Part shown: positions 1 through 64,000 of the stretch, one piece after another | Numbering within the stretch: position 1 is the stretch's first letter | Layout of the letters: each line of letters begins with the position of its first letter | Origin: a bacterium UBP16_UBA6123 | GTDB lineage: Bacteria; Muiribacteriota; UBA9980 | DNA: 64,000 nucleotides | Reading direction: 5' to 3' | Assembly (NCBI GenBank): GCA_002423385.1 | Contig: DIVV01000135.1 | Location: forward strand, 8,019-72,018 | Notes under the pieces: generated by a model | Told to the model about the DNA's origin: nothing | The model's database searches: none | The model's input: only the letters and a program-made list of their open reading frames with translations | Translations under genes and position numbers: made by a program

Positions 1-740
1 CATGTATGCATCCGATTTCGCTTTCGACGATTCTCGGTCCTGGCGGCCTTTCAGGCAAAGGATTTTCTATCGACCATAATCTTAAGAAGCCCTGGGCGGA
101 CGCTAATGAAATCACTTTTCAGCTCCAGCGCGCCGATAACCCTTATTTATTTTCGGGAACGAATTCCGGGCATATTCCTTCCGCGTTGCTTCACGTTAAA
201 AATTACTACGATTTGAGCCGCGATAAATATTTCGAGCTGGGTTTAACCGCTATGATAGGGCCTAACAGTCGTTTTGGCGTAAACAATCCCGCCGGCGAGG
301 CTTTCGACGAAGCCAAACGCTATACTAAGCTCGCGGGGCTCGATCTAACTTATTTTTATGAGCCGGTCAATATGGCTAAATATAAAAACTTCCTCTGGCG
401 AACCGAGTTGTTTCATGTTAATAAAGAAATAACTAACGCCTTAAGCGGAAAGAATGAAAATATAAATACATTCGGCGGTTATACCTATATCCAGCGTAAA
501 ACTTCCGAGCAGTGGGAGCACGGCTTAAAATTCGATTATACGCATCCGTTTCAGGTCGATAATAAGCGCTTCAGAACTTATGCGATATCGCCCTACGTTA
601 ATTTCTGGCAGAGTCCATGGGTGAGAACGCGCTTTCAGTACGATTATATAAACAGTAATTTCGCGCCGCAAAAGGTCGAGCACCGCGCTAATCTTCAGCT
701 CACCTGGTCGTTCGGACCGCATAAGCACGAAAAATATTGA
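1..740 (+). CDS. Outer-membrane beta-barrel-like protein, C-terminal part (5' end lies outside window)
   Basis: Open frame runs from window edge to TAA at 738-740; repeated alternating aromatic/hydrophobic stretches (TYFYEPVN, GGYTYIQRK, YAISPYVNFWQS, RFQYDYINSNF, LQLTWSF) typical of amphipathic beta-strands; ends in aromatic residue. Confidence 0.35.
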   Translation, partial: CMHPISLSTILGPGGLSGKGFSIDHNLKKPWADANEITFQLQRADNPYLFSGTNSGHIPSALLHVKNYYDLSRDKYFELGLTAMIGPNSRFGVNNPAGEAFDEAKRYTKLAGLDLTYFYEPVNMAKYKNFLWRTELFHVNKEITNALSGKNENINTFGGYTYIQRKTSEQWEHGLKFDYTHPFQVDNKRFRTYAISPYVNFWQSPWVRTRFQYDYINSNFAPQKVEHRANLQLTWSFGPHKHEKY

Positions 741-840
741 TTTGCGGCCGAAAATTTCCATGAAAGGAAATTTAAGTTAACTCGAAGGCGTTTATACGCC
801 AGCAAAAAAATAATCGTATTGAAAAAGGAGAAAAGTATAT

Positions 841-1908
841 ATGAAAAAAATAATATTTTTAGCCGTGGCGATTTTTATAATTTCGCTTTCCGTCGTTATA
901 AATGTGTTTTCGGCCGTAGCCATAGCCGCGGCTGAAGTTAAAGATAAAATCAACGTGGTAACAACTCTTACCGATTACGCATATTTTGTCCGTGAAATAG
1001 GAAAGGAAAAAGTGGAGGTCGTAAATATATGTCAGGGCGATGAAAACGCTCACTTTGTAAGGCCCAAGCCGAGTTTTGTCAAATTGTGCCAGCGCGCCGA
1101 TCTTTTTATAGGCACTGGCCTGGATTTAGAATTATGGGTGCCCGGCCTTCTTGAAAAATCGGCCAATAAGAATATACAGAGCGGCCAGATCGGTTATGTA
1201 GCGGCCGCCGACGGCATCAAAATGCTTGAAATTCCTGAAGTATTAAGCCGTAGCGAAGGCGGGTTGCATGTTTACGGCAATCCGCATATCACGGTCGGGC
1301 CTTTGAACGCCTTTCAGATAGCCGATAATATACTGATAGGTTTAAGAAAAGTATCGCCGGAAAATACCGCTTATTTTGAAAAAAATCACGCGGATTTAAA
1401 AGACCGGTTGGTAAAAGCGCTCTATGGCGAGCAGCTTCCCGCGTTAGTAGGCGCCGAAGAGCTTATCGAAATGACACGCAATAATACGCTGATTAAATTT
1501 TTGAATGATAATAAATTAAAAGGCGAGCCGCTTATAGCTAAACTTGGCGGCTGGCTTAAAAAAGCGATGCCGCTGCGAGGCATTAAAATCATTAATTATC
1601 ACCGCAGTTGGATATATTTTAATTTCGTTTTCGGTATCGAGGCGGCTTCGGAAATCGAGCCGAAACCCGGAATTCCGCCTACGCCGAAGCATATTCTTGA
1701 AGTAATGGATATCATAAAAAAAGAAAATATTAAAATTATATTTTCCGAAAATTTTTATGATATAAAAAAAGTTATGCACGTGGCCGAAAAAACAGGCGCC
1801 AAACCCGTTATTATAGCAAATTATGTTGACGGCGAACCGGGCGTGGATACTTATTTTAAATTGATAGATTCATGGCTCGATAAAATGTTGTCCGCCCTTT
1901 CAAAATAA
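841..1908 (+). CDS. Metal (Zn/Mn) ABC transporter substrate-binding protein, ZnuA/TroA family
   Basis: N-terminal signal peptide; ~355 aa; conserved metal-site region HVYGNPHITVGP and overall TroA-like pattern; AGGAG RBS upstream. Confidence 0.7.
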   Translation: MKKIIFLAVAIFIISLSVVINVFSAVAIAAAEVKDKINVVTTLTDYAYFVREIGKEKVEVVNICQGDENAHFVRPKPSFVKLCQRADLFIGTGLDLELWVPGLLEKSANKNIQSGQIGYVAAADGIKMLEIPEVLSRSEGGLHVYGNPHITVGPLNAFQIADNILIGLRKVSPENTAYFEKNHADLKDRLVKALYGEQLPALVGAEELIEMTRNNTLIKFLNDNKLKGEPLIAKLGGWLKKAMPLRGIKIINYHRSWIYFNFVFGIEAASEIEPKPGIPPTPKHILEVMDIIKKENIKIIFSENFYDIKKVMHVAEKTGAKPVIIANYVDGEPGVDTYFKLIDSWLDKMLSALSK

Positions 1909-2035
1909 GCGCTCGAGTCAGTATTAAGCGGAGCGATAAACGTAAAATGCCGACGGCGGCAAATACTTGACTAAAAAATAAATTGTTATTTAAGTATTTT
2001 TTATAATCGCTTCGTTTAATAGGCGCTCGAGCTAA

Positions 2036-2947
2036 ATGAAATTTAAGATATGGAAAATAGAAAGTGATTGGTTATATATGAATGAAATAATAGCTTTGAT
2101 GCTCGCCCCTTTTTGTGAATGTCTGGTGCTTGTCGGCATACATTCATACCTCGGGCTCCACGTTATAAGGCGCGGAATAATATTTGTAGATCTGGCTTTC
2201 GCGCAGATAGCGGCGCTCGGATTGACCGTAGGTTTTCTTTTCGGAATCATGCCGGATTCTATCGGCGCCTACTGGATATCTCTTTCGTTCACTCTTATAG
2301 GCGCGTTTTTATTTTCGCTTTTCCGTTCGGTTGAATCGAAAATACCGCAGGAGGCCATAATAGGCTTAGTTTACGCCATAGCGGCAAGCGCGATGATAAT
2401 AGTCATCGACAGGGCGCCTCACGGCGCGGAACACATAAAAGAAGTTATGACCGGCGATCTTTTATTCGTTAAATGGGACTTCGTTATAAGCGCGGCCGTG
2501 GTATATTCTATAATTGGAATATTTCATTATATCTTCAGGGATAAATTCGTTACGCTTACCGAAAACCATTCTAAGGCGGGTCAATCTACGCTATGGGATT
2601 TTTTATTTTACGCTTCGTTCGGCGTTATCATAACTCATTCGGTCAGAACGGCGGGCGTATTGCTCGTATTCGTTTTTCTTGTCGCCCCCGCGATATTTAC
2701 AAAACTTTTCTGGACGGGCTGGCGCGATCAGCTTATAGCCGGATGGCTTACGGGAACCCTCGTTTCGGCCGGAGGCCTTTTCACTTCTTATTATCTTGAT
2801 ATGCCTTGCGGGCCTGCCGTAATTTTATTTTACGGCGCGGCGCTTCTTATGGCGGCGGCTTTTTACAGGTATAAATTTTTTATTCCGGTTAATTCGATAC
2901 TGGATCAAATACAGGGACCAACTATAAAATCAAAGGAGATTAATTAA
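2036..2947 (+). CDS. ABC-3 family metal transporter permease (ZnuB/TroC-like)
   Basis: Polytopic membrane protein ~300 aa immediately downstream of ZnuA-like gene; sequence pattern of ABC-3 permeases; alternative start at 2078 (MNEII). Confidence 0.65.
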   Translation: MKFKIWKIESDWLYMNEIIALMLAPFCECLVLVGIHSYLGLHVIRRGIIFVDLAFAQIAALGLTVGFLFGIMPDSIGAYWISLSFTLIGAFLFSLFRSVESKIPQEAIIGLVYAIAASAMIIVIDRAPHGAEHIKEVMTGDLLFVKWDFVISAAVVYSIIGIFHYIFRDKFVTLTENHSKAGQSTLWDFLFYASFGVIITHSVRTAGVLLVFVFLVAPAIFTKLFWTGWRDQLIAGWLTGTLVSAGGLFTSYYLDMPCGPAVILFYGAALLMAAAFYRYKFFIPVNSILDQIQGPTIKSKEIN

Positions 2948-2948
2948 A

Positions 2949-4139
2949 ATGAGCAAGTCAAAAGCATGCGGAAAGTACACAAAGGCTATTCACGCCGGAC
3001 AAACCATAGACCCTTTATACGGCGCGGTATCGGTGCCTATATACCAGACTTCGACCTTCGCTTTTTTATCGGCCGAAGACGGCGCCGCTAAATTCGCTGG
3101 CGAAGTTAAAGGTTATAAATATACCCGGCTGGGCAATCCTACGGTAAAGGCCCTCGAAGATTCGGTCGCCGAGCTCGAAAACGGCTATGGCGGCCTTGCC
3201 ACCTCATCCGGCATGTCGGCTATATCGACGGTTTATATGACTTTTTTATCGGCCGGCGCGCATATCGTTTCGACCGGTTCGGTTTATGGCCCTTCGCGCC
3301 TCGTCATCGAAAAGCAGTTTTCGCGTTTTAACGTCGAATATAGTTATATCGATACTTCCGATGCCGCTAATATCGAAAAAAGCATAAAACCGAATACTAA
3401 AATGCTTTATATCGAAACTCCGGCCAATCCGACTCTTTCTATAACCGATTTAAAGGCGTGCGCTAAGATCGCACAGAAGCACGGTATCGTTTTAGTCGTC
3501 GATAATACCTTTATGGGCCCATGCTTTCAAAGGCCGATAGAATACGGCGCCGACGTAGTGGTTCATTCGCTTACTAAATCGCTTAACGGTCATTCAGACG
3601 TCGTAGCGGGAATGATAGTCACTAAAAACGCCGAACTGTACAAGCAGATACAGGCCGTTCATTACCAGATGGGCGGAACTATAGACCCGAATCAGGCATG
3701 GCTCGTTTTACGCGGCATTAAAACCCTTCCGCTGCGAGTCGAAAAAAGCGCGCACAACGCCATGCAGCTCGCCGAATTTTTACAAAAACATCCGGCCGTT
3801 ACCAGCGTTACATATCCCGGGCTTAAAACCCACGCGCAGCATGAACTCGCATGCAGCCAGATGAGCGGTTTCGGTTCGATGATAACATTCGAAGTAAAAG
3901 GCGGCCTCAAAGCCGGAAAGACCGTTATGAACGGCGTTAAATTAGCCGCTCTCGCGGTTTCTCTCGGCGGCATCGAAAGCCTCATACAGCATCCGGCTTC
4001 GATGACTCACGCCGGCGTATCTAAAAAAGACCGTGAAGAAGCCGGAATTACGGACGGGCTTGTAAGATATTCGGTCGGCTGCGAAGATGTCGAAGATATA
4101 ATAGCGGACCTCGCGCAGGTGCTCGATAAAATAAAGTAA
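2949..4139 (+). CDS. Cys/Met-metabolism PLP-dependent enzyme (cystathionine gamma-synthase / methionine gamma-lyase / O-acetylhomoserine sulfhydrylase family)
   Basis: 396 aa; N-terminal YTRLGNPT and PLP-lysine region SLTKSLNGHSDVVAGM characteristic of the family; AGGAG RBS at 2930. Confidence 0.75.
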   Translation: MSKSKACGKYTKAIHAGQTIDPLYGAVSVPIYQTSTFAFLSAEDGAAKFAGEVKGYKYTRLGNPTVKALEDSVAELENGYGGLATSSGMSAISTVYMTFLSAGAHIVSTGSVYGPSRLVIEKQFSRFNVEYSYIDTSDAANIEKSIKPNTKMLYIETPANPTLSITDLKACAKIAQKHGIVLVVDNTFMGPCFQRPIEYGADVVVHSLTKSLNGHSDVVAGMIVTKNAELYKQIQAVHYQMGGTIDPNQAWLVLRGIKTLPLRVEKSAHNAMQLAEFLQKHPAVTSVTYPGLKTHAQHELACSQMSGFGSMITFEVKGGLKAGKTVMNGVKLAALAVSLGGIESLIQHPASMTHAGVSKKDREEAGITDGLVRYSVGCEDVEDIIADLAQVLDKIK

Positions 4140-4198
4140 AGTAAAGTAAAATGAAATAAAGTATAACAGTCAGTTAAAATATAATCAGGAGGTGTATT

Positions 4199-5179
4199 AT
4201 GGATGTTGAAGGCATTTTAGGGCGGGAGAAGGTAAACGATAACTTGATAGTATTCGGCCCGGTCCCTTCCAGGCGGCTCGGAAGAAGCCTCGGCGTGAAT
4301 AATATACCTCCTAAAATATGTTCATATTCGTGCGTTTATTGTCAGCTCGGGCGCACCGTTAAATTCATGTCGGCGCCTGAAAAGTTCTATGGTCCCGATC
4401 TAATTTATGCTCGGGTGAAAGAAAAAACCGATAAAATAATTAAACTCGATGAGAAACTCGATTATATCACTTTCGTGCCGGACGGCGAACCCACTTTAGA
4501 CGCGGACCTTTCGGATGAAATTGAAAAAATTAAAACGCTCGGTTTTAAAACGGCGGTAATTACTAACTCATCGTTAATTTGCGATGCGTCGGTAGCGAAA
4601 GCGCTTTCTAAAGCGGATCTTGTATGTTTTAAAGCCGACGCCGTTTATAAAGATATATGGATCAAAATAAACCGCCCGGCTAAAAATATCAAGCTGGAAG
4701 CTGTTTTAGAGGCAATAATCGAATTTTCGGCGTCTTATAAGGGCGTTTTGATTACCGATACGATGCTCGTAGAAGGCATTAACGACGGCGCTAAGCATTT
4801 AGAAGCCGTGGCGGATTATCTTGCCGGAGTAAAAGCCTCTAAAAATTATATTTCGGTCATTACCCGTCCCCCGGCTGAAATGCGCGTCAAAAAGCCCTGT
4901 GAAGAAAATCTTAACTGGGCTTATCAGCTTATAAACGCCGCGACGGGAAGAGCGGAGTATAATATTAATTTCGAAGGCGCTGATTTTTGTTATATGGGAG
5001 AGGCCGAAAAAGATTTTTTGAGCATAATTTCAGTGCATCCGATGCGCAGCGACGCGGTTAAAGAGTTTTTAGAGCGCGCCGGATTGGATTGGGCTTTTAT
5101 ACAGGAGCTTAAAACGCGCGGTAAAATAGTTGAAACGCTTTATGACGGAATGGATTTTTATACCAGAAAAATATCGTAA
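4199..5179 (+). CDS. Radical SAM protein
   Basis: CxxxCxxC motif CSYSCVYC preceded by GPVPSRRLGRSLGVN; 326 aa; GGAGG RBS. Confidence 0.7.
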   Translation: MDVEGILGREKVNDNLIVFGPVPSRRLGRSLGVNNIPPKICSYSCVYCQLGRTVKFMSAPEKFYGPDLIYARVKEKTDKIIKLDEKLDYITFVPDGEPTLDADLSDEIEKIKTLGFKTAVITNSSLICDASVAKALSKADLVCFKADAVYKDIWIKINRPAKNIKLEAVLEAIIEFSASYKGVLITDTMLVEGINDGAKHLEAVADYLAGVKASKNYISVITRPPAEMRVKKPCEENLNWAYQLINAATGRAEYNINFEGADFCYMGEAEKDFLSIISVHPMRSDAVKEFLERAGLDWAFIQELKTRGKIVETLYDGMDFYTRKIS

Positions 5180-5283
5180 ACACCCGTATAAATTTTTATA
5201 ATGTTATTTGTAACCGCTTAGTTATATAAATTTATTCAACAATTACAAAAAGCGGAGCGAATGAAATTAAAGTGGGGAAATAA

Positions 5284-6153
5284 ATGCGTACCTATTTAGA
5301 TTGTATTCCATGTTTTTTGCGCCAGGCGCTCGAAGCGTTGCGCGAAAACATTACCGATGAAGATAAAATGCTTTCAGCCATGAGAAAAGTATTAGTTTAT
5401 GCGTCAAAATTCGACGTGCGTAAAAGTCCGCCTGAAATGGGAATGCTTATTCATCGCATCGTTCGCGAAGAATCGGGCTGCTGCGATCCTTACGCCGAAA
5501 TAAAAAAGCGCTCGATAGCCGAATCGCTTAAGGTTATCGATAAGGTTCGCGATACTATTAATTCCTCCGATGATCCGTTAAAAACGGCCGCGCGGTTTTC
5601 CATCGCTGGCAATATCCTCGATTACGCGGTCGTTTCGATGCAGGCTGAATTCAGGCTTTTCGATTCGCTCAAAAAAGCCGTCGATAAGCCTTTGAACGAT
5701 GATATATTCGAATCGCTTCGCGCGCGGCTCGATAAAGCCTCATCTGTATTACTTATCGGCGATAACGCCGGCGAGACGGTATTTGACCGGCTTTTAATAG
5801 AACAGCTTCGCGCGCCGAAAATATATTATGGCGTAAAGGGCTCGCCGGTTATAAATGACGCTGTTTATTCAGACGCGATTGCCTCCGGCCTCGATGAAGT
5901 ATCCGAAATTATCGAAAACGGATCAGACGCGCCCGGAACCATACTGCGGCTTTGTTCCGCCGAATTTAAAAAGGTTTTTCGTAAGTGCGGCGTTGTAATA
6001 GCTAAAGGCCAGGCAAATTTTGAAACTCTCAATAACGCCTCGCGTGAAGTTTTTTTTATGTTGCAGATAAAATGTCCCGTTATAGCCCGAAATTATAACT
6101 ATAAAGTTGGCGATTGGGTCGTAACGACCGCGGAGAGCGGAAAACGAATATAA
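5284..6153 (+). CDS. DUF89 / ARMT1-like (damage-control phosphatase family) protein, tentative
   Basis: 289 aa; N-terminal CIPCFLRQ and internal GDNAGE resemble what I recall of short prokaryotic DUF89 proteins; not verified. Confidence 0.4.
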   Translation: MRTYLDCIPCFLRQALEALRENITDEDKMLSAMRKVLVYASKFDVRKSPPEMGMLIHRIVREESGCCDPYAEIKKRSIAESLKVIDKVRDTINSSDDPLKTAARFSIAGNILDYAVVSMQAEFRLFDSLKKAVDKPLNDDIFESLRARLDKASSVLLIGDNAGETVFDRLLIEQLRAPKIYYGVKGSPVINDAVYSDAIASGLDEVSEIIENGSDAPGTILRLCSAEFKKVFRKCGVVIAKGQANFETLNNASREVFFMLQIKCPVIARNYNYKVGDWVVTTAESGKRI

Positions 6154-6167
6154 AAGAGGAGAAGTAA

Positions 6168-6893
6168 ATGATTATTAAAAAAATTATCGAAAAATTGTCG
6201 CATTTTGGAAACGTAAAAATTATAAGATTGGTTATAGGCCTCGGTTATACGGTAGCGCATACCGAAACAGGCCTTGGGCTTTCATATACCATGATCTCGC
6301 GCAAGGATTCCTGCACGGTAAATCCGACTGCCGGCTCTTTTGCGGGTAGAACGATAAAGGAAGCGCTTGAAATTATCAATCGCGACCCGGATAATATTAA
6401 CAACAGGACTATATTGATAGCTTTATTCAATTCGACCGTAGATTTTGATAAAATAACCAATTCGGGCGGCGACGCGGTCGGTATAATGGATATTAAACCT
6501 GGCGACGAAGTGTTTATGATAGGCTATTTTGAACCGCTCATCGCATCGATTAAGAGCCGCTGCAAGCATTTAACTATAATAGAAGAAAGGCATGGACTGA
6601 CTACCGGCGAATTTAAAGAAGAAGACTGGAAGTCTGAGGTAAATATCATCACTTCGACTTCGCTCATAAATTCTTCGTTCGAAGATATCGCGCGCAAGTG
6701 TAAAAAATCTCGAATTAATTGTCTGATGGGGCCTTCGACTATTCTGGAACCCGAATTTTTTAAAGAATATAATATGAGCTATCTTGCAGGCCTGAAGCCG
6801 CTTAACTATGATAGGATTATTGAAATAGTGTCTGAAGGCGGCGGAACGAAATTATTTAATAAATATTGTGAAAAAATAGTAGTTAAATGTTAA
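6168..6893 (+). CDS. DUF4213/DUF364 (Rossmann-like, putative metal-chelation) protein
   Basis: 241 aa; C-terminal half matches DUF364 pattern (VFMIGYF...ITSTSLIN...CLMGPST); paralog of next gene. Confidence 0.5.
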   Translation: MIIKKIIEKLSHFGNVKIIRLVIGLGYTVAHTETGLGLSYTMISRKDSCTVNPTAGSFAGRTIKEALEIINRDPDNINNRTILIALFNSTVDFDKITNSGGDAVGIMDIKPGDEVFMIGYFEPLIASIKSRCKHLTIIEERHGLTTGEFKEEDWKSEVNIITSTSLINSSFEDIARKCKKSRINCLMGPSTILEPEFFKEYNMSYLAGLKPLNYDRIIEIVSEGGGTKLFNKYCEKIVVKC

Positions 6894-6916
6894 AATAAGA
6901 TTATCAGGGAGGCTTT

Positions 6917-7783
6917 ATGCAAAATGCCGAAAAAATTGGCAAAAAAATGAAAACAGTCCAGCCGGAAGGGCAGTACGGGGTTATGAACAACGATAAAATG
7001 GATAAGTTTTTAAATGAACTGCGCGGCGAGGCGGCGAAAAAAGCGGGTGAAACTTTTCTTACGAATGCATGCGTGGGAGTTTATATGACCTGCGTTGAAA
7101 ACTCGGCTGGCAAGATGGGAGTAAGCTATACCTGGCGCGATGAAAATTTAGTGCCGCATCTATGCAGGGGAATAAATGACGCGGGAAGCCTTCATGGTAA
7201 AAAAATGAGCGATATAATAGAACTTATAAATTCGCCGTCGTCTTTAGAGCGTTCTTTAGCTATGGCGGGGGTTAATTCGCTGCTTAATATCTCCATGGAG
7301 CTCGAAGCGCAGCAAGGCGACATGCTTTTATATCTGCGCGATAAATATAAAGGTGAAAAAGTGGCTATGATAGGCCATTTTCCCTTCGCGGACGAAATGA
7401 AAAAATGGGCTGGCGAATTTCATGTAATAGAAAAAAATCCCGTAGGCGACGATCTTACATTCGATCGCGGCCGTAAATTTTTAAACGAGGCGGCCGCCGT
7501 AGTAATAACCGGGACAACTATATTAAATAAAAGTTTTATAGAGGTTATAAGCGAATGTAAAAATTCGTTCAACGTGATGCTCGGCCCTACCGTTCCGCCT
7601 TCGGAACTGCTTTTTGATTACGGTGTAAGCGCCATAGTGGCTATTCGCTCGCTCGATAACGCCCGGCTTTATTCTTCGATAGCCGAAGGCGCCATTGTGC
7701 CTCGTTTTAAGGGCAGCGAAATGGTGACCTACTGCCGGGAAAAATTAAATTTGCCGCAGGGCGATTTCAGAAATAGAATTTAA
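6917..7783 (+). CDS. DUF4213/DUF364 protein, second tandem paralog
   Basis: 288 aa; VAMIGHFPF...VVITGTTILNKSF...MLGPTVP matches DUF364 pattern; clear similarity to 6168-6893. Confidence 0.5.
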   Translation: MQNAEKIGKKMKTVQPEGQYGVMNNDKMDKFLNELRGEAAKKAGETFLTNACVGVYMTCVENSAGKMGVSYTWRDENLVPHLCRGINDAGSLHGKKMSDIIELINSPSSLERSLAMAGVNSLLNISMELEAQQGDMLLYLRDKYKGEKVAMIGHFPFADEMKKWAGEFHVIEKNPVGDDLTFDRGRKFLNEAAAVVITGTTILNKSFIEVISECKNSFNVMLGPTVPPSELLFDYGVSAIVAIRSLDNARLYSSIAEGAIVPRFKGSEMVTYCREKLNLPQGDFRNRI

Positions 7784-7815
7784 AGATGACGATATTGTAA
7801 AAAGTGAGGAATTAA

Positions 7816-8529
7816 ATGTTTATAGAAACGCTTTTCGATAAAACCGCGGTTGATGAAAAACTGCATACCGGCTGGGGGCTTTCATTTTTGATTGATAACC
7901 GTTTCATCTTCGATACGGGAGAAAAAGGGCCCTGGCTTATGGAAAATATGGATAAGCTGAAAGTTCCGATGGAAAACATCGAGGCTATAATAATTTCTCA
8001 CGATCACTGGGACCATTGGGGCGGCCTCTGGGATTTATTAAAAAATGGCAGGTGCCGTAGGGTTTATATATGCCCCCGCTTCGGCGATAAATTCAAAAAA
8101 AAGGCTAAAAAGCATAACGCCGAATTAATCGAATCGCCGGATTTTATCGAAATTTATAAAAATATTTATATCACCGGCCAGATCGACGGCTTATATGACG
8201 GAACTTATATAGCTGAACAGGCCCTGGCTATAAGGACGCAAAACGGTATAAGCATAATAACCGGCTGCGCTCATCCGGGCATAGTTAAAATTATCGAAAA
8301 AGTAAAAAGTAAATTCATGGGTGAAAGTATTTATACGCTGATAGGCGGTTTTCATTTAATGCACGAGGATGAAACGGCAATAAAAGCCGTGGTAAATAAA
8401 TTCAGAGAAATCGGCGTTAAAAAAGTATATTCCACCCATTGCAGCGGGGATAAAGCGGCGTCAATTTTTTTGAAAAATTACTCTCAGGATTGCGGTGAAG
8501 TAATCGTAGGGCGAAGCATTGAAATATAA
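7816..8529 (+). CDS. MBL-fold metallo-hydrolase
   Basis: HxHxDH-type motif ISHDHWDHWGG, GWGLSFLID N-terminus, later His/Asp ligands; 237 aa. Confidence 0.6.
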   Translation: MFIETLFDKTAVDEKLHTGWGLSFLIDNRFIFDTGEKGPWLMENMDKLKVPMENIEAIIISHDHWDHWGGLWDLLKNGRCRRVYICPRFGDKFKKKAKKHNAELIESPDFIEIYKNIYITGQIDGLYDGTYIAEQALAIRTQNGISIITGCAHPGIVKIIEKVKSKFMGESIYTLIGGFHLMHEDETAIKAVVNKFREIGVKKVYSTHCSGDKAASIFLKNYSQDCGEVIVGRSIEI

Positions 8530-8614
8530 AACGATGTTTAACCTGGATTTAAAACTTTATAGTTTTTTGAAACCGTAAATATTTATCGGCGTAGGGCCTT
8601 AAGGGAGTTTTATT

Positions 8615-9277
8615 ATGCTGAAACAGATTTTAGACGAGCTGCGCGCTCATGCGCCTTATACTTTTTTTGGAGTGATAACGGGCATTATAATAATGCTTTT
8701 ATGCCATCGGCTACCTTTCGAATTATCTTATCGTATTTTTTATGTAATTCATCCGCTGCATGTTTTTTTAAGCGCCTTAGTCACCGCGGCGATGTATGAA
8801 CTTCACGAATGCCCGAAAGTTAATTCTAAATGCGTCAAGGGCCGCTGTAATTTATGGAAATTACTTATCATCGGTTATCTCGGTTCAATAGGAATAGCCA
8901 CTATAAGCGATTCCATTATACCGTATTTTTTTGAAATTTTATTGAATATGCCTAATAAGGGCATCCATCTCGGTTTTATTGAAAAATGGTGGCTCGTGAA
9001 TCCCCTTGCGGTTCTTGGCATTATTTTTGCTCATTATAAACCGGCTACTAAATTTCCGCACGCGGGCCATGTACTTTTGAGCACCTGGGCGTCGCTGTTT
9101 CATATTTTAATGGCTTCAACCGGCAATTTAGATTGGATTTCGTATTTGGTAATTATGTTCTGTCTGTTTATTGCGGTCTGGCTTCCGTGCTGCGTGAGCG
9201 ATATAGCTTTTCCTTTGTTATTCGTTAAAAAGAAAGAAGCGGCCGGCGATGAGGGAGCTAACGGCGATAATTTATAA
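8615..9277 (+). CDS. Hypothetical polytopic membrane protein
   Basis: Several hydrophobic segments; GGGAG RBS; no family recognised. Confidence 0.35.
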   Translation: MLKQILDELRAHAPYTFFGVITGIIIMLLCHRLPFELSYRIFYVIHPLHVFLSALVTAAMYELHECPKVNSKCVKGRCNLWKLLIIGYLGSIGIATISDSIIPYFFEILLNMPNKGIHLGFIEKWWLVNPLAVLGIIFAHYKPATKFPHAGHVLLSTWASLFHILMASTGNLDWISYLVIMFCLFIAVWLPCCVSDIAFPLLFVKKKEAAGDEGANGDNL

Positions 9278-9347
9278 AAGATATGCGGCGGCATAATTAA
9301 AATGTTGTTAAATAGTAAAATAAGTTAAAAAATAAAAGGAGAATATT

Positions 9348-10694
9348 ATGAAAAAATTTGATACCGTAGTTATAGGCGGGGGTCCGGCGGGTATTACTGC
9401 CGCTATTTCGGCCAGACGCAATTATCCTCAAAAAAGCGTAGCCTTGATACGCAGGGAAGAACAGGTTATGATTCCCTGCGGCATTCCTTATATATTCGGC
9501 ACTCTTAAAACACCGGAGCAAAATTTGGCGCCCGATGCCGGGTTGAAAAATAATGCGATAGAACTAATAATAACCGGCGTCGACAAAATCGATGCAGAGA
9601 AAAAGTCTATTCAGACTCCCGGCGGCGAAATATCATGGGATAAACTAGTAATTGCTACCGGCTCGAGACCTTTCGTACCGCCGATACCGGGTAAAAATCT
9701 TAAAGGCGTATTTGATATAAAAAAGGATTCTAATTATCTTAAAGAACTTAAAAAACATATAGCGGAAGCTAAAAATATCGTGATCGTAGGCGGCGGTTTT
9801 ATAGGCGTGGAATTCGCTGATGAAATTGTTAAAACGGCCGGGAAAAGCGTTTCTATAATAGAAATGATGCCGAATTGCCTTGCTTTGTCTTACGACGCTG
9901 AATTTTGCATTGAAGCTGAAAAAAAATTGCGCGCGGCGGGCGTTAATGTATATACATCTACGCGCGTCGAATCTTTCGGAGGCGTCGAAAAGATTGAATT
10001 CGTTAAAATTTCTTCGGGCGAAAGCGTTCCGGCGGATCTTGTTATATTGGGGATAGGCGCTCATGCCGAAGTGGAACTGGCGCGCGCCGCGGGAATTGCA
10101 ATAGGGTCCAGCGGCGGCATAATCGTTGACCGTCGAATGGAAACCAGCGTTAAAAATATTTTTTCCTGCGGCGATTGCACTGAAAAATATTCATTTTTCG
10201 GCGGGCGGCTTTCACAGCTTAAATTAGCTTCCATAGCCACTCAGGAAGCCAGGATCGCGGGCGCCAATCTTTTTGAAACAAGGCTTCAGGGCGCCGGAAC
10301 GCTCGGAGTGTGGTCAACGATGATATCTTCAATGGCCTTTGCCACGGCGGGTCTTACGGAATCGGCGGCCGTGTCGATGGGATATCGCGTTATTACGACC
10401 AGCGTTGAAGGAATTAATCGCCATCCGGGCGTAATGCCGGGCGGCCATAACACTAAATTGAAGTTGGTCTTCGAGGCTTCGTCGTCGATTCTGCTTGGCG
10501 GCCAGGCTTGCGGAGGTGAGTCGGTCGGTGATATGGTCAACGTAGTGGCGGCATTAATACAAAAAAATATGAGAGCGGACGAAATCACTTTATTTCAAAT
10601 GGGAACGCATCCGGCGCTTTCGGCGTCTCCGATCGCTTATCATTTAGTCAACGCGGCTGAAATGGCCTGTCAGAAGTTTTTAAGTAAAGGTTAA
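9348..10694 (+). CDS. FAD-dependent pyridine nucleotide-disulfide oxidoreductase (NADH oxidase / CoA-disulfide reductase family)
   Basis: N-terminal GGGPAG FAD fold, single redox Cys in MIPCGIPYIFG (Nox/CoADR position), second GGGFIG NAD(P) fold, 448 aa. Confidence 0.7.
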   Translation: MKKFDTVVIGGGPAGITAAISARRNYPQKSVALIRREEQVMIPCGIPYIFGTLKTPEQNLAPDAGLKNNAIELIITGVDKIDAEKKSIQTPGGEISWDKLVIATGSRPFVPPIPGKNLKGVFDIKKDSNYLKELKKHIAEAKNIVIVGGGFIGVEFADEIVKTAGKSVSIIEMMPNCLALSYDAEFCIEAEKKLRAAGVNVYTSTRVESFGGVEKIEFVKISSGESVPADLVILGIGAHAEVELARAAGIAIGSSGGIIVDRRMETSVKNIFSCGDCTEKYSFFGGRLSQLKLASIATQEARIAGANLFETRLQGAGTLGVWSTMISSMAFATAGLTESAAVSMGYRVITTSVEGINRHPGVMPGGHNTKLKLVFEASSSILLGGQACGGESVGDMVNVVAALIQKNMRADEITLFQMGTHPALSASPIAYHLVNAAEMACQKFLSKG

Positions 10695-10826
10695 TAAATA
10701 GAAGTTTTTTGAGAGGATTAAAAATGGAGCTAAATTAAATATGAACTAAAAAGAGGGCTAAAGATAGAGTCGGAAAAAAATAAAAAAAGAGAACAAAAGA
10801 GAGGATCATAGAAAGGATTAAGCGTT

Positions 10827-11165
10827 ATGAGGAATTTAAAAGTTAATAATTTCTTTATGCTTATATTTTCATTTGCAGTATTGCTTAATTTATATTTTTA
10901 CTCGGCCGGTTTTTCTGGACCGGATTGCGATAACTGCCCGTTAAAAAGTTTATGCGACGAAACGGTTCTTGACTGCGGCCTGCCGCTTTGTGAGGATGAA
11001 GCGTTTAGAAAGTATTTCGACGCAAATACCGGAAAAGCTAAAGATAACGCATTGGAGCTTATCCGCGCCGAACTGAATTTAAGTACCGCCGAAGCGAATC
11101 TTGGCGCCGTTACAAACGAAGTTACCGTTGAAACAATTTTAAAAAAAGACGCGGTTATAAATTAA
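10827..11165 (+). CDS. Small Cys-rich secreted protein, hypothetical
   Basis: Signal-peptide-like N-terminus then CDNCPLKSLCDETVLDCGLPLC (6 Cys in 25 aa); purine-rich leader upstream. Confidence 0.35.
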   Translation: MRNLKVNNFFMLIFSFAVLLNLYFYSAGFSGPDCDNCPLKSLCDETVLDCGLPLCEDEAFRKYFDANTGKAKDNALELIRAELNLSTAEANLGAVTNEVTVETILKKDAVIN

Positions 11166-11188
11166 AAAGAAGGGATGGCATTTTTACT

Positions 11189-11596
11189 GTGAGTGTTGCA
11201 ATAGATAACGATAACGATAATAATAATTTTGACGCCATCGAATACGGCGATACAAATTTTGATTTAATGAAATTCTTCGGACAGATGAATGATCCGAGCT
11301 GCAGCTCATATATTAAAGGGCCGTGCGGCGATTTTATGGAATTTTATTTAATTTTTGATAAAAGCGGTAAAATTTCTGAAATCAACTATTATACCGAAGG
11401 CTGTGAGGCCACTAAAACGTGCGCTTCGGTGGCCTGCCATCTGGCATTGTATAAGAGCGTCGATGAAGCGCTTATGATTTCGGCGGGTATGATAGCCCGA
11501 AAAATAAAAGGGCTTCCCGACGATCATAAGCATTGCGCGATATTATCGGTCACATCTCTTTATCGGGCGCTCGCCGATTATCTGCTTATGCCCTGA
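11189..11596 (+). CDS. IscU/NifU N-terminal-domain-like Fe-S scaffold protein with Asp/Asn-rich N-terminal extension
   Basis: Three scaffold Cys motifs GPCGD, GCEAT, KHCAIL align to IscU ACGD / GCGS / HCS positions; listed start is GTG at 11189; alternative ATG at 11267. Confidence 0.55.
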   Translation: MSVAIDNDNDNNNFDAIEYGDTNFDLMKFFGQMNDPSCSSYIKGPCGDFMEFYLIFDKSGKISEINYYTEGCEATKTCASVACHLALYKSVDEALMISAGMIARKIKGLPDDHKHCAILSVTSLYRALADYLLMP

Positions 11597-11655
11597 CGGC
11601 GGCTGGATGTATTAAAAAAAGTGGCTCTTATTCATTTCATGTGGGTAAGTTTATC

Positions 11656-11794
11656 AGTGAATAGTGTAGAGTGGATAGTGAATAGTTGAGGCTGGGGCTC
11701 GCCCTGCGAGCTTTATATATAAAATATTTAAATACGCCTTATCGAAATTTCCAAAAGTCCTTTAGTTCTCAACTCTCCACTCTGAACTCTTAAC
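11656..11794. repeat. Imperfect long inverted repeat (arms ~35 nt) flanking a GC-rich core inside a 460-bp intergenic region
   Basis: Left arm cagtgaatagtgtagagtggatagtgaatagttgagg (11656-11692) is near-complementary to right arm ttagttctcaactctccactctgaactcttaac (11762-11794); left arm also contains internal direct repeats AGTG(A/G)ATAGTG. Confidence 0.35.
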
Positions 11795-12057
11795 TTAATT
11801 TAAATATTTTACCCATACGATATGAAAAAGAACCAAAAAAGTATAATGATGGCATGATTAATGCGATATGATCTATAAAGTGTTTAATTATAATGAATCT
11901 ACTCTACAAAGTTGAAAAAAGGCAAAAATATTCATTAAAACTATTTAAAATAGATTATCAAAATTCAAAAAAACGACTTTTTAGAATTAATTCATTTATA
12001 AACACGAAAAAAATTCATAGCTTGCTATAAAAAAAATTCATATTCGAGGAGTTTACT

Positions 12058-12537
12058 ATGAAAAAACGGATCATGCCTTATTTAATCGGAGTATTTGCTG
12101 GTGCGGCCTTAATGTTAATATTAACCGCTTTTTTAATGCCTAAAATTATGATTTTAGAAGACGTTTCACCTCTTGGTTACGATGAAGCGCTTAAAGTTAT
12201 AAAAGATAAAACGGCGGAGCTGAAGTGGAAGATACCTGTAGTTCATGAATTGCATAAGAGCATGGAAAAAGAAGGTTATACGGTTGAAAAAGCCGCCGTG
12301 GTCGAAATTTGCAAGGCCGATTACGCCGCTGAAATTTTACAGACCGATAACGCTCGTAACGTAACATCGTTAATGCCGTGCAGGATAGCTTTATACAGGA
12401 CATCCGACGGAAAAACGATAATTTCGAGAATGAATACAGGCCTTATGAGCAAACTTTTCGGCGGAAAGGTTACGGAAGTCATGGCTAAAGCCACTTTCGA
12501 CAGCGAGCAGATAATATCTGCGCTGCTAAAGCCTTAA
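12058..12537 (+). CDS. DUF302 domain protein
   Basis: 159 aa, N-terminal TM/signal, core with MPCRIALY motif typical of DUF302; GAGGAG RBS. Confidence 0.55.
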   Translation: MKKRIMPYLIGVFAGAALMLILTAFLMPKIMILEDVSPLGYDEALKVIKDKTAELKWKIPVVHELHKSMEKEGYTVEKAAVVEICKADYAAEILQTDNARNVTSLMPCRIALYRTSDGKTIISRMNTGLMSKLFGGKVTEVMAKATFDSEQIISALLKP

Positions 12538-12623
12538 ATTGTAAAAGCCTGTTTTGCGAAGCGGCGATAACATGTCATAAGGTTGAATGTAATCCGCTTT
12601 ATTAAATAATAAATCGAGGATAT

Positions 12624-13412
12624 ATGAAAATAACGGATGATCTCGGCAGAACGTTTTATTTTAAAAGGCAGCCGCGGCGCATAATTTCTTTGTGCCCTTC
12701 GGTAAGCGAAACTTTATTCGATTTGGGCCTTGAAGATTATCTGATCGGCAGGACCGATTATTGCGTTCATCCGCAAAATAAAATAGAGTCGATACAGAGC
12801 GTCGGCGGGCCTAAAAGCGTTTCAATACAGCTCCTTGAATCTTTGTGCCCGGATATAATCCTGGCGGTCAAAGAAGAAAATGATAAAAAAACTCTTGAAA
12901 GCCTCGCCGCGCTTTATTACAAATGTTTTATATTCGACGTAAATACTTTTTCAGATGCGCTTAATATGATCGAAAAAATCGGAACCATATTCGGCCGCGA
13001 AGCGCGGGCACTGGCTATGGCAGAAGATATTAAAAAAGGTTTCGAGGACGCCGGGCAAATTTCTAAAAAACTCAATTTTATTTATATGACCTGGAGTTCG
13101 CCTTATATCGCCGCGGGCACCGGCAATTATATAAATTCGCTGATTGCCGGCCTCGGTTTTAATAACTGCCTTTCAAATCACATTAACCGATATGTAAGGC
13201 TTTCTTTAAGCGATCTTAAGAAATTATCGCCGGATATAGTATTTCTTCCCTCCGAGCCTTATAATTATACGGTTTATGATAAATTAAAATTCGAAAAAAT
13301 ATTCCCGTCGGCCCGCGCTGTTTTAGTTGACGGCGAAATGTTCTGCTGGTACGGCTCGCGTATGATAAAGGCGGCGCCGTATATTAAAAATTTATTTAAA
13401 GAAATAATGTGA
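12624..13412 (+). CDS. Periplasmic binding protein, BtuF/Fe-siderophore (TroA-like class III) family
   Basis: RRIISLCPSVSETLFDLGL N-terminus typical of cobalamin/iron-siderophore SBPs (PF01497-like); 262 aa. Confidence 0.55.
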   Translation: MKITDDLGRTFYFKRQPRRIISLCPSVSETLFDLGLEDYLIGRTDYCVHPQNKIESIQSVGGPKSVSIQLLESLCPDIILAVKEENDKKTLESLAALYYKCFIFDVNTFSDALNMIEKIGTIFGREARALAMAEDIKKGFEDAGQISKKLNFIYMTWSSPYIAAGTGNYINSLIAGLGFNNCLSNHINRYVRLSLSDLKKLSPDIVFLPSEPYNYTVYDKLKFEKIFPSARAVLVDGEMFCWYGSRMIKAAPYIKNLFKEIM

Positions 13413-13444
13413 AATAAGATTAAGAAAAAAATAAGAAAAAAATA

Positions 13445-13473
13445 TTGACATTAAAAATTTAATATGTTAAAAT
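13445..13473 (+). promoter_or_regulatory. Sigma-70-type promoter (TTGACA-17-TAAAAT with extended TGn) upstream of peroxiredoxin gene
   Basis: TTGACA at 13445-13450, 17-nt spacer, TGtTAAAAT at 13465-13473; lies in AT-rich spacer 150 nt upstream of start codon. Confidence 0.4.
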
Positions 13474-13625
13474 AAATAATAATAAGAATTATTACTAATT
13501 AATTAAAAGCTAATATATCGGTTTTGATGTTTATATAAATGAATAATTTAAAATAAGTTAAATTATAGTATTGTATTCCAGGCCGCGTCGTTACTGCGGT
13601 AATTTATAATAGAAGGAGAAAAAAT

Positions 13626-14351
13626 ATGTCTAATGAAACAATGAAACCCGTAGTAGAATCCATGCCCCGTATAGGCGATAAAGCGCCTTCATTCAAAGCC
13701 GTAACCACACAGGGTGATATTAATTTTCCCGATCAATATCAGGGCAGTTGGGTAATATTATTCAGTCATCCCGCCGATTTTACCCCCGTATGCACTTCTG
13801 AATTCATGACTTTTGCGAGCCTCGAACCTCAGTTCAATGAAATCAACTGCAAGCTCGTAGGTCTTTCCATAGACGGCCTTTACAGTCATATCGCGTGGCT
13901 GCGTTCATTAAAGGAAAAAATCGAATATAAGGGCATGAAAAATATAGAAGTAAAATTCCCTCTCATCGAAGATATAACCATGGAAGTAGCTAAAAAATAC
14001 GGCATGATCCAGCCTGGCGAAAGCATGACCAAAGCCGTCCGCGCGGTATTTGTAATCGATCCGAAAGGCTTCATCCGCACGGTAATTTACTATCCAGCCA
14101 GCCTCGGCAGAAATTTCGATGAAATATACAGAGTAGTAGTGGCGCTTCAAACCGCCGACGCTTTTAAAGTTGCAACTCCCGCAGACTGGCGCCCGGGCGA
14201 CGACGTAATAGTTCCGCCGGCAGGCTCCTGCGGCGTGGCTAAAGACCGCATGGAAGGCAAAGAAGATATCAAATGTTACGACTGGTATTTCTGCACTAAA
14301 AAACTCGATAAAGAAACGATTATGAAAGAAATTAAAAAAACGGCGAAGTAA
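13626..14351 (+). CDS. Peroxiredoxin (Prx6/1-Cys-type, thioredoxin fold)
   Basis: Peroxidatic Cys motif FTPVCTSE, DKAPSFKAVTTQGDINF N-terminus, 241 aa; GAAGGAG RBS. Confidence 0.8.
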   Translation: MSNETMKPVVESMPRIGDKAPSFKAVTTQGDINFPDQYQGSWVILFSHPADFTPVCTSEFMTFASLEPQFNEINCKLVGLSIDGLYSHIAWLRSLKEKIEYKGMKNIEVKFPLIEDITMEVAKKYGMIQPGESMTKAVRAVFVIDPKGFIRTVIYYPASLGRNFDEIYRVVVALQTADAFKVATPADWRPGDDVIVPPAGSCGVAKDRMEGKEDIKCYDWYFCTKKLDKETIMKEIKKTAK

Positions 14352-14371
14352 AACCGCAAAAAAAATAAAAA

Positions 14372-14407
14372 AGCCGGCCGAATATTTTTCAGGCCGGCTT
14401 TTTTATT
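14372..14407. terminator. Rho-independent terminator between convergent genes
   Basis: agccggcc (14372-14379) / ggccggct (14392-14399) 8-bp GC stem, 12-nt loop, followed by TTTTTATT; A-run on the other side allows bidirectional function. Confidence 0.6.
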
Positions 14408-14439
14408 ACGGAAATCTATTCCTTTTAAAATAAATTGGT

Positions 14440-15210
14440 TTATGATAACATTCTTAAATAATCATTTTGGGTTTCTTTCACGCATTGAGCCACAAGTTTG
14501 ATGAAATCGTTCTCGTCATGTTCGGCCCTGCGTATTGCCTGAATATATTCTGATCTCAGTATTGGCGGAATGATCGCTATTAAATAATTATGCTGCATTA
14601 AGGCTAAATTCATAAGTAACCTTGAAACGCGTCCGTTGCCATCGGTAAAAGGATGTATATACACCAGTTCTTTATGGAGTTTAGCGGCATAAACAACCGG
14701 ATGGTTTTCTTTTTCTAAATTTTTGATGTTACCGGCAAACTTGCTCATAAGCCCTGAAATTTTTTCCGGTTTCGGTAATTTTTGATCGGAGCCGGTTATA
14801 ATCACTTCACAACGTCGATAACAACCTGCGCAGTTTTTATTTACCCGGTTGTAAAATAATTTGTGTAAATATTTAATATTTTTTTCGGTAATTTCTTTAG
14901 TTTTAAGCAGTTTATAAATATAATCGTAAGCGTCGCTGTGGCCGGCAGCCTCATAATGGTCATTCAACGGTTTTCCGCCAATTGTTATGCCGTCTTCTAA
15001 AACAATTTTCGTTTCAGTTTCGGTAAGAGAATTACCTTCAAGGGCGTTGCTCGTATAAGTGAAACTGACGCGATAATATTGCCGCAATTGTTTAGCCATA
15101 TTGGGAGGCAGGGGCCGCATTTCATTAATTTGTTTTTGCTGTTTATCTATTTTATTTAAAAGTTCATTTAATTTTGTAGATGAAAACACTATTAAAAAAC
15201 CTCGTTTCAA
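14440..15210 (-). CDS. Fic family protein (AMPylation/Fic-Doc fold)
   Basis: Canonical Fic motif HPFTDGNGRVSRLL; listed start codon is TTG at 15208-15210; first in-frame ATG is 30 codons downstream (MRPLPP). Confidence 0.75.
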   Translation of the reverse strand: MKRGFLIVFSSTKLNELLNKIDKQQKQINEMRPLPPNMAKQLRQYYRVSFTYTSNALEGNSLTETETKIVLEDGITIGGKPLNDHYEAAGHSDAYDYIYKLLKTKEITEKNIKYLHKLFYNRVNKNCAGCYRRCEVIITGSDQKLPKPEKISGLMSKFAGNIKNLEKENHPVVYAAKLHKELVYIHPFTDGNGRVSRLLMNLALMQHNYLIAIIPPILRSEYIQAIRRAEHDENDFIKLVAQCVKETQNDYLRMLS

Positions 15211-15270
15211 TTTCGGTTAGCTTAATACTGTATAGTTAAGTTTTTAATATAAAAATATGAGATGTTTTTT

Positions 15271-15780
15271 TTACTTCCATGTCTCATCAAGTTTATCTTT
15301 ATAATAAGAAATCGCCCGTTCATATTTTTGGATAGCGGGATCGGAACTTGTTTCGATAATATTACGCAGTAATATTTCCATCGCTTCGGCGTGCCGGCCA
15401 AGGTTATAAAGCGACATCGACATAAAAATCTGCAGCGCGCGGTTTTGCGGAAAAGCGCGCGAACCCCGTTCGAGCGTTTCAAAAGACTTTTCATATTCGC
15501 CGATCGTGCGGTAAGTGCTGCCCAGGCCGAGAAACGCGCCTTCGAGGTCGGCGCCTTCGAGGTCGGCGCCTTTGAGTCCGCACTTAATCGCGCTTACATA
15601 ATATGGAACGGCTTGCGTCTCGAGTCCGAGCCTGTCATGCGTCCATGCGCACTGATAATTAGCGAGCGCGTCGTCCGGCCTCTCTTTAAGAACTTCGAGT
15701 AAAAGATTTTTCGCTTCTTCGGTTTTGCCTTCTTCACGAAGACCGATTGCGGTTTTAATTCTCGAATCCATTTTTAACAC
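15271..15780 (-). CDS. Tetratricopeptide-repeat protein
   Basis: TPR-like helix pairs (AxxxY/LG spacing); contains in-frame 15-nt tandem duplication encoding GADLEGADLEGA. Confidence 0.55.
   Translation of the reverse strand: MLKMDSRIKTAIGLREEGKTEEAKNLLLEVLKERPDDALANYQCAWTHDRLGLETQAVPYYVSAIKCGLKGADLEGADLEGAFLGLGSTYRTIGEYEKSFETLERGSRAFPQNRALQIFMSMSLYNLGRHAEAMEILLRNIIETSSDPAIQKYERAISYYKDKLDETWK
15536..15576. repeat. 15-nt tandem repeat (gcgccttcgaggtcg x ~2.7) inside TPR gene
   Basis: Seen directly: units at 15536-15550 and 15551-15565, then partial copy; in-frame on the minus strand. Confidence 0.8.
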
Positions 15781-16160
15781 CGCCTGAGTAATATTAATTT
15801 TTCATAGTAATCTCATAATAACAAAGTATTGCCGAAATGTCTATTATTTTATATTTTTATGTCAAATTTTTAATATTTTTTACATGTATGCTTTAAGTAT
15901 ATCAGCTTTTATACATCCCATAAACTGAGTTATCGACTTTCAAAATATCGGCTTCATTTGCGTCCGCTTTTTAATATGAAGAGACCGAACTAAAAAACTG
16001 ATTGAAAAAATATTGCCCATGCGATATAATTAATATATGATTTCAAGAATTAAAAAGTTTGTATATTTTAATAAATTCATTAATAATAAATTTTAAAAGT
16101 TGTTTAATTCTGATTATTATATCTGATTATTTAAACGATCGTTATATTTCAGGGGGTTAT

Positions 16161-17339
16161 ATGAATTACAGAAAAATGGCTGGAGAAGAATTATCTATAT
16201 TGGGTTTTGGCGCGATGCGCCTGCCGAATGATAATGGTAAAGTTGATGAAAACGCAGCGGTTTCTTTAATTAGAAAAGGCGTGGATATGGGCATAAACTA
16301 CATCGATACGGCCTATGTTTATCATAACGGTGAAAGTGAAACTATAGTGGGTAAAGCGCTTTCCGGCAGTTATGCGCGCGGCGCCAGAATAGCCACTAAA
16401 CTTCCGCTGTGGCTGTGCAACGAAACCGGCGATTTCGATAAATATCTCGGAGAGCAGCTTAAAAGGCTCGGACGCGATCATATAGATTTTTATTTAGTAC
16501 ACGCCCTTGGCGGCGAGGCCTGGAAAAAGGCGCAGAAACTCGAAATAGTGAAAAAAATGGAAAAAGCCAGAGCCGACGGCCGCATCGGCCATATAGGTTT
16601 TTCGTTTCATGACCGTTTCGAGAGCTTTGTTGAAATAATAGACGCCTATAATTGGGAATTTTGTCAGATACAATTTAACTATATGGACGAGAATTTTCAG
16701 GCGGGCGGAAAGGGCCTTCAATACGCCCATGAAAAAGGCGTCGGAGTGATCGTAATGGAGCCTCTTCGCGGCGGAAGCCTAGCTATCAATCTTCCACAGA
16801 GCGTTTATAAAGAACTTAATTCAGGCTTTGCCGGCCGCACCGCCGCCGACTGGGCGCTGAGCTTCGTGTGGGACCGGCCCGAAACGGCGGTGGCGTTAAG
16901 CGGCATGAATACGCTGGCGCAGTTGGAGGAAAACGCCGGGATCGCTTCAAGACCGTTAACACGCTCTGGCGGCTTTTTTACGGAGGCCGAACACCGGGCG
17001 GTAGAAAAGGCGCGTGAAGAATTTTTAAAATTGATAAAAGTGCCCTGCACCAACTGCGGATATTGCCTGCCCTGTAAAGCAGGCGTTGATATACCGCTTA
17101 ATTTCACGCTTTATAATTCTACCTTTATGTATGCTAATACTAATTCGGCAAGGCTCAGTTATAATATGTTCATGCCGCCTCATAAAAGAGCCTCGGCATG
17201 CGTTAACTGCGGCGAGTGCCTGGGGAAGTGCCCGCAGAAAATAGAAATAGCCGCCCGGCTTAAACAGACCCATCAGACGCTTTATATGCCTTCTAACGCC
17301 GATAATTCGACGGTAAAAAAACGAGAATTACAGAAATAA
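16161..17339 (+). CDS. Aldo/keto reductase fused to C-terminal 4Fe-4S ferredoxin domain
   Basis: AKR N-terminus (LGFGAMRLP, IDTAYVYHNGESE); C-terminal CTNCGYCLPC...CVNCGECLGKCP Cys clusters; start chosen at MNYRK (16161) with AGGGGG RBS rather than upstream 16059. Confidence 0.7.
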   Translation: MNYRKMAGEELSILGFGAMRLPNDNGKVDENAAVSLIRKGVDMGINYIDTAYVYHNGESETIVGKALSGSYARGARIATKLPLWLCNETGDFDKYLGEQLKRLGRDHIDFYLVHALGGEAWKKAQKLEIVKKMEKARADGRIGHIGFSFHDRFESFVEIIDAYNWEFCQIQFNYMDENFQAGGKGLQYAHEKGVGVIVMEPLRGGSLAINLPQSVYKELNSGFAGRTAADWALSFVWDRPETAVALSGMNTLAQLEENAGIASRPLTRSGGFFTEAEHRAVEKAREEFLKLIKVPCTNCGYCLPCKAGVDIPLNFTLYNSTFMYANTNSARLSYNMFMPPHKRASACVNCGECLGKCPQKIEIAARLKQTHQTLYMPSNADNSTVKKRELQK

Positions 17340-17415
17340 AAAAACAGAAAATTCCGAATATTAAAAGGTTGTTTATATTATATGAAATCAGCCGCTATAA
17401 AATCTTTTTCTAAAA

Positions 17416-18177
17416 TTATCTGGCGTGCCCGGTCTTTTTTGCCTTGAAGCATATAAAAAGCGGGAATTTCATCAGTTTTTCAAAACTGCGCCCGTCCGCT
17501 TCCTTAAATTTATCGGTGGGTTTCGGTTCGAGGATATTCTCGATAACAAAGCCGTTGGCGCTCAGAGCTCCTGAAATAGAGCCGAGGCTGTGATAATAAC
17601 CCGGCATGTTTACGCTTCCGCCAAAACCATCCCAGTCACAGGATACGCGGCGGGTTTCAAAATAATTTTTAATGCCGAAATATCTGTATGAAAAGAAAGG
17701 GTGTTCGGTTGAAAAAACAAACCATCCGCCCATTTTAGTTACACGGTTGATCTCGCCGAAGAGCCTGGCGTGGTCTTTTATATAAGTGATCGCCAGCGCG
17801 CTCAACACACCGTCGAAAATTTCGTCGCCGAAAAAATCGAGAGGCTCTTCCATATTGGCTTTTATAATTTCAGCCCTGCCTTTAAGCCTTTTTTTAGCGT
17901 GCCCGATCATTTTATCGCTGGCGTCAACGGCCGTGACGGATGCTCCGCGCCCGGCGAGCCATTCGGCGTATACGCCGGGGCCGCAGCCGATATCGAGTAT
18001 TTTCATTCCCTCGACGCGGCCTATAAGTGACTGAACGGCCGGCCGGTCGTAGTAAGCATTATGGGGCTTGTTATCGATAAGCTCCGCGTAGCGGTCGGCA
18101 AGTTCTTCATAGGCGTCATAGGCAAGATTTTTTTTCATAAGCTCTCCCCGCATATCTTTTAAATCGGTATTTGTCAT
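17416..18177 (-). CDS. Class I SAM-dependent methyltransferase
   Basis: Motif I ILDIGCGPGVYAEWLA; ~250 aa; better RBS (GGGGAGAG) supports start at 18138 (MKKNLAYD). Confidence 0.65.
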   Translation of the reverse strand: MTNTDLKDMRGELMKKNLAYDAYEELADRYAELIDNKPHNAYYDRPAVQSLIGRVEGMKILDIGCGPGVYAEWLAGRGASVTAVDASDKMIGHAKKRLKGRAEIIKANMEEPLDFFGDEIFDGVLSALAITYIKDHARLFGEINRVTKMGGWFVFSTEHPFFSYRYFGIKNYFETRRVSCDWDGFGGSVNMPGYYHSLGSISGALSANGFVIENILEPKPTDKFKEADGRSFEKLMKFPLFICFKAKKTGHAR

Positions 18178-18414
18178 TATTAACGGTGAGTATTATAATA
18201 TCACGCAATGAATAAGTCAATTCATTTTTATGTGCGATTTAACCCGAAAAATACAATTAAAGTTTGATGTTATTCGAAAAGGCTTGTTTTGTCTTATTTT
18301 TCTTAAATAACGGATAAAATTACACCTTGATATTTTATAATGCGTCTGATATAATCAATAGCGATTAGATTATAAATAACGGATCGTCTATTAATCGATG
18401 AAGGAGAAGTTGCC

Positions 18415-18993
18415 TTGCCGGGAAAAATCAAGTTATTATTTATCGATTTTATAAAATCGGTCAGAGATCTAAGTTATTTATTTTATATTCTCAAATGCGT
18501 TTTAGGCGCCTCGATCTGTTACGGGTTTTACAGGTACTTTCCGAATCATCAGTTCAGTTGGAGCATAGTTTCAGTCCTTTTAGTCATCGCGCCCGAAAGC
18601 GCGGACTCGATACGCCTCGCCTTCGACAGGATGAAAGCAAATATCCTCGGCGCCTCCGTGGGCATGACGGTTTTTATAGTTCATACTCCTGAATTTATAA
18701 GTCTTTTCGTCGCGATAATAACCACGATACTGCTCGCCACTTTTATAAAGCTCGGCGGCGCGTCAAGATCGGCCCTGGCGGCTCTAGCCATAGTTCTAAT
18801 ACAGGAAAATGAGAAAAATACATGGCGTTCCGCGCTCGAAAGAATGGGCTGCGTGGTGAGCGGCTGCCTCGCCGGACTTCTGGTGACGGTTATTTTTTAT
18901 AAAATAGAAATTTATATAATCAATAAAAGAAAAGTTATTGAAACGCATTCTAAATCGGCAAATGAGCCAGTGGAGCTCGATGCGGGCGAGTAA
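18415..18993 (+). CDS. Small polytopic membrane protein, possibly FUSC/aromatic-acid-exporter-like
   Basis: TTG start with AGGAGA RBS; 4-5 hydrophobic helices; weak resemblance to the ArAE/FUSC N-terminal region. Confidence 0.3.
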   Translation: MPGKIKLLFIDFIKSVRDLSYLFYILKCVLGASICYGFYRYFPNHQFSWSIVSVLLVIAPESADSIRLAFDRMKANILGASVGMTVFIVHTPEFISLFVAIITTILLATFIKLGGASRSALAALAIVLIQENEKNTWRSALERMGCVVSGCLAGLLVTVIFYKIEIYIINKRKVIETHSKSANEPVELDAGE

Positions 18994-19064
18994 GCGCGTC
19001 TCGGAGCGTTTTTTTGTTAAAGTCAATAAGGTCGCATAAAATTCAAAATTCATGGGAGGTTATT

Positions 19065-19124
19065 ATGGCAAATTACTTTAATATTCTATCTGTGTTATTC
19101 TTCGCGGCTCTTCTTTTTTCTTGA
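19065..19124 (+). CDS. Candidate 19-aa hydrophobic micro-ORF (MANYFNILSVLFFAALLFS)
   Basis: ATG at 19065 preceded by GGGAGG with 5-nt spacing; ends at TGA 19122-19124; no homology assessable. Confidence 0.15.
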   Translation: MANYFNILSVLFFAALLFS

Positions 19125-19331
19125 TCCTTCATGGCAGAACATGCCGTCCTTCGAGGCAGGCGAAAAATACGGCTGCACCATCGATCGCCGCTGCAACCTC
19201 TTGAAACACTCGCTGGATAACAAAGGAAAATTTACTCCTGAAACAATGATGAAACTTTTCGACACCACCATACCGGAAGGCGGGCCGACTTTTCCCGATA
19301 CAGGCGCCATAAGGACGCTTTATCAGCTATT

Positions 19332-20504
19332 TTATTTTATCGTTTGCGATGCGGCCACGGGACTGTTGATCTCGCCCGGCAGAAGAATTTCCGCGATATC
19401 AGCCAGCGCCCTGTCAGGCGCTGATTTCGCGTTCTCAGGATCGAGGGTGAACATTATTATGATCGAAGTTTTTGTCCCGGGGTGATAAAACATGTCGAGG
19501 TTATAGCCGCTGATGCCGCCGGTATGACCAAGAAAAGAGCCTTTGGCGATGATGCCGAGCCCGTATCCGGCGGCCGGGCTTTTCTCTTTGACGACGAATT
19601 TCAGGCGTTCTTCCTGCATGTTTTTCGAAAGAAGTTTTCCTTCAGCCAGCGCTTCATTCCATTTTTTCAAGTCCTGCAAAGTGGATATTATCGCGCCGGC
19701 GGCGTTAGGGCCGGAAGGATCGAGCAGCGAAACGTCGACGGAGTCGTGGTAGCCGTGATAAAAATTACCGGAGATCTCGGGCGTGGTCGCGTAGTATGTG
19801 CTGATCATGCCGAGAGGGGCGCATATCTTTTCCTGCAAAAATTCGTCATATTTTTTGCCCGAAAGTTTTTCGATGAGCATCCCCATTATCATGTAGTTGG
19901 TGTTTGAATAATTGAACCCCTGCCCCGGCTCGCAGTAAGGTTCGTGATCCGCCACCAGCGCCAATAGATCATTGTATGTCCATTTTTTGAGCGGGTCGGT
20001 AATCGCCAGGTCGTGAAATTCTTTTATTCCGGTATAACTGTAAATTCCGCTGGTATGGTTGATGAGTTGTCTGATGGTTATTTTGTCGGCATTTTTAACG
20101 TTCGGATAAAATTTGCCGAGTTTATCTTCAAGCCCTATTTTTTTATCCTCGACGAGTTTAAGCAGCAGCGTAGCCGTGAAAGTCTTTGTAAGGCTCGCGA
20201 TGCGGAACCTGTCGGTTGCCATGGCGGCTGTTCCCGTCTTTACATCCGATTTTCCTCTGAGGATGACCTGCTCGCCGCCCGGAGTATAAATTCCGACAAG
20301 CGCCGCAGGTGTTTTGACTTCGTCAACGTATTTATCTATGACTGTTTCAATCTTTTTTTTGTTTTCATCGGTTAAAAGCTGCGCGCCGGGGACTCCATCA
20401 TTTGCCTGGGAATAAACGCACGAATTCAGCAATATCACCAGAGAAAATATAGCCGCCGGAAGAATTAAAAATCCTGGTATAGTTTTCAAGACAGGCCTCC
20501 ACAC
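19332..20504 (-). CDS. Serine hydrolase of beta-lactamase / penicillin-binding-protein family, secreted
   Basis: SxxK (ASLTKTF), YxN (YSNTNY) and HTG (GHTGG) motifs; N-terminal signal peptide. Confidence 0.7.
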   Translation of the reverse strand: MWRPVLKTIPGFLILPAAIFSLVILLNSCVYSQANDGVPGAQLLTDENKKKIETVIDKYVDEVKTPAALVGIYTPGGEQVILRGKSDVKTGTAAMATDRFRIASLTKTFTATLLLKLVEDKKIGLEDKLGKFYPNVKNADKITIRQLINHTSGIYSYTGIKEFHDLAITDPLKKWTYNDLLALVADHEPYCEPGQGFNYSNTNYMIMGMLIEKLSGKKYDEFLQEKICAPLGMISTYYATTPEISGNFYHGYHDSVDVSLLDPSGPNAAGAIISTLQDLKKWNEALAEGKLLSKNMQEERLKFVVKEKSPAAGYGLGIIAKGSFLGHTGGISGYNLDMFYHPGTKTSIIIMFTLDPENAKSAPDRALADIAEILLPGEINSPVAASQTIK

Positions 20505-20558
20505 TTTTAAAATTAGCGATGGCCAGTAAAGAAACCAGCCCGCGTATATTTTGAAAAT

Positions 20559-22418
20559 TTACTTTACCTTGATCGGTAAATAAGGATCGCCGAGAAGGTT
20601 GAGTTCAAAAAATACCCAGCGCGTCGTTCCATGGCCCATAAATTTAATGTTGGCTTCTTTGGACGCTTGATTAGCTTCGCCCAGACGGTTTTTACCCGCG
20701 GAAAAAAGCGTGTTGGTGAACTGGCGGTGAAAGTACTGAGAAGCGCCGCGGCACGAAACCGATGCGTCCGGGTCTGGATCTTCCGGGCCGAGGCCGTAAG
20801 ACGAGTTGCCGATAACCGCGTAAGCGCCGGCGGGTGAGGTTACATGAGCGGAGAGTATGCAGTTTCGGTCGGTGAATCGCCCGCAGTAGCAGCCCTGAGT
20901 ATAAAGCAGGTAGTAGGAAGCGTTGGTAAGCCGGCCTATGCTCGACGAGCTAAGGCGCATACTGCTGGTAACGCTGGAATGGCCGATATGGTTGAGTATG
21001 TAAATTCCTTTGTTTATGGCGTTTATTATGTCGGTTGAAGACCATCTTTTATCCTGATCGAAAAGGTAGGTGCGCGGATAGCCGGCAGGATAGCCGACTG
21101 TCGTGAAACCGTGTGCAGGGGAGCCATTTTCGATTTCTTTCATATACGATTTTCCCCAGATGCCTGGAAATAAGTTTTCACCGCAGAAAAATGCGCCTTT
21201 GCTTTCGCTTTCGAAGTATGCGTAAGCGGCGATATTTTTTTTCAGGAAATTAGCTAAGGCCGCGGTGGTTTCGGCCGGCACCCTTCCTATGAAGAGTTCT
21301 GAGAACATATCGATATCCGAGCCGCCGGGGCCGTCGTTAATATCGCCGTATATGTCGTCTTTATTTTCATCGAAGGAGCCGTCGAGATTGCAGTAATAAA
21401 TATCGCCGGGAAGAAGCTGGTCGAAAGAGTCTTTTTCCCATTTAAACGCCGCGTGAAGTTTCCTGGTAGGAATTACGGGTTTGGCATCGAGGCTGCCGCC
21501 CGCTAAAAGAACGAATTTAACGCCGCTTTCGTTGTAACGCTTTCTGAGGTAACTTCTCAACTTATCCGCGTCATCGCGGCCGGTTTCGGAGGCGAGTATG
21601 TCTTCGATAAGCGCGATATCCGTTTTTAATCCTTTGCCGTTTAAAAACTTCATGAATTTATCAAAATTATACTCCTCGCCCGAAGCGGCAAGCTCTTTAG
21701 AAGTGACGATAAGGTAATCGCAGGCGCCGTTTTTATTTATTTTAAGCGCTTTATAGCCGTATATCGCTTCAGGATTATCTACTAAAGATTTAACGTATTC
21801 GCGGTCGCTTTGAATATCGCGGACAATTGCCTTATCGGCGCTTTTTTTAGAGGGTTTGAGATCGTATGTGAGAATGGCTCTGGTGTAGTAAAATATCTTG
21901 CGCGATTCGGCCTGATATGAAACGGGATTGATGTTTAAAACTAATATTTTATAGCCGCGCGCATTCTGCATGGACAAATTCGACATAACGCTGGCTGGAT
22001 ACACTCCGCTGTATTTATATTCAAATATCGGCGATCGGCCGCCGTTTAGTAAAACTTCGCGTTTTCTTTTTTCGATCGCCTGCTTTTCGAATGAAAGCGG
22101 TATGTTATGCGCAACCGGTTTTAAAAAATATTTGCCCTTTACCTCGGTCAGGTTAAAAGGCGTAATTTTTACGTTTACGGCTTCAAAACCCTGTGGAAGA
22201 ACGATAGATACCGGTCTGAAAGGAAGCGCGGGCATTCCGGGCTCGATTGAAAGCGGCAGATCGCCGTGTGAAATTTCGTAATAATTACCCGATTTAACCA
22301 GCTTCGGCGCGTTAAAATTATAAACGGCTTCTCCGGCAAACGCCGGAGCGTGACTGACGAAGATAAACGCGGCAATGACAGCTAATGTCGTAGTGAACGA
22401 TAAAATGGATTTTTTCAT
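20559..22418 (-). CDS. Secreted cysteine peptidase, C25 (gingipain)-like family
   Basis: Signal peptide, long pro-region, then ACDYLIVT..., catalytic-dyad-like NHIGHSS and TQGCYCG spacing as in gingipain/clostripain-type peptidases. Confidence 0.5.
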   Translation of the reverse strand: MKKSILSFTTTLAVIAAFIFVSHAPAFAGEAVYNFNAPKLVKSGNYYEISHGDLPLSIEPGMPALPFRPVSIVLPQGFEAVNVKITPFNLTEVKGKYFLKPVAHNIPLSFEKQAIEKRKREVLLNGGRSPIFEYKYSGVYPASVMSNLSMQNARGYKILVLNINPVSYQAESRKIFYYTRAILTYDLKPSKKSADKAIVRDIQSDREYVKSLVDNPEAIYGYKALKINKNGACDYLIVTSKELAASGEEYNFDKFMKFLNGKGLKTDIALIEDILASETGRDDADKLRSYLRKRYNESGVKFVLLAGGSLDAKPVIPTRKLHAAFKWEKDSFDQLLPGDIYYCNLDGSFDENKDDIYGDINDGPGGSDIDMFSELFIGRVPAETTAALANFLKKNIAAYAYFESESKGAFFCGENLFPGIWGKSYMKEIENGSPAHGFTTVGYPAGYPRTYLFDQDKRWSSTDIINAINKGIYILNHIGHSSVTSSMRLSSSSIGRLTNASYYLLYTQGCYCGRFTDRNCILSAHVTSPAGAYAVIGNSSYGLGPEDPDPDASVSCRGASQYFHRQFTNTLFSAGKNRLGEANQASKEANIKFMGHGTTRWVFFELNLLGDPYLPIKVK

Positions 22419-22543
22419 ACTATACCCCTTTTTAATTTTATTTATAAACTATTTTGTTATTTTTTTAAAAAGTACAGGTTGTTGTTCGTTAGTGTTATTA
22501 ATAATTTTTGCGCTGATTTCAACTGGCGAAAAGCAGGTTTCTA

Positions 22544-22825
22544 CTAAAATTTATTATTAAGCAGCCATCCCCAATTTATGGTGCCCAGATTATAAACGCC
22601 GCCGGTAACTTTTTCGAGTTCTTCATCGGAAAGTTCGGCGCAGGTGCTCGCAAGGTCTTCCTTAGAAAAAATGAATCCGGCGGTTCTTGCAAACTCGACT
22701 ATTTTGTCGGGCAGCGGCTCTTTCGCTCCGCTCTGGTGCGACTGCATAAATTCCGTGAATCTTTTTTTCATATCTTCGACTTTTTCTATTTTTTCAAACA
22801 TAAGCTTAACGTTTTCTTCGCTCAT
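22544..22825 (-). CDS. Nif11-like leader peptide RiPP/bacteriocin precursor with double-glycine cleavage site; predicted 17-aa core VYNLGTINWGWLLNNKF
   Basis: 93 aa; leader resembles the N11P family (MSEE..., ...FARTAGF.FSKEDL..., signature ELSDEELEKVTGG immediately before core); AGGAGG RBS 7 nt upstream. Confidence 0.6.
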   Translation of the reverse strand: MSEENVKLMFEKIEKVEDMKKRFTEFMQSHQSGAKEPLPDKIVEFARTAGFIFSKEDLASTCAELSDEELEKVTGGVYNLGTINWGWLLNNKF

Positions 22826-22933
22826 CGTTAACCTCCTGTATAAAAACCGTAATCACAATTATATGGATGTAATAGTTTGTGCAAAAAATAATTACAGAAC
22901 AATTATACTATATTTTGCAAAATTAATCAATTT

Positions 22934-22986
22934 TCTAAAGAGTATTCTAAAGAGTATTTGACAAACGGTTAAAATTATTATAGAAT
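22934..22986 (+). promoter_or_regulatory. Perfect 12-bp tandem direct repeat (tctaaagagtat x2) abutting a sigma-70-like promoter TTGACA-17-TAGAAT
   Basis: Repeats at 22934-22945 and 22946-22957; TTGACA 22958-22963; TAGAAT 22981-22986; oriented toward the PD40 gene. Confidence 0.35.
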
Positions 22987-23042
22987 AACCGGCGGATCAA
23001 CTTGCATAGTTTATATGAACACGCTCGAATTTATTTTGAAAT

Positions 23043-23083
23043 AGCGGTTAAAAATATTTAAAATGTTAATATTTTTAACCGCT
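23043..23083. promoter_or_regulatory. Perfect 16-bp inverted repeat with 9-nt spacer (operator-like palindrome or leader hairpin)
   Basis: agcggttaaaaatatt (23043-23058) ... aatatttttaaccgct (23068-23083), exact reverse complements; lies in divergent intergenic region, downstream of the putative promoter at 22958. Confidence 0.45.
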
Positions 23084-23251
23084 TATCGAAATGAAGGTTC
23101 GGGTTTTTTATTTTTCGATGATAATTTCGTGCAGGGTGCGTGCTTATGTATGCGCCCCGTTAATGTTTGCGATCGTCTCGGCTGAAACACACTGGTATGC
23201 CCCCTGTATATAAAAATGAAAATAAAAAAAAATTAAATTTGAGGTGTTGTC

Positions 23252-24727
23252 GTGATAAAAATTAAAAAATCAAAAAGTTTATTTTCCAAATTGCTTGCAG
23301 TTGTTATATTTCTTGTGACACTGCTTTCTTTTTCATACGCCGGGGCGGCCCAGCAGATGATTTTAAAACCCGGGTTCAATTTTATCAGTTTTACGCAAGC
23401 CGTTACGCTTTTACCGGCGGATTTTAAATCTTTAAACATCGCGATAGAAGATATTTATTTATACAGCGCGGCTGCTGGAAGTTTTTTAAGCGTATCGGAT
23501 GGTACGCTCGTTTCTCTGGGAGCCGGCAAGGGTTATATAATTAAAAATTCTTCCGCGCTGGATGTTACAATAAACGTTGATGGCGCAGCGCTTTCAACGA
23601 TAGGAAATATTTCGCTGAAATCCGGCTTTAATCTCGCCGGTTTTTCAAAAATGCCAGAAACCGTTACATTCAGCCAATTAATGACGCGTCAGCCGAAAAT
23701 AAAGGGAATGTATAAGTGGAGCGCAGCCGCAGGCACTTTTATTCAGGTAGTAAGAAACGCCTCGGGTATCATCGAAAAATTAGATACGGTAGATCCGGTT
23801 ATGAAAGCCTCTGAATCTTATTTTATCAACATGACTGAAGAACTTCCGCTTAATTATGACGGTGCATCGGTTGTAGTCGGAACTCCGCCGGCCGAAGCGG
23901 TAATCGCTTTCGTTTCAAACAGGAATGGAAGAAATGAAATATTTACGATGAGCGCAAGCGGCGCGGCGCAGACAAAAATTTCAAATCATCAGACCGCCGT
24001 TCATAGTCCCGCGATTTCGCCCGACGGCTCTAAAGTGGCTTACGTGCTCGAATCGAGCGCGGGCGTTTATGATATTTATGTAATGAATATTGACGGTTCG
24101 AATGTAAAACAGCTTACCACAGACGGTTTGAGCAGTTGGCCGGCATGGTCGGCCGACGGAACGAAATTTGCGTTTTCAAAGTCGATGGCCGAAGTCTGGA
24201 CTATGAATTCCGATGGTTCGGCCCAGAATAAAATAAATATAACGCTTTCCGGAAGCATGGACCGTTTAGGCCAGCCGTGCTGGTCGCCTGATGGCACAAA
24301 AATTCTGGTGACGGGCTTTTATCCTACTAGTTCAAATATTTATTATATAAATGTCGCTTCCTCGACTTTACATCAATTATCGTACAATGTTGGAATGAAT
24401 ATGGGACCGGCTTTCTCGCCCGACGGCACAAAAATCGTTTTCGGCTGCAACCGCAGCGTCGAAATGGGCAGCGTATATACTATTTACGTAATGGACGCAA
24501 ACGGTTTGAGCCAGCAGGAACTTAGCTCGGGCAGCATAGATTCTTTTTCGGCTAAATATTCATGGTCGCCCGACGGCTCGAAGATCGTCTTCGCTGAAAG
24601 CCGCGCTGGTGACAGCAATTACACTCAGGTGTATATTATGAATTCGGACGGCTCCGCTCAGACGCGTCTCACCGATCCGGCCAATAAAGATAATATAACG
24701 CCTTCTTTCGCGGCGCCTTCGCGCTAA
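23252..24727 (+). CDS. Secreted TolB-like beta-propeller protein (PD40 repeats)
   Basis: GTG start with GAGGTG RBS; signal peptide; five or more SPDG(S/T)K(I/V)xF-type PD40 repeat signatures. Confidence 0.6.
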   Translation: MIKIKKSKSLFSKLLAVVIFLVTLLSFSYAGAAQQMILKPGFNFISFTQAVTLLPADFKSLNIAIEDIYLYSAAAGSFLSVSDGTLVSLGAGKGYIIKNSSALDVTINVDGAALSTIGNISLKSGFNLAGFSKMPETVTFSQLMTRQPKIKGMYKWSAAAGTFIQVVRNASGIIEKLDTVDPVMKASESYFINMTEELPLNYDGASVVVGTPPAEAVIAFVSNRNGRNEIFTMSASGAAQTKISNHQTAVHSPAISPDGSKVAYVLESSAGVYDIYVMNIDGSNVKQLTTDGLSSWPAWSADGTKFAFSKSMAEVWTMNSDGSAQNKINITLSGSMDRLGQPCWSPDGTKILVTGFYPTSSNIYYINVASSTLHQLSYNVGMNMGPAFSPDGTKIVFGCNRSVEMGSVYTIYVMDANGLSQQELSSGSIDSFSAKYSWSPDGSKIVFAESRAGDSNYTQVYIMNSDGSAQTRLTDPANKDNITPSFAAPSR

Positions 24728-24769
24728 ACCGTCTGGCGCGCGTTTTATTTATCAGAACAGAGGTTTTAA

Positions 24770-25438
24770 GTGTTTTTAAATATATCTTATCTTGAATGGC
24801 TCGGCTATTCGGCGTCTTTTATTATAGTGGTATCGCTTTTGATGAGCTCTATTATAAAGCTGCGCTGGGTGAATCTTTCGGGCGCCGCTATGTTCTGCGC
24901 GTACGGTTATTCGATCGGTTCGCTTCCAGTGTGTCTTTCTAACGCCGCAATAGCCGTTATCGATATTTATTATCTTTACAGGATCTATACTGGCAAAGAA
25001 TATTTTCAGGTGCTCGAAATTAAAAAAGGCGATACTTATCTGAAAAGATTTTTGAGCTTTTATAAAAGCGATATAAAATATTACTTTCCAGATTTTAATT
25101 TTAACTGCTGTGAGGATGAAAATACCGTCAGTTTTTATATTTTAAGAAATATGATGACCGCGGGAATATTTATCGGAAAAAAACTTGAAGACGGTTCGCT
25201 GATGGTGATTATGGACTTTGCCGTCCCGGAATACCGCGATTTTAAAATCGGCAGTTATATTTATTGTGAAAATGAAAAATATTTTGCCCATCTTGGATAT
25301 AATAAATTCTGCGCAGAAACTGGAACTTTAAAGCATCAAAGCTACCTTTTAAAGATGGGATTTATTCTTAAAGCCGAAACTGACGGCAAGCGGTTATATG
25401 TAAAGCCGATTAAAAATATCGATATATTTCAGGCATGA
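24770..25438 (+). CDS. Membrane protein with YgjV-like N-terminal TM region and GNAT-acetyltransferase-like C-terminal domain, tentative
   Basis: Two or three N-terminal TM helices; C-terminal MVIMDFAVPEYRDFKIGSYI...YLLKMGF resembles GNAT motif A. Confidence 0.3.
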   Translation: MFLNISYLEWLGYSASFIIVVSLLMSSIIKLRWVNLSGAAMFCAYGYSIGSLPVCLSNAAIAVIDIYYLYRIYTGKEYFQVLEIKKGDTYLKRFLSFYKSDIKYYFPDFNFNCCEDENTVSFYILRNMMTAGIFIGKKLEDGSLMVIMDFAVPEYRDFKIGSYIYCENEKYFAHLGYNKFCAETGTLKHQSYLLKMGFILKAETDGKRLYVKPIKNIDIFQA

Positions 25439-25642
25439 TATTTATCTTCCGGCGACGTAAATAACGGGTTCGTCTCAGTCTTTGATAAACTTCATATAAA
25501 TATTATTTAAATATTATTATAATCAGCCAATCAAGTTGTATCGCAAACAAATATATTCGTGGAAAAATAAATAATAAAAAACAAGTGTATTTTTATCGGC
25601 TATGTGATATAATAATTTTTTAAAAAAATAAAGGATTGATAA

Positions 25643-27160
25643 ATGAGTTATCAAATTGAAAAAGACGGGCTCGTCGAATTGATTGACGATTCCGGCGACA
25701 ATATAAGAAATAATTCCTTATACAGCGAAGATCTAAAACCGGTAAGCATAGCCGAACGCACATGGAGCAGAAGACATATAGCTTCGCTGTGGGCCGGAAT
25801 GAGTATATGTATTCCCACATATACTCTTTCATCGGGGCTTATCACCAGCGGAATGAACTGGCGCGAGGCCGTTTTTACGATATTTCTCGGAAATATAATA
25901 GTTTTGATACCGATGATTTTAATTGCGGCAGCCGGCACTAAATATGGAATATCGTATCCGGTTTTCTGCCGGGCGTCTTTCGGAAAAAAAGGCGCTCATC
26001 TGCCCCTGCTTTTACGCGCCGGCGTCGCCTGCGGCTGGTTCGGAATCAACTGCTGGATTGGCGGAGAATTCATGTATATCGCTTTCGCCGGTTTTTTTCC
26101 GTCTTTACTATTATACCCGAAAGCTAAATTTATAATATTTTTATTGTTTTTAATGTCTAATCTTGCTATCGCCTACAGGGGACACGAAGCCGTCAAGGCC
26201 ATCGAAATATATTGCGTGCCGATCTTAGTGGCTATAGGCGTATCAATAGCTACCTGGGCGATTTATCAGGCCGGCTCGCTTTCGGCGCTGCTTGAAGCCG
26301 GCGACAGGATCGATCTCGGCCGCCCGGTCGCGGCAAGGCCTTTTAAAGAACTTTTTCTGCCTTCGCTTAACGCGATGATATCTTACTGGGCGCCGCTCGC
26401 GCTTAATATATCCGATTTTACCCGATTCGCCTCCACTCAAAAAGATCAGGCGCTCGGGCAGCTTATCGGCCTTCCGCCGGCAATGGCTTTTTTCTCGATG
26501 GTGGGCGTTTTCGGCACGCTCGGTTCCATAATCGCCTTCAATCAGATGATATGGAATCCCGTCTATACGGTCGTCGCTTTTAAGATGCCGTGGCTGAGCC
26601 TTCTGGGTGGCGTCTTAGTTTTCGTCGCGATTATAACCACTAACATAGCGGCGAACGTGGTCGGGCCGTCTAATATTTTTTCAAATCTCAGCCCTAAAAA
26701 TATTCCTTACAGATACGGCGTTTTAATAACCGGTTTTGTCGGCCTGATAATAATGCCCTGGAAGCTCTATGCCGAGCCGACCGGTTATATTTTCAATTGG
26801 CTTGGAACTTATGGATCGTTTTTAGGGCCGCTTACCGGGCTTTATATAGCCGATTATTACTTTATCAGAAGACAGCATTTAAGCCTCTACGACCTTTATT
26901 CCGATAAATCAAAACTTTATAATTATAGCGGCGGCGTGAATTTTATCGCTTATGTTTCATACGCTTTATCTGTAACGCCGTTTGTTGTCGATCTCTGCTT
27001 TTCCACATTCGGCGGCGGCATCGTAAATAATTCATGGGCCTTCGGCGTTTTGTTTTCATTTACGATATACGGCACGCTTATGAAGTGGTACTATCCAGAT
27101 GTCGTTCCTTCTTCGATTCCGCCGCGGGCGGCCGAAGAAGCCGCAGGGGTGGATGCTTAG
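25643..27160 (+). CDS. NCS1 family nucleobase:cation symporter (cytosine/purine/allantoin/hydantoin permease family)
   Basis: 505 aa, 12-TM profile, N-terminal SLWAGMSICIPTYTLSSG and GINCWIGG regions typical of NCS1. Confidence 0.7.
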   Translation: MSYQIEKDGLVELIDDSGDNIRNNSLYSEDLKPVSIAERTWSRRHIASLWAGMSICIPTYTLSSGLITSGMNWREAVFTIFLGNIIVLIPMILIAAAGTKYGISYPVFCRASFGKKGAHLPLLLRAGVACGWFGINCWIGGEFMYIAFAGFFPSLLLYPKAKFIIFLLFLMSNLAIAYRGHEAVKAIEIYCVPILVAIGVSIATWAIYQAGSLSALLEAGDRIDLGRPVAARPFKELFLPSLNAMISYWAPLALNISDFTRFASTQKDQALGQLIGLPPAMAFFSMVGVFGTLGSIIAFNQMIWNPVYTVVAFKMPWLSLLGGVLVFVAIITTNIAANVVGPSNIFSNLSPKNIPYRYGVLITGFVGLIIMPWKLYAEPTGYIFNWLGTYGSFLGPLTGLYIADYYFIRRQHLSLYDLYSDKSKLYNYSGGVNFIAYVSYALSVTPFVVDLCFSTFGGGIVNNSWAFGVLFSFTIYGTLMKWYYPDVVPSSIPPRAAEEAAGVDA

Positions 27161-27218
27161 CTCGTCTCCGCTGTTTTTAAAATTGAAGAATTTTAGAGTA
27201 ACGCTTTATAGTTATTAA

Positions 27219-27275
27219 AATCTCCTTTTGCATTTGATAAATATTATTTAATTTTATTCAAAGCAAAAGGAGATT
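27219..27275. terminator. Hairpin (13-bp stem, 31-nt loop) between convergent genes, possible bidirectional terminator
   Basis: aatctccttttgc (27219-27231) / gcaaaaggagatt (27263-27275); loop is long and U-tract weak. Confidence 0.3.
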
Positions 27276-27390
27276 AATTATTTTGAGCGTCTAAATGGTT
27301 ATTATTAACCGCCGCCAATCAACATGAAAACTTTAGGAACCCATAAATTCGATCTTTACAGTTATTTTTCTTTCCATGCAATATTCCTTT

Positions 27391-29799
27391 TTACTTTTTC
27401 ATCTTCTTTTTTATTTCAGCCAGAACACGGTTGGGCGTGTATGGCCCTGAAAACATGCGAACTCCCGCGGCGTCGAAAATCGCGTTGCCGATAGCAGGCA
27501 GCGCTCCGTTAATGCCTATTTCTGAAACGCTCTTCGCTCCGAAAGGTCCGCTTTCTTCATAAGTTGGAACGAGTATTGTTTTGACGGCCGGCATATCGAC
27601 GGCGTTAAATATCTTGTAATCATTAAACGATGTATTTAACAGCCTTCCTTTTTTATCGAATATGAATTCTTCGCTCAGAGCGAAACTGATGCCGTTTAAA
27701 ACCGCGCCTTCGCACTGGCCTTCGGCGAATTTCGGGTTTATGGCCGTTCCACAGTCGGTCACGTTAAGGTATTCGAGTGGTTTTACGAACCCGGTTCTGA
27801 TATCGACGGCTACATACACAAAATGCGCTGAAAAAGGCGGCGGCGATTTGTGCGTTATATGCGAAGCCGAAGCGTCGATCTGGAATTGGTTCTTTTCGTA
27901 AAGCGTATAATACGCGATATCTTTAAACGATACCTTCTCTTTTTTAGAAGCGCTATATACGATTCCATTTTTAAACCTCAGGTCGTCTTCCGTAGTTTTC
28001 ATCATTTCGCAGGCGACTTTTGAAATTTTAGCTTTTATTTTTTCCGCTGTCTTGATAACCGCGCCTCCTGAAAGATAAGTAGTCGAAGAAGCGTATGCGC
28101 CGACATCAAATGGCGTCATATCGGTATCCGAGGAATAAACTATTATATCGGCGGGCTGTACGGTGAGAATTTCGGCCGCCATCTGCGCGAATATGGTGTC
28201 GCTTCCGGTGCCGAGGTCTGTCGCGCCTAATGATAAGTTGAACGATCCATCATCGTTTATTTTCATGTAGGCTGCGCCCATGTCTATTTCGGGAATACTC
28301 GAGCCCTGCATGAGGCATACCATGCCCGCGCCGTAATGCCAGTCGCCTTCAACGCGCTTTTTGTTGAATTTATCGTACCAGCCGAATTCTTTAACGCCGA
28401 TATCGATGCATTTTTCGAGGCCGCAGGAACCGATTTTCATTTCGACGCCTTCTTTGCCTTCGCCCATCTTCTGAAATACCGGTGAGCCTTCGCCTTCTTT
28501 GATGTGATGTTTTTTGTAGAATTTGATTATGTCGATACCCATTTCACGGCACATTATATCGACTTGCTGGCCGATAGCGTGGTATGTTTGCGTCGCGCCA
28601 TAGCCGCGATAGGCGCCGCCGACGGGAAGATTGGTGTAAACGGAATCGCCGTAGAAGCGGATATCTTTTACTTTATTAAACAGCGGCAAAACTTTGCTGG
28701 CCGAGTTGCAAAGAACCGTAAGCGCGGCGGAGCCATAGGCGCCCGTGTTCATTATGATATTTACGTCTATTGCGGTAAGGTCTCCATTTTTGTTCATTCC
28801 GGTGCGAAGTTCGATATGTTGCGGATGACGCGTGCGCGCGCTCATAAATTCTTCGTGGCGGCTATATTCGAGCCTGACGGGTTTTTTAGTTTTCATCGTC
28901 AGCGCGGCGCAGATATCTTCGATAAGCATTTCCTGCTTGCCGCCGAAGCCGCCGCCGATGCGCGGCTTGATAACGCGGATGCGCTTTACCGGTATATCGA
29001 GAGCCTGTCCCACTATGCGTCTTGTATGAAACGGCACCTGGGTGCTGGTTATGATATTAAGCCTGTCGTTGGGGTCTAAATGCGTTATGCACACATGCGG
29101 TTCCATCGGGCAATGCTGGGCGTAGTGGGATTCGTAAGTATGTTCGAAAACGCGCTCGGAATTTTTAAGCGCCGCTTCGACGTCGCCTTCGCTCATTTCG
29201 GCGTGCGCGGCGAGATTGGTGTTTTTATCGTAGGCAAGCGGTATTATCATTCGGGCTTCGTCTTCGTCGTGAATGACCGGCGCGCCCTTTGCGCGGGCTT
29301 TAAGCGGGTCTAAAACCGCTTCTAATATTTTATATTCAACTTTAATCAATTCTAACGCTTCTTCGGCTAATTCCAGCGTTTCAGCCGCCACGGCGGCTAC
29401 GCGGTCGCCCACGAAGCGCACTTTTTTATCCAGAGTGAAGCTGTCGTAAGGCGACGGTTCGGGATATCCCTGCCCGGCCGTGGTGTGAATTATGCGCGGC
29501 AGGTCTTTATGCGTGAGAACGGCTTTCACGCCAGGTAATTTTTCAGCTTTAGACGTATCGATGCTTATTATTTCCGCGTGAGCGTGAGGACTCGTTAAAA
29601 TTTTAGCGTAAAGCATTCCGTGAAATTCAAAATCGTCGGTGAACATGGGTTTGCCGGTGACAAGCCCGGGGCCTTCGACTTTTTTAATACTGCTGTTGAC
29701 TATTTTGAAATTATCTTTATGCTCTAAAGGCGCGCCGCTTTCAAATTTATCGGCCGGCGCATTTTTAATTGTTTTTTTATCTTTCATATTATTTATCAC
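27391..29799 (-). CDS. Molybdopterin-binding large subunit of xanthine dehydrogenase / aldehyde oxidase family
   Basis: 802 aa; N-terminal Ald_Xan_dh_C-like region (GKPMFTDDFEFHGMLYAKILTSPHAHAEIISID) and long C-terminal MoCo domain. Confidence 0.8.
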   Translation of the reverse strand: MINNMKDKKTIKNAPADKFESGAPLEHKDNFKIVNSSIKKVEGPGLVTGKPMFTDDFEFHGMLYAKILTSPHAHAEIISIDTSKAEKLPGVKAVLTHKDLPRIIHTTAGQGYPEPSPYDSFTLDKKVRFVGDRVAAVAAETLELAEEALELIKVEYKILEAVLDPLKARAKGAPVIHDEDEARMIIPLAYDKNTNLAAHAEMSEGDVEAALKNSERVFEHTYESHYAQHCPMEPHVCITHLDPNDRLNIITSTQVPFHTRRIVGQALDIPVKRIRVIKPRIGGGFGGKQEMLIEDICAALTMKTKKPVRLEYSRHEEFMSARTRHPQHIELRTGMNKNGDLTAIDVNIIMNTGAYGSAALTVLCNSASKVLPLFNKVKDIRFYGDSVYTNLPVGGAYRGYGATQTYHAIGQQVDIMCREMGIDIIKFYKKHHIKEGEGSPVFQKMGEGKEGVEMKIGSCGLEKCIDIGVKEFGWYDKFNKKRVEGDWHYGAGMVCLMQGSSIPEIDMGAAYMKINDDGSFNLSLGATDLGTGSDTIFAQMAAEILTVQPADIIVYSSDTDMTPFDVGAYASSTTYLSGGAVIKTAEKIKAKISKVACEMMKTTEDDLRFKNGIVYSASKKEKVSFKDIAYYTLYEKNQFQIDASASHITHKSPPPFSAHFVYVAVDIRTGFVKPLEYLNVTDCGTAINPKFAEGQCEGAVLNGISFALSEEFIFDKKGRLLNTSFNDYKIFNAVDMPAVKTILVPTYEESGPFGAKSVSEIGINGALPAIGNAIFDAAGVRMFSGPYTPNRVLAEIKKKMKK

Positions 29800-30265
29800 C
29801 TCTCATCTTTTTCGCGGCGCGCTCGACTGCTTCGAGTTTTTTTACATATCCTGTGCAGCGGCAGAGATTGCCGTCGGTCGCTCTTTTTATTTCATCCATA
29901 TTTGGATCGGGATTCGATTTTAAAAGGGCGTAAGATGAAATTAAAAAACCGGGTGTGCAGTAGCCGCATTGAACGCCGCCTGTTTCGAGTATGGATTCCT
30001 GGAGCGGATGAAGATTATCGCTTTCGCCTAAACCTTCGATGGTGGTTATTTCAAAGCCGTCGGCCGATGCGGCGGGTATCATGCATGAATTCATCGGCCT
30101 GCCGTTTACAAGCACCGTGCAGGCGCCGCAGCTTCCTTCGTAGCAGCCCTTTTTAATGCCTTTATAGCCGGCCGCCCTCAAGGCGTCCACGAGGCGCTCG
30201 TTTATTTTTACTCTTAATATTTTATCTTCGTTATTTATTTTTAATTTGATCTCTATTGTTTTCAT
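29789..30265 (-). CDS. [2Fe-2S]-binding small subunit of xanthine dehydrogenase/CO dehydrogenase family
   Basis: CYEGSCGACTV plant-type ferredoxin motif plus second cluster CGYCTPG...CRCTGY; 158 aa. Confidence 0.8.
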   Translation of the reverse strand: MKTIEIKLKINNEDKILRVKINERLVDALRAAGYKGIKKGCYEGSCGACTVLVNGRPMNSCMIPAASADGFEITTIEGLGESDNLHPLQESILETGGVQCGYCTPGFLISSYALLKSNPDPNMDEIKRATDGNLCRCTGYVKKLEAVERAAKKMRGDK

Positions 30266-30269
30266 AATC

Positions 30270-31133
30270 TTAATTGCCTCCTTTGTTTTCTTTAACGACG
30301 CGTTCTATGAGGCGCTCGAATAACGCGGGCAGTATTTCTTTTTTATATTCGATCGACACCCTTTTATCGTTTGTGAATATCGTTTCTGAAGCGGCATGAC
30401 GGGCGGCTTTTGCGGCGGCGCCTTTATCGTCTGCCGGCGCGCCTTTTAAAAGCGCCGCCGATTCGCTTAATAGCTGTGGCAGGCTTCCAGCGGCGCTTAC
30501 CGCGAAACGGATATCTTCGAATGCGCCGTCTTTTATTTTAGCGATCACTCCGGCGTCTAATATGGCGTAATCAAAATTAGTCTGTGAAAATTTAGTGAAT
30601 TTACCCGTATAACTGGTAAGATCAGGAAATAAAACTTCGGTGACTATTTCGTTTTTAGAAATTGCCAGACTCGGATGTTTTTTGACGGCGTTAATATATG
30701 ATAATTTTCTGATATTGTTTTTAGAGGCAACGCTGAGTTCGGCGCCGCATAAAAGAAGGGCGGCCGGAAGGTCCGACCACGGAAAGGTCTGGATTATATT
30801 ACCGCCTAAAGTTATCATATTTCTAAGAGGGGTGCTTGCGATATAATAGGCGGCCTCATAAATAAGCCCGCCGCAATAGTTTTTTATTTCATTCGATTCG
30901 AGAAGGCTGGCTATTGTTACGGTTGCGCCCGCCCTGACGCCGTTTTCATCTTTTATTATTTTATCCGTCCCGGTATTTTTGATGTCGATGAGAGTTTTCA
31001 CTTCGTTGTTTTTTGCCGCCATAACGGCCGTGCCGCCGGCGATCAACTTCGCGCCTTCGGTGTTTTCATCCGCGAGGCGCAGGGCTTCCTGCAGTGATGA
31101 AGGTTTATAATAGTTTTCTAATTTTCTGAGCAT
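30270..31133 (-). CDS. FAD-binding subunit of xanthine dehydrogenase/CO dehydrogenase family (CoxM/XdhB-like)
   Basis: 287 aa; AGGTAV FAD-binding motif (FAD_binding_5-like); first gene of a three-gene operon with 4-nt spacing. Confidence 0.75.
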   Translation of the reverse strand: MLRKLENYYKPSSLQEALRLADENTEGAKLIAGGTAVMAAKNNEVKTLIDIKNTGTDKIIKDENGVRAGATVTIASLLESNEIKNYCGGLIYEAAYYIASTPLRNMITLGGNIIQTFPWSDLPAALLLCGAELSVASKNNIRKLSYINAVKKHPSLAISKNEIVTEVLFPDLTSYTGKFTKFSQTNFDYAILDAGVIAKIKDGAFEDIRFAVSAAGSLPQLLSESAALLKGAPADDKGAAAKAARHAASETIFTNDKRVSIEYKKEILPALFERLIERVVKENKGGN

Positions 31134-31650
31134 TTATACCTCCCGTTAAATTTAATATAAAACCATATAGAATTTTAATTTAATTTTAAGGCAATAAGCT
31201 TTAAGGCAATATGCGCTAAAATTAAAAACAATTCAAGTTCAGGTTATTGACGTTCATTTATAAAAGCAAAAAGTATGCCTGATTTTTTTTGTAAAATATA
31301 TTATACGCGTCTAAAAATATTATATAATTCAACAGGCCGTGTTTTGAAAAATAAAACAGGTAAGTTGAAGGCAACCGTAAAAAACGACGGTAAAATGCCG
31401 TAGATTTAATTATGAGTAATATTTGAAAAAGGCGTATATGCAGGCATATATCTCGAAACTTCGCCGAAGTTTTTAGTAACCCGGCTTCATAACCAGTTGC
31501 CGTGGGTTTTTAGCATATAACACCGCCTTTGGATAGATTGGACGTGCCGCCGTAATTAAAAAATAAAAGCACTGACCGATAGATGAATTAATAAAGCATC
31601 GCTATTATTTCATGGAGTAATACGGCGCGGCATAAAATGTAAAAAATAAA

Positions 31651-31706
31651 TATTGCGTTATCGAAAAAATTGCATTTGCGCAATAATTGCAGTATTGCAA
31701 TGCCAG
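31651..31706. promoter_or_regulatory. Cluster of TTGC(A)/TGCAA half-sites including 8-bp palindrome ATTGCAAT; candidate activator/regulator binding region
   Basis: tattgcgtta...aattgcatttgcgcaataattgcagtattgcaatgcc; located ~100 nt upstream of the sigma-54 activator gene and ~520 nt upstream of the divergent molybdoenzyme operon. Confidence 0.25.
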
Positions 31707-31803
31707 TTTTATTATGATATAATAGTTGGAGTAAAATTTCAAGATATTTTTAATTTATTTTAAAGTTTTAAAAAAATTATTTCGCAAAGTCAGCATGTAA
31801 TTA

Positions 31804-33159
31804 ATGGAAGTGAGTCCTATGGATATTAACCAGGTCCTCGATTTTATTGAAGACGGTATATTCAGCGTCGATAATAATTTTAAAATAACCTCATTCAATC
31901 GCGCCGCTGAAATCATTACGGGCGTGAAGCAAAAAGACGCGCTCGGCAGAAACTGTCTTGACATTTTCAACACTTCCATCTGTAAGACCGCCTGTCCTTT
32001 AAAAGAAGCCATGAAAAAAGAAAAGCAGGTAGGCGGGGTTAGAATTGAAATAAAAACGGCGCTGAAAAAGAAATTGCCGATTTGCGTCACGGCGGGCCCG
32101 TTATTTGATGAAAAAGGAAAAATTGCCGGCGGCATTGAAATATTTAAAGATATTTCCGGTATCGAGAATTTGAAAAAAGAGCTTGACGGAAAATACTCAC
32201 ACTACGATATAGTCGGTAAAAGCGAGTATATGAAAACGCTTTTTAATATTCTGCCCGATATTTCCGAAAGCGATTGCAATGTACTCATCGAAGGCCCCTC
32301 CGGCTCGGGAAAGAGTCTGGTCGCAAAAACTCTCCACAATCTTTCCGAACGTTCTAAAAAGCCTTTCGTCACAGTCAACTGCGGCGCCCTGCCCGATACG
32401 CTTCTTGAATCCGAATTATTCGGATATGAAAAGGGCGCTTTCACCGATGCTAAAAAGGATAAACCGGGCCGTTTCGCCTTAGCGGAAGGCGGCACTATAT
32501 TTTTAGACGAGATAGCTGAAATGCCGTTTCATCTTCAGGTAAAGCTGCTGCGCGTTATCGAAGAAAAGCGGTACGAGCCGCTCGGCGCCGTAGTAACCCG
32601 AAAGGCCGACGTGCGTATAATAGCGGCCACCAATAAGGATTTGAACGTGATGGTCAGGCGTGAAAAATTTCGCGAAGATCTTTATTACAGGCTTAAAATC
32701 GTTAATATTAAAATACCGTCGCTCGCGGAGCGCCGCGAAGATATCGAAGTTCTGGCGCGCCATTTCATTAATAATTTAAACGGCGTTAAAAATAATAAAA
32801 TAATAGATATTTCCGAAAAAGTTCTTAAATTTTTCGCGGTTTATGATTTTCCGGGCAACGTGCGCGAACTCGAAAATATACTCGAATACGCTTTTATATT
32901 CTGCCGCGATGGAAAACTTCTGCCGGAGCATCTTCCGGCTGAATGCCGCAGTTTTATCACGCAGATGCAGTTGGCGCCGCGCTCTGAAAAAGCCATTCTG
33001 TCATGCGTAACCCTCGATAAAGCCGTCGGCAACGCCGAAAAATTGTCGCTGGTAAGCGCGCTTGAAAGATTTAAAGGCGATAAAAAAAGCGCCGCGCGTT
33101 TTTTAAAAATAGATTATTCAACGCTGTGGCGCAAAATGAAAAAATATTCAATCGATTAA
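31804..33159 (+). CDS. Sigma-54-dependent transcriptional activator (PAS sensor + AAA+ sigma-54 interaction domain + Fis-type HTH)
   Basis: Walker A GPSGSGKS, ESELFGYEKGAFTDA (GAFTGA-loop variant), arginine finger region, C-terminal HTH; N-terminal PAS-like domain. Confidence 0.8.
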   Translation: MEVSPMDINQVLDFIEDGIFSVDNNFKITSFNRAAEIITGVKQKDALGRNCLDIFNTSICKTACPLKEAMKKEKQVGGVRIEIKTALKKKLPICVTAGPLFDEKGKIAGGIEIFKDISGIENLKKELDGKYSHYDIVGKSEYMKTLFNILPDISESDCNVLIEGPSGSGKSLVAKTLHNLSERSKKPFVTVNCGALPDTLLESELFGYEKGAFTDAKKDKPGRFALAEGGTIFLDEIAEMPFHLQVKLLRVIEEKRYEPLGAVVTRKADVRIIAATNKDLNVMVRREKFREDLYYRLKIVNIKIPSLAERREDIEVLARHFINNLNGVKNNKIIDISEKVLKFFAVYDFPGNVRELENILEYAFIFCRDGKLLPEHLPAECRSFITQMQLAPRSEKAILSCVTLDKAVGNAEKLSLVSALERFKGDKKSAARFLKIDYSTLWRKMKKYSID

Positions 33160-33246
33160 AAACCATATATTAAAAAATGTAATTAACATAATTTAGATAT
33201 AATTAAATTTATAATTAAAAAATATCGCGATATAATCGGAGGTAAA

Positions 33247-33792
33247 ATGCAGAGGGAAGAAGTTTTAAATCTTGTGAAAAAATATGTTAAAAATAATAAT
33301 TTAATTAAGCATATGCTCGCAGCGGAAACCGTGATGGAGCATTTTGCCCCGCGCTTTAACGGCGATACGCAAGAATGGGCTACGGCGGGGCTTGTGCATG
33401 ATATCGACGTGGAGATGACTAAAGACTGTCCGGGGCTGCACGGTAAAAAAAGCGCGGAAATACTTAAAAATAACGGTTTTTCAGATAAAATAATAGAGGC
33501 CGTATCCAATCATCCGAAAGACGAACCGGCCGGCGATGAAATGTCGAAAATGCTTTATTCGGCCGATCAGGTAACGGGTCTTATAGTGGCCGGCGCGCTG
33601 ATTCATCCCGATAAAAAACTCGCTTCGATCGATAAGGAATTCATACTCAAGCGTTTTAATGAAAAACGCTTCGCGGCCGGCGCCAACCGTGAAAGAATAA
33701 GGGCCGTCGAAAAGATGGGAATACCGCTCGATGAATTTATCGGCGAGGCGCTCAAAGCCATGCAGGCTGTCAGTAAAGAATTAGGGCTTTGA
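33247..33792 (+). CDS. HD-domain phosphohydrolase, small
   Basis: H...HD motif (HMLAAETV...AGLVHDID) and later His; 181 aa. Confidence 0.5.
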   Translation: MQREEVLNLVKKYVKNNNLIKHMLAAETVMEHFAPRFNGDTQEWATAGLVHDIDVEMTKDCPGLHGKKSAEILKNNGFSDKIIEAVSNHPKDEPAGDEMSKMLYSADQVTGLIVAGALIHPDKKLASIDKEFILKRFNEKRFAAGANRERIRAVEKMGIPLDEFIGEALKAMQAVSKELGL

Positions 33793-33832
33793 GGCGGTAC
33801 GCTTAATTTTGTATATAAGGAAATGATGATAT

Positions 33833-34882
33833 ATGAATATACTTTTGCTTTATTTTTCGGCGACTGGCAATACCGCTTATTACGCTGAGCTTTTAGCCCG
33901 TTCGATTAACGCGCGCGGCCACCGCTGCGATCTTATGGATATCGAAAAGCATTTTAACACGGGTGAAATATGGCGCGCCGAACCGCTTATCCCCCGTTAT
34001 ATAAACGAAGCGGAAAACCGCCTGCCGCTCGAGGTTAAACTCGCATCAGCCGCCTCAGTCCAAGTTTCTGCTGACGCCTCCGTCGATAATGTCTCCGTTT
34101 CCGCCGTCGATATATCCGCCGCACTCTCCCCCGGCGCGGGAACCCTCATTGAAAAAGCCTCATTGAAAAAGACTTTTGATGATTTAGATAAGTATATGTC
34201 GAATTTCGATATAATCGGTTTCGGTTGTCCTGTTTATTTTTTTGAGCCGCCAGCGGTTTTTTCGAGTTTTATTAAAATGCTTAAACCGCTCGACGGCAGA
34301 AAAGTTTTTACTTTCGCCACTCACATGGAAGGCCCGGTCTGGTTTGCGCAAAATATAAGGCGTTCTCTCGAGGAAAAAGGCTTTAGCGTTATAGGGCATA
34401 TCGACGATCACATAATTCATACCGAGCTCCTTCCACTCGCGCCGAAGTGGCTTGCAGGCGAAGGCGTTCGCCGTTTTTATTTAAGCCGGCGTCTGCCCAA
34501 GATAAAAAGGAAAATAAGATTTTTTTTAGATTCGCTTAATATGGTTAAAGGAGCCGTCGCAAAAGATATTACGCCTGCCGCGTTTTCTACGGCGCCCGGA
34601 ATGGATCGATTCGTGGGCGGCCTCGTTGAAAAATTTCTTTATGCTTCAATGAAATATTATCTTGGTAGCCGGATACTCGAAGAAAAATGCGTTAAGTGCG
34701 GCCTGTGCGCTAAAACCTGCCCGATGAATTTAATTAAGATGGATGCGCCGGGCGGATATCCGCTTAGAACCAGCCACTGCATGTATTGTTTGCGCTGCAT
34801 TAATATATGTCCGACTGAAGCCGTTTCTTACGCGCCGCTATACGATAATAAATCGAGGTTCAAAGGTTTCGATAAACTATAG
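33833..34882 (+). CDS. Flavodoxin-like domain fused to 2x[4Fe-4S] ferredoxin domain, with Ala/Ser/Val-rich internal insertion
   Basis: N-terminal LLLYFSATGNT flavodoxin signature; C-terminal CVKCGLCAKTCP and CMYCLRCINICP; low-complexity insert ~34028-34136. Confidence 0.6.
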   Translation: MNILLLYFSATGNTAYYAELLARSINARGHRCDLMDIEKHFNTGEIWRAEPLIPRYINEAENRLPLEVKLASAASVQVSADASVDNVSVSAVDISAALSPGAGTLIEKASLKKTFDDLDKYMSNFDIIGFGCPVYFFEPPAVFSSFIKMLKPLDGRKVFTFATHMEGPVWFAQNIRRSLEEKGFSVIGHIDDHIIHTELLPLAPKWLAGEGVRRFYLSRRLPKIKRKIRFFLDSLNMVKGAVAKDITPAAFSTAPGMDRFVGGLVEKFLYASMKYYLGSRILEEKCVKCGLCAKTCPMNLIKMDAPGGYPLRTSHCMYCLRCINICPTEAVSYAPLYDNKSRFKGFDKL

Positions 34883-34916
34883 TGTGAAAGATAAAATTAT
34901 ATAGCGAGGAGTTTTT

Positions 34917-35804
34917 ATGAAAAATTTAAATTATATAGCGCCTGTTATAGGGTTGAAATGTTTTACCGCAGAGTATTTCACAGCATCTATTATAATTCCG
35001 GTTTCATTGATTTTTTTAATGGCGCTCTCGATTTTTGCCTTTGGCATGTTTTTTCCCGCTGCCGCTTCAGCGGCCGAAGTAATAGGACACCGTGGCGCCG
35101 CTTTTTACGCGCCGGAAAACACTATTTCTTCCATTAAGGCGGCTCTGGCTATGGGCGTTGATGGAGTCGAAATCGATGTGCATCTTACTAAAGATAAAAA
35201 AATAGCCGTCTTTCACGATAAAGACACTAAGCGCATCAGCGGCGGAAAGTACGATTTTAATATTTCCGAAAAAACTTACGATGAATTAAAACATATAGAC
35301 GTCGGCACTCATAAAGCCCCTGAATTTAAAGATGAAAGGATTCCCCTGCTGGAAGAAGTTTTAGCGCTTATGCCCGAAGATAAAAAATTATTTATAGAAA
35401 TTAAATGCGGCGCCGAAATATTCGAATTTTTGCCCGCGCAGCTTGAAAATATAAAACGCCCTGAGAGTATCGTGATTATCAGCTTCAGCCTCGATGTCGC
35501 GGCGCTTTCTAAAGTTTTAATGCCGCGTTTTGAATCATATTGGATTTTAGGTTCGAAATTTTTTGAAGGCGCTAAAATAGAGGATGCTCTTAAAATAGCC
35601 GCAGCTAATAATCTCGACGGCATAGACATAGACCATAAATTAGCCTCGGCCGATTATATCAAAAAAACTAAATCGGCCGGGCTTAAATTTTATGTATGGA
35701 CGCTCGACGAGCCTCGTCGCGCCGCCGTTTTAAAGCTATACGGTCTCGACGGCATTACTTCGAATAAACCCGACGTTATTATCGAAGCGATAAAAAAACT
35801 ATAG
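34917..35804 (+). CDS. Glycerophosphodiester phosphodiesterase (GDPD family), membrane-anchored/secreted
   Basis: HRGAAFYAPENT catalytic motif, EIDVHLTKD; N-terminal hydrophobic anchor. Confidence 0.75.
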   Translation: MKNLNYIAPVIGLKCFTAEYFTASIIIPVSLIFLMALSIFAFGMFFPAAASAAEVIGHRGAAFYAPENTISSIKAALAMGVDGVEIDVHLTKDKKIAVFHDKDTKRISGGKYDFNISEKTYDELKHIDVGTHKAPEFKDERIPLLEEVLALMPEDKKLFIEIKCGAEIFEFLPAQLENIKRPESIVIISFSLDVAALSKVLMPRFESYWILGSKFFEGAKIEDALKIAAANNLDGIDIDHKLASADYIKKTKSAGLKFYVWTLDEPRRAAVLKLYGLDGITSNKPDVIIEAIKKL

Positions 35805-35850
35805 CGGATAACCTTCGCCGGTAATGTAATTTAATTTAATGTAATTTATT

Positions 35851-37092
35851 TTATTCGCAAAATCCAGCGCAAAGCGCGCCGAAAATCTTGACGGCGTTTA
35901 TTATATCTTTGTCGCCGACGTTGAATTTGGGATGGTGCAGCGGGTAATTCTGCGCGGCGCTTTTATTGCCGCAGCCGAAAAAAACGAATGCTGACGGCGC
36001 TTTTAACGCGTAATATGAAAAATCTTCACTTCCCATGGAGCGGTCCGCTTCGCTTAAAACATTACCGGCGCCCAGTATTTTTTGGCAGGCCGGCAAAAAT
36101 ATTTCAACTGCGCTTTTAGCGTTTATCGTAACCGGATACCCGTCTATGAATTTAAGAGCGTATTGCGTGCCGAATTCGGCGCATTTACACTTGATTATAT
36201 TTTCGAGTTTTTCTTTTAGAAGCGTTCTTACGGCCGGCTCTAAACTTCTTATAGTACCCGACATATTCGCGCGCGCCGGAAGTATGTTACGCGCGCTTCC
36301 CGAATGGAGCGTACAGAAACTTATAACAGCCGGCGTAAAAGGGCTTATGCCGCGCGATACGATCTTTTGCGCCCCCGATATAATTTCGGCGGACAAAAGG
36401 AGAAGATCGTCCGCTTCGTCAGGTTTGGCGCCATGCCCGCCCCGGCCGGACAGCTCGAGTTCGAATTCGTCCACCGCGGCCATTACCGCTCCTTCCATAA
36501 GGCCGGCCGCGCCGGAGGGAAGGTTCGGCATAACATGCAGTCCGAAGGCCATTTTAACGCCGTTCATAACGCCGTGACTTATAAGCGCTACGGCGCCGCC
36601 GGGCGATTTTTCTTCAGATGCCTGGAAGATAAAACGCAGCGCCGAAACTTTCGAGTTTTTTTTCATTATTTCGTAATTATTAATTACCGCCATAAACGCG
36701 CCGTAAAGCGCAGTCATATGAGCGTCGTGCCCGCATGCATGCATTTTTCCGGGTGTTTTAGAGTGGAAGGAAAGACCGGTTTCTTCGACGACCGGCAGCG
36801 CGTCCATGTCGGCGCGAAGCGCCACGGCGCCTGACGCGTAAATATCGTTTTTAAAAATTACATCTACCCAGAAGCCGAAAGTATCGTCAAAATCGAAAAT
36901 TTTCATATATTCATTATTTTGAATATTCATTATTTCGGATATTATATATTTTTTTGTTTCGGCTTCTTCGCATGAAAGTTCTGGATTAGCGTGCAGGTGC
37001 TCGCGAAATTTTAATAATTCAGAAGCGCTGGAGTCGATATATTTTATTATTGAATCTAAAATATTTGATTTATCAGTCTCAGGTTTGTTCAT
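35851..37092 (-). CDS. M20D-family amidohydrolase (N-acyl-amino-acid / hippurate hydrolase-like)
   Basis: MHACGHDAHM metal-binding motif and overall M20/M40 architecture; 413 aa. Confidence 0.75.
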   Translation of the reverse strand: MNKPETDKSNILDSIIKYIDSSASELLKFREHLHANPELSCEEAETKKYIISEIMNIQNNEYMKIFDFDDTFGFWVDVIFKNDIYASGAVALRADMDALPVVEETGLSFHSKTPGKMHACGHDAHMTALYGAFMAVINNYEIMKKNSKVSALRFIFQASEEKSPGGAVALISHGVMNGVKMAFGLHVMPNLPSGAAGLMEGAVMAAVDEFELELSGRGGHGAKPDEADDLLLLSAEIISGAQKIVSRGISPFTPAVISFCTLHSGSARNILPARANMSGTIRSLEPAVRTLLKEKLENIIKCKCAEFGTQYALKFIDGYPVTINAKSAVEIFLPACQKILGAGNVLSEADRSMGSEDFSYYALKAPSAFVFFGCGNKSAAQNYPLHHPKFNVGDKDIINAVKIFGALCAGFCE

Positions 37093-37093
37093 A

Positions 37094-38017
37094 TTAATAA
37101 CCCCTGCTGCTATATTTTCTAACTAATTCGATGATCTTTTCGTCGCCCTTGCTTTTAGCCGCTATAAGAGGCGTTTTACCTCTGTAATTGGTGTAATAGG
37201 TGTCCGATCCTTTTTCCAGAAGGATTTTGACGGTTTCATAGTCGCCCGAATCTATGGCGTAGTAAAGCGCGTGTTCGTCGTCTAAGTTGGAGACTTTATA
37301 ATTGGCTTTGCTGTCCAGTAACACTTTAACAGCCCTGCTGCTGCCGCTTTTAGCCGCGAGCATCAGCGCCGTTTCTTTTTTCGAGTTTATGGCGTTGACG
37401 TTAGCGCCTTTTTTAATCAATTCGCGGATTTTTTGAGCGTCGCCGTCCGCGGCCGCCCGCAGAAGCTCGTTTTTAGGATCGGATACTTCGGCGTTTAAAT
37501 TGATATGCGCGTTGAGATAGCCTTCAGCGTCGCCGCTCACTTTTAAGAAATAAGAGGCTTTTTTAGCGACGCTGAAATTCAGGTTGACGATGAGCGCTGA
37601 TCCCGCGTTGAGCTTCGGTAATTTTTCGTCGGGGGCTATTTCTTTTTTAGACGAAGCGTCTATGAGCGATAGTGGCGGAAAAGGGCCGCTGTCGGGTCCT
37701 GTATTTCTGACCGAAAGGGTTATTAATAAGGAATCGTTTTTAGCTTCCTGTTTATTGAGCGAACATGAGGTTATTTTATATATATAATCGCCGCATATTG
37801 CTTCGTCGTTCATTGTGAATTCAGGTGCCGCGGTAGTTTCGGCTGCGGATAAACCGCGCATAAAAATCGTTTTTTCAGCTAAAGGCGTAAGCAGTAAAAA
37901 TGAAGTGATAAGAACTAAAAATAAAGATAAAGATAAAGATAAAGACGGTAATTCCAAATTTATATTAAAGTGTAGAGATAGTCGCCGTGAAAAATTAAAA
38001 TCGTTTTTATTTTCCAT
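37094..38017 (-). CDS. Ankyrin-repeat protein with N-terminal hydrophobic/SSR-encoded segment
   Basis: Three or four ANK repeats in C-terminal half (GANVNAINSKKETALMLAAKSG..., TPLIAAKSKGD); N-terminal LSLSLSLS encoded by a hexamer repeat. Confidence 0.6.
   Translation of the reverse strand: MENKNDFNFSRRLSLHFNINLELPSLSLSLSLFLVLITSFLLLTPLAEKTIFMRGLSAAETTAAPEFTMNDEAICGDYIYKITSCSLNKQEAKNDSLLITLSVRNTGPDSGPFPPLSLIDASSKKEIAPDEKLPKLNAGSALIVNLNFSVAKKASYFLKVSGDAEGYLNAHINLNAEVSDPKNELLRAAADGDAQKIRELIKKGANVNAINSKKETALMLAAKSGSSRAVKVLLDSKANYKVSNLDDEHALYYAIDSGDYETVKILLEKGSDTYYTNYRGKTPLIAAKSKGDEKIIELVRKYSSRGY
37922..37945. repeat. (TAAAGA)x4 perfect hexanucleotide tandem repeat inside 5' end of ankyrin gene
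   Basis: Seen directly; in-frame on minus strand, encoding (LS)4. Confidence 0.85.
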
Positions 38018-38033
38018 TATTAACCTCGCTTTG

Positions 38034-38089
38034 CCTTATAACCTTATAACCTTATAATCCTATAACTCTATAACTCTTTAACTCTTATC
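38034..38089. repeat. Degenerate 8-nt tandem repeat (ccttataa x3, then tcctataa, ctctataa, ctctttaa, ctcttatc) in the 75-bp spacer upstream of the ankyrin gene
   Basis: Seen directly; about seven contiguous copies. Confidence 0.8.
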
Positions 38090-38092
38090 GCT

Positions 38093-39238
38093 TTACCGGT
38101 TGAAATAATTTCTTATTTTATCGAAAGCGCTTTCTTTTATTACGATCGCCCCGCAGGGGCACAATTCCTGGCAGCAGAAGCAGCGAACGCATTTTTTCAG
38201 ATCGAATTCTATTTTTTGGCCGGCATTGTATTTTATCGCGCCGGCCGGGCAGACATTAAAACATATTGCGCAGAATTTGCATTTATCGCGGCTGTAATAA
38301 GGCTCCGAAAGACTGAACTTGCGCAGCGCCTGCCTGAGGCTGTCGAAGATAGGCCACTGGATGTTTTCTATTTTACGCGGCAGTTTGAAATCGGTTATAT
38401 TGAAGTCTTCTAATTTATTTCCGCAGATCTCGATTTCATCGAGGCGCGCACCGGCCAAATTCATTTTAAGCGCGGTCCTTCCGGTATAAAACATTTCGGG
38501 CGAAACCTTTAGAAGCGCGGCCGCCACGGTATCTATGGCTACGCAGTTGATCCCGCCGGCCAGTATATTTAATTCGCGCGGCACTCCGTTGGACGGCCCG
38601 TTTCCTTCCATGCCGTAAACGCCGTCTAATATGCTGAAAGTCGGCGCAGTGGCTAAATTCAGTTCCAGAAGCATCCGCGCGAAAAAATCGGCGTCAACGC
38701 CGGCTTTGAAGTGCCATTGCGGCTTTAAAAGCCCGACGACGGCGCCGAACATATTTTTGACGCTCATAGTCAGAAGCATCTGTCCGTGCGACTTTAATTT
38801 AGCTAAATTTACGATTTTATCGGATTCGACTATTTCCCGCGCGACTTCGAATTTTTTGAATATTCGATTTTCTGCATTTACCTTTATTTCAACGCTTTTT
38901 TCAAAATTAACGAATTTCACGTCCATTTTTTTTACGCTGTCGTAAATGCCGCATTTTTTAGCTACGGTAATAGCGCTCGAGTAACCCGGGCTGTCGCCGA
39001 GCGTAATGCGGCAGCCAATATCCTTTAATATGCGGCATACGGCGTTTACCACCTGCGGATGAGTGGTGACGTGTTCGCCGGATCTGCGCGCTAAAAGAAG
39101 ATTTGGCTTAATGAGCACTTTATCGCCGCGCGCGAAAAAACTACCTGCGCCGCCGAAATAATCGAATATTTTAATTACGCCGTTATTAATTTCATTTTGA
39201 TCGTATGTTTTAGTTTTGATTAAAGCCGTTTTGATCAT
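38093..39238 (-). CDS. DUF362 domain protein fused to C-terminal 2x[4Fe-4S] ferredoxin domain
   Basis: N-terminal DUF362-like region (GDKVLIKPNLL...); C-terminal CKFCAICFNVCP / CVRCFCCQELCP. Confidence 0.6.
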   Translation of the reverse strand: MIKTALIKTKTYDQNEINNGVIKIFDYFGGAGSFFARGDKVLIKPNLLLARRSGEHVTTHPQVVNAVCRILKDIGCRITLGDSPGYSSAITVAKKCGIYDSVKKMDVKFVNFEKSVEIKVNAENRIFKKFEVAREIVESDKIVNLAKLKSHGQMLLTMSVKNMFGAVVGLLKPQWHFKAGVDADFFARMLLELNLATAPTFSILDGVYGMEGNGPSNGVPRELNILAGGINCVAIDTVAAALLKVSPEMFYTGRTALKMNLAGARLDEIEICGNKLEDFNITDFKLPRKIENIQWPIFDSLRQALRKFSLSEPYYSRDKCKFCAICFNVCPAGAIKYNAGQKIEFDLKKCVRCFCCQELCPCGAIVIKESAFDKIRNYFNR

Positions 39239-39241
39239 ATA

Positions 39242-39631
39242 TTATTTTTTTTCCGCTTCTTTATCTTTGAGCGTGCCTACATAATTTAGCCTTAAGTTAG
39301 TTATTATGCTCTGAATTTCATTGGCCTCTTTAGAATCGATTCTGCCTTTGAGTTTTTCTAAAATAGCCGCCATGCAGTCTATTGAAAACTGCGCCTGGGG
39401 AAGATCGATTTTAATTTCGTTCGATTTTGGATCGGCGGCTATTTTACCCAGATATATCCAGGCTTTCTGCGCGAGCATCATCGTAAATGAAAGCGCTATC
39501 GAATAGGAATCGATATTAGCCATTGTCTGCTCGGCATTTTGCTGAGCGCCGTCCGTCTGATGTGCGTTGTGCGTGTGCTGCTGCTGCTGATTCTGAGCGT
39601 TATCGCCAGCGGTATTTAAAGTTTCGGACAT
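39242..39631 (-). CDS. DUF1844-like small protein with Gln/His-rich N-terminus
   Basis: C-terminal region ...DPKSNEIKIDLPQAQFSIDCMAAILEKLKGRIDSKEANEIQSIITNLRLNYV resembles the DUF1844 consensus; 129 aa. Confidence 0.4.
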   Translation of the reverse strand: MSETLNTAGDNAQNQQQQHTHNAHQTDGAQQNAEQTMANIDSYSIALSFTMMLAQKAWIYLGKIAADPKSNEIKIDLPQAQFSIDCMAAILEKLKGRIDSKEANEIQSIITNLRLNYVGTLKDKEAEKK

Positions 39632-39948
39632 TTAAACCACCTCTTATAAAATTAGCGTTAAGTATTATAAAAAATTGCGGCCGGCGGATTTATAACCAGC
39701 CTTAACTTTCGCCGTATGCTCATTTTACCAGATATTTAATAAAATTTCAATGGCTGCTTTTATTTATTTATCTTTCATAGTACTAACGACAATTATAAAA
39801 ATAAAAAAAATAAAAAATTTAAGTTAAAAAGGTTGAACTTTAAACTTTTTTATTATAGAATTAAACATGACAAAATAATACATAAATAAAAGAAGAAATA
39901 GAAGAAATAGAATAAAACGACGAAAAAGACGAGCGGCACTCATAAGAT

Positions 39949-40719
39949 ATGAAAACCATAGTTTTAAAAGTAGAATATGACGGCACGGATTATTACGGAT
40001 TTCAGAAACAGACCGGTAACGAAAATAAAACGCCGACGATCCAGGGTAAAATAGAAGCCGCGCTCGATAAAATTTTAGGCCGTCACTTCGATACGAAGGG
40101 GTCGGGCCGTACTGACAGCGGAGTACACGCATTCGGACAGATTGTGAGCGTCCAGATTGCACCGGATTTTAATTTGCGCATAACGCCCGAAGGACTTAAA
40201 AGGCTTCTAAATAATAAACTTGCGCCGGATATAATGGTTAAAAGCGTAAATATAGTTGATGGCGATTTTCACGCACTCGGGCTTTCAAAAGTGAAATCCT
40301 ACGCTTATATCGTAAAATATGGCGCGCCGGACGCTTTTACCGGTCGGTATTGCTGGCAGGTAAATAAAGAAATCGATTTCAACCGGTTGAAGGAACTTAT
40401 TCCGATGTTTAAAGGCGATGTTTTCTGTGCGCCTTTCTGCGCTGGCGACGTCGATGAAAACTGCATGGAATCCTATTATAAAGAAATTTATTTTTTCAGG
40501 TTTTATAAAATAAAAAAGCGTTCGACAATAGTTTTCATAATAAAGGCCCGCGGTTTTTTATATAAAATGGTGCGCAGGCTCATAGGTTTTTTAATAGATT
40601 ATTCGACTGGCCGCTTTGATTTACAGACTGCGAAAAAAGTTATGGCCGATTATAAATTGAGGTCGTTGTATATAACCGCTCCGCCGAACGGGTTATTTTT
40701 ATATAAAGTTAAGTACTGA
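39949..40719 (+). CDS. truA: tRNA pseudouridine(38-40) synthase
   Basis: Catalytic-Asp motif GRTDSGVHAFGQ, N-terminal VEYDGTDYYGFQ, 256 aa. Confidence 0.8.
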   Translation: MKTIVLKVEYDGTDYYGFQKQTGNENKTPTIQGKIEAALDKILGRHFDTKGSGRTDSGVHAFGQIVSVQIAPDFNLRITPEGLKRLLNNKLAPDIMVKSVNIVDGDFHALGLSKVKSYAYIVKYGAPDAFTGRYCWQVNKEIDFNRLKELIPMFKGDVFCAPFCAGDVDENCMESYYKEIYFFRFYKIKKRSTIVFIIKARGFLYKMVRRLIGFLIDYSTGRFDLQTAKKVMADYKLRSLYITAPPNGLFLYKVKY

Positions 40720-40754
40720 AATATTGATCATCATTAAAATTAAAACGAGGCGTC

Positions 40755-43700
40755 ATGAATAGTAAGCAATTAATAAACGACGAATTGTATATACAATTTT
40801 TTGACAATGAATCGATTCCGAAATTAATGATCGATCCCGAATCTTTGGATATCGTCGATGCTAATATGGCGGCTGTTTCTTTTTATGGTTATGGCGAAGA
40901 TATCAGACGGATGAAAATAAGTCAGATTAACACTTTGACCGAAAAACAGGTAAAACATGCCACCTGTAAAGCTAAAGACGGCTCTCAGGTTTTTTATTTC
41001 AAGCACCGCCTGGCCTCCGGCGCTATACGCGACGTGGAAGTGCATACTAACTCCATAGTTATCAAAGATAAAGTTTTTATTCAGTCTGCCGTAATCGATA
41101 TTACGGAAAGAAATCGCGTTTATCGCGAATTGTACAATTCAGAGCAAAAATACAGACAGCTTTTCAAAAATATGTCGGAGGCTTTTGCCTATTGCAGAAT
41201 AGTTAACGATGATGATACGGGTTCCCGTGATTTTGAAATAGTCGAAATTAACGACGCTTTTGAAGATTTGTTCGCTACGAACGCCAAAGAAGCTGTCGGT
41301 GAAAGGTTTTTAAATTCTACCTTCCGTTTCGCCGAATTAAATGAAGCCGTTTCAGAATTTTTATCCGTTCCAACGACAGACGGCGCTTGTAATTATATAT
41401 CCAAGTTTTTTCCGGCGCTTGATAAATGGCTTAAAATTAATTATTTTGCCCCCGCACCCGGTTATTTCGTTTTGATGATAAACGATATCACGAGTCAAAA
41501 ATTATTTGAAAATTCTTTAAGCGAGTCGCATCAGTTTTTGAAATCGATTTTTAATACGCTTTATATATCCATAGCTATTTTAGACGAAAACGGAATGATA
41601 ATTCAGTTGAATGATTCATGGAAACGCAACGGTTATAATTCCGATTTGCTCGGGCCTAACTGCCGTGTCGGCATGAACTATTTTGAAATATGCAGCGAAG
41701 TTATAAAAAACAGTGGAGAAGATATCGACTTATCCCTTGCCGCGGCGGAGGTTAAAGAATCTATCGATGATACGCTTTCAAGAAAAAACAATAATATCAC
41801 CAATGAAATCTGCATTGCCGGAAATTACTTCAGGTTTACCACCCGGCTTTTTGAATGGCCGGAATCATACAGAATTATTCTCGCATTTGAAGATATCACA
41901 TACCGAAAAAAATCGGAAGAAAAAATTAAAAAATTATCCCTCGCCGTAGAGCAAAGCCCGGCCGCAGTCTTTATCACTGATTCAGAAGGCGTGATCGAAT
42001 ACGTAAATCATAAATTTAGCTCGTTAACCGGGTATAGCGGCGAGGAGGCCGTCGGAAAAACGCCGCGGATATTAAATTCAGGCCACTACAATAAGGAATT
42101 TTATATCGAGATGTGGCGGATAATTAAATCCGGCGGCGAGTGGCGCGGTGAATTCAGAAATAAAAAAAAGGACGGCAGCCTGTACTGGGAGTCGGCGTCA
42201 ATAACTCCGATAGTGGCCGATAACGGCGTTATAACGCATTTTATTGCGCTCAAAGAAGATATAAGCGTTAGAAAAACTATCGAGGAAGAATTAAAAAAGT
42301 CCAAAGAAGACGCCATCAAAGCGCGTTTGGCCGCTGAAGACGCGAGCGAAGCCAAGAGCCGTTTTTTAGCCAATATGAGCCACGAAATAAGGACGCCGAT
42401 GAACAGCATAATAGGCTTTACCGATATGCTCGCTTCGACCGAATTGACCGGTGACCAGAAAGAACTGCTCGATTATGTTAAAACGAGTTCCAAAGCGCTT
42501 TTATCATTGATTAATGATATACTCGATCTGTCGAAGATAGAGGCCGGTAAACTCGAGATGGAAAGCGTTGAATTCGAACTTCATTCGATGTTAGAACAGG
42601 TTATCGGCATTACGCGCTCCAACGCTTCTAAACGGGGAATTAAATACGGTTATATGCTTGATTCGGCGATTAATTTCAGGGTTTTTTCCGACGCGGCGCG
42701 TCTTCGCCAGGTTATGCTTAATTTAGTCGATAATTCAATCAAATTTACCGAAACGGGTAAAAATGTTAAAATTATTATATCACTCGAAGGCTCCGATAAA
42801 GAAAACGCCGTCATTAAATTTATGGTCTCCGACGAAGGTATCGGCATACCCGAAAATAAGATTGACACTATTTTTATGTCTTTTATGCAGTCGGATACTT
42901 CAATAACCAGAAAATACGGCGGGACCGGGTTGGGGCTTACTATATCCAATCATATAATAAAGCTGATGGGCGGCGAAGGAATAAAAGTGACGAGCGTCGA
43001 AGGTTCTGGAAGTGATTTTTATTTTATCCTTAATTTGAAAAAAGGTTCGTTAATTAATTATGAAGGCTTGAAATATAGCACGTCCGATTCTTTAGAAGTC
43101 GCTTCCGCGAAAAAGTATGACATTCTTTTAGTGGAAGATAATCTTTCGAATATAGCCCTTACCACAAAGGTGCTGCTCCGTTTCGGCCATAACGTCGCGG
43201 TCGCGGTTAATGGTGAAGAAGCGGTTAAAATGAGCGAACAGCAAAAATACGATCTTTTGCTTATGGATATTCAGATGCCGGTTATGGACGGATTCGAAGC
43301 CACCAGGGCAATACGCGGCCGCGGCGACGTAGTTCCCATAATAGCCATGACGGCTTCCGCCATGAAAGGCGACTACGAAGCCTGCATTAATGCCGGAATG
43401 GACGGCTACATACCGAAACCTATCAATATAAGCGAAATAAACAAGACTATAAGCGATGTTTTATATCGGTTTAAAAATAGGAATAAAAAAGAAGAGGCGC
43501 CGCCTAAAAAAACAGGTGGAACTTCAAACGTTCTGCTGGATATGCGCAGGGAAAGTTTAGAAGAAAAAGCGGCCGTCATTGAAAAAAGGATGCAGCCGGC
43601 CGCCGACGGCGAATTAAAGGTGTTCGATCCGCAGAAACTGATGTTTAACATGGGCGATATTAAAGAACTGGCCATCGACTCGGTTGATATGTTTTTAGAA

Positions 43701-43967
43701 TATTCCACGGCTTATTATCAGGAAGTAAAAAAATCCATAGAAGAAAAAAATGCAGATAAAATCAAGCGGGCGGCCCATAAATTCAAGGGCACTTCTTTAA
43801 ACGCCTGCGCGATGAAGGTCGCTTCTCTCTTATTAAAAATTGAAGGCTGCGCTAAAAACGGCGTTGTAAATGAATGTGAAATCTTATTTGAAGAGCTCGG
43901 CCGTGAGATTGAAATTTATAAAAAAGAAGTAAGCGTTTCAGAATTTTTTATCGAAAAAGATAAATAA
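40755..43967 (+). CDS. Hybrid sensor histidine kinase (multiple PAS - HisKA - HATPase - REC - Hpt)
   Basis: H-box MSHEIRTPMNSIIGF, G-boxes (GTGLGLTIS), receiver LLVEDN...LLLMDIQMPVMDG...K, C-terminal Hpt-like HKFKGTSLNACA; 1070 aa. Confidence 0.8.
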   Translation: MNSKQLINDELYIQFFDNESIPKLMIDPESLDIVDANMAAVSFYGYGEDIRRMKISQINTLTEKQVKHATCKAKDGSQVFYFKHRLASGAIRDVEVHTNSIVIKDKVFIQSAVIDITERNRVYRELYNSEQKYRQLFKNMSEAFAYCRIVNDDDTGSRDFEIVEINDAFEDLFATNAKEAVGERFLNSTFRFAELNEAVSEFLSVPTTDGACNYISKFFPALDKWLKINYFAPAPGYFVLMINDITSQKLFENSLSESHQFLKSIFNTLYISIAILDENGMIIQLNDSWKRNGYNSDLLGPNCRVGMNYFEICSEVIKNSGEDIDLSLAAAEVKESIDDTLSRKNNNITNEICIAGNYFRFTTRLFEWPESYRIILAFEDITYRKKSEEKIKKLSLAVEQSPAAVFITDSEGVIEYVNHKFSSLTGYSGEEAVGKTPRILNSGHYNKEFYIEMWRIIKSGGEWRGEFRNKKKDGSLYWESASITPIVADNGVITHFIALKEDISVRKTIEEELKKSKEDAIKARLAAEDASEAKSRFLANMSHEIRTPMNSIIGFTDMLASTELTGDQKELLDYVKTSSKALLSLINDILDLSKIEAGKLEMESVEFELHSMLEQVIGITRSNASKRGIKYGYMLDSAINFRVFSDAARLRQVMLNLVDNSIKFTETGKNVKIIISLEGSDKENAVIKFMVSDEGIGIPENKIDTIFMSFMQSDTSITRKYGGTGLGLTISNHIIKLMGGEGIKVTSVEGSGSDFYFILNLKKGSLINYEGLKYSTSDSLEVASAKKYDILLVEDNLSNIALTTKVLLRFGHNVAVAVNGEEAVKMSEQQKYDLLLMDIQMPVMDGFEATRAIRGRGDVVPIIAMTASAMKGDYEACINAGMDGYIPKPINISEINKTISDVLYRFKNRNKKEEAPPKKTGGTSNVLLDMRRESLEEKAAVIEKRMQPAADGELKVFDPQKLMFNMGDIKELAIDSVDMFLEYSTAYYQEVKKSIEEKNADKIKRAAHKFKGTSLNACAMKVASLLLKIEGCAKNGVVNECEILFEELGREIEIYKKEVSVSEFFIEKDK

Positions 43968-44055
43968 TTTTTCCCTGTTATAATTTATATATTTATGCCG
44001 ATGATTCAGTTAAGGTTATTGTTACTTTAACCAAAATTACCGGCTGGAAGTTATT

Positions 44056-46806
44056 ATGAGTGAAAAAACCATTAATATTTTAATGATCGAAGACGATATC
44101 ATCGATCAGTTGTCGTTTAAAAACCTTGTCAGGAATGAAAACCTCGACTATCGATACGATATAGTAGCTTCTATCGCGGAAGCTTCGATTTTATTAAAGC
44201 AAAAAAAATATGACGCGGTAATTACCGATTATATATTAAGCGATGGAACTTCTTTTGATTTAATGGAGATGGTTTCGAATTTGCCCGTTATTTTCGTATC
44301 CGCTACCGGCGACGAGGAAATTGCCGTAAAGGCCTTGCAGTCCGGTGCTTCAGAATACTTGATCAAAGATATCGAAAGAAATTATATAAAAGTTCTTCCA
44401 TTAAGCATCGAACACGCCATAGCCAAAAAAAATTCCGAAAAGAAAGTTAAAACGCTTTCGCATGCCATTACGAATATCACCGATTGTGTTTTTATATTAC
44501 AGCCCGATTATACGGTTATATTCGTTAACAGGTCTTTTTGCGCAACTTATGGTTACGAAGAAAGCGAGGCGCTGGGCAGAAAAGCCGGCGAACTGATATT
44601 TGTGGACGCCGCCGAAGGCGTCTCGATATGTTCGGCGTTTCTGGCCGATTTTAATCATAGCTGGCGCGGTGACATATTCAGTAGAAAGTCGCGCGGCGAA
44701 ATATTTCCGGCGGCGCTTTCGCTGGCCGCGATTAAAAATGAAAAGGGCGAATTGACCGAAATTATAGGCGTAATACAGGATATAAGCGCCATAATCAACA
44801 GCGGTAAAGAGCTCGAAAGATCTAAGGAGTTTTTAAAAAACGCTATAGATTCGCTCACGGCTAATATAGTAATACTCGATGAAAAAGGCTTTATAGTCCA
44901 TGCGAACGCGGCCTGGCAAAAATTCGCCAGGACTAATAACGAGGGCGAAGTTTCGTGGCTCGGGGTTAATTATCTGGATATCTGTCTGAAAGCGGCTTCT
45001 GAGGGCGTTGAACCCGCGCGGCACCTTGCCGGAAATATAGAAAAAATTATAAAAGGCGAAATAAAGCAGTATCATATGGAATATCAAAGCGATTTTACGG
45101 CCGAAAAAATGTGGTTTATGGTTAATATAACCCGTTTTATATCTTCAGGCATGGCCAGAGTCGTAGTTTCACACGAGGATATTACGGCCAGAAAAATTGC
45201 CGAAGAAGATGCGCGTCGCGCTAAAATAGCGGCTGAAGAGGCAAATCTGGCAAAAAGCGATTTTCTTGCGAGCATGAGCCATGAAATAAGGACGCCGATG
45301 AATGCGATCATAGGCATGGCGGAACTTTTGTGGGATACTTCGCTTACCGAGGAGCAGCAGAAATATGTGCAGATCTTTCGGACGGCCGGGCAGTCGCTGC
45401 TCGATTTGATAAATGACATACTCGATATATCTAAAATAGAGGCTGGCCATTTAGCCATTGAAAATATTAAATTTAATCTCCTCGAATTAATTGAGAAAAC
45501 TTTTGAAGTATTATCTATTAAAGCGCATGAAAAAGGTCTCGAACTGTTGTTTTTTATTGAAGCTGACGTTCTGCTCAATCTTTCGGGAGATCCTGTACGC
45601 CTGCGCCAGATTATAATAAATCTTGTCGGAAATGCCGTTAAATTTACGGAATCTGGCGAAATAATATTGCGTATAAAAACCGTGGATGAAGCCGGGGGCC
45701 GTCCAGGAGACTATATCCTCAGTTTTTCGGTGTCGGATACCGGTATCGGGATTTCAGAAAATAAACTCAGCGATATTTTCGAAAAATTCACTCAGGCCGA
45801 TTCATCGACCACCCGTAAATATGGCGGTACCGGCCTCGGGCTTTCAATTTCTAAAAGGCTTATAGAATTGATGGGCGGAGCGATAACGGTAAAAAGCGTA
45901 AAAGACAGCGGCAGCGAATTTGTGTTTACCGCGCGGTTTAAAAAAACGAGCGATGCGTGCACCATGTCTTCGATATCAGATTTTAAACTCGAAGGTTTGA
46001 GAGTTCTGATTATAGATCACAATAAAGCTAATTCGAATTTTTTAAAATCGACCCTTGAAATTTTCGGCGCCTCGGTCGCCTGCGTCGATACCATGTCAAA
46101 AGGCCTTGTCTGTCTTAAAGCGGCATTGGAAAAAGCTCTTGAATATCATTTAGTGTTTATAGACAATCATATATTCAAAAATAATAAGGACGATACTTTT
46201 TTAATCAAGCAGCGGTCTGATTTATGTAAAGTTGTTATATTAATGCTTACTACAAATGATTTAAGCGATGAAATAACCTGGCTTAAAAACCATGGAATAG
46301 AATTTTATATTATTAAGCCCATTAAATACTCCGTTTTATTTGAAACGCTTTACTGCGCTTTTATTAAAAGAGATATAATTGAGGCGGGCGGCGACAAAGT
46401 TAAGGCAATGCCCGTCGATTTAAAGGAAGGCACGAAACCGCTTAAAATATTGCTGGTCGAAGATTCCGAGACTAATAAAATGCTGGTGCAGGCTTATTTT
46501 AAAAATACCCCGCATCTGCTCGATATCGCCGAAAACGGCGCGATCGCCTTTGAAAAATATAAGGCGGGCGATTATGATATAGTTTTTATGGATATGCAGA
46601 TGCCCGTAATGGACGGATATACTTCGACTAAATTGATCCGAGAATACGAAAAAAAAGAAAATAAGCCGCCTAAACCGATTATAGCCCTTACGGCTTTCGC
46701 TTTTAAAGAGGATATCAATAAAAGCATGAGCGCCGGCTGTACCGATTATTTGGCCAAACCCATAAAAAAATCATCTTTAATGGAGGCCGTTAAAAAACAT
46801 TCATAG
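44056..46806 (+). CDS. Hybrid histidine kinase with N-terminal REC, PAS domains, HisKA-HATPase core and two C-terminal REC-like domains
   Basis: N-terminal ILMIEDD...VITDY receiver; H-box MSHEIRTPMNAIIGM; GTGLGLSIS; C-terminal LLVEDSETN...FMDMQMPVMDG receiver; 916 aa. Confidence 0.8.
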   Translation: MSEKTINILMIEDDIIDQLSFKNLVRNENLDYRYDIVASIAEASILLKQKKYDAVITDYILSDGTSFDLMEMVSNLPVIFVSATGDEEIAVKALQSGASEYLIKDIERNYIKVLPLSIEHAIAKKNSEKKVKTLSHAITNITDCVFILQPDYTVIFVNRSFCATYGYEESEALGRKAGELIFVDAAEGVSICSAFLADFNHSWRGDIFSRKSRGEIFPAALSLAAIKNEKGELTEIIGVIQDISAIINSGKELERSKEFLKNAIDSLTANIVILDEKGFIVHANAAWQKFARTNNEGEVSWLGVNYLDICLKAASEGVEPARHLAGNIEKIIKGEIKQYHMEYQSDFTAEKMWFMVNITRFISSGMARVVVSHEDITARKIAEEDARRAKIAAEEANLAKSDFLASMSHEIRTPMNAIIGMAELLWDTSLTEEQQKYVQIFRTAGQSLLDLINDILDISKIEAGHLAIENIKFNLLELIEKTFEVLSIKAHEKGLELLFFIEADVLLNLSGDPVRLRQIIINLVGNAVKFTESGEIILRIKTVDEAGGRPGDYILSFSVSDTGIGISENKLSDIFEKFTQADSSTTRKYGGTGLGLSISKRLIELMGGAITVKSVKDSGSEFVFTARFKKTSDACTMSSISDFKLEGLRVLIIDHNKANSNFLKSTLEIFGASVACVDTMSKGLVCLKAALEKALEYHLVFIDNHIFKNNKDDTFLIKQRSDLCKVVILMLTTNDLSDEITWLKNHGIEFYIIKPIKYSVLFETLYCAFIKRDIIEAGGDKVKAMPVDLKEGTKPLKILLVEDSETNKMLVQAYFKNTPHLLDIAENGAIAFEKYKAGDYDIVFMDMQMPVMDGYTSTKLIREYEKKENKPPKPIIALTAFAFKEDINKSMSAGCTDYLAKPIKKSSLMEAVKKHS

Positions 46807-46876
46807 TTCGGGAAAAAAAATTAAACTTTTCATTTTTTATTTCGATATCTCTCTTATAAATATAAAATTAGAGGGG

Positions 46877-47497
46877 TTGAGATCTATGTTCCGTTTTAAA
46901 CTTTTTATTTTATCTGTTTTCATAATTTTTTCGAGTATTTCGCCGTGCTTAGCTAATATTTGCGAAGAAGACGCGGCTAAAATGGCAATGTCACACTGTT
47001 TCAAAAACTTTTCAGATTTATACCAGAGTCCGAGCGTTAAAGTGCGCGTTGAAAAAGTCGAACTGGTTAAATTAAATGGAATTAACGGCCCGATAGAACT
47101 TTTCAATGTCGTGATATCTAAATATCACAAGCAGACTTTAGTTAAAATAAACGATTTTTTACTTTATGAAATTGAAAAGCAGAACGCTTCAATAGTCACT
47201 ATTAAAAATATAGAAGACGACAACTCATGTTTGAAGGCATCAGTCTATAAATTGTTTTGTGACGGCGGGTTGGCTTCGCTTAAATCGGTTAATTATGAAA
47301 AATACGCGAATATTATTAATCTTTGCGGCGATTTAATTTTAAGCGCCGTAAGGGAAGAAAGCGATAAATCCATAAAAGAAAGAGTTTTAAGTAATATAGA
47401 TACGGTAATCGCTGGAATCGGAATTTATAAACCTGAGCTTAATTATAAAATCGCGGAATTCGAACAGGGACTTAAATCTTTAAGAATTATGCAATAA
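46877..47497 (+). CDS. Hypothetical secreted protein
   Basis: Signal-peptide-like N-terminus; no recognised family. Confidence 0.3.
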   Translation: MRSMFRFKLFILSVFIIFSSISPCLANICEEDAAKMAMSHCFKNFSDLYQSPSVKVRVEKVELVKLNGINGPIELFNVVISKYHKQTLVKINDFLLYEIEKQNASIVTIKNIEDDNSCLKASVYKLFCDGGLASLKSVNYEKYANIINLCGDLILSAVREESDKSIKERVLSNIDTVIAGIGIYKPELNYKIAEFEQGLKSLRIMQ

Positions 47498-47658
47498 CCG
47501 GCTGGCGGCTGCACTTCATGCGCCGTATTTTATAGTATATTCAACCAGAGCGCATCAAGTTACTTTATAAACCGGCCCCGACGGGCTCAGAATGCTTTCA
47601 ATCAAGCTCGATCTGATTTCCGTTTGAGGGCCGGTTTTATCAATAAATGATTTTTTAT

Positions 47659-48195
47659 TTATATAGTGTTTAATGCGTCGAATTTCTTTTTATCTTCTAA
47701 TTCTTTTTTAGTTATTAATTTAACCGTGAAATTTTTGCCGTAATTAGAGTCCCATATAAAACCCCATGATTTGTAATTATCATAAGTATAAGCGGCGAAA
47801 AAGGCCACCTGTATCGTAGATGCGTCGTCGGGAATTTTTATTACCGCGCTAAGCTCGCCCGTAGCCGTAGGCTTGAGTTCCACGTCGCTGCAGCTCTGCC
47901 AGAAATCGTAGGAATATCTCATATATACGCTGCAGTTTTTATTAAATAAAATTTCTTTTCTTTCGTTGCCATAAACGATCCTGGCTTTTTTTCCAGCAAT
48001 CAGGCTGCCGTCGATTACAAAATGCTTATATTTTTTTTCTTCGCCGCTATATGTAAAATAGAGCGTAGCCGTGGTGTTTTTAATTTTATTAACCGCTTCA
48101 GAAGCCGCGGCTGGAACGCGCAGCGCCACCAGGTTAAAAATTACCATCATCGCTAATAATGCGTTTAAGGTATTGTAGTTAATATAGCTAAACAT
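47659..48195 (-). CDS. Hypothetical secreted protein
   Basis: Signal-peptide-like N-terminus, aromatic-rich beta-type sequence; no recognised family. Confidence 0.3.
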   Translation of the reverse strand: MFSYINYNTLNALLAMMVIFNLVALRVPAAASEAVNKIKNTTATLYFTYSGEEKKYKHFVIDGSLIAGKKARIVYGNERKEILFNKNCSVYMRYSYDFWQSCSDVELKPTATGELSAVIKIPDDASTIQVAFFAAYTYDNYKSWGFIWDSNYGKNFTVKLITKKELEDKKKFDALNTI

Positions 48196-48426
48196 TTAAT
48201 TCACTCGCTTTCATTTTTGCTTTTATTTTTAGATAACTTTTTTAAATAACTGATTATTTTAATCATTAAATTTACTGTAGCGTTACATACTTTTCTGCCT
48301 TTCTCTCAAATATATAGGCAATTAGCGTGCCATAACTTAAAATACTCGTAAAACCGCGGGTTATAGTATATATATCGGTGAATATTCAAGGTAGTAAAGT
48401 ATGAATTAAAATACAATCTATTGATT

Positions 48427-48462
48427 AAAAAATACGCATCATGATTAATTCACGGTGCGTAT
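48427..48462 (-). terminator. Rho-independent terminator closing the minus-strand selB/rSAM/ferredoxin array
   Basis: On minus strand: atacgca stem / tgcgtat stem (plus coords 48456-48462 and 48432-48438) followed by UUUUU (plus 48427-48431); 61 nt past ferredoxin stop. Confidence 0.4.
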
Positions 48463-48522
48463 TGATGATTTTATAAGCTGAATGCGCTTTATGATGATTA
48501 TAACGTATTATCGCGTTGATAA

Positions 48523-48711
48523 TTATTCGTATTTAATTGCGTTTACCGGGCAGCCTAAAGCGGCTTTTTGAATGCAGGCTTCGTTTTTAATAAAATCGGC
48601 GGAGGGAAGAATGCTTGACTTTTTGCCGATTATTTTAAAGACTTCAGGGCAACTGAATTCGCATGCCGTGCAGGCTATGCAGTCATCGGTTATATATACT
48701 TTTTTAATCAT
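48523..48711 (-). CDS. Small 4Fe-4S ferredoxin
   Basis: 62 aa; CIACTACEFSCP and later CxxxAxxGCP cluster motifs. Confidence 0.7.
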   Translation of the reverse strand: MIKKVYITDDCIACTACEFSCPEVFKIIGKKSSILPSADFIKNEACIQKAALGCPVNAIKYE

Positions 48712-48730
48712 TGAAGCCCCCTTTATATTA

Positions 48731-50923
48731 TTAATTGTTTTTACAATTGACTATTATACCATATTTGATAAATTTTTCAATAAGCGCCGGAAGGTTTTTT
48801 GAAATTAAAAGAATGTTTTTGTTGATGGTTTCAAATTCTTCGCCGGATTCTTCCGCTCTGGATAAAAGCTGGATATCGGCCGGTTTATTTTTATCGGTAT
48901 AATAAAAATAATCGAGCGCTAAAAAATCGAGCGGATCGTTAAAATAGAATTTTTGAGTATCGAATGTGCCGTCGTTGTTTACTATATGTTTTAAGGCCAT
49001 GCAAACCTTGCGGGCTGGCGGATTTTTAAAGTTGAATACGGTTGTTGCGGCAGCGGAGATATCGCAGCCTGATGGGCAATTTATTATATCGTTATCAAAG
49101 CGGATCAGCGAAAACGTTTTAGACAGTTTTAGCCTGCCGCCGCCGGCGAAATTTTCGGCGCACGCGCGGATAGCTTCATATAAACGGCCGTCACGTTTAA
49201 TTTTTTGAGGTTTTAAAAAATCGGGAAGTGAAAATCTTTTGGATTCGCCCGCGATAAAGTCGTATCGGAGGCAGTCCGATAAAATTTGATAATAGTCTGC
49301 TGCGGATGGTTTTATCGTTTCGCCGTTGAAGCGGTCTATATATAAAAACAGGTTCTGGCGAGATATCGCCGTTTCGGATATATCGTTGCGTTCGAAATAT
49401 TCTATGAGCGCAAAAAAAAGGTCCGACGGTTTTTTAAAATAATAAAACAGCGCGCGCAGCGTGAGATTAAGATGTCCGTGGTTATATAGCAAATCGAGAT
49501 ATCGGCCGAGTTTTTGAAGTTTGAACATTTCAAAAGCGTCGATAGTATTGGTTTTAATAACCGCATAGGGCGGGTTGAGATCGTAAATTAACCCCATTTT
49601 TTCGGCATTTTCACGAAGTTTAGTGCCGCGCAGAAGTTTTAGCTGCCAGAATTGCACGCTGTCGGGAGTTTTAGACAGGAGCTCGTCGAAAGAAGATATG
49701 CAGTTTTGATAATTATCGCCGGGCAGTCCGTACATTAAATCGGCGTGAATATTGATTCGGGTGTCATTAATCAATAAATCGAGGATATCGCCCGCGTTAA
49801 CGGTTTTAGCATTTTCGGGCGCGGTTGAACCGCCGCCGGCTTGTTCGCCGTCAGAGCTGGTTCTGGCAGGGCTTTCCGAGTTAACGCGTCCGACGGCGTC
49901 GAGCGCTTTTTTATTAAACGACTGCACGCCTATTTCGAATTGAAAATATTGCAGCTCGAGGCTTTTTAAATAATCGAGCAATTCGGGCGTGAACTTATAG
50001 GGGCTGATTTCAAATTGAAAAAGGGTTTCAGGCCGCGCGGCTGAAACCGCGTATTTAAAAATTGCGAGGGCGCGCCCGGGATCGTCGTTGAAAGTGCGGT
50101 CTATTACGCGAATTTTATCGATTTTTAAATCGTTTATTATCGTGTCGATATCTTTAAAAACGCGGTTTAATGAAAAATATCTGACTGCCGGCGCGTTTTT
50201 AGGCTTGAGCGAGCTCAGGCAATAATGACAGTGATTGGGGCAGCCGCGTGAGGTTTCAAGATATACGAAGTTTTTGCCGCCGCGCGCCGCCTGCCGGCCG
50301 TCATGCTTTAAAAAGATCGACGGCAGATCGTCTAAATTATTTACTACGGCCGGTTCCGGGCAAAATTCGAAGGCGCCGGAATCGCTTAAATGCGCCATGC
50401 CTTCTATCTGCATAAGACGGCCGCGCTCGGGGGCGGCTTCGCCCGAGCATTGGAAGGAGTCTATTGAAAGTTCTATAAAGCGCGCGAATGAAATTTCGCC
50501 CTCGCCGCTAATCGCGTAGGAAGCGCCGCACATGGCTTCGCTCTCGCCGCGGCAGACGGAAATAACTTCGGGCCCGCCGGCCAGGGTGAGCGCGTGTGGA
50601 AAAGCCCGTCTGATAAACGATATTAATTTACGGATAAAATCGTGGTTCCATATATATATTGAAAAGCAGTAAATATCGGCGTTATTCGAGCAAAGCGCGC
50701 GCGTGGCGTATTCATGGGTGTCGCTCAAGTTGAATTCATAAATTTTAAGCTCGTATCGATCGCACCCGATATTTTTTGAATCGAGATATTTGTAAAGATA
50801 GCCGCTCAAATAATCTAAGGCGGCGGCATTTTGCGTATAACGGGTATTAACGGCGCAAAGCGCGATTTTGAGTTTTTTAGCTGTCGTAGAGTTTTGGGCA
50901 TTTTTGATTTGATCGTCGTTCAT
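48731..50923 (-). CDS. B12-binding-domain radical SAM protein with C-terminal DUF4080-like region
   Basis: N-terminal cobalamin-binding-like domain (IALCAVNTRY...), radical SAM CxxxCxxC (CPNHCHYC), long C-terminal extension typical of the DUF4080 class; 730 aa; has a low-complexity insert (SPARTSSDGEQAGGGSTAPENAK). Confidence 0.7.
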   Translation of the reverse strand: MNDDQIKNAQNSTTAKKLKIALCAVNTRYTQNAAALDYLSGYLYKYLDSKNIGCDRYELKIYEFNLSDTHEYATRALCSNNADIYCFSIYIWNHDFIRKLISFIRRAFPHALTLAGGPEVISVCRGESEAMCGASYAISGEGEISFARFIELSIDSFQCSGEAAPERGRLMQIEGMAHLSDSGAFEFCPEPAVVNNLDDLPSIFLKHDGRQAARGGKNFVYLETSRGCPNHCHYCLSSLKPKNAPAVRYFSLNRVFKDIDTIINDLKIDKIRVIDRTFNDDPGRALAIFKYAVSAARPETLFQFEISPYKFTPELLDYLKSLELQYFQFEIGVQSFNKKALDAVGRVNSESPARTSSDGEQAGGGSTAPENAKTVNAGDILDLLINDTRINIHADLMYGLPGDNYQNCISSFDELLSKTPDSVQFWQLKLLRGTKLRENAEKMGLIYDLNPPYAVIKTNTIDAFEMFKLQKLGRYLDLLYNHGHLNLTLRALFYYFKKPSDLFFALIEYFERNDISETAISRQNLFLYIDRFNGETIKPSAADYYQILSDCLRYDFIAGESKRFSLPDFLKPQKIKRDGRLYEAIRACAENFAGGGRLKLSKTFSLIRFDNDIINCPSGCDISAAATTVFNFKNPPARKVCMALKHIVNNDGTFDTQKFYFNDPLDFLALDYFYYTDKNKPADIQLLSRAEESGEEFETINKNILLISKNLPALIEKFIKYGIIVNCKNN

Positions 50924-51006
50924 ATAGTAAGCCTGATTCGTTTTAAAGGCTTTCCCTTCTTTTAAGTTCGGTTTTTTAAAAATCCGGTTCAGTTTTTATC
51001 GGTCCT

Positions 51007-52956
51007 TTATTTTAAAAACCTGTCGTTTTCTTTTCGGACGGTTATGCCGGTTTTATCGAAAAATTCAAGTATCGCTATGGCGTATTTTCTTGACAGCGTG
51101 GTTTTATCTTTGAAATCGATGACGCTAAAAGACGGCTTTGCCGAAATTATCTCTTTAATAGCCGAAAGATATGATTCCATCTGGCCGGCTGTTATATAAT
51201 AGTTTTCGAATATTCTATAAATCGATTTTTCGTTCTCTAAAAATTTAACTACTTTATTAAAAAGCTCGATCTGGTTTTTAGCGACGACGGCTTTTACCTC
51301 GTCGAGAGTTTTAGGCGTAAATGAAGCGCCGTCGAAAGATTTAAAGATTTTCCGCCTTATAATTTCGGAATCGCCTTCGAGTTTTTTTTCCGCCGCTCCG
51401 CCGCCGGCGGGTAAAGTTATCATTCCGTCGGCGTTTTTAATTTTATTTTCGGCGGCAGCCGAGTCTATGATGTATGAATAAAAAAGAGTTTCGTCTTCGT
51501 CCGGTTTCGCCGAATATAACTTGAAAAGCTCTAATTTTGTGATGCCGGCGTTCAATTTATTCGAATTTAAGTATTGGTTTAATTTATCAATCATTGACGC
51601 TTTAAATGCCTGCATGTTTTTTTCGCCTGTAATCAGCCGGTCTTTGATAAAAAGATATTTATCATCAGGCGCCGCGCGGGAAATAATATCGATTATTTTT
51701 TCTTTAATGGTCATAAAAGCGGCGCAGGCAAGATTTATTTCTATAAAGCCGCGCTTTTTAATTTCATTTGAAAAAAATAATTCGGCTATTTTAGTTTCAT
51801 CTTCCATCGGCGCGTCTTTAAAAATTGAAACGCTTTCCAGTACGGCTTTTTTATTTTTAACAAGCTGGTTATGACAGCTTAATATTATTCCGCCGCCGAT
51901 AGTTTCTTCGTCGGTATGCGTCCTGATTATGAATGGTTTTAAAATTAAAGCGAAATCAGCCGAAGCCAGAATTATCTGGGCCAGATAAATGCTGTCCGCC
52001 TCGAGTTCCGAAGTTTCTAAAAGCCTCAGTTTGGCGGCGTAACAGGCGGAATAAAAATAAAATTTAATATTGGCGCCGCTTTTAATTTTATGTTTGAGGT
52101 TTTTGGACGCGCGGAGTTTAACGGTTAAAACACGGTATGTGCAAGCGATTTCGCTTGAAACTAAAAACGAGCCGCGCGCGATTTCAGCTTCGCGCGTTTT
52201 TGTTATATTAAGCGCGGCGCGCAGGCCGCTGCTCACTTCGCTGAATTTAGCCGAATGTGATTCTATGGAGCGTACCTTGCATTCGCCGCCGGGCATTATT
52301 TTATAAATTCCGTCGGTTTTAAGGCATCCCCGCATGAGCGTGCCGGTTAAAATCTGCCCGAATCCCGCTTTATCAAAGACACGGTCAATCGGATAAAGCG
52401 TTAATTTATCGATTTCGCGCCCTCCGCCGCTGACGCCTTCGGCCGCTAGAGCGGCTATTTCTTTGCTGACGGCGGCGATTAATTCGGCGCTTCCTTTTTT
52501 ATCGGCCGCGGAAAAATTTATAATCTTTGAATTTTGAAATTTTGTGTCTTTTAAAAAATCTTCGATTTCCATTCTGCGGTACTCGATATCGTCTTCGGAA
52601 ACCAGGTCGCATTTATTGAGCACCGCTATTATTTTAGAAATTCCGCAAAAATTTAATATATCGAAGTGTTCGACGGTCTGCGGCATTATTCCTTCACTTG
52701 CCGCTATTACAAGCAGCGCGACGCGCGCGCCGAATATTCCGGCGAGCATGTTATGAACGAAATCTTCGTGGCCCGGAACATCTATTATGGAAACCGGCCC
52801 CGCGCCTTCTATATCGATATGCGCGAAGCCTATATCGATGGTGATTTCGCGCTCTATCTCCTCGCGGTAGCGCGCGGTGGTAATGCCCGTGAGCGCCTTG
52901 ATTACGCTTGATTTGCCGTGGTCAACGTGACCGGCCATTCCTATTACGAATCCCAT
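51007..52956 (-). CDS. selB: Selenocysteine-specific translation elongation factor
   Basis: GTPase N-terminus GMAGHVDHGKSS..., DVPGHEDF, NKCDL; 649 aa with long C-terminal winged-helix region as in bacterial SelB. Confidence 0.8.
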   Translation of the reverse strand: MGFVIGMAGHVDHGKSSVIKALTGITTARYREEIEREITIDIGFAHIDIEGAGPVSIIDVPGHEDFVHNMLAGIFGARVALLVIAASEGIMPQTVEHFDILNFCGISKIIAVLNKCDLVSEDDIEYRRMEIEDFLKDTKFQNSKIINFSAADKKGSAELIAAVSKEIAALAAEGVSGGGREIDKLTLYPIDRVFDKAGFGQILTGTLMRGCLKTDGIYKIMPGGECKVRSIESHSAKFSEVSSGLRAALNITKTREAEIARGSFLVSSEIACTYRVLTVKLRASKNLKHKIKSGANIKFYFYSACYAAKLRLLETSELEADSIYLAQIILASADFALILKPFIIRTHTDEETIGGGIILSCHNQLVKNKKAVLESVSIFKDAPMEDETKIAELFFSNEIKKRGFIEINLACAAFMTIKEKIIDIISRAAPDDKYLFIKDRLITGEKNMQAFKASMIDKLNQYLNSNKLNAGITKLELFKLYSAKPDEDETLFYSYIIDSAAAENKIKNADGMITLPAGGGAAEKKLEGDSEIIRRKIFKSFDGASFTPKTLDEVKAVVAKNQIELFNKVVKFLENEKSIYRIFENYYITAGQMESYLSAIKEIISAKPSFSVIDFKDKTTLSRKYAIAILEFFDKTGITVRKENDRFLK

Positions 52957-52983
52957 TTTATCTCCGTCGGCGGGCGCCGATGA

Positions 52984-53655
52984 TTATTTCCATAAAAGCG
53001 CCAGGCCGCCCACGGTTTTATAGACGCCCTGATATAAATAATAAGAGCCGATTCCGATGGCGCAAATTTTACCTATCGTAACCGCCGTTTTTCCGCGGCA
53101 GGCCGCCCCCAGAAACGGGACGACCGCAAAGTATATCGAAGATCCCGCGAAAAAGGCGAAGTAGAAAAAAAGCGCGCTTAAAAGTCCGTGCCTGTTGGCT
53201 GCTTCAAAGACGGCTATGAGTATGGGCGGGCAGATATTAAACGCCGTTAAAAATCCCAGGCCGAGCGCCGTTTTTGAAAAAAATCCAGCGGCCCCTGAAC
53301 CGCCCGCGGCGCCGGCCGCGCTGGATGCATCGGCCCCGCAGCCGCAGGAGTTAGTTTTAGTTTTTATCAGGGCGTGGTGCATTAAAAACGCGGCCAGAAT
53401 AAAAAAAGAAACTCCGCTGATCACGTTTTTAATTACGTCGTTTTTAAATATGGCCTTACTGATATACCAGGCGAAGGTGCCGACCGCCATATAGCCCAAA
53501 AACCGTCCTAAAAGAAAATTAAGGCTTACTTTAAGCGTCTGGATAAATCCGTTTCCTTCGCTTAAAACATAAGGCACGACCAGCGGCGTACATGTAAACA
53601 GGCACACCGGGCTGAGACTGAGGCCGAGCATAAACGCTTTGATGAATGAATCCAT
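52984..53655 (-). CDS. CcdA/DsbD-family (DsbD_2-like) transmembrane thiol-disulfide transporter, tentative
   Basis: N-terminus AFMLGLSLSPVCLFTCTPLVVPYVLS parallels CcdA LSFLSPCVLPLVP; second Cys motif AFNICPPIL; ~6 TM; Gly/Ala/Ser-rich loop with CGCG. Confidence 0.45.
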   Translation of the reverse strand: MDSFIKAFMLGLSLSPVCLFTCTPLVVPYVLSEGNGFIQTLKVSLNFLLGRFLGYMAVGTFAWYISKAIFKNDVIKNVISGVSFFILAAFLMHHALIKTKTNSCGCGADASSAAGAAGGSGAAGFFSKTALGLGFLTAFNICPPILIAVFEAANRHGLLSALFFYFAFFAGSSIYFAVVPFLGAACRGKTAVTIGKICAIGIGSYYLYQGVYKTVGGLALLWK

Positions 53656-53694
53656 ATTATCAGCTTTCCTTTAAAGTGGTTATTATAGATATTT

Positions 53695-55032
53695 TTAATA
53701 AAAACCGAAAAATCTTGCTACCGCGGGGCCCGCGCCGGACATATTAAGCGATACCGGCACCATTAGTACGGCCAGCAGGTTGAGGCGTCGCGAGTGCCAC
53801 ATATTAGGCACGAGTCCGAGCGCGGTGGCGACGGTTAAAAGAACCATACCCTGCCAGTGGGTAATTTGTATCGTTAGTACGATTAACATCGCGCAGCCGA
53901 TGGCCGAAAACCAGTTGTAGTCGATTTTTTCTACAAGGTAAGCGCACAGGCGCGAGAACCAGCCGATCAGAAGAAACGATACGGCGCCGGTGAGTGCGAT
54001 TATCCCCGATATTAAAAAGAATTGCTCGGGAGTTTCGGGTACGAAAAATAAACTTATATTAATGGCCGCGCCGCCGCGTCTCATGAAAACGCCGGGCATG
54101 AAAAACAGCATCAACGCGCCCACATAGTATATAACGCGCCCCACGCCGCCGCCGATTAAAAACTGCCGCTCGCCCGATGTGACCGTTAAATGGCCGGTGC
54201 ATAAAAGCGCCGGGCCTGGAGTCATGCCGGGAACGAGCGCCGCGTAAAGGCCGGCTAAAAATCCCGAAGCGCTGCCGCGCATAACGTCGTGCGGCGCGGA
54301 TTCTACGGAGTCGCATATATATTGTTTGGGTACTTTAACCTTAGTCATAAAAGTCATTATCTGCGAGGGAATGGCGAAGAGTCCTACGAATAAGGGCATC
54401 AGCGACTGGAAGGCGTTTTCGACCGGAACGATGGTGCGGTAAAATACGAACATGCCGAGGATTCCAGCCACTATAAAGGTGAAATAGCCCATTAAAAGCT
54501 GGACCCAGCCGTCCCAGAATCTCTGCCAGCCGGTTTTTCCGACGCCGTGGTCTTTCGGCCACTCGGTCATCAAAATAAAAAACATGACAAGCGCGACCAT
54601 CCAGTAGCCGTGCGGCTGGACGATATTGCGCGCCAGGGCGAAAAACGAAGGTATAAGCGGAAATAATAGAGTTATTATAAAAATTGCCACCAGACTTCCG
54701 AGCGCGCCCAGCATTACCGCTTCGTGCCCTCTGCCTTCTAAAAGAAAGCGTTCGTGCGGCAGCATTATCGAACGGAAACTTTCATCGTTCGGCTGGAAAT
54801 ATTGTGAGGAAACCGTAAAGAGCATTGAAAACCCTACGACCATGCCGAGCATAAAGCCGGTAAGCACTATAGGATGAAGTCCTGAAAAAAGGTCGGCCGC
54901 CGTGAAAGCCAGCAGCATCGTAAGCGCGATGACGTTATAGATGTGAAGCCCCGGTATGATCGAGGCGAGCATCGCGATAAAAACTCCTATGAGCGAAGCT
55001 ATGATTGAATATATAACGATCGAGATTTCCAT
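53695..55032 (-). CDS. Polytopic membrane transporter, TctA/DUF112-like, tentative
   Basis: 445 aa, about 10-12 TM; two Pro/Gly-rich half-site motifs (IIPGLH..., LVPGMTPGPALL) resembling the TctA repeats. Confidence 0.3.
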   Translation of the reverse strand: MEISIVIYSIIASLIGVFIAMLASIIPGLHIYNVIALTMLLAFTAADLFSGLHPIVLTGFMLGMVVGFSMLFTVSSQYFQPNDESFRSIMLPHERFLLEGRGHEAVMLGALGSLVAIFIITLLFPLIPSFFALARNIVQPHGYWMVALVMFFILMTEWPKDHGVGKTGWQRFWDGWVQLLMGYFTFIVAGILGMFVFYRTIVPVENAFQSLMPLFVGLFAIPSQIMTFMTKVKVPKQYICDSVESAPHDVMRGSASGFLAGLYAALVPGMTPGPALLCTGHLTVTSGERQFLIGGGVGRVIYYVGALMLFFMPGVFMRRGGAAINISLFFVPETPEQFFLISGIIALTGAVSFLLIGWFSRLCAYLVEKIDYNWFSAIGCAMLIVLTIQITHWQGMVLLTVATALGLVPNMWHSRRLNLLAVLMVPVSLNMSGAGPAVARFFGFY

Positions 55033-55066
55033 AGATTATTATCCTCCCCTGTTAAGGAATATAAGT

Positions 55067-55969
55067 TTAATTTAATATTATAATGGCGTCGGTTTCTTCT
55101 TCGTTGACCTTAATTTCCCAGTAACCGCCGCGTTCGTAAAAGACGAAAAGCCCGTTTATCGATAGTTTCTGCCCTTCTTTATACCGCGTGGAATCAACGC
55201 CGAAAACTATTACAGAAGCCGGTTTCGAGCCGGGAATGGTTTCAACGGCGGTATCGGCCACTTCGACTATGAGCTTGCCGCGTTTTGATACAACTATGGC
55301 TTCTTTTATCTTAATTTTTTTATTTTTGAAGTTATCGGGTTTTTCAAGAAGCGATTTGATATCCGCGTCGATGGTTTTATTTTCATTCGACTTATCTACC
55401 ACTTTTAAAAGTTCGGCGGTGCCGAGGCTCAGCGTGCGGTATCCTTTTCCGGCAAAAAGCGTCGCCGAGGCGTCGATGATATCGCCGCGGGCGGGCAGCA
55501 GCCCTTTTTCTTTAAGCTCTCTGGCGACTTCGCCTTCGGCTTTTAGTTTGATGCGGCCTTCGTAGTCGTCGCCGCTGCCTTTAGATGCGTCTTCGAGCTC
55601 TAATTGTATCGTCGAGCGCTTCTGGTATTTGTCTTTGAATTCGCTTATATAGCGCACTTTTGCAAGTACGCGCACGTGCGAAAAATTCATGGTTTCGTTA
55701 AGATCGCCTATGGCTATATAATTCGGGCTCAAACTTACCGATATCGCGAAATAAACGAGGGCGGCTATAAAAAGTATTATAGTCGAAAGATTCATACTTC
55801 TTACGCTTATCCGCTCGCGCGGCGGGGTAAGCGCGCAGCAGTAAGCGCACCTTTTTTTAAATTCAGGGTTCGGCCGTCCGCAGCTCGGGCATTTGTCCGC
55901 GATATTAAGCGTTTCCGGCGCGCCGTCCATATTCATGGTATCTATTTCAAAATTATTTTGATCGCTCAA
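55067..55969 (-). CDS. Membrane protein: N-terminal Cys4 zinc ribbon, single TM, extracytoplasmic region with two OB-fold-like modules
   Basis: CPSCGRPNPEFKKRCAYCC; TM IILFIAALVYFAISV; paralog of the adjacent gene (ARELKEKGLLPARGDIIDASATL vs TRELVEAKKLPAFGDKIKMTASF). Confidence 0.4.
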   Translation of the reverse strand: MSDQNNFEIDTMNMDGAPETLNIADKCPSCGRPNPEFKKRCAYCCALTPPRERISVRSMNLSTIILFIAALVYFAISVSLSPNYIAIGDLNETMNFSHVRVLAKVRYISEFKDKYQKRSTIQLELEDASKGSGDDYEGRIKLKAEGEVARELKEKGLLPARGDIIDASATLFAGKGYRTLSLGTAELLKVVDKSNENKTIDADIKSLLEKPDNFKNKKIKIKEAIVVSKRGKLIVEVADTAVETIPGSKPASVIVFGVDSTRYKEGQKLSINGLFVFYERGGYWEIKVNEEETDAIIILN

Positions 55970-55997
55970 TGTTATCCTCCATATACGGTATACGACA

Positions 55998-56897
55998 TTA
56001 CATCATATTGTCTTTTTTGACGATATCTTCGCTCGCTTTTATGATACTTTCGGCCGAGGGGAGCACAATTACGAAATATTTATCGTCTTTTTTGCCGCGC
56101 AGTTCGAGCGCTCCGCTTAAAGTGATAAAATCGCCTTCGCGCGGCGCGTCTTTCCACTCATCGGCGTTTTCTTTGACGAGGCGTCCCGCCTGCAAAGCGG
56201 AAAACGGCATTACCGCGGTCAGCCGGGTTTCATCGGTCGCCTCGCCGGCTTCCAGGTCGATTTCAAGCTCGTATCTGGAGCTGTTGACGGCCGCAACGCG
56301 CCCCGACACCTTTACGATATCGCCGCGTTTGAATTTATCGCCGGGGTTTTCATTGACGGTTTTAATCGGTGAAGCGGTTTCGGGCGTATGGCGCTCTATT
56401 TTAATGCCTTTTTCCGAGCCGAGTATTAAGAAACCGCCCTTGCCTTTATATTGAAAACTTGCCGTCATTTTGATTTTATCGCCGAAGGCGGGGAGTTTTT
56501 TGGCTTCGACGAGTTCGCGCGTGGCGTCGTCATAGCAGCGAACGAGCATAAGGGCGGTGCCGTCGTCGATTTCGAATTCGACCGAACCTCCGGCGTTTTC
56601 GCCTTTATCGGCGGCCGCATAGTAGCGCAGTGGCGCGTTAACGACGGCGTTAGTGGTTACCTGGGCGAAGTTGCTACGTTTGGTGAGCGTGTCGAGCTTA
56701 ACCTCGGGATTGCCGTAATGAACGCCGATATAATGAAGTACAAAGAGGCCAAGGACTGATATTATGGGGGTTAAATATTTAATCAGGCGTACCGAAAGCC
56801 TCTTGGGATTAAAACTACGGCAGAAAGGACACAATTCCAGCGCGCCGACAAAACGGCCGCAGGTTTTACAGTGCGTTTCTTCGTAATTTTGACTCAT
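55998..56897 (-). CDS. Paralogous zinc-ribbon / TM / 2xOB-fold-like membrane protein
   Basis: CKTCGRFVGALELCPFC; TM PIISVLGLFVLHYIGV; C-terminal region homologous to 55067-55969. Confidence 0.4.
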   Translation of the reverse strand: MSQNYEETHCKTCGRFVGALELCPFCRSFNPKRLSVRLIKYLTPIISVLGLFVLHYIGVHYGNPEVKLDTLTKRSNFAQVTTNAVVNAPLRYYAAADKGENAGGSVEFEIDDGTALMLVRCYDDATRELVEAKKLPAFGDKIKMTASFQYKGKGGFLILGSEKGIKIERHTPETASPIKTVNENPGDKFKRGDIVKVSGRVAAVNSSRYELEIDLEAGEATDETRLTAVMPFSALQAGRLVKENADEWKDAPREGDFITLSGALELRGKKDDKYFVIVLPSAESIIKASEDIVKKDNMM

Positions 56898-57002
56898 GAC
56901 GATTTTTTCGACTTCAGGTTTTAGTTTAATAACATACCACCCTCTTTACAATTATTTATATTAAAAATTGCCTTATTTTGCCGTTCTATTTGGTAATATG
57001 AT

Positions 57003-58838
57003 TTATCTTTTAAGCCTTATTTTCGGGCGCAGGTCTTGATTCGGGGCGTTGCTGATATCGTTAGCCTGTTCCATAAGCGTTTTATGCGGTCCGCCTTCTA
57101 TATCGCGGAATTTGACGAATCCTTCGTTCATGAGTTTTTTCAGAAGCGTTTCGATGCGGCTGAATCGATAAGCGTTGGTGCTTTCTTTAAAGCCGAGTTC
57201 GAAAAACCTGTTTTCTTCTATGAAGAAGAAGTACTGAACGCATGGTGATTTGCCTTCGGGCGCGTCGCGGTTTTTATCCAGGTGCAGGCTCAGTATATCT
57301 ATTTTAGGCAGATGTATAGGGTCTTTATTCATAGATTCAGCCAGATGGGCCATCTGGTTGTATAATTCTTTCGAATCGCCCCAGTCTTTGCTTAATATCA
57401 TCGCGCAGTCCAGATCGTATTCGATGTCGCCGGAGCCTTTGCAATGGTACAAACCCGGCCTTTCATCGTCATTTTCGGTTATTTCGATCATACAGCCTTC
57501 TTTGTTTAAAGACGATATGATTATAAGCGGGCAGTTAAGTTCTATGGTAAGGCGTTTCAGGTCGGTGGATATCTCTTCCACTCTGAATTTTTCGGAGTCG
57601 TAATTTCTGGCGATCGGCATTTTCTGGATATAATCGCAGACTATTAAAACCTCGTCGGTTTGATGGTCCTGCATGGCGTTATAGGCGTGGGCCTTGATGC
57701 GGTCAACCGTGTCTTCTTTGGTGCCTTCGATTACATAAAGGCAGTCCATGTATTGTTCCATTTTAACCCAGCCCTGGGCGAATTTCATATCGTTTTCGGG
57801 CACGCCCTTGATGCGGCGTCGTTGAAGAGTGTCGGGGTTGATCCTGGTTTCTTTAGCTAAAAGCCTGTAGGTGAGGTTCTTTTTAGTCTGTTCCCAGGTG
57901 AAGAACAGGACGGGCTTTTTGCTGTTAGAGGCCACCAGCGTGGCTAATTCGAGAGTAAAATTGGTCTTGCCGCGCCTCGGCGCGCCCGCTATGCCGTATA
58001 AAAATCCGCGCCTGAGGCCTGAAATGGCGCTGCTTAAATCGCTGAAAGGTTTCAGCGAATATCCAAGGCAGTCTTTTTCGCCTTCGAGCTCGCGCTGATT
58101 GATATCCTGAGCTATTTCAATCATCTGCGCCTTGATGAGCTGTATTTCTTTTTTGGACTGAGCCCTCTGGATATCGCGAATTTCTTTGGTGATTTCGCTC
58201 GAAAAATCGATGAAGCTCATTTTGGCTTCCTTATCGACGCCCTTTAAAAAATTATTGATGCGATGAGTGATTTCGCGAAGCTGATGCTTTGAACTTTCTT
58301 CTCGCAGTATCTTAAGATAAGCCATCACCTGCGAAAGTTGAGGCACGCGCGATTTAGTGACCAGGTCGAAAAAGCGTTTCATATTATCGTCGAAAAGTTT
58401 GTTCTGTTCGAGCTTATTTCTTATTATTATCGCGTCAACTACTTTTTCGCGGCCGACTCCGGCGTAAACGTCCTGTATCATTCTGAAAATATGCTTCGAA
58501 TAAATATTATGAAGCATTTTTTCATTGAAGCCTTCGTTTAATACCTTGCCGAGCATGTACTGATCGTTTATAAAGCCGTTTAGTATGGTTATTTCTATTT
58601 CTTCGTTTAAATCGGAAGCCGGCGGCATTTCATAAGAATGTGATGACGGCGCGGCCGCTGTCACGCCGGAGGATTCTACTCTGCTGGCTGCTTGAGCGTC
58701 GCCGCCCGTGGCGCTTTTATCGCGTACGGCGCGAAGCGGCTCCGTACGGGCGCTCTGGAATATAGAAAACGCGCATTTGCCGCAAATTCCGGAAAAGTTG
58801 CTTTCGGGTATGCCTGCACCGCATTTTTTGCATTTCAT
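57003..58838 (-). CDS. DnaB-family helicase with N-terminal Cys4 zinc ribbon and ~90-aa C-terminal extension
   Basis: CKKCGAGIPESNFSGICGKC; DnaB-N-like segment (FNEKMLHNIYSKHIFRMIQDVY...); RecA-like core with Walker A GAPRRGKT, Walker B VLIVCDYIQKM, and KGSGDIEYDLD. Confidence 0.55.
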   Translation of the reverse strand: MKCKKCGAGIPESNFSGICGKCAFSIFQSARTEPLRAVRDKSATGGDAQAASRVESSGVTAAAPSSHSYEMPPASDLNEEIEITILNGFINDQYMLGKVLNEGFNEKMLHNIYSKHIFRMIQDVYAGVGREKVVDAIIIRNKLEQNKLFDDNMKRFFDLVTKSRVPQLSQVMAYLKILREESSKHQLREITHRINNFLKGVDKEAKMSFIDFSSEITKEIRDIQRAQSKKEIQLIKAQMIEIAQDINQRELEGEKDCLGYSLKPFSDLSSAISGLRRGFLYGIAGAPRRGKTNFTLELATLVASNSKKPVLFFTWEQTKKNLTYRLLAKETRINPDTLQRRRIKGVPENDMKFAQGWVKMEQYMDCLYVIEGTKEDTVDRIKAHAYNAMQDHQTDEVLIVCDYIQKMPIARNYDSEKFRVEEISTDLKRLTIELNCPLIIISSLNKEGCMIEITENDDERPGLYHCKGSGDIEYDLDCAMILSKDWGDSKELYNQMAHLAESMNKDPIHLPKIDILSLHLDKNRDAPEGKSPCVQYFFFIEENRFFELGFKESTNAYRFSRIETLLKKLMNEGFVKFRDIEGGPHKTLMEQANDISNAPNQDLRPKIRLKR

Positions 58839-58890
58839 TCAATAAACCTCCGATAATTTTACCTCAGCCGCGTTTGTATCTTCGCGCCGT

Positions 58891-59952
58891 TCAGTTTAAA
58901 CAGTTGTGGCAGGCAGCGAATCGGCCTGCCGTGACTTCTTTCAGCGCCGGGCGTTCTTTTAAGCATATATCGGTTTTAAAATCGCAGCGCGGGCTGAAGT
59001 AACAGTAATTACCGGACGATTCGACTTCGTTTATATCCGCTACGGAAAGGTCCGATACTTCTTTATGCGTTAATTCGTTGTTTTCAAATTTCTTCAAAAA
59101 ATTTTCGCGTGATTTTTCGTCGAATGTGAGTATTGAATCTTTTAATAATTTAGAGTACGGATGATACTGTTTATTAAAAAAAAGGCCGCCAGGGGCTAAT
59201 TCCATAACCCGTCCCATGTAGAGCACCATCACCCTGTCGCTTATGTGATTTATTACCGCCAGGTTATGTGAAATAAAAATATAAGTCAGGCCGAATTCGG
59301 CCTGCAGGTCGCGCATTAAATTCAACACCTGCGCCTGCACCGATACGTCGAGCGCTGAGACCGGCTCGTCGGCGATAATTATTTCAGGATTGAGAGCCAG
59401 CGCCCTCGCTATGCCTATTCTTTGCTTTTGCCCGCCCGAGAACTCGTGTGGATAGCGCTGCGCCATCTCGGCTGAAATGCCGACTTTTTCAAGAAGGCCG
59501 TAAACGAATTCGCGCCTTTCGTTTTTGCGCGGGTAGATATCATGAACTATGAGCGGCTCTTCTACTATCTGATTGGCCCGCCATTTCGGGTCTAAACTGA
59601 GATTGGGGTCCTGAAAGATCATTTGAAACTTTCGCCGGTATTTAAAAAGCTCGGCCCGCGATTTTATCTGAAAAAAATCTATGCCGCCGGGGCCGTATTC
59701 GGACCCGTGATATATCAGGCTGCCTCCGGCGGGCTCTATAAGGCGCATTATGGTCTTGCCGAGCGTCGATTTACCGCAGCCCGATTCGCCGACGATGCCG
59801 AGCGTTTCGCCGCGCGCTATTTTAAAATTGACGCCGTCAACGGCTTTTTTGTAGCCGTAAAGTTTTTGGAACAGTCCGCGGCGCATGGGAAAATAAGTTT
59901 TAATGCCGCTGGCCTCGAGTATCGCATTTTTATCGGGCGCCATATAAGCCAT
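58891..59952 (-). CDS. ABC transporter ATP-binding protein, oligopeptide/dipeptide (OppF/DppF) type, no cognate permease/SBP adjacent
   Basis: Walker [10 protein letters not shown], signature [15 protein letters not shown], Walker B IIIADEP, C-terminal oligo_HPY-like tail. Confidence 0.75.
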
Positions 59953-60004
59953 CCGTTTATTCTATCATATGATAAATTACATCCGTTGAATCAAGTCGGT
60001 TAAG

Positions 60005-60556
60005 TTAAATTATTTCTTTAAATATTTCGGCCTTCGGCGAAGGTATTACGACGGCGTTAACTAAAAGCCCTTTTTCGCCTATTATTTTAACGGCGGCATC
60101 TACCGCCTCGCGGACGTTTGAAACCGTTCCGGTCATCGTGCAGTAAGCCTTTCCGCCAAGCGCCATAGCGAGCCTTATTTCGATAAGCTCTACGTTAGCC
60201 GCTTTGACGGCCGCGTCGGCGCCTTCTATAAGAGAGGCCACCGAAAAGGCTTCTACGATTCCCAGCGCGTCGGGTTTGCAAAAATCGCAGGCGCCCTTAA
60301 TGGCTTTAAAAACCGATTCGTGAACGTTAGGGATCACGAAGGAATCTATCAAAGTATTTGCGGCGGCTTCGATTCCCGCTTCTACCGAAGATTTTACCGC
60401 GGCGACCTCGCCGCCCACTAAAGCTACGAATTTGCCCGAACATACGGTTCTGAGTAATAACAATTCGGTGTTCGCAGCTTTTATCATCGTGTCGCCGATT
60501 AAAAAACCGGAGGCGACAGAAGATGATTCTATTATTCCAATAGCTCTGCTAGTCAT
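60005..60556 (-). CDS. pduT: Tandem-BMC-domain microcompartment shell protein, PduT-like (Fe-S pore Cys conserved)
   Basis: 183 aa, two BMC repeats (AIGIIESSSVASG...KAANTEL and ALGIVEAFSVASL...KAANVEL); near-collinear with Salmonella PduT including RTVCSGKF (PduT TICPGKF, 4Fe-4S ligand Cys). Confidence 0.75.
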   Translation of the reverse strand: MTSRAIGIIESSSVASGFLIGDTMIKAANTELLLLRTVCSGKFVALVGGEVAAVKSSVEAGIEAAANTLIDSFVIPNVHESVFKAIKGACDFCKPDALGIVEAFSVASLIEGADAAVKAANVELIEIRLAMALGGKAYCTMTGTVSNVREAVDAAVKIIGEKGLLVNAVVIPSPKAEIFKEII

Positions 60557-60587
60557 GATTCTTTTCCTTTCCCGGATTAAATGATCA

Positions 60588-60640
60588 GTTGTTAGTCGTT
60601 AGGGGGCCGTTAGTCGTTAGTTGTTAGTTATTAGAGGTTA
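60588..60640. repeat. GTTAG-based direct repeats (GTTAGTCGTTAG x2 separated by GGGGCC, plus further GTTAG copies) in the PduS-like/PduT spacer
   Basis: Seen directly: 60591-60602 and 60609-60620 are identical 12-mers; additional gttag at 60623-60627 and ttattag following. Confidence 0.8.
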
Positions 60641-60690
60641 CTAAATTAAATATAGTTGGCAGTTTCACGCGTTGTGTTATTTTTAAAGCG

Positions 60691-62025
60691 TTAAACGGCT
60701 TTTATTATTATGGCGTCTTTTCTTATCGAAGAAACCGTTCCGTCTATCGAGGCGTGAATGTCGGCGCCAAGTTTATTTTCGGCCATAGTGGCTATCAACT
60801 GCCCTTTTTTAACGGTTTCACCTATTGACACTAAAGGTTCCGCGGGCTGGCCTATATGCTGTTTTAATAATATAGTTACCGATTCGGGTTTGATTTCGAT
60901 TAAATTCAGTTCGGCATGATCGTTATAGCCGCCAAGCCCGATTTTATTTATTAATTTTTTAGTCGGCACTTTTCGATATTGCGCCATAGGATGAGCTTTT
61001 AAATTATCTTTTTTCGCTTCGAATTTTAATCCGCCCGCTATGGCGTCACGCTTGGCCGAGGCGCACATAAAGTTGGGCAGCAAATCTTCGGGGCACGAAT
61101 AAAAACCGCATAAACCGCACTCTACGCATCCCGACGCCCATTTAGTTATCAGCGGATCGTTTTGCGAGCTCATTAAAAGAGTGCGCATTACGCGGTGCGG
61201 CTCTATCTGGTGGCCGACGAGGTAGCGCGGGCAGAACTCGGTGCAGTAGGAGCATTGATCGCAGGCCGATTTGCCGACTTTTTTGAACTGCGCAGGTTTT
61301 TGGGTTTTGCGCTGTATGAATTTATGTCCGGCTGAAAGCACTATATATCCCGAAGAGGTTTTAGTGATCGGAGTTTCGGCGTCATAAACTATCTCGCTCA
61401 TCATGGCGCCGCCCGACATATAAACCGGATCGGAAACAAGTGTTTTTCCCGCCAGGCCGATGATATCTGAAATTTTAACGCCTATAGGCACTTTCAGGGT
61501 TATCGGATGTTCGACTTCGCCGGCGATAGTTAAAAATTTGTCGGTAACTGGCGCCGAAGTTTTATAGGCGGCAAAAATATTATAAAAAGTTTCAACATTT
61601 GAAACTATAACGCCAACATTGAGCGGAATTCCCCCTGGCGGCACGATACGGCCGAGTACGTCGCTCACCATCACCACTTCGTCGCCCGCCGGATAATAAT
61701 CGCCGATAATATGTATTTTAATTCTACCGTCGAGCTTATTAGCGGCGATTATCTCATTCATTTTTTCGATAGCTTCTTTATTTTTGCTTTTAAGCGCTAT
61801 TATACCGCATTTTGCAGATGAATTAGCCGTGGTTAAAAGCAGGCCGCCGATTATCTCTTCGGCGAAGTTCTTCATCATTTCTTTATCTTTACATAAAAGA
61901 GGTTCGCACTCGGCGCCGTTGACGATAATGGTATCGACTTTAGCGTTCATTTTAACGTGAGACGGAAATCCGGCGCCGCCAGCGCCTACTATTCCGGCTT
62001 TTTTGATCGTATCGATTAAATTCAT
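60691..62025 (-). CDS. RnfC/complex-I-51K-family flavo-Fe-S oxidoreductase, PduS-like
   Basis: GAGGAGFP nucleotide/FMN motif, two 4Fe-4S motifs (CDQCSYCTEFCP, CVECGLCGFYSCP), 444 aa, immediately upstream of pduT as in pdu operons. Confidence 0.6.
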   Translation of the reverse strand: MNLIDTIKKAGIVGAGGAGFPSHVKMNAKVDTIIVNGAECEPLLCKDKEMMKNFAEEIIGGLLLTTANSSAKCGIIALKSKNKEAIEKMNEIIAANKLDGRIKIHIIGDYYPAGDEVVMVSDVLGRIVPPGGIPLNVGVIVSNVETFYNIFAAYKTSAPVTDKFLTIAGEVEHPITLKVPIGVKISDIIGLAGKTLVSDPVYMSGGAMMSEIVYDAETPITKTSSGYIVLSAGHKFIQRKTQKPAQFKKVGKSACDQCSYCTEFCPRYLVGHQIEPHRVMRTLLMSSQNDPLITKWASGCVECGLCGFYSCPEDLLPNFMCASAKRDAIAGGLKFEAKKDNLKAHPMAQYRKVPTKKLINKIGLGGYNDHAELNLIEIKPESVTILLKQHIGQPAEPLVSIGETVKKGQLIATMAENKLGADIHASIDGTVSSIRKDAIIIKAV

Positions 62026-62048
62026 TGCTTATCCCCGATCTTTTTGGT

Positions 62049-63062
62049 TTATTGCATACTGCTAAACATTTTAACGCTTGAAAGCCGCTCTATGTCTTGA
62101 AGCGGCAGATTGATGAATTTTTTGACTATTTCAGGATTGAACCGCGCGCCCGAGTCGTTTTTTAATATATCGACGGCTTCTATCGCAGGAAGGGCGGCCC
62201 GGTTAAGCAGCCCGTGCGTCATTATGTCGTAACTATCTGCTATGGCCACTATTTGAGCGCCAAGCGGTATTTTATCGCCGGCGATACCGTCGGGAAACCC
62301 TGCGCCGTTATATTTTTCGTGATGATGTAAAATAATCGAAAGAGAGCGCGTCATGGCTTTAAGCGGCGCGCAGATTTCGTAGCCGAGCATCGGGTGTTTT
62401 TTATAAATTTCGTATTCGTGTTCGGAGAGTGCATCGGTTTTTTCTAATATTTCGGTCGGAACGCCTATTTTGCCTATATCGTGAAGGTAGGCGCCGAACT
62501 CTATTTCGGTGATCTCGTCCCGCGTTAAATTCATCATTCGCGCGCATTCGGTCGCATACATTCCCACGCGCTTCGAGTGCCCTTTTCTGAAAGTGTCTTT
62601 AAAATCAGTGGCGAAAGCGAACGACATTATCACATTGCGCGAGCTTTCAAGCTGACTTCCGAGGTGCTTGAATTTTAAAAGCGTTTTAACTCTGGTTAAA
62701 AGCTCTCTTTTATTGATAGGCTTGGTTAAAAATTCGTCCGCGCCCAGTTCGATGCCCTTAAGTTTATCGTCGAGCTGGTTTAAAGCTGAAATAATTATTA
62801 TAGGAGTTCTTTTCGTGTTTTCGTTTTCCTTGACTTCACGGCATATTTCAAAGCCGTTTATTCCGGGCATTAAAACGTCGAGCAGTATCAAATCGGGGCG
62901 CGATTCATTTATTAACGAAATCGCGCGCGTACCGTCTTCAAGGGTTTCGACGAAATATCCTTCTTTTTCGAGGATCATTTTAAGTATTTTAAGATTGTTT
63001 TCGTTATCGTCGACGGCGAGTATTTTATATTTTTGCTCGCTGAATAAATTGGTTGAATTCAT
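62049..63062 (-). CDS. Response regulator with HD-GYP phosphodiesterase output domain
   Basis: REC domain (ILAVDDN...LILLDVLMPGINGF...K); HD motif YLHDIGKIG and HHHEKYNGAGFP (HD-GYP signature). Confidence 0.75.
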   Translation of the reverse strand: MNSTNLFSEQKYKILAVDDNENNLKILKMILEKEGYFVETLEDGTRAISLINESRPDLILLDVLMPGINGFEICREVKENENTKRTPIIIISALNQLDDKLKGIELGADEFLTKPINKRELLTRVKTLLKFKHLGSQLESSRNVIMSFAFATDFKDTFRKGHSKRVGMYATECARMMNLTRDEITEIEFGAYLHDIGKIGVPTEILEKTDALSEHEYEIYKKHPMLGYEICAPLKAMTRSLSIILHHHEKYNGAGFPDGIAGDKIPLGAQIVAIADSYDIMTHGLLNRAALPAIEAVDILKNDSGARFNPEIVKKFINLPLQDIERLSSVKMFSSMQ

Positions 63063-63120
63063 CGTTTATCGCTCCCGTTAAAATCGCGTACATTAATTTT
63101 ATCAAAAGTTGGCCGCTTTG

Positions 63121-63612
63121 TCAAATTGTAGAGATTTCTTTTTTTAATTTTTCGTCAATATTAATGAATTTAAATTTAAATATCCTTAAATTTTCATCCT
63201 CTTCGATATCTTGTGAAATTTCGCCTATTATGGTAGGAGCATCCGGGAGATATCCCATATCGCCGAATTTATCGGCCCACTCGACCGCCATGACGAACTT
63301 TTCAGAACCGGCGTATTCGTAAAAATCAAAACTCATAAGATCGGAGCTCTCCAAAAGTCTGTATAAATCGATATGATAAAGCGGATAAACGCCGCCCGTA
63401 TATTCTTTGACTATGGTAAAAGAAGGGCTTAAAACCGGCCCGTCGATTCCTAATCCGTGCGCAAGCCCTGAAACGAAAGCCGTTTTTCCGCAGCCGAGGC
63501 CGCCGTTTAGCGCGAATATAAAACGGCCGCCTTCTTTACTTTCTGCGATATTTAAACCGAATTTTTTGCCGAGCCGGTATGTTTGCTCGAATGAATAAGT
63601 TTTACAGATCAT
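63121..63612 (-). CDS. tsaE: tRNA threonylcarbamoyladenosine biosynthesis ATPase
   Basis: P-loop LNGGLGCGKTAFVSGLAHGLGI and PSFTIV..Y....LYHIDLYRL typical of TsaE/YjeE; 163 aa. Confidence 0.7.
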   Translation of the reverse strand: MICKTYSFEQTYRLGKKFGLNIAESKEGGRFIFALNGGLGCGKTAFVSGLAHGLGIDGPVLSPSFTIVKEYTGGVYPLYHIDLYRLLESSDLMSFDFYEYAGSEKFVMAVEWADKFGDMGYLPDAPTIIGEISQDIEEDENLRIFKFKFINIDEKLKKEISTI

Positions 63613-63630
63613 AAATATTAAAGTCCCCGT

Positions 63631-64000
63631 CTATATTTCGCTTAATTTATCTATTATCGAAGCATTCGTTCCGGCTTTTATAATAATGCCGCTTATATCG
63701 CTTCCATCTTCACCGGCTGCGCCGCTTTTATCTAAAACCGTTTCTGAAGATATCGAATAGACCCTGCAATTATCATAATCGCGGGCAAGTTCATAATAAT
63801 CCGCGATTGCGCCGCCGAGTTTTCCTTTTATAAAGCCGCTCCCGTTTAAAGCCGCGCAGAGCGAATCGAAGGCGGTTTTTAACGCAATTTTGTCTCCGCT
63901 GATTTTAACATAACAGCCGTCTATTTTAGAAATTTTACGGTTGTTTTTATAATCGATATATTTTGATGAATTAACTCGCGTTATGTCTAAACCGCTAAAA
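63631..64000 (-). CDS. Hypothetical protein, C-terminal part (5' end outside window)
   Basis: Open frame on minus strand from window edge to TAG (plus 63631-63633); translation ...KISGDKIALKTAFDSLCAALNGSGFIKGKLGGAIADYYELARDYDN...; family not recognised. Confidence 0.3.
   Translation of the reverse strand, partial: FSGLDITRVNSSKYIDYKNNRKISKIDGCYVKISGDKIALKTAFDSLCAALNGSGFIKGKLGGAIADYYELARDYDNCRVYSISSETVLDKSGAAGEDGSDISGIIIKAGTNASIIDKLSEI

Follow-up and report, generated by a model that had tools for sequence, protein, structure and literature searches.

An MNdh/BMC-T^SE (PduS/PduT-like) gene pair located apart from other shell genes in a relative of Candidatus Wallbacteria

Introduction

The closest described system is the two-gene module named MNdh/BMC-T^SE by Sutter et al. 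(PNAS 2024, PMC11626177). Its published role is the regeneration of NAD+ inside a bacterial microcompartment (BMC), with electrons led out via a cluster in the pore of the shell protein. Both the NADH dehydrogenase activity and the electron path were reported for a homologue from the GRM1 compartment of Clostridium botulinum. The reductase, MNdh, was described as a circularly permuted protein of four domains, and in the 2024 survey it was confined to BMC types with an aldehyde dehydrogenase (PMC11626177). The two genes of the module are adjacent in 97% of the published loci, and the pore motif C-P-(G/S)-K was called universal in the same study. As for its genomic placement, the pair is a satellite in 18 of 20 occurrences with PVM BMCs and in 5 of 7 with ACI BMCs (PMC11626177). 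Of 57 FRAG1 'fragmented' loci, 24 contain a PduS/T pair; fragmented BMCs, split among as many as six loci, form a class already described. Earlier publications cover the module with its mechanism and satellite habit, and an orthologue from a related Wallbacteria genome has already been catalogued.

Here I analyzed a pair of this kind in a 64-kb stretch of DNA (hereafter the window), whose source organism is a Candidatus Wallbacteria relative. The pair is likely a satellite module whose compartment is encoded at another place in the same Candidatus Wallbacteria genome. It resembles the published module in its two genes and their order, in the permuted four-domain reductase, in the tandem-BMC trimer and its pore Cys, and in the satellite placement. 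In contrast to the published C-P-(G/S)-K, however, the clade studied here has C-S-G-K throughout. In addition, the published biochemistry was done on the C. botulinum GRM1 homologue, which lies outside the present clade.

Results and Discussion

The tandem-BMC-domain shell protein

The shell protein gene (60005..60556, minus strand) encodes a PduT-type BMC-T^SE of 183 residues. On the basis of PF00936, the PduT structures, and the BMC catalog, it was assigned to the tandem-BMC-domain proteins forming pseudohexameric trimers and to the clade 'Ts_dusk'. The initial annotation had made its reading depend on a double match to PF00936, and the Pfam scan indeed matched this family in two stretches of the protein (149 bits, E = 3.7e-44). 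The two domains are tandem and non-permuted, as expected of a BMC-T^S protein (about 180-190 aa). The protein had also been described as near-collinear with Salmonella PduT, including the Cys of RTVCSGKF. This was borne out by gapless matches to the PduT structures 3n79, 3pac, and 3nwg (E = 1e-45 to 1e-47). Residues 3-182 are aligned with residues 2-181 of the 3n79 chain (E = 1.5e-45), while the match to 3pac has 46% identity (E = 6e-47), and the pore Cys38 of PduT is aligned with Cys39 of the protein.

The pore motif C39-S-G-K42 (translation CSGK; 60431..60442, minus strand) includes this Cys residue, which is the predicted [4Fe-4S] ligand on the trimer axis. Across 192 distinct sequences, C39, G41, and K42 are each conserved to at least 98%, and C-S-G-K is present in all 89 family copies of BMC-T. 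Since the whole clade has C-S-G-K, the motif called 'universal', C-P-(G/S)-K, is drawn too narrowly, and a motif-based screen would miss the dusk clade.

Each BMC domain has a tile-edge motif on the minus strand: D22-x-x-x-K26 in domain 1 (translation DTMIK; 60479..60493) and D114-x-x-x-K118 in domain 2 (translation DAAVK; 60203..60217). These Asp and Lys residues are each at least 98% conserved in the 192 sequences. The role of D-x-x-x-K in hexamer-hexamer tiling is carried over from structural work on BMC-H/PduA.

The permuted reductase

The partner gene (60691..62025, minus strand) encodes a PduS-like metabolosome NADH dehydrogenase, MNdh, of 444 residues with predicted FMN/NADH-binding and two predicted [4Fe-4S] clusters. 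Pfam detected Complex1_51K (PF01512) at residues 7-151 (155 bits) and Fer4_17 (PF13534) at residues 254-315, while SLBB (PF10531) scored below the Pfam cutoff (21.6 bits vs 27). The RnfC_N-type barrel-sandwich domain (PF13375) lies at residues 380-438 (60712..60888, minus strand). The domain order is PF01512-PF10531-PF13534-PF13375, in which RnfC_N has moved to the C-terminus, a circular permutation with respect to RnfC.

The nucleotide (FMN/NADH) binding motif GAGGAGFP (61963..61986, minus strand) was recognized from the translation and from family conservation; GxGGAGFP is 100% conserved in 71 distinct MNdh sequences. The first 4Fe-4S motif CDQCSYCTEFCP (61228..61263, minus strand) contains Cys255/258/261/265, and the second, CVECGLCGFYSCP (61090..61128, minus strand), contains Cys300/303/306/311. 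Every one of the 71 sequences keeps all eight cluster Cys residues, so each of them is 100% conserved. The Pfam domains and the translation agree with the initial annotation, which had seen upstream of the shell protein gene a flavo-Fe-S protein of the RnfC/51K family with GAGGAGFP and two 4Fe-4S motifs.

Could the reductase instead be the RnfC of a membrane Rnf complex, or an electron-transfer protein of proline reductase similar to PrdC, with the BMC-T gene as a mere neighbour? Its closest solved relatives are RnfC chains (7zc6_C, 9eri_C, and 8ahx_C; E = 1.6e-49), with which the FMN/NADH-binding, SLBB, two-cluster ferredoxin, and barrel-sandwich domains are homologous. The protein just misses the rnfC subfamily model of NCBIfam (TIGR01945; 242.7 bits vs the cutoff of 245.95), and it also gives 215.6 bits with the PrdC model, which is, however, far under the cutoff of 490 bits. 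The barrel-sandwich domain is C-terminal here but N-terminal in RnfC, and the 7zc6_C chain was matched in two swapped segments (query 382-435 to RnfC 32-84, and query 3-312 to RnfC 123-415). Neither rnfA/B/D/E/G nor prd genes are present in the window, and no Rnf/Nqr family domain was found in any scanned window ORF; the reductase partners a shell protein instead of membrane Rnf proteins. Moreover, in 76 of 84 informative loci, the gene directly upstream of BMC-T, in the same orientation, is MNdh. This tight linkage crosses phyla, and the linked loci span Wallbacteria, Ignavibacteria, Acidobacteriota, Bacteroidota, Armatimonadetes, and others. Four related loci have a BMC-T without an MNdh within 10 kb. 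Because the domain is permuted and the pairing is conserved, the RnfC or PrdC assignment is effectively refuted and hardly deserves any credence.

By analogy with the C. botulinum homologue, the window pair would have NADH dehydrogenase activity and a similar electron path. MNdh would sit against the face of the BMC-T^SE trimer that points to the lumen, and NADH from an encapsulated aldehyde dehydrogenase would be oxidized at its FMN site. Electrons may then pass through the two [4Fe-4S] clusters of MNdh to a third one, which the three Cys39 residues of the trimer would hold at its pore, and from there they would exit to a cytoplasmic acceptor. In this way, NAD+ would be restored within the shell, and no alcohol by-product would be made.

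Surroundings of the pair in the source contig

In 57 of the window ORFs with a length of 80 aa or more, the Pfam scan found no second PF00936 and no PF03319, nor any PF00171, PF06130, PF01791, PF02502, or PF00596. These 57 ORFs are the non-overlapping likely genes; the remaining listed ORFs are shorter and overlap them. BMC-H and BMC-P HMMs run against every window ORF of 50 aa or more revealed no further shell gene, though the BMC-P HMM was a rough one, and for the window the Pfam scans carry more weight. In longer contigs carrying the identical gene, the 10 kb past the right window end contain tsaE, an unknown gene, rpoN, pdxJ, and PAS-cyclases, with no BMC locus; a full BMC locus just downstream was the other outcome that would have spoken against the initial annotation. 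The 8 kb preceding the window were likewise free of BMC genes. In summary, about 79 kb of the 95-kb source contig was read, and neither a further shell gene nor an aldehyde dehydrogenase or a signature enzyme was found there, as the initial annotation had stated for the vicinity of the pair.

These surroundings bear on a strict PduS reading, in which the protein is a cobalamin reductase: inactivated B12 would be recycled for a microcompartment enzyme that depends on it, and PduT would be the shell partner. The pair shares with Salmonella enterica/Citrobacter freundii PduS-PduT the homology and the pduS-then-pduT order, the equivalent of Cys38, GxGGxGFP, and two 4Fe-4S motifs, and its BMC-T is gapless with PduT, with 46% identity to the C. 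freundii protein. The window also contains a B12-binding radical-SAM gene (48731-50923). However, the pair lies outside a pdu operon, with no B12-dependent enzyme nearby: the window has no diol dehydratase, ethanolamine ammonia-lyase, or other pdu/eut genes, and none of the PDU locus genes (pduCDE diol dehydratase, BMC-H, BMC-P, and the pduP aldehyde dehydrogenase) was found in the window or in the flanking contig. A Pro residue beside the pore Cys of PduT is replaced by Ser, and the 183-aa protein falls far below the cutoff of the eut_PduT equivalog model (NCBIfam TIGR02526; 125.9 bits vs 250.3). In addition, the clade is attached mainly to B12-free PVM, FRAG, and SPU-like BMCs, and Sutter et al. 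argued that there is little structural room for a cobalamin-like cofactor and showed NADH dehydrogenase activity (PMC11626177). Cobalamin reduction is thus a very improbable function of the pair. As for the names PduS and PduT in the initial annotation, they hold in the sense of homologues but not of equivalogs.

Relatives in reference genomes and in the BMC catalog

The initial annotation had implied that the solitary placement is odd. It is rather an ordinary one, because the module is normally encoded away from other shell genes, as in the PVM, ACI, and FRAG1 cases mentioned above. In my survey of 88 related loci, 80 of which are from reference genomes, not one has another shell gene within 10 kb of the pair. 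The clade appears to be obligately dispersed in the reference genomes.

The Wallbacteria GWC2_49_35 orthologue A0A1F7WXA0 shares a 90% UniRef cluster with the window BMC-T. In the 2021 BMC catalog (PMC8217296), A0A1F7WXA0 is entered as a satellite BMC-T, 'SPUx (sat)', of the clade Ts_dusk. The catalogued relatives have a DNA identity of only 76-78%. The consolidated loci of the catalogued Wallbacteria relatives are tagged 'SPUx ... (omitted)', which means an incomplete or unresolved set, and the hosts listed for SPU2 and SPU7 BMCs include Wallbacteria. Other dusk-clade members of the catalog are satellites of PVM, FRAG1, and 'fragmented' BMCs, including one from the cultured Opitutus terrae DSM 11246, while one member sits in a PDU1D main locus (PMC8217296). 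In a related metagenome-assembled genome, ADurb.Bin243, the BMC-T orthologue is BWY32_03280, and a 97-aa BMC-P is encoded at a separate locus tag, BWY32_02970. With FRAG and PVM/ACI BMCs, the present case shares a PduS/T pair alone among unrelated neighbours and would share the scattering of shell and accessory genes over several loci; it differs from FRAG1 and PVM in that the catalog relatives of this organism are labelled SPUx, an incomplete SPU-like set.

A shell-independent redox module would also fit some of these data, namely a BMC-T trimer and its reductase working with no microcompartment closed around them. The Fe-S trimer might, for instance, be free or form sheets and take up electrons from the NADH-oxidizing partner. 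The roughly 79 kb around the pair and the 10-kb surroundings of all the related loci are free of other BMC genes, and the Wallbacteria catalog entries, 'SPUx (sat) (omitted)', are incomplete sets. Furthermore, the cross-phylum conservation of BMC-T is unusually high, with a median identity of 61% in the 192 sequences vs 44% for the MNdh partner. On the other hand, both D-x-x-x-K motifs are near-invariant, which would be needless if there were no tiling against BMC-H hexamers. The genomes of all catalogued clade members have other BMC components, including the complete genome of O. terrae with its PVM BMC, and a relative's genome has the BMC-P gene described above. The restriction of MNdh to aldehyde-dehydrogenase-containing BMC types (PMC11626177) and the known class of BMCs fragmented into as many as six loci also speak against it. 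Since the tile-edge residues are near-invariant and the genomes of catalogued members have shell genes elsewhere, a function outside a microcompartment is disfavoured, and I regard it as unlikely. It is a quite doubtful speculation that the dusk-clade pair might act shell-free as a module from NADH to an Fe-S trimer, in which C-S-G-K could adjust the cluster to suit another acceptor. If a shell-free reading were true, a BMC shell protein would be a free-living electron carrier.

The initial annotation had offered two alternatives, a satellite conduit for electrons across the shell and a shell-free function. The former agrees with the published model (PMC11626177) and with the catalogued orthologue, whereas the latter lost ground for the reasons given above. 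For the satellite module, I infer a main locus lying outside the DNA observed here; the shell encoded elsewhere in the genome is probably SPU-like or fragmented. The pair marks the present member of the Wallbacteria, from a methanogenic consortium, as likely microcompartment-bearing. My literature search for Wallbacteria microcompartments gave a single, incidental paper.

Neighbouring genes and the intergenic spacer

The flanking genes are an OppF/DppF-type ABC ATPase gene on one side and the genes for a REC + HD-GYP response regulator and TsaE on the other, and domain scans confirmed these assignments of the initial annotation. The regulator gene (62049..63062, minus strand; PF00072 and PF13487) lies 23 bp upstream of MNdh. 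A sigma-70-like site (11 of 12 positions) was found at 63124-63096 on the minus strand, just upstream of the regulator gene, and none of the gaps that separate the genes for the regulator, MNdh, BMC-T, and the ATPase contains a minus-strand terminator-like site. The regulator gene is possibly co-transcribed with the pair. In strain L002, which is 88% identical, the regulator gene has shrunk to a 53-aa remnant. The regulator and the ATPase were considered as members of the module and dropped, as neighbour clustering shows that only the pair genes recur across phyla. The synteny of the OppF-like ATPase, a DnaB-like helicase, the HD-GYP regulator, and tsaE is found in Wallbacteria only; therefore, the regulator and the ATPase are not parts of the module.

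The MNdh and BMC-T ORFs are on the same strand (minus), with MNdh upstream, and are separated by a gap of 134 bp, compared with a family median of 12.5 bp. This spacer (60557..60690, minus strand) contains five CTAAC heptad repeats and a GGAAAGGAAAAG ribosome-binding region. An Rfam scan of the whole 64-kb window found no RNA element. The CTAAC repeats are limited to the closest relatives, L002 and L009, and are absent from L010, L012, and L014. The repeat spacer is lineage-specific and stands outside the conserved module. A minus-strand terminator-like site at 61865-61844 lies within the MNdh coding sequence.

Domain architecture of the pair

At the positions given in the initial annotation, two co-directional ORFs lie on the minus strand: MNdh (metabolosome NADH dehydrogenase), a flavo-Fe-S protein of 444 residues (60691-62025), and BMC-T^SE, a trimer-forming shell protein of 183 residues with tandem BMC domains (60005-60556). 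It had been left open whether the latter would hit PF00936 twice. Two stretches matched (149 bits, E = 3.7e-44 in Pfam). The proposed near-collinearity with PduT, including the cysteine, is also real. Residues 3-182 align without gaps with residues 2-181 of the PduT structure 3n79 (E = 1.5e-45), and the alignment with 3pac is likewise gapless (E = 6e-47, 46% identity). Cys39 in RTVCSGKF falls on the pore Cys38 of PduT, and the pore motif C-S-G-K is encoded at 60431-60442 on the minus strand.

In MNdh, Pfam detected a Nuo51-type FMN/NADH domain (residues 7-151), a weakly matching SLBB domain, a two-cluster ferredoxin domain (residues 254-315), and a C-terminal RnfC_N barrel-sandwich domain (residues 380-438). 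The motifs GAGGAGFP, CDQCSYCTEFCP, and CVECGLCGFYSCP were found in the translation. The earlier assignment to an RnfC/51K-family protein fitting PduS thus agrees with the domains, the glycine-rich motif, the two 4Fe-4S motifs, and the permuted RnfC_N. PduS-type proteins are told apart from RnfC by a circular permutation, which MNdh shows: it aligns with the RnfC structure 7zc6_C in two swapped pieces (382-435 on RnfC 32-84, and 3-312 on RnfC 123-415). The NCBIfam rnfC subfamily cutoff was missed only narrowly (242.7 vs 245.95 bits). Nevertheless, there is hardly any chance that MNdh is RnfC or PrdC, an identity excluded by the permutation, the absence of partner genes from the window, and the conserved pairing with BMC-T. 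BMC-T^SE fell below the NCBIfam PduT equivalog cutoff (125.9 vs 250.3 bits). Both proteins are homologues and not equivalogs of the Salmonella proteins.

The pair is solitary

The initial annotation saw no other microcompartment genes nearby. Among 57 non-overlapping likely genes (ORFs of at least 80 aa) in the window, Pfam revealed no second BMC-domain gene, no BMC-P (PF03319), and no aldehyde dehydrogenase, PduL, DeoC/RpiB-type SPU enzyme, class II aldolase, or Rnf subunit. No further BMC genes emerged when every window ORF of at least 50 aa was scanned with HMMs. A 95.5-kb ENA contig and JGI 'TOLCLC' contigs match the window at 100% identity and were used to see past its ends. Beyond the right end lie tsaE, an unknown gene, rpoN, pdxJ, and PAS-cyclases, and no full BMC locus, a possibility that had been raised. 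Beyond the left end are Fe-S/ParA-type and other unrelated genes. Therefore, from the window scans and the flank look-ups, about 79 kb of contiguous genome holds no other microcompartment gene. On both checks that the initial annotation had set for itself, the double PF00936 hit and the sequence next to the window, the result upholds the observation.

The flanking genes are those first described, namely an OppF/DppF-type ABC ATPase, a REC + HD-GYP response regulator, and TsaE. A strong sigma-70-like site (11/12 positions and an extended TG) lies just 5′ of the regulator gene at 63124-63096 on the minus strand, as a consensus match only. By consensus matching, too, the intergenic stretches from the regulator through MNdh and BMC-T to the ATPase have no minus-strand terminator-like hairpin; the sole minus-strand match in this region (61865-61844) is inside the MNdh coding sequence. 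In a strain with 88% identity, only 53 aa remain of the regulator (62049-63062 in the window; 8323-8484 in locus L002) while the pair is intact, so the regulator is dispensable. The spacer between MNdh and BMC-T (60557-60690, minus strand) is 134 bp long vs a family median of 12.5 bp, and contains five CTAAC repeats with a 7-nt spacing. CTAAC-like repeats are confined to the closest relatives, L002 and L009. They are absent in ADurb.Bin243, GWC2_49_35, and L014, in which the two genes almost touch or are separated by an unrelated spacer.

The ATPase (58891-59952, minus strand), directly downstream of BMC-T, is an orphan: neither a permease nor a binding-protein gene is found close by. Its position is kept in all Wallbacteria-lineage loci (L009-L015) and not in other phyla. 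Two Chitinophagaceae and two Acidobacteriota loci (L024, L025, L035, and L040) have a generic ABC ATPase of about 300 aa at this place, which may be a coincidence; it scores only about 75 bits against the OppF-like protein of the window.

Distribution and conservation

Is this common? Sutter et al. (PNAS 2024, PMC11626177) took a fresh look at the PduS/PduT-like pair and gave it the names MNdh and BMC-T^SE. MNdh is present in 2,172 of more than 7,000 BMC loci, is adjoined by BMC-T^SE in 97% of the MNdh-bearing ones, and is confined to BMC types with aldehyde dehydrogenase (PMC11626177). Its phylogeny does not follow BMC type, and it is frequently found in satellite loci (18/20 occurrences for PVM, 5/7 for ACI; PMC11626177). 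In the 2021 catalog (PMC8217296), 'fragmented' BMCs have components spread over up to six locations, and 24/57 FRAG1 loci carry the PduS/T pair. The arrangement is thus already known, and the orthologue group of the window protein is already catalogued.

I scanned species-representative genomes and found 80 loci, the nearest in Candidatus Wallbacteria MAGs. L009, ADurb.Bin243, and GWC2_49_35 share 95%, 93%, and 92% protein identity and 90%, 78%, and 76% DNA identity with the window, and on these values are relatives belonging to other species. By exact-sequence look-up, the window BMC-T clusters at 90% with the GWC2_49_35 protein (UniRef A0A1F7WXA0 / OGM07472.1) and BWY32_03280 of ADurb.Bin243. 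A0A1F7WXA0 (A2008_13280) is entered in the catalog's BMC-T^S tree as 'bmcType=SPUx (sat) (omitted), 183aa, Ts_dusk'. ADurb.Bin243 appears in the BMC-P tree with a 97-aa BMC-P under a separate locus tag, BWY32_02970; therefore, one or more vertex-protein genes lie elsewhere in a related genome. Other members of this 'dusk' clade are satellites of PVM BMCs (including that of the cultured Opitutus terrae DSM 11246), of FRAG1, and of 'fragmented' sets (Lindowbacteria, Latescibacteria), and one lies within a PDU1D main locus. SPU2 and SPU7 BMCs count Wallbacteria among their listed hosts.

The window and 88 fetched loci each have exactly one BMC-domain ORF and no BMC-P within 10 kb. Of 84 informative loci, 76 have MNdh immediately upstream of BMC-T in the same orientation (median gap 12.5 bp), and in four more it lies 0.5-2.1 kb upstream. 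The other four (L039, L055, L056, and L070; one Bacteroidetes, one Chromatiales, two Ectothiorhodospiraceae) have a 183-aa C-S-G-K BMC-T, but MNdh is missing from the 10 kb to each side of it. Neighbour clustering revealed no further gene conserved across phyla; synteny of the ATPase, DnaB-like helicase, HD-GYP regulator, and tsaE is limited to Wallbacteria.

The 71 distinct MNdh sequences compared (median identity 44%) keep GxGGAGFP and the eight cluster cysteines without exception. Conservation reaches at least 98% for the BMC-T pore residues Cys39, Gly41, and Lys42, and also for D22/K26 and D114/K118, its two D-x-x-x-K tile-edge motifs, across 192 distinct sequences with a median identity of 61% to the window protein. 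Every one of the 89 copies examined has C-S-G-K as its pore motif, whereas C-P-(G/S)-K is given as universal for BMC-T^SE (PMC11626177). This Pro-to-Ser variant extends across the whole clade and is no anomaly of the window. A screen by the published pattern would overlook all of it.

Proposed function

The initial annotation offered two readings, a satellite locus of a BMC encoded elsewhere or a trimer and reductase working outside any microcompartment. Shell-independent function is unlikely: catalogued clade members have shell genes elsewhere in their genomes, and the tile-edge motifs are conserved, as would be expected, by analogy with established BMC-H/PduA structural work, of a protein still packing against hexamers in a shell facet. 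The satellite reading is probably the right one. A strict PduS role as cobalamin reductase is very improbable, since no B12-dependent BMC enzyme is found in the window and the clade is mostly tied to BMC types without B12 use.

Complex formation and NADH oxidation were shown for the Clostridium botulinum homologue, with a proposed path from NADH via FMN, two [4Fe-4S] clusters, and the trimer-pore [4Fe-4S] cluster to the outside of the shell (PMC11626177). For the window pair, whose architecture, ligands, linkage, and placement were observed, NADH oxidation and the electron path are taken over from that homologue. I infer a shell encoded elsewhere in this genome and a cytoplasmic acceptor. The BMC-T^SE trimer would carry MNdh docked on its lumen face, and NADH from an encapsulated aldehyde dehydrogenase would give electrons to MNdh. 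They would pass through FMN and the two MNdh clusters to a pore cluster that three Cys39 residues would ligate, and leave to the acceptor. The private NAD+ pool may thereby be restored without diverting substrate to alcohol.

Other genes in the window

The protein at 57003-58838 (minus strand) is a DnaB-like helicase that carries a zinc-ribbon in its N-terminal part. It is followed by two proteins of about 300 aa (55998-56897 and 55067-55969, minus strand). Each of these has a hydrophobic segment and, N-terminally, a zinc-ribbon of the form CxxC...CxxC, and the first shows a weak OB-fold match. SelB is encoded at 51007-52956, which indicates that the organism uses selenoproteins. A xanthine-dehydrogenase-type molybdoenzyme set with MoCo-binding, 2Fe-2S, and FAD subunits (27391-31133, minus strand) adjoins a cytosine/purine permease (25643-27160). 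Two tandem DUF4213 + DUF364 ('putative heavy-metal chelation') paralogues (6168-7783, plus strand) sit among ZnuA/ABC-3 metal-uptake, radical-SAM, and ARMT1-like phosphatase genes.
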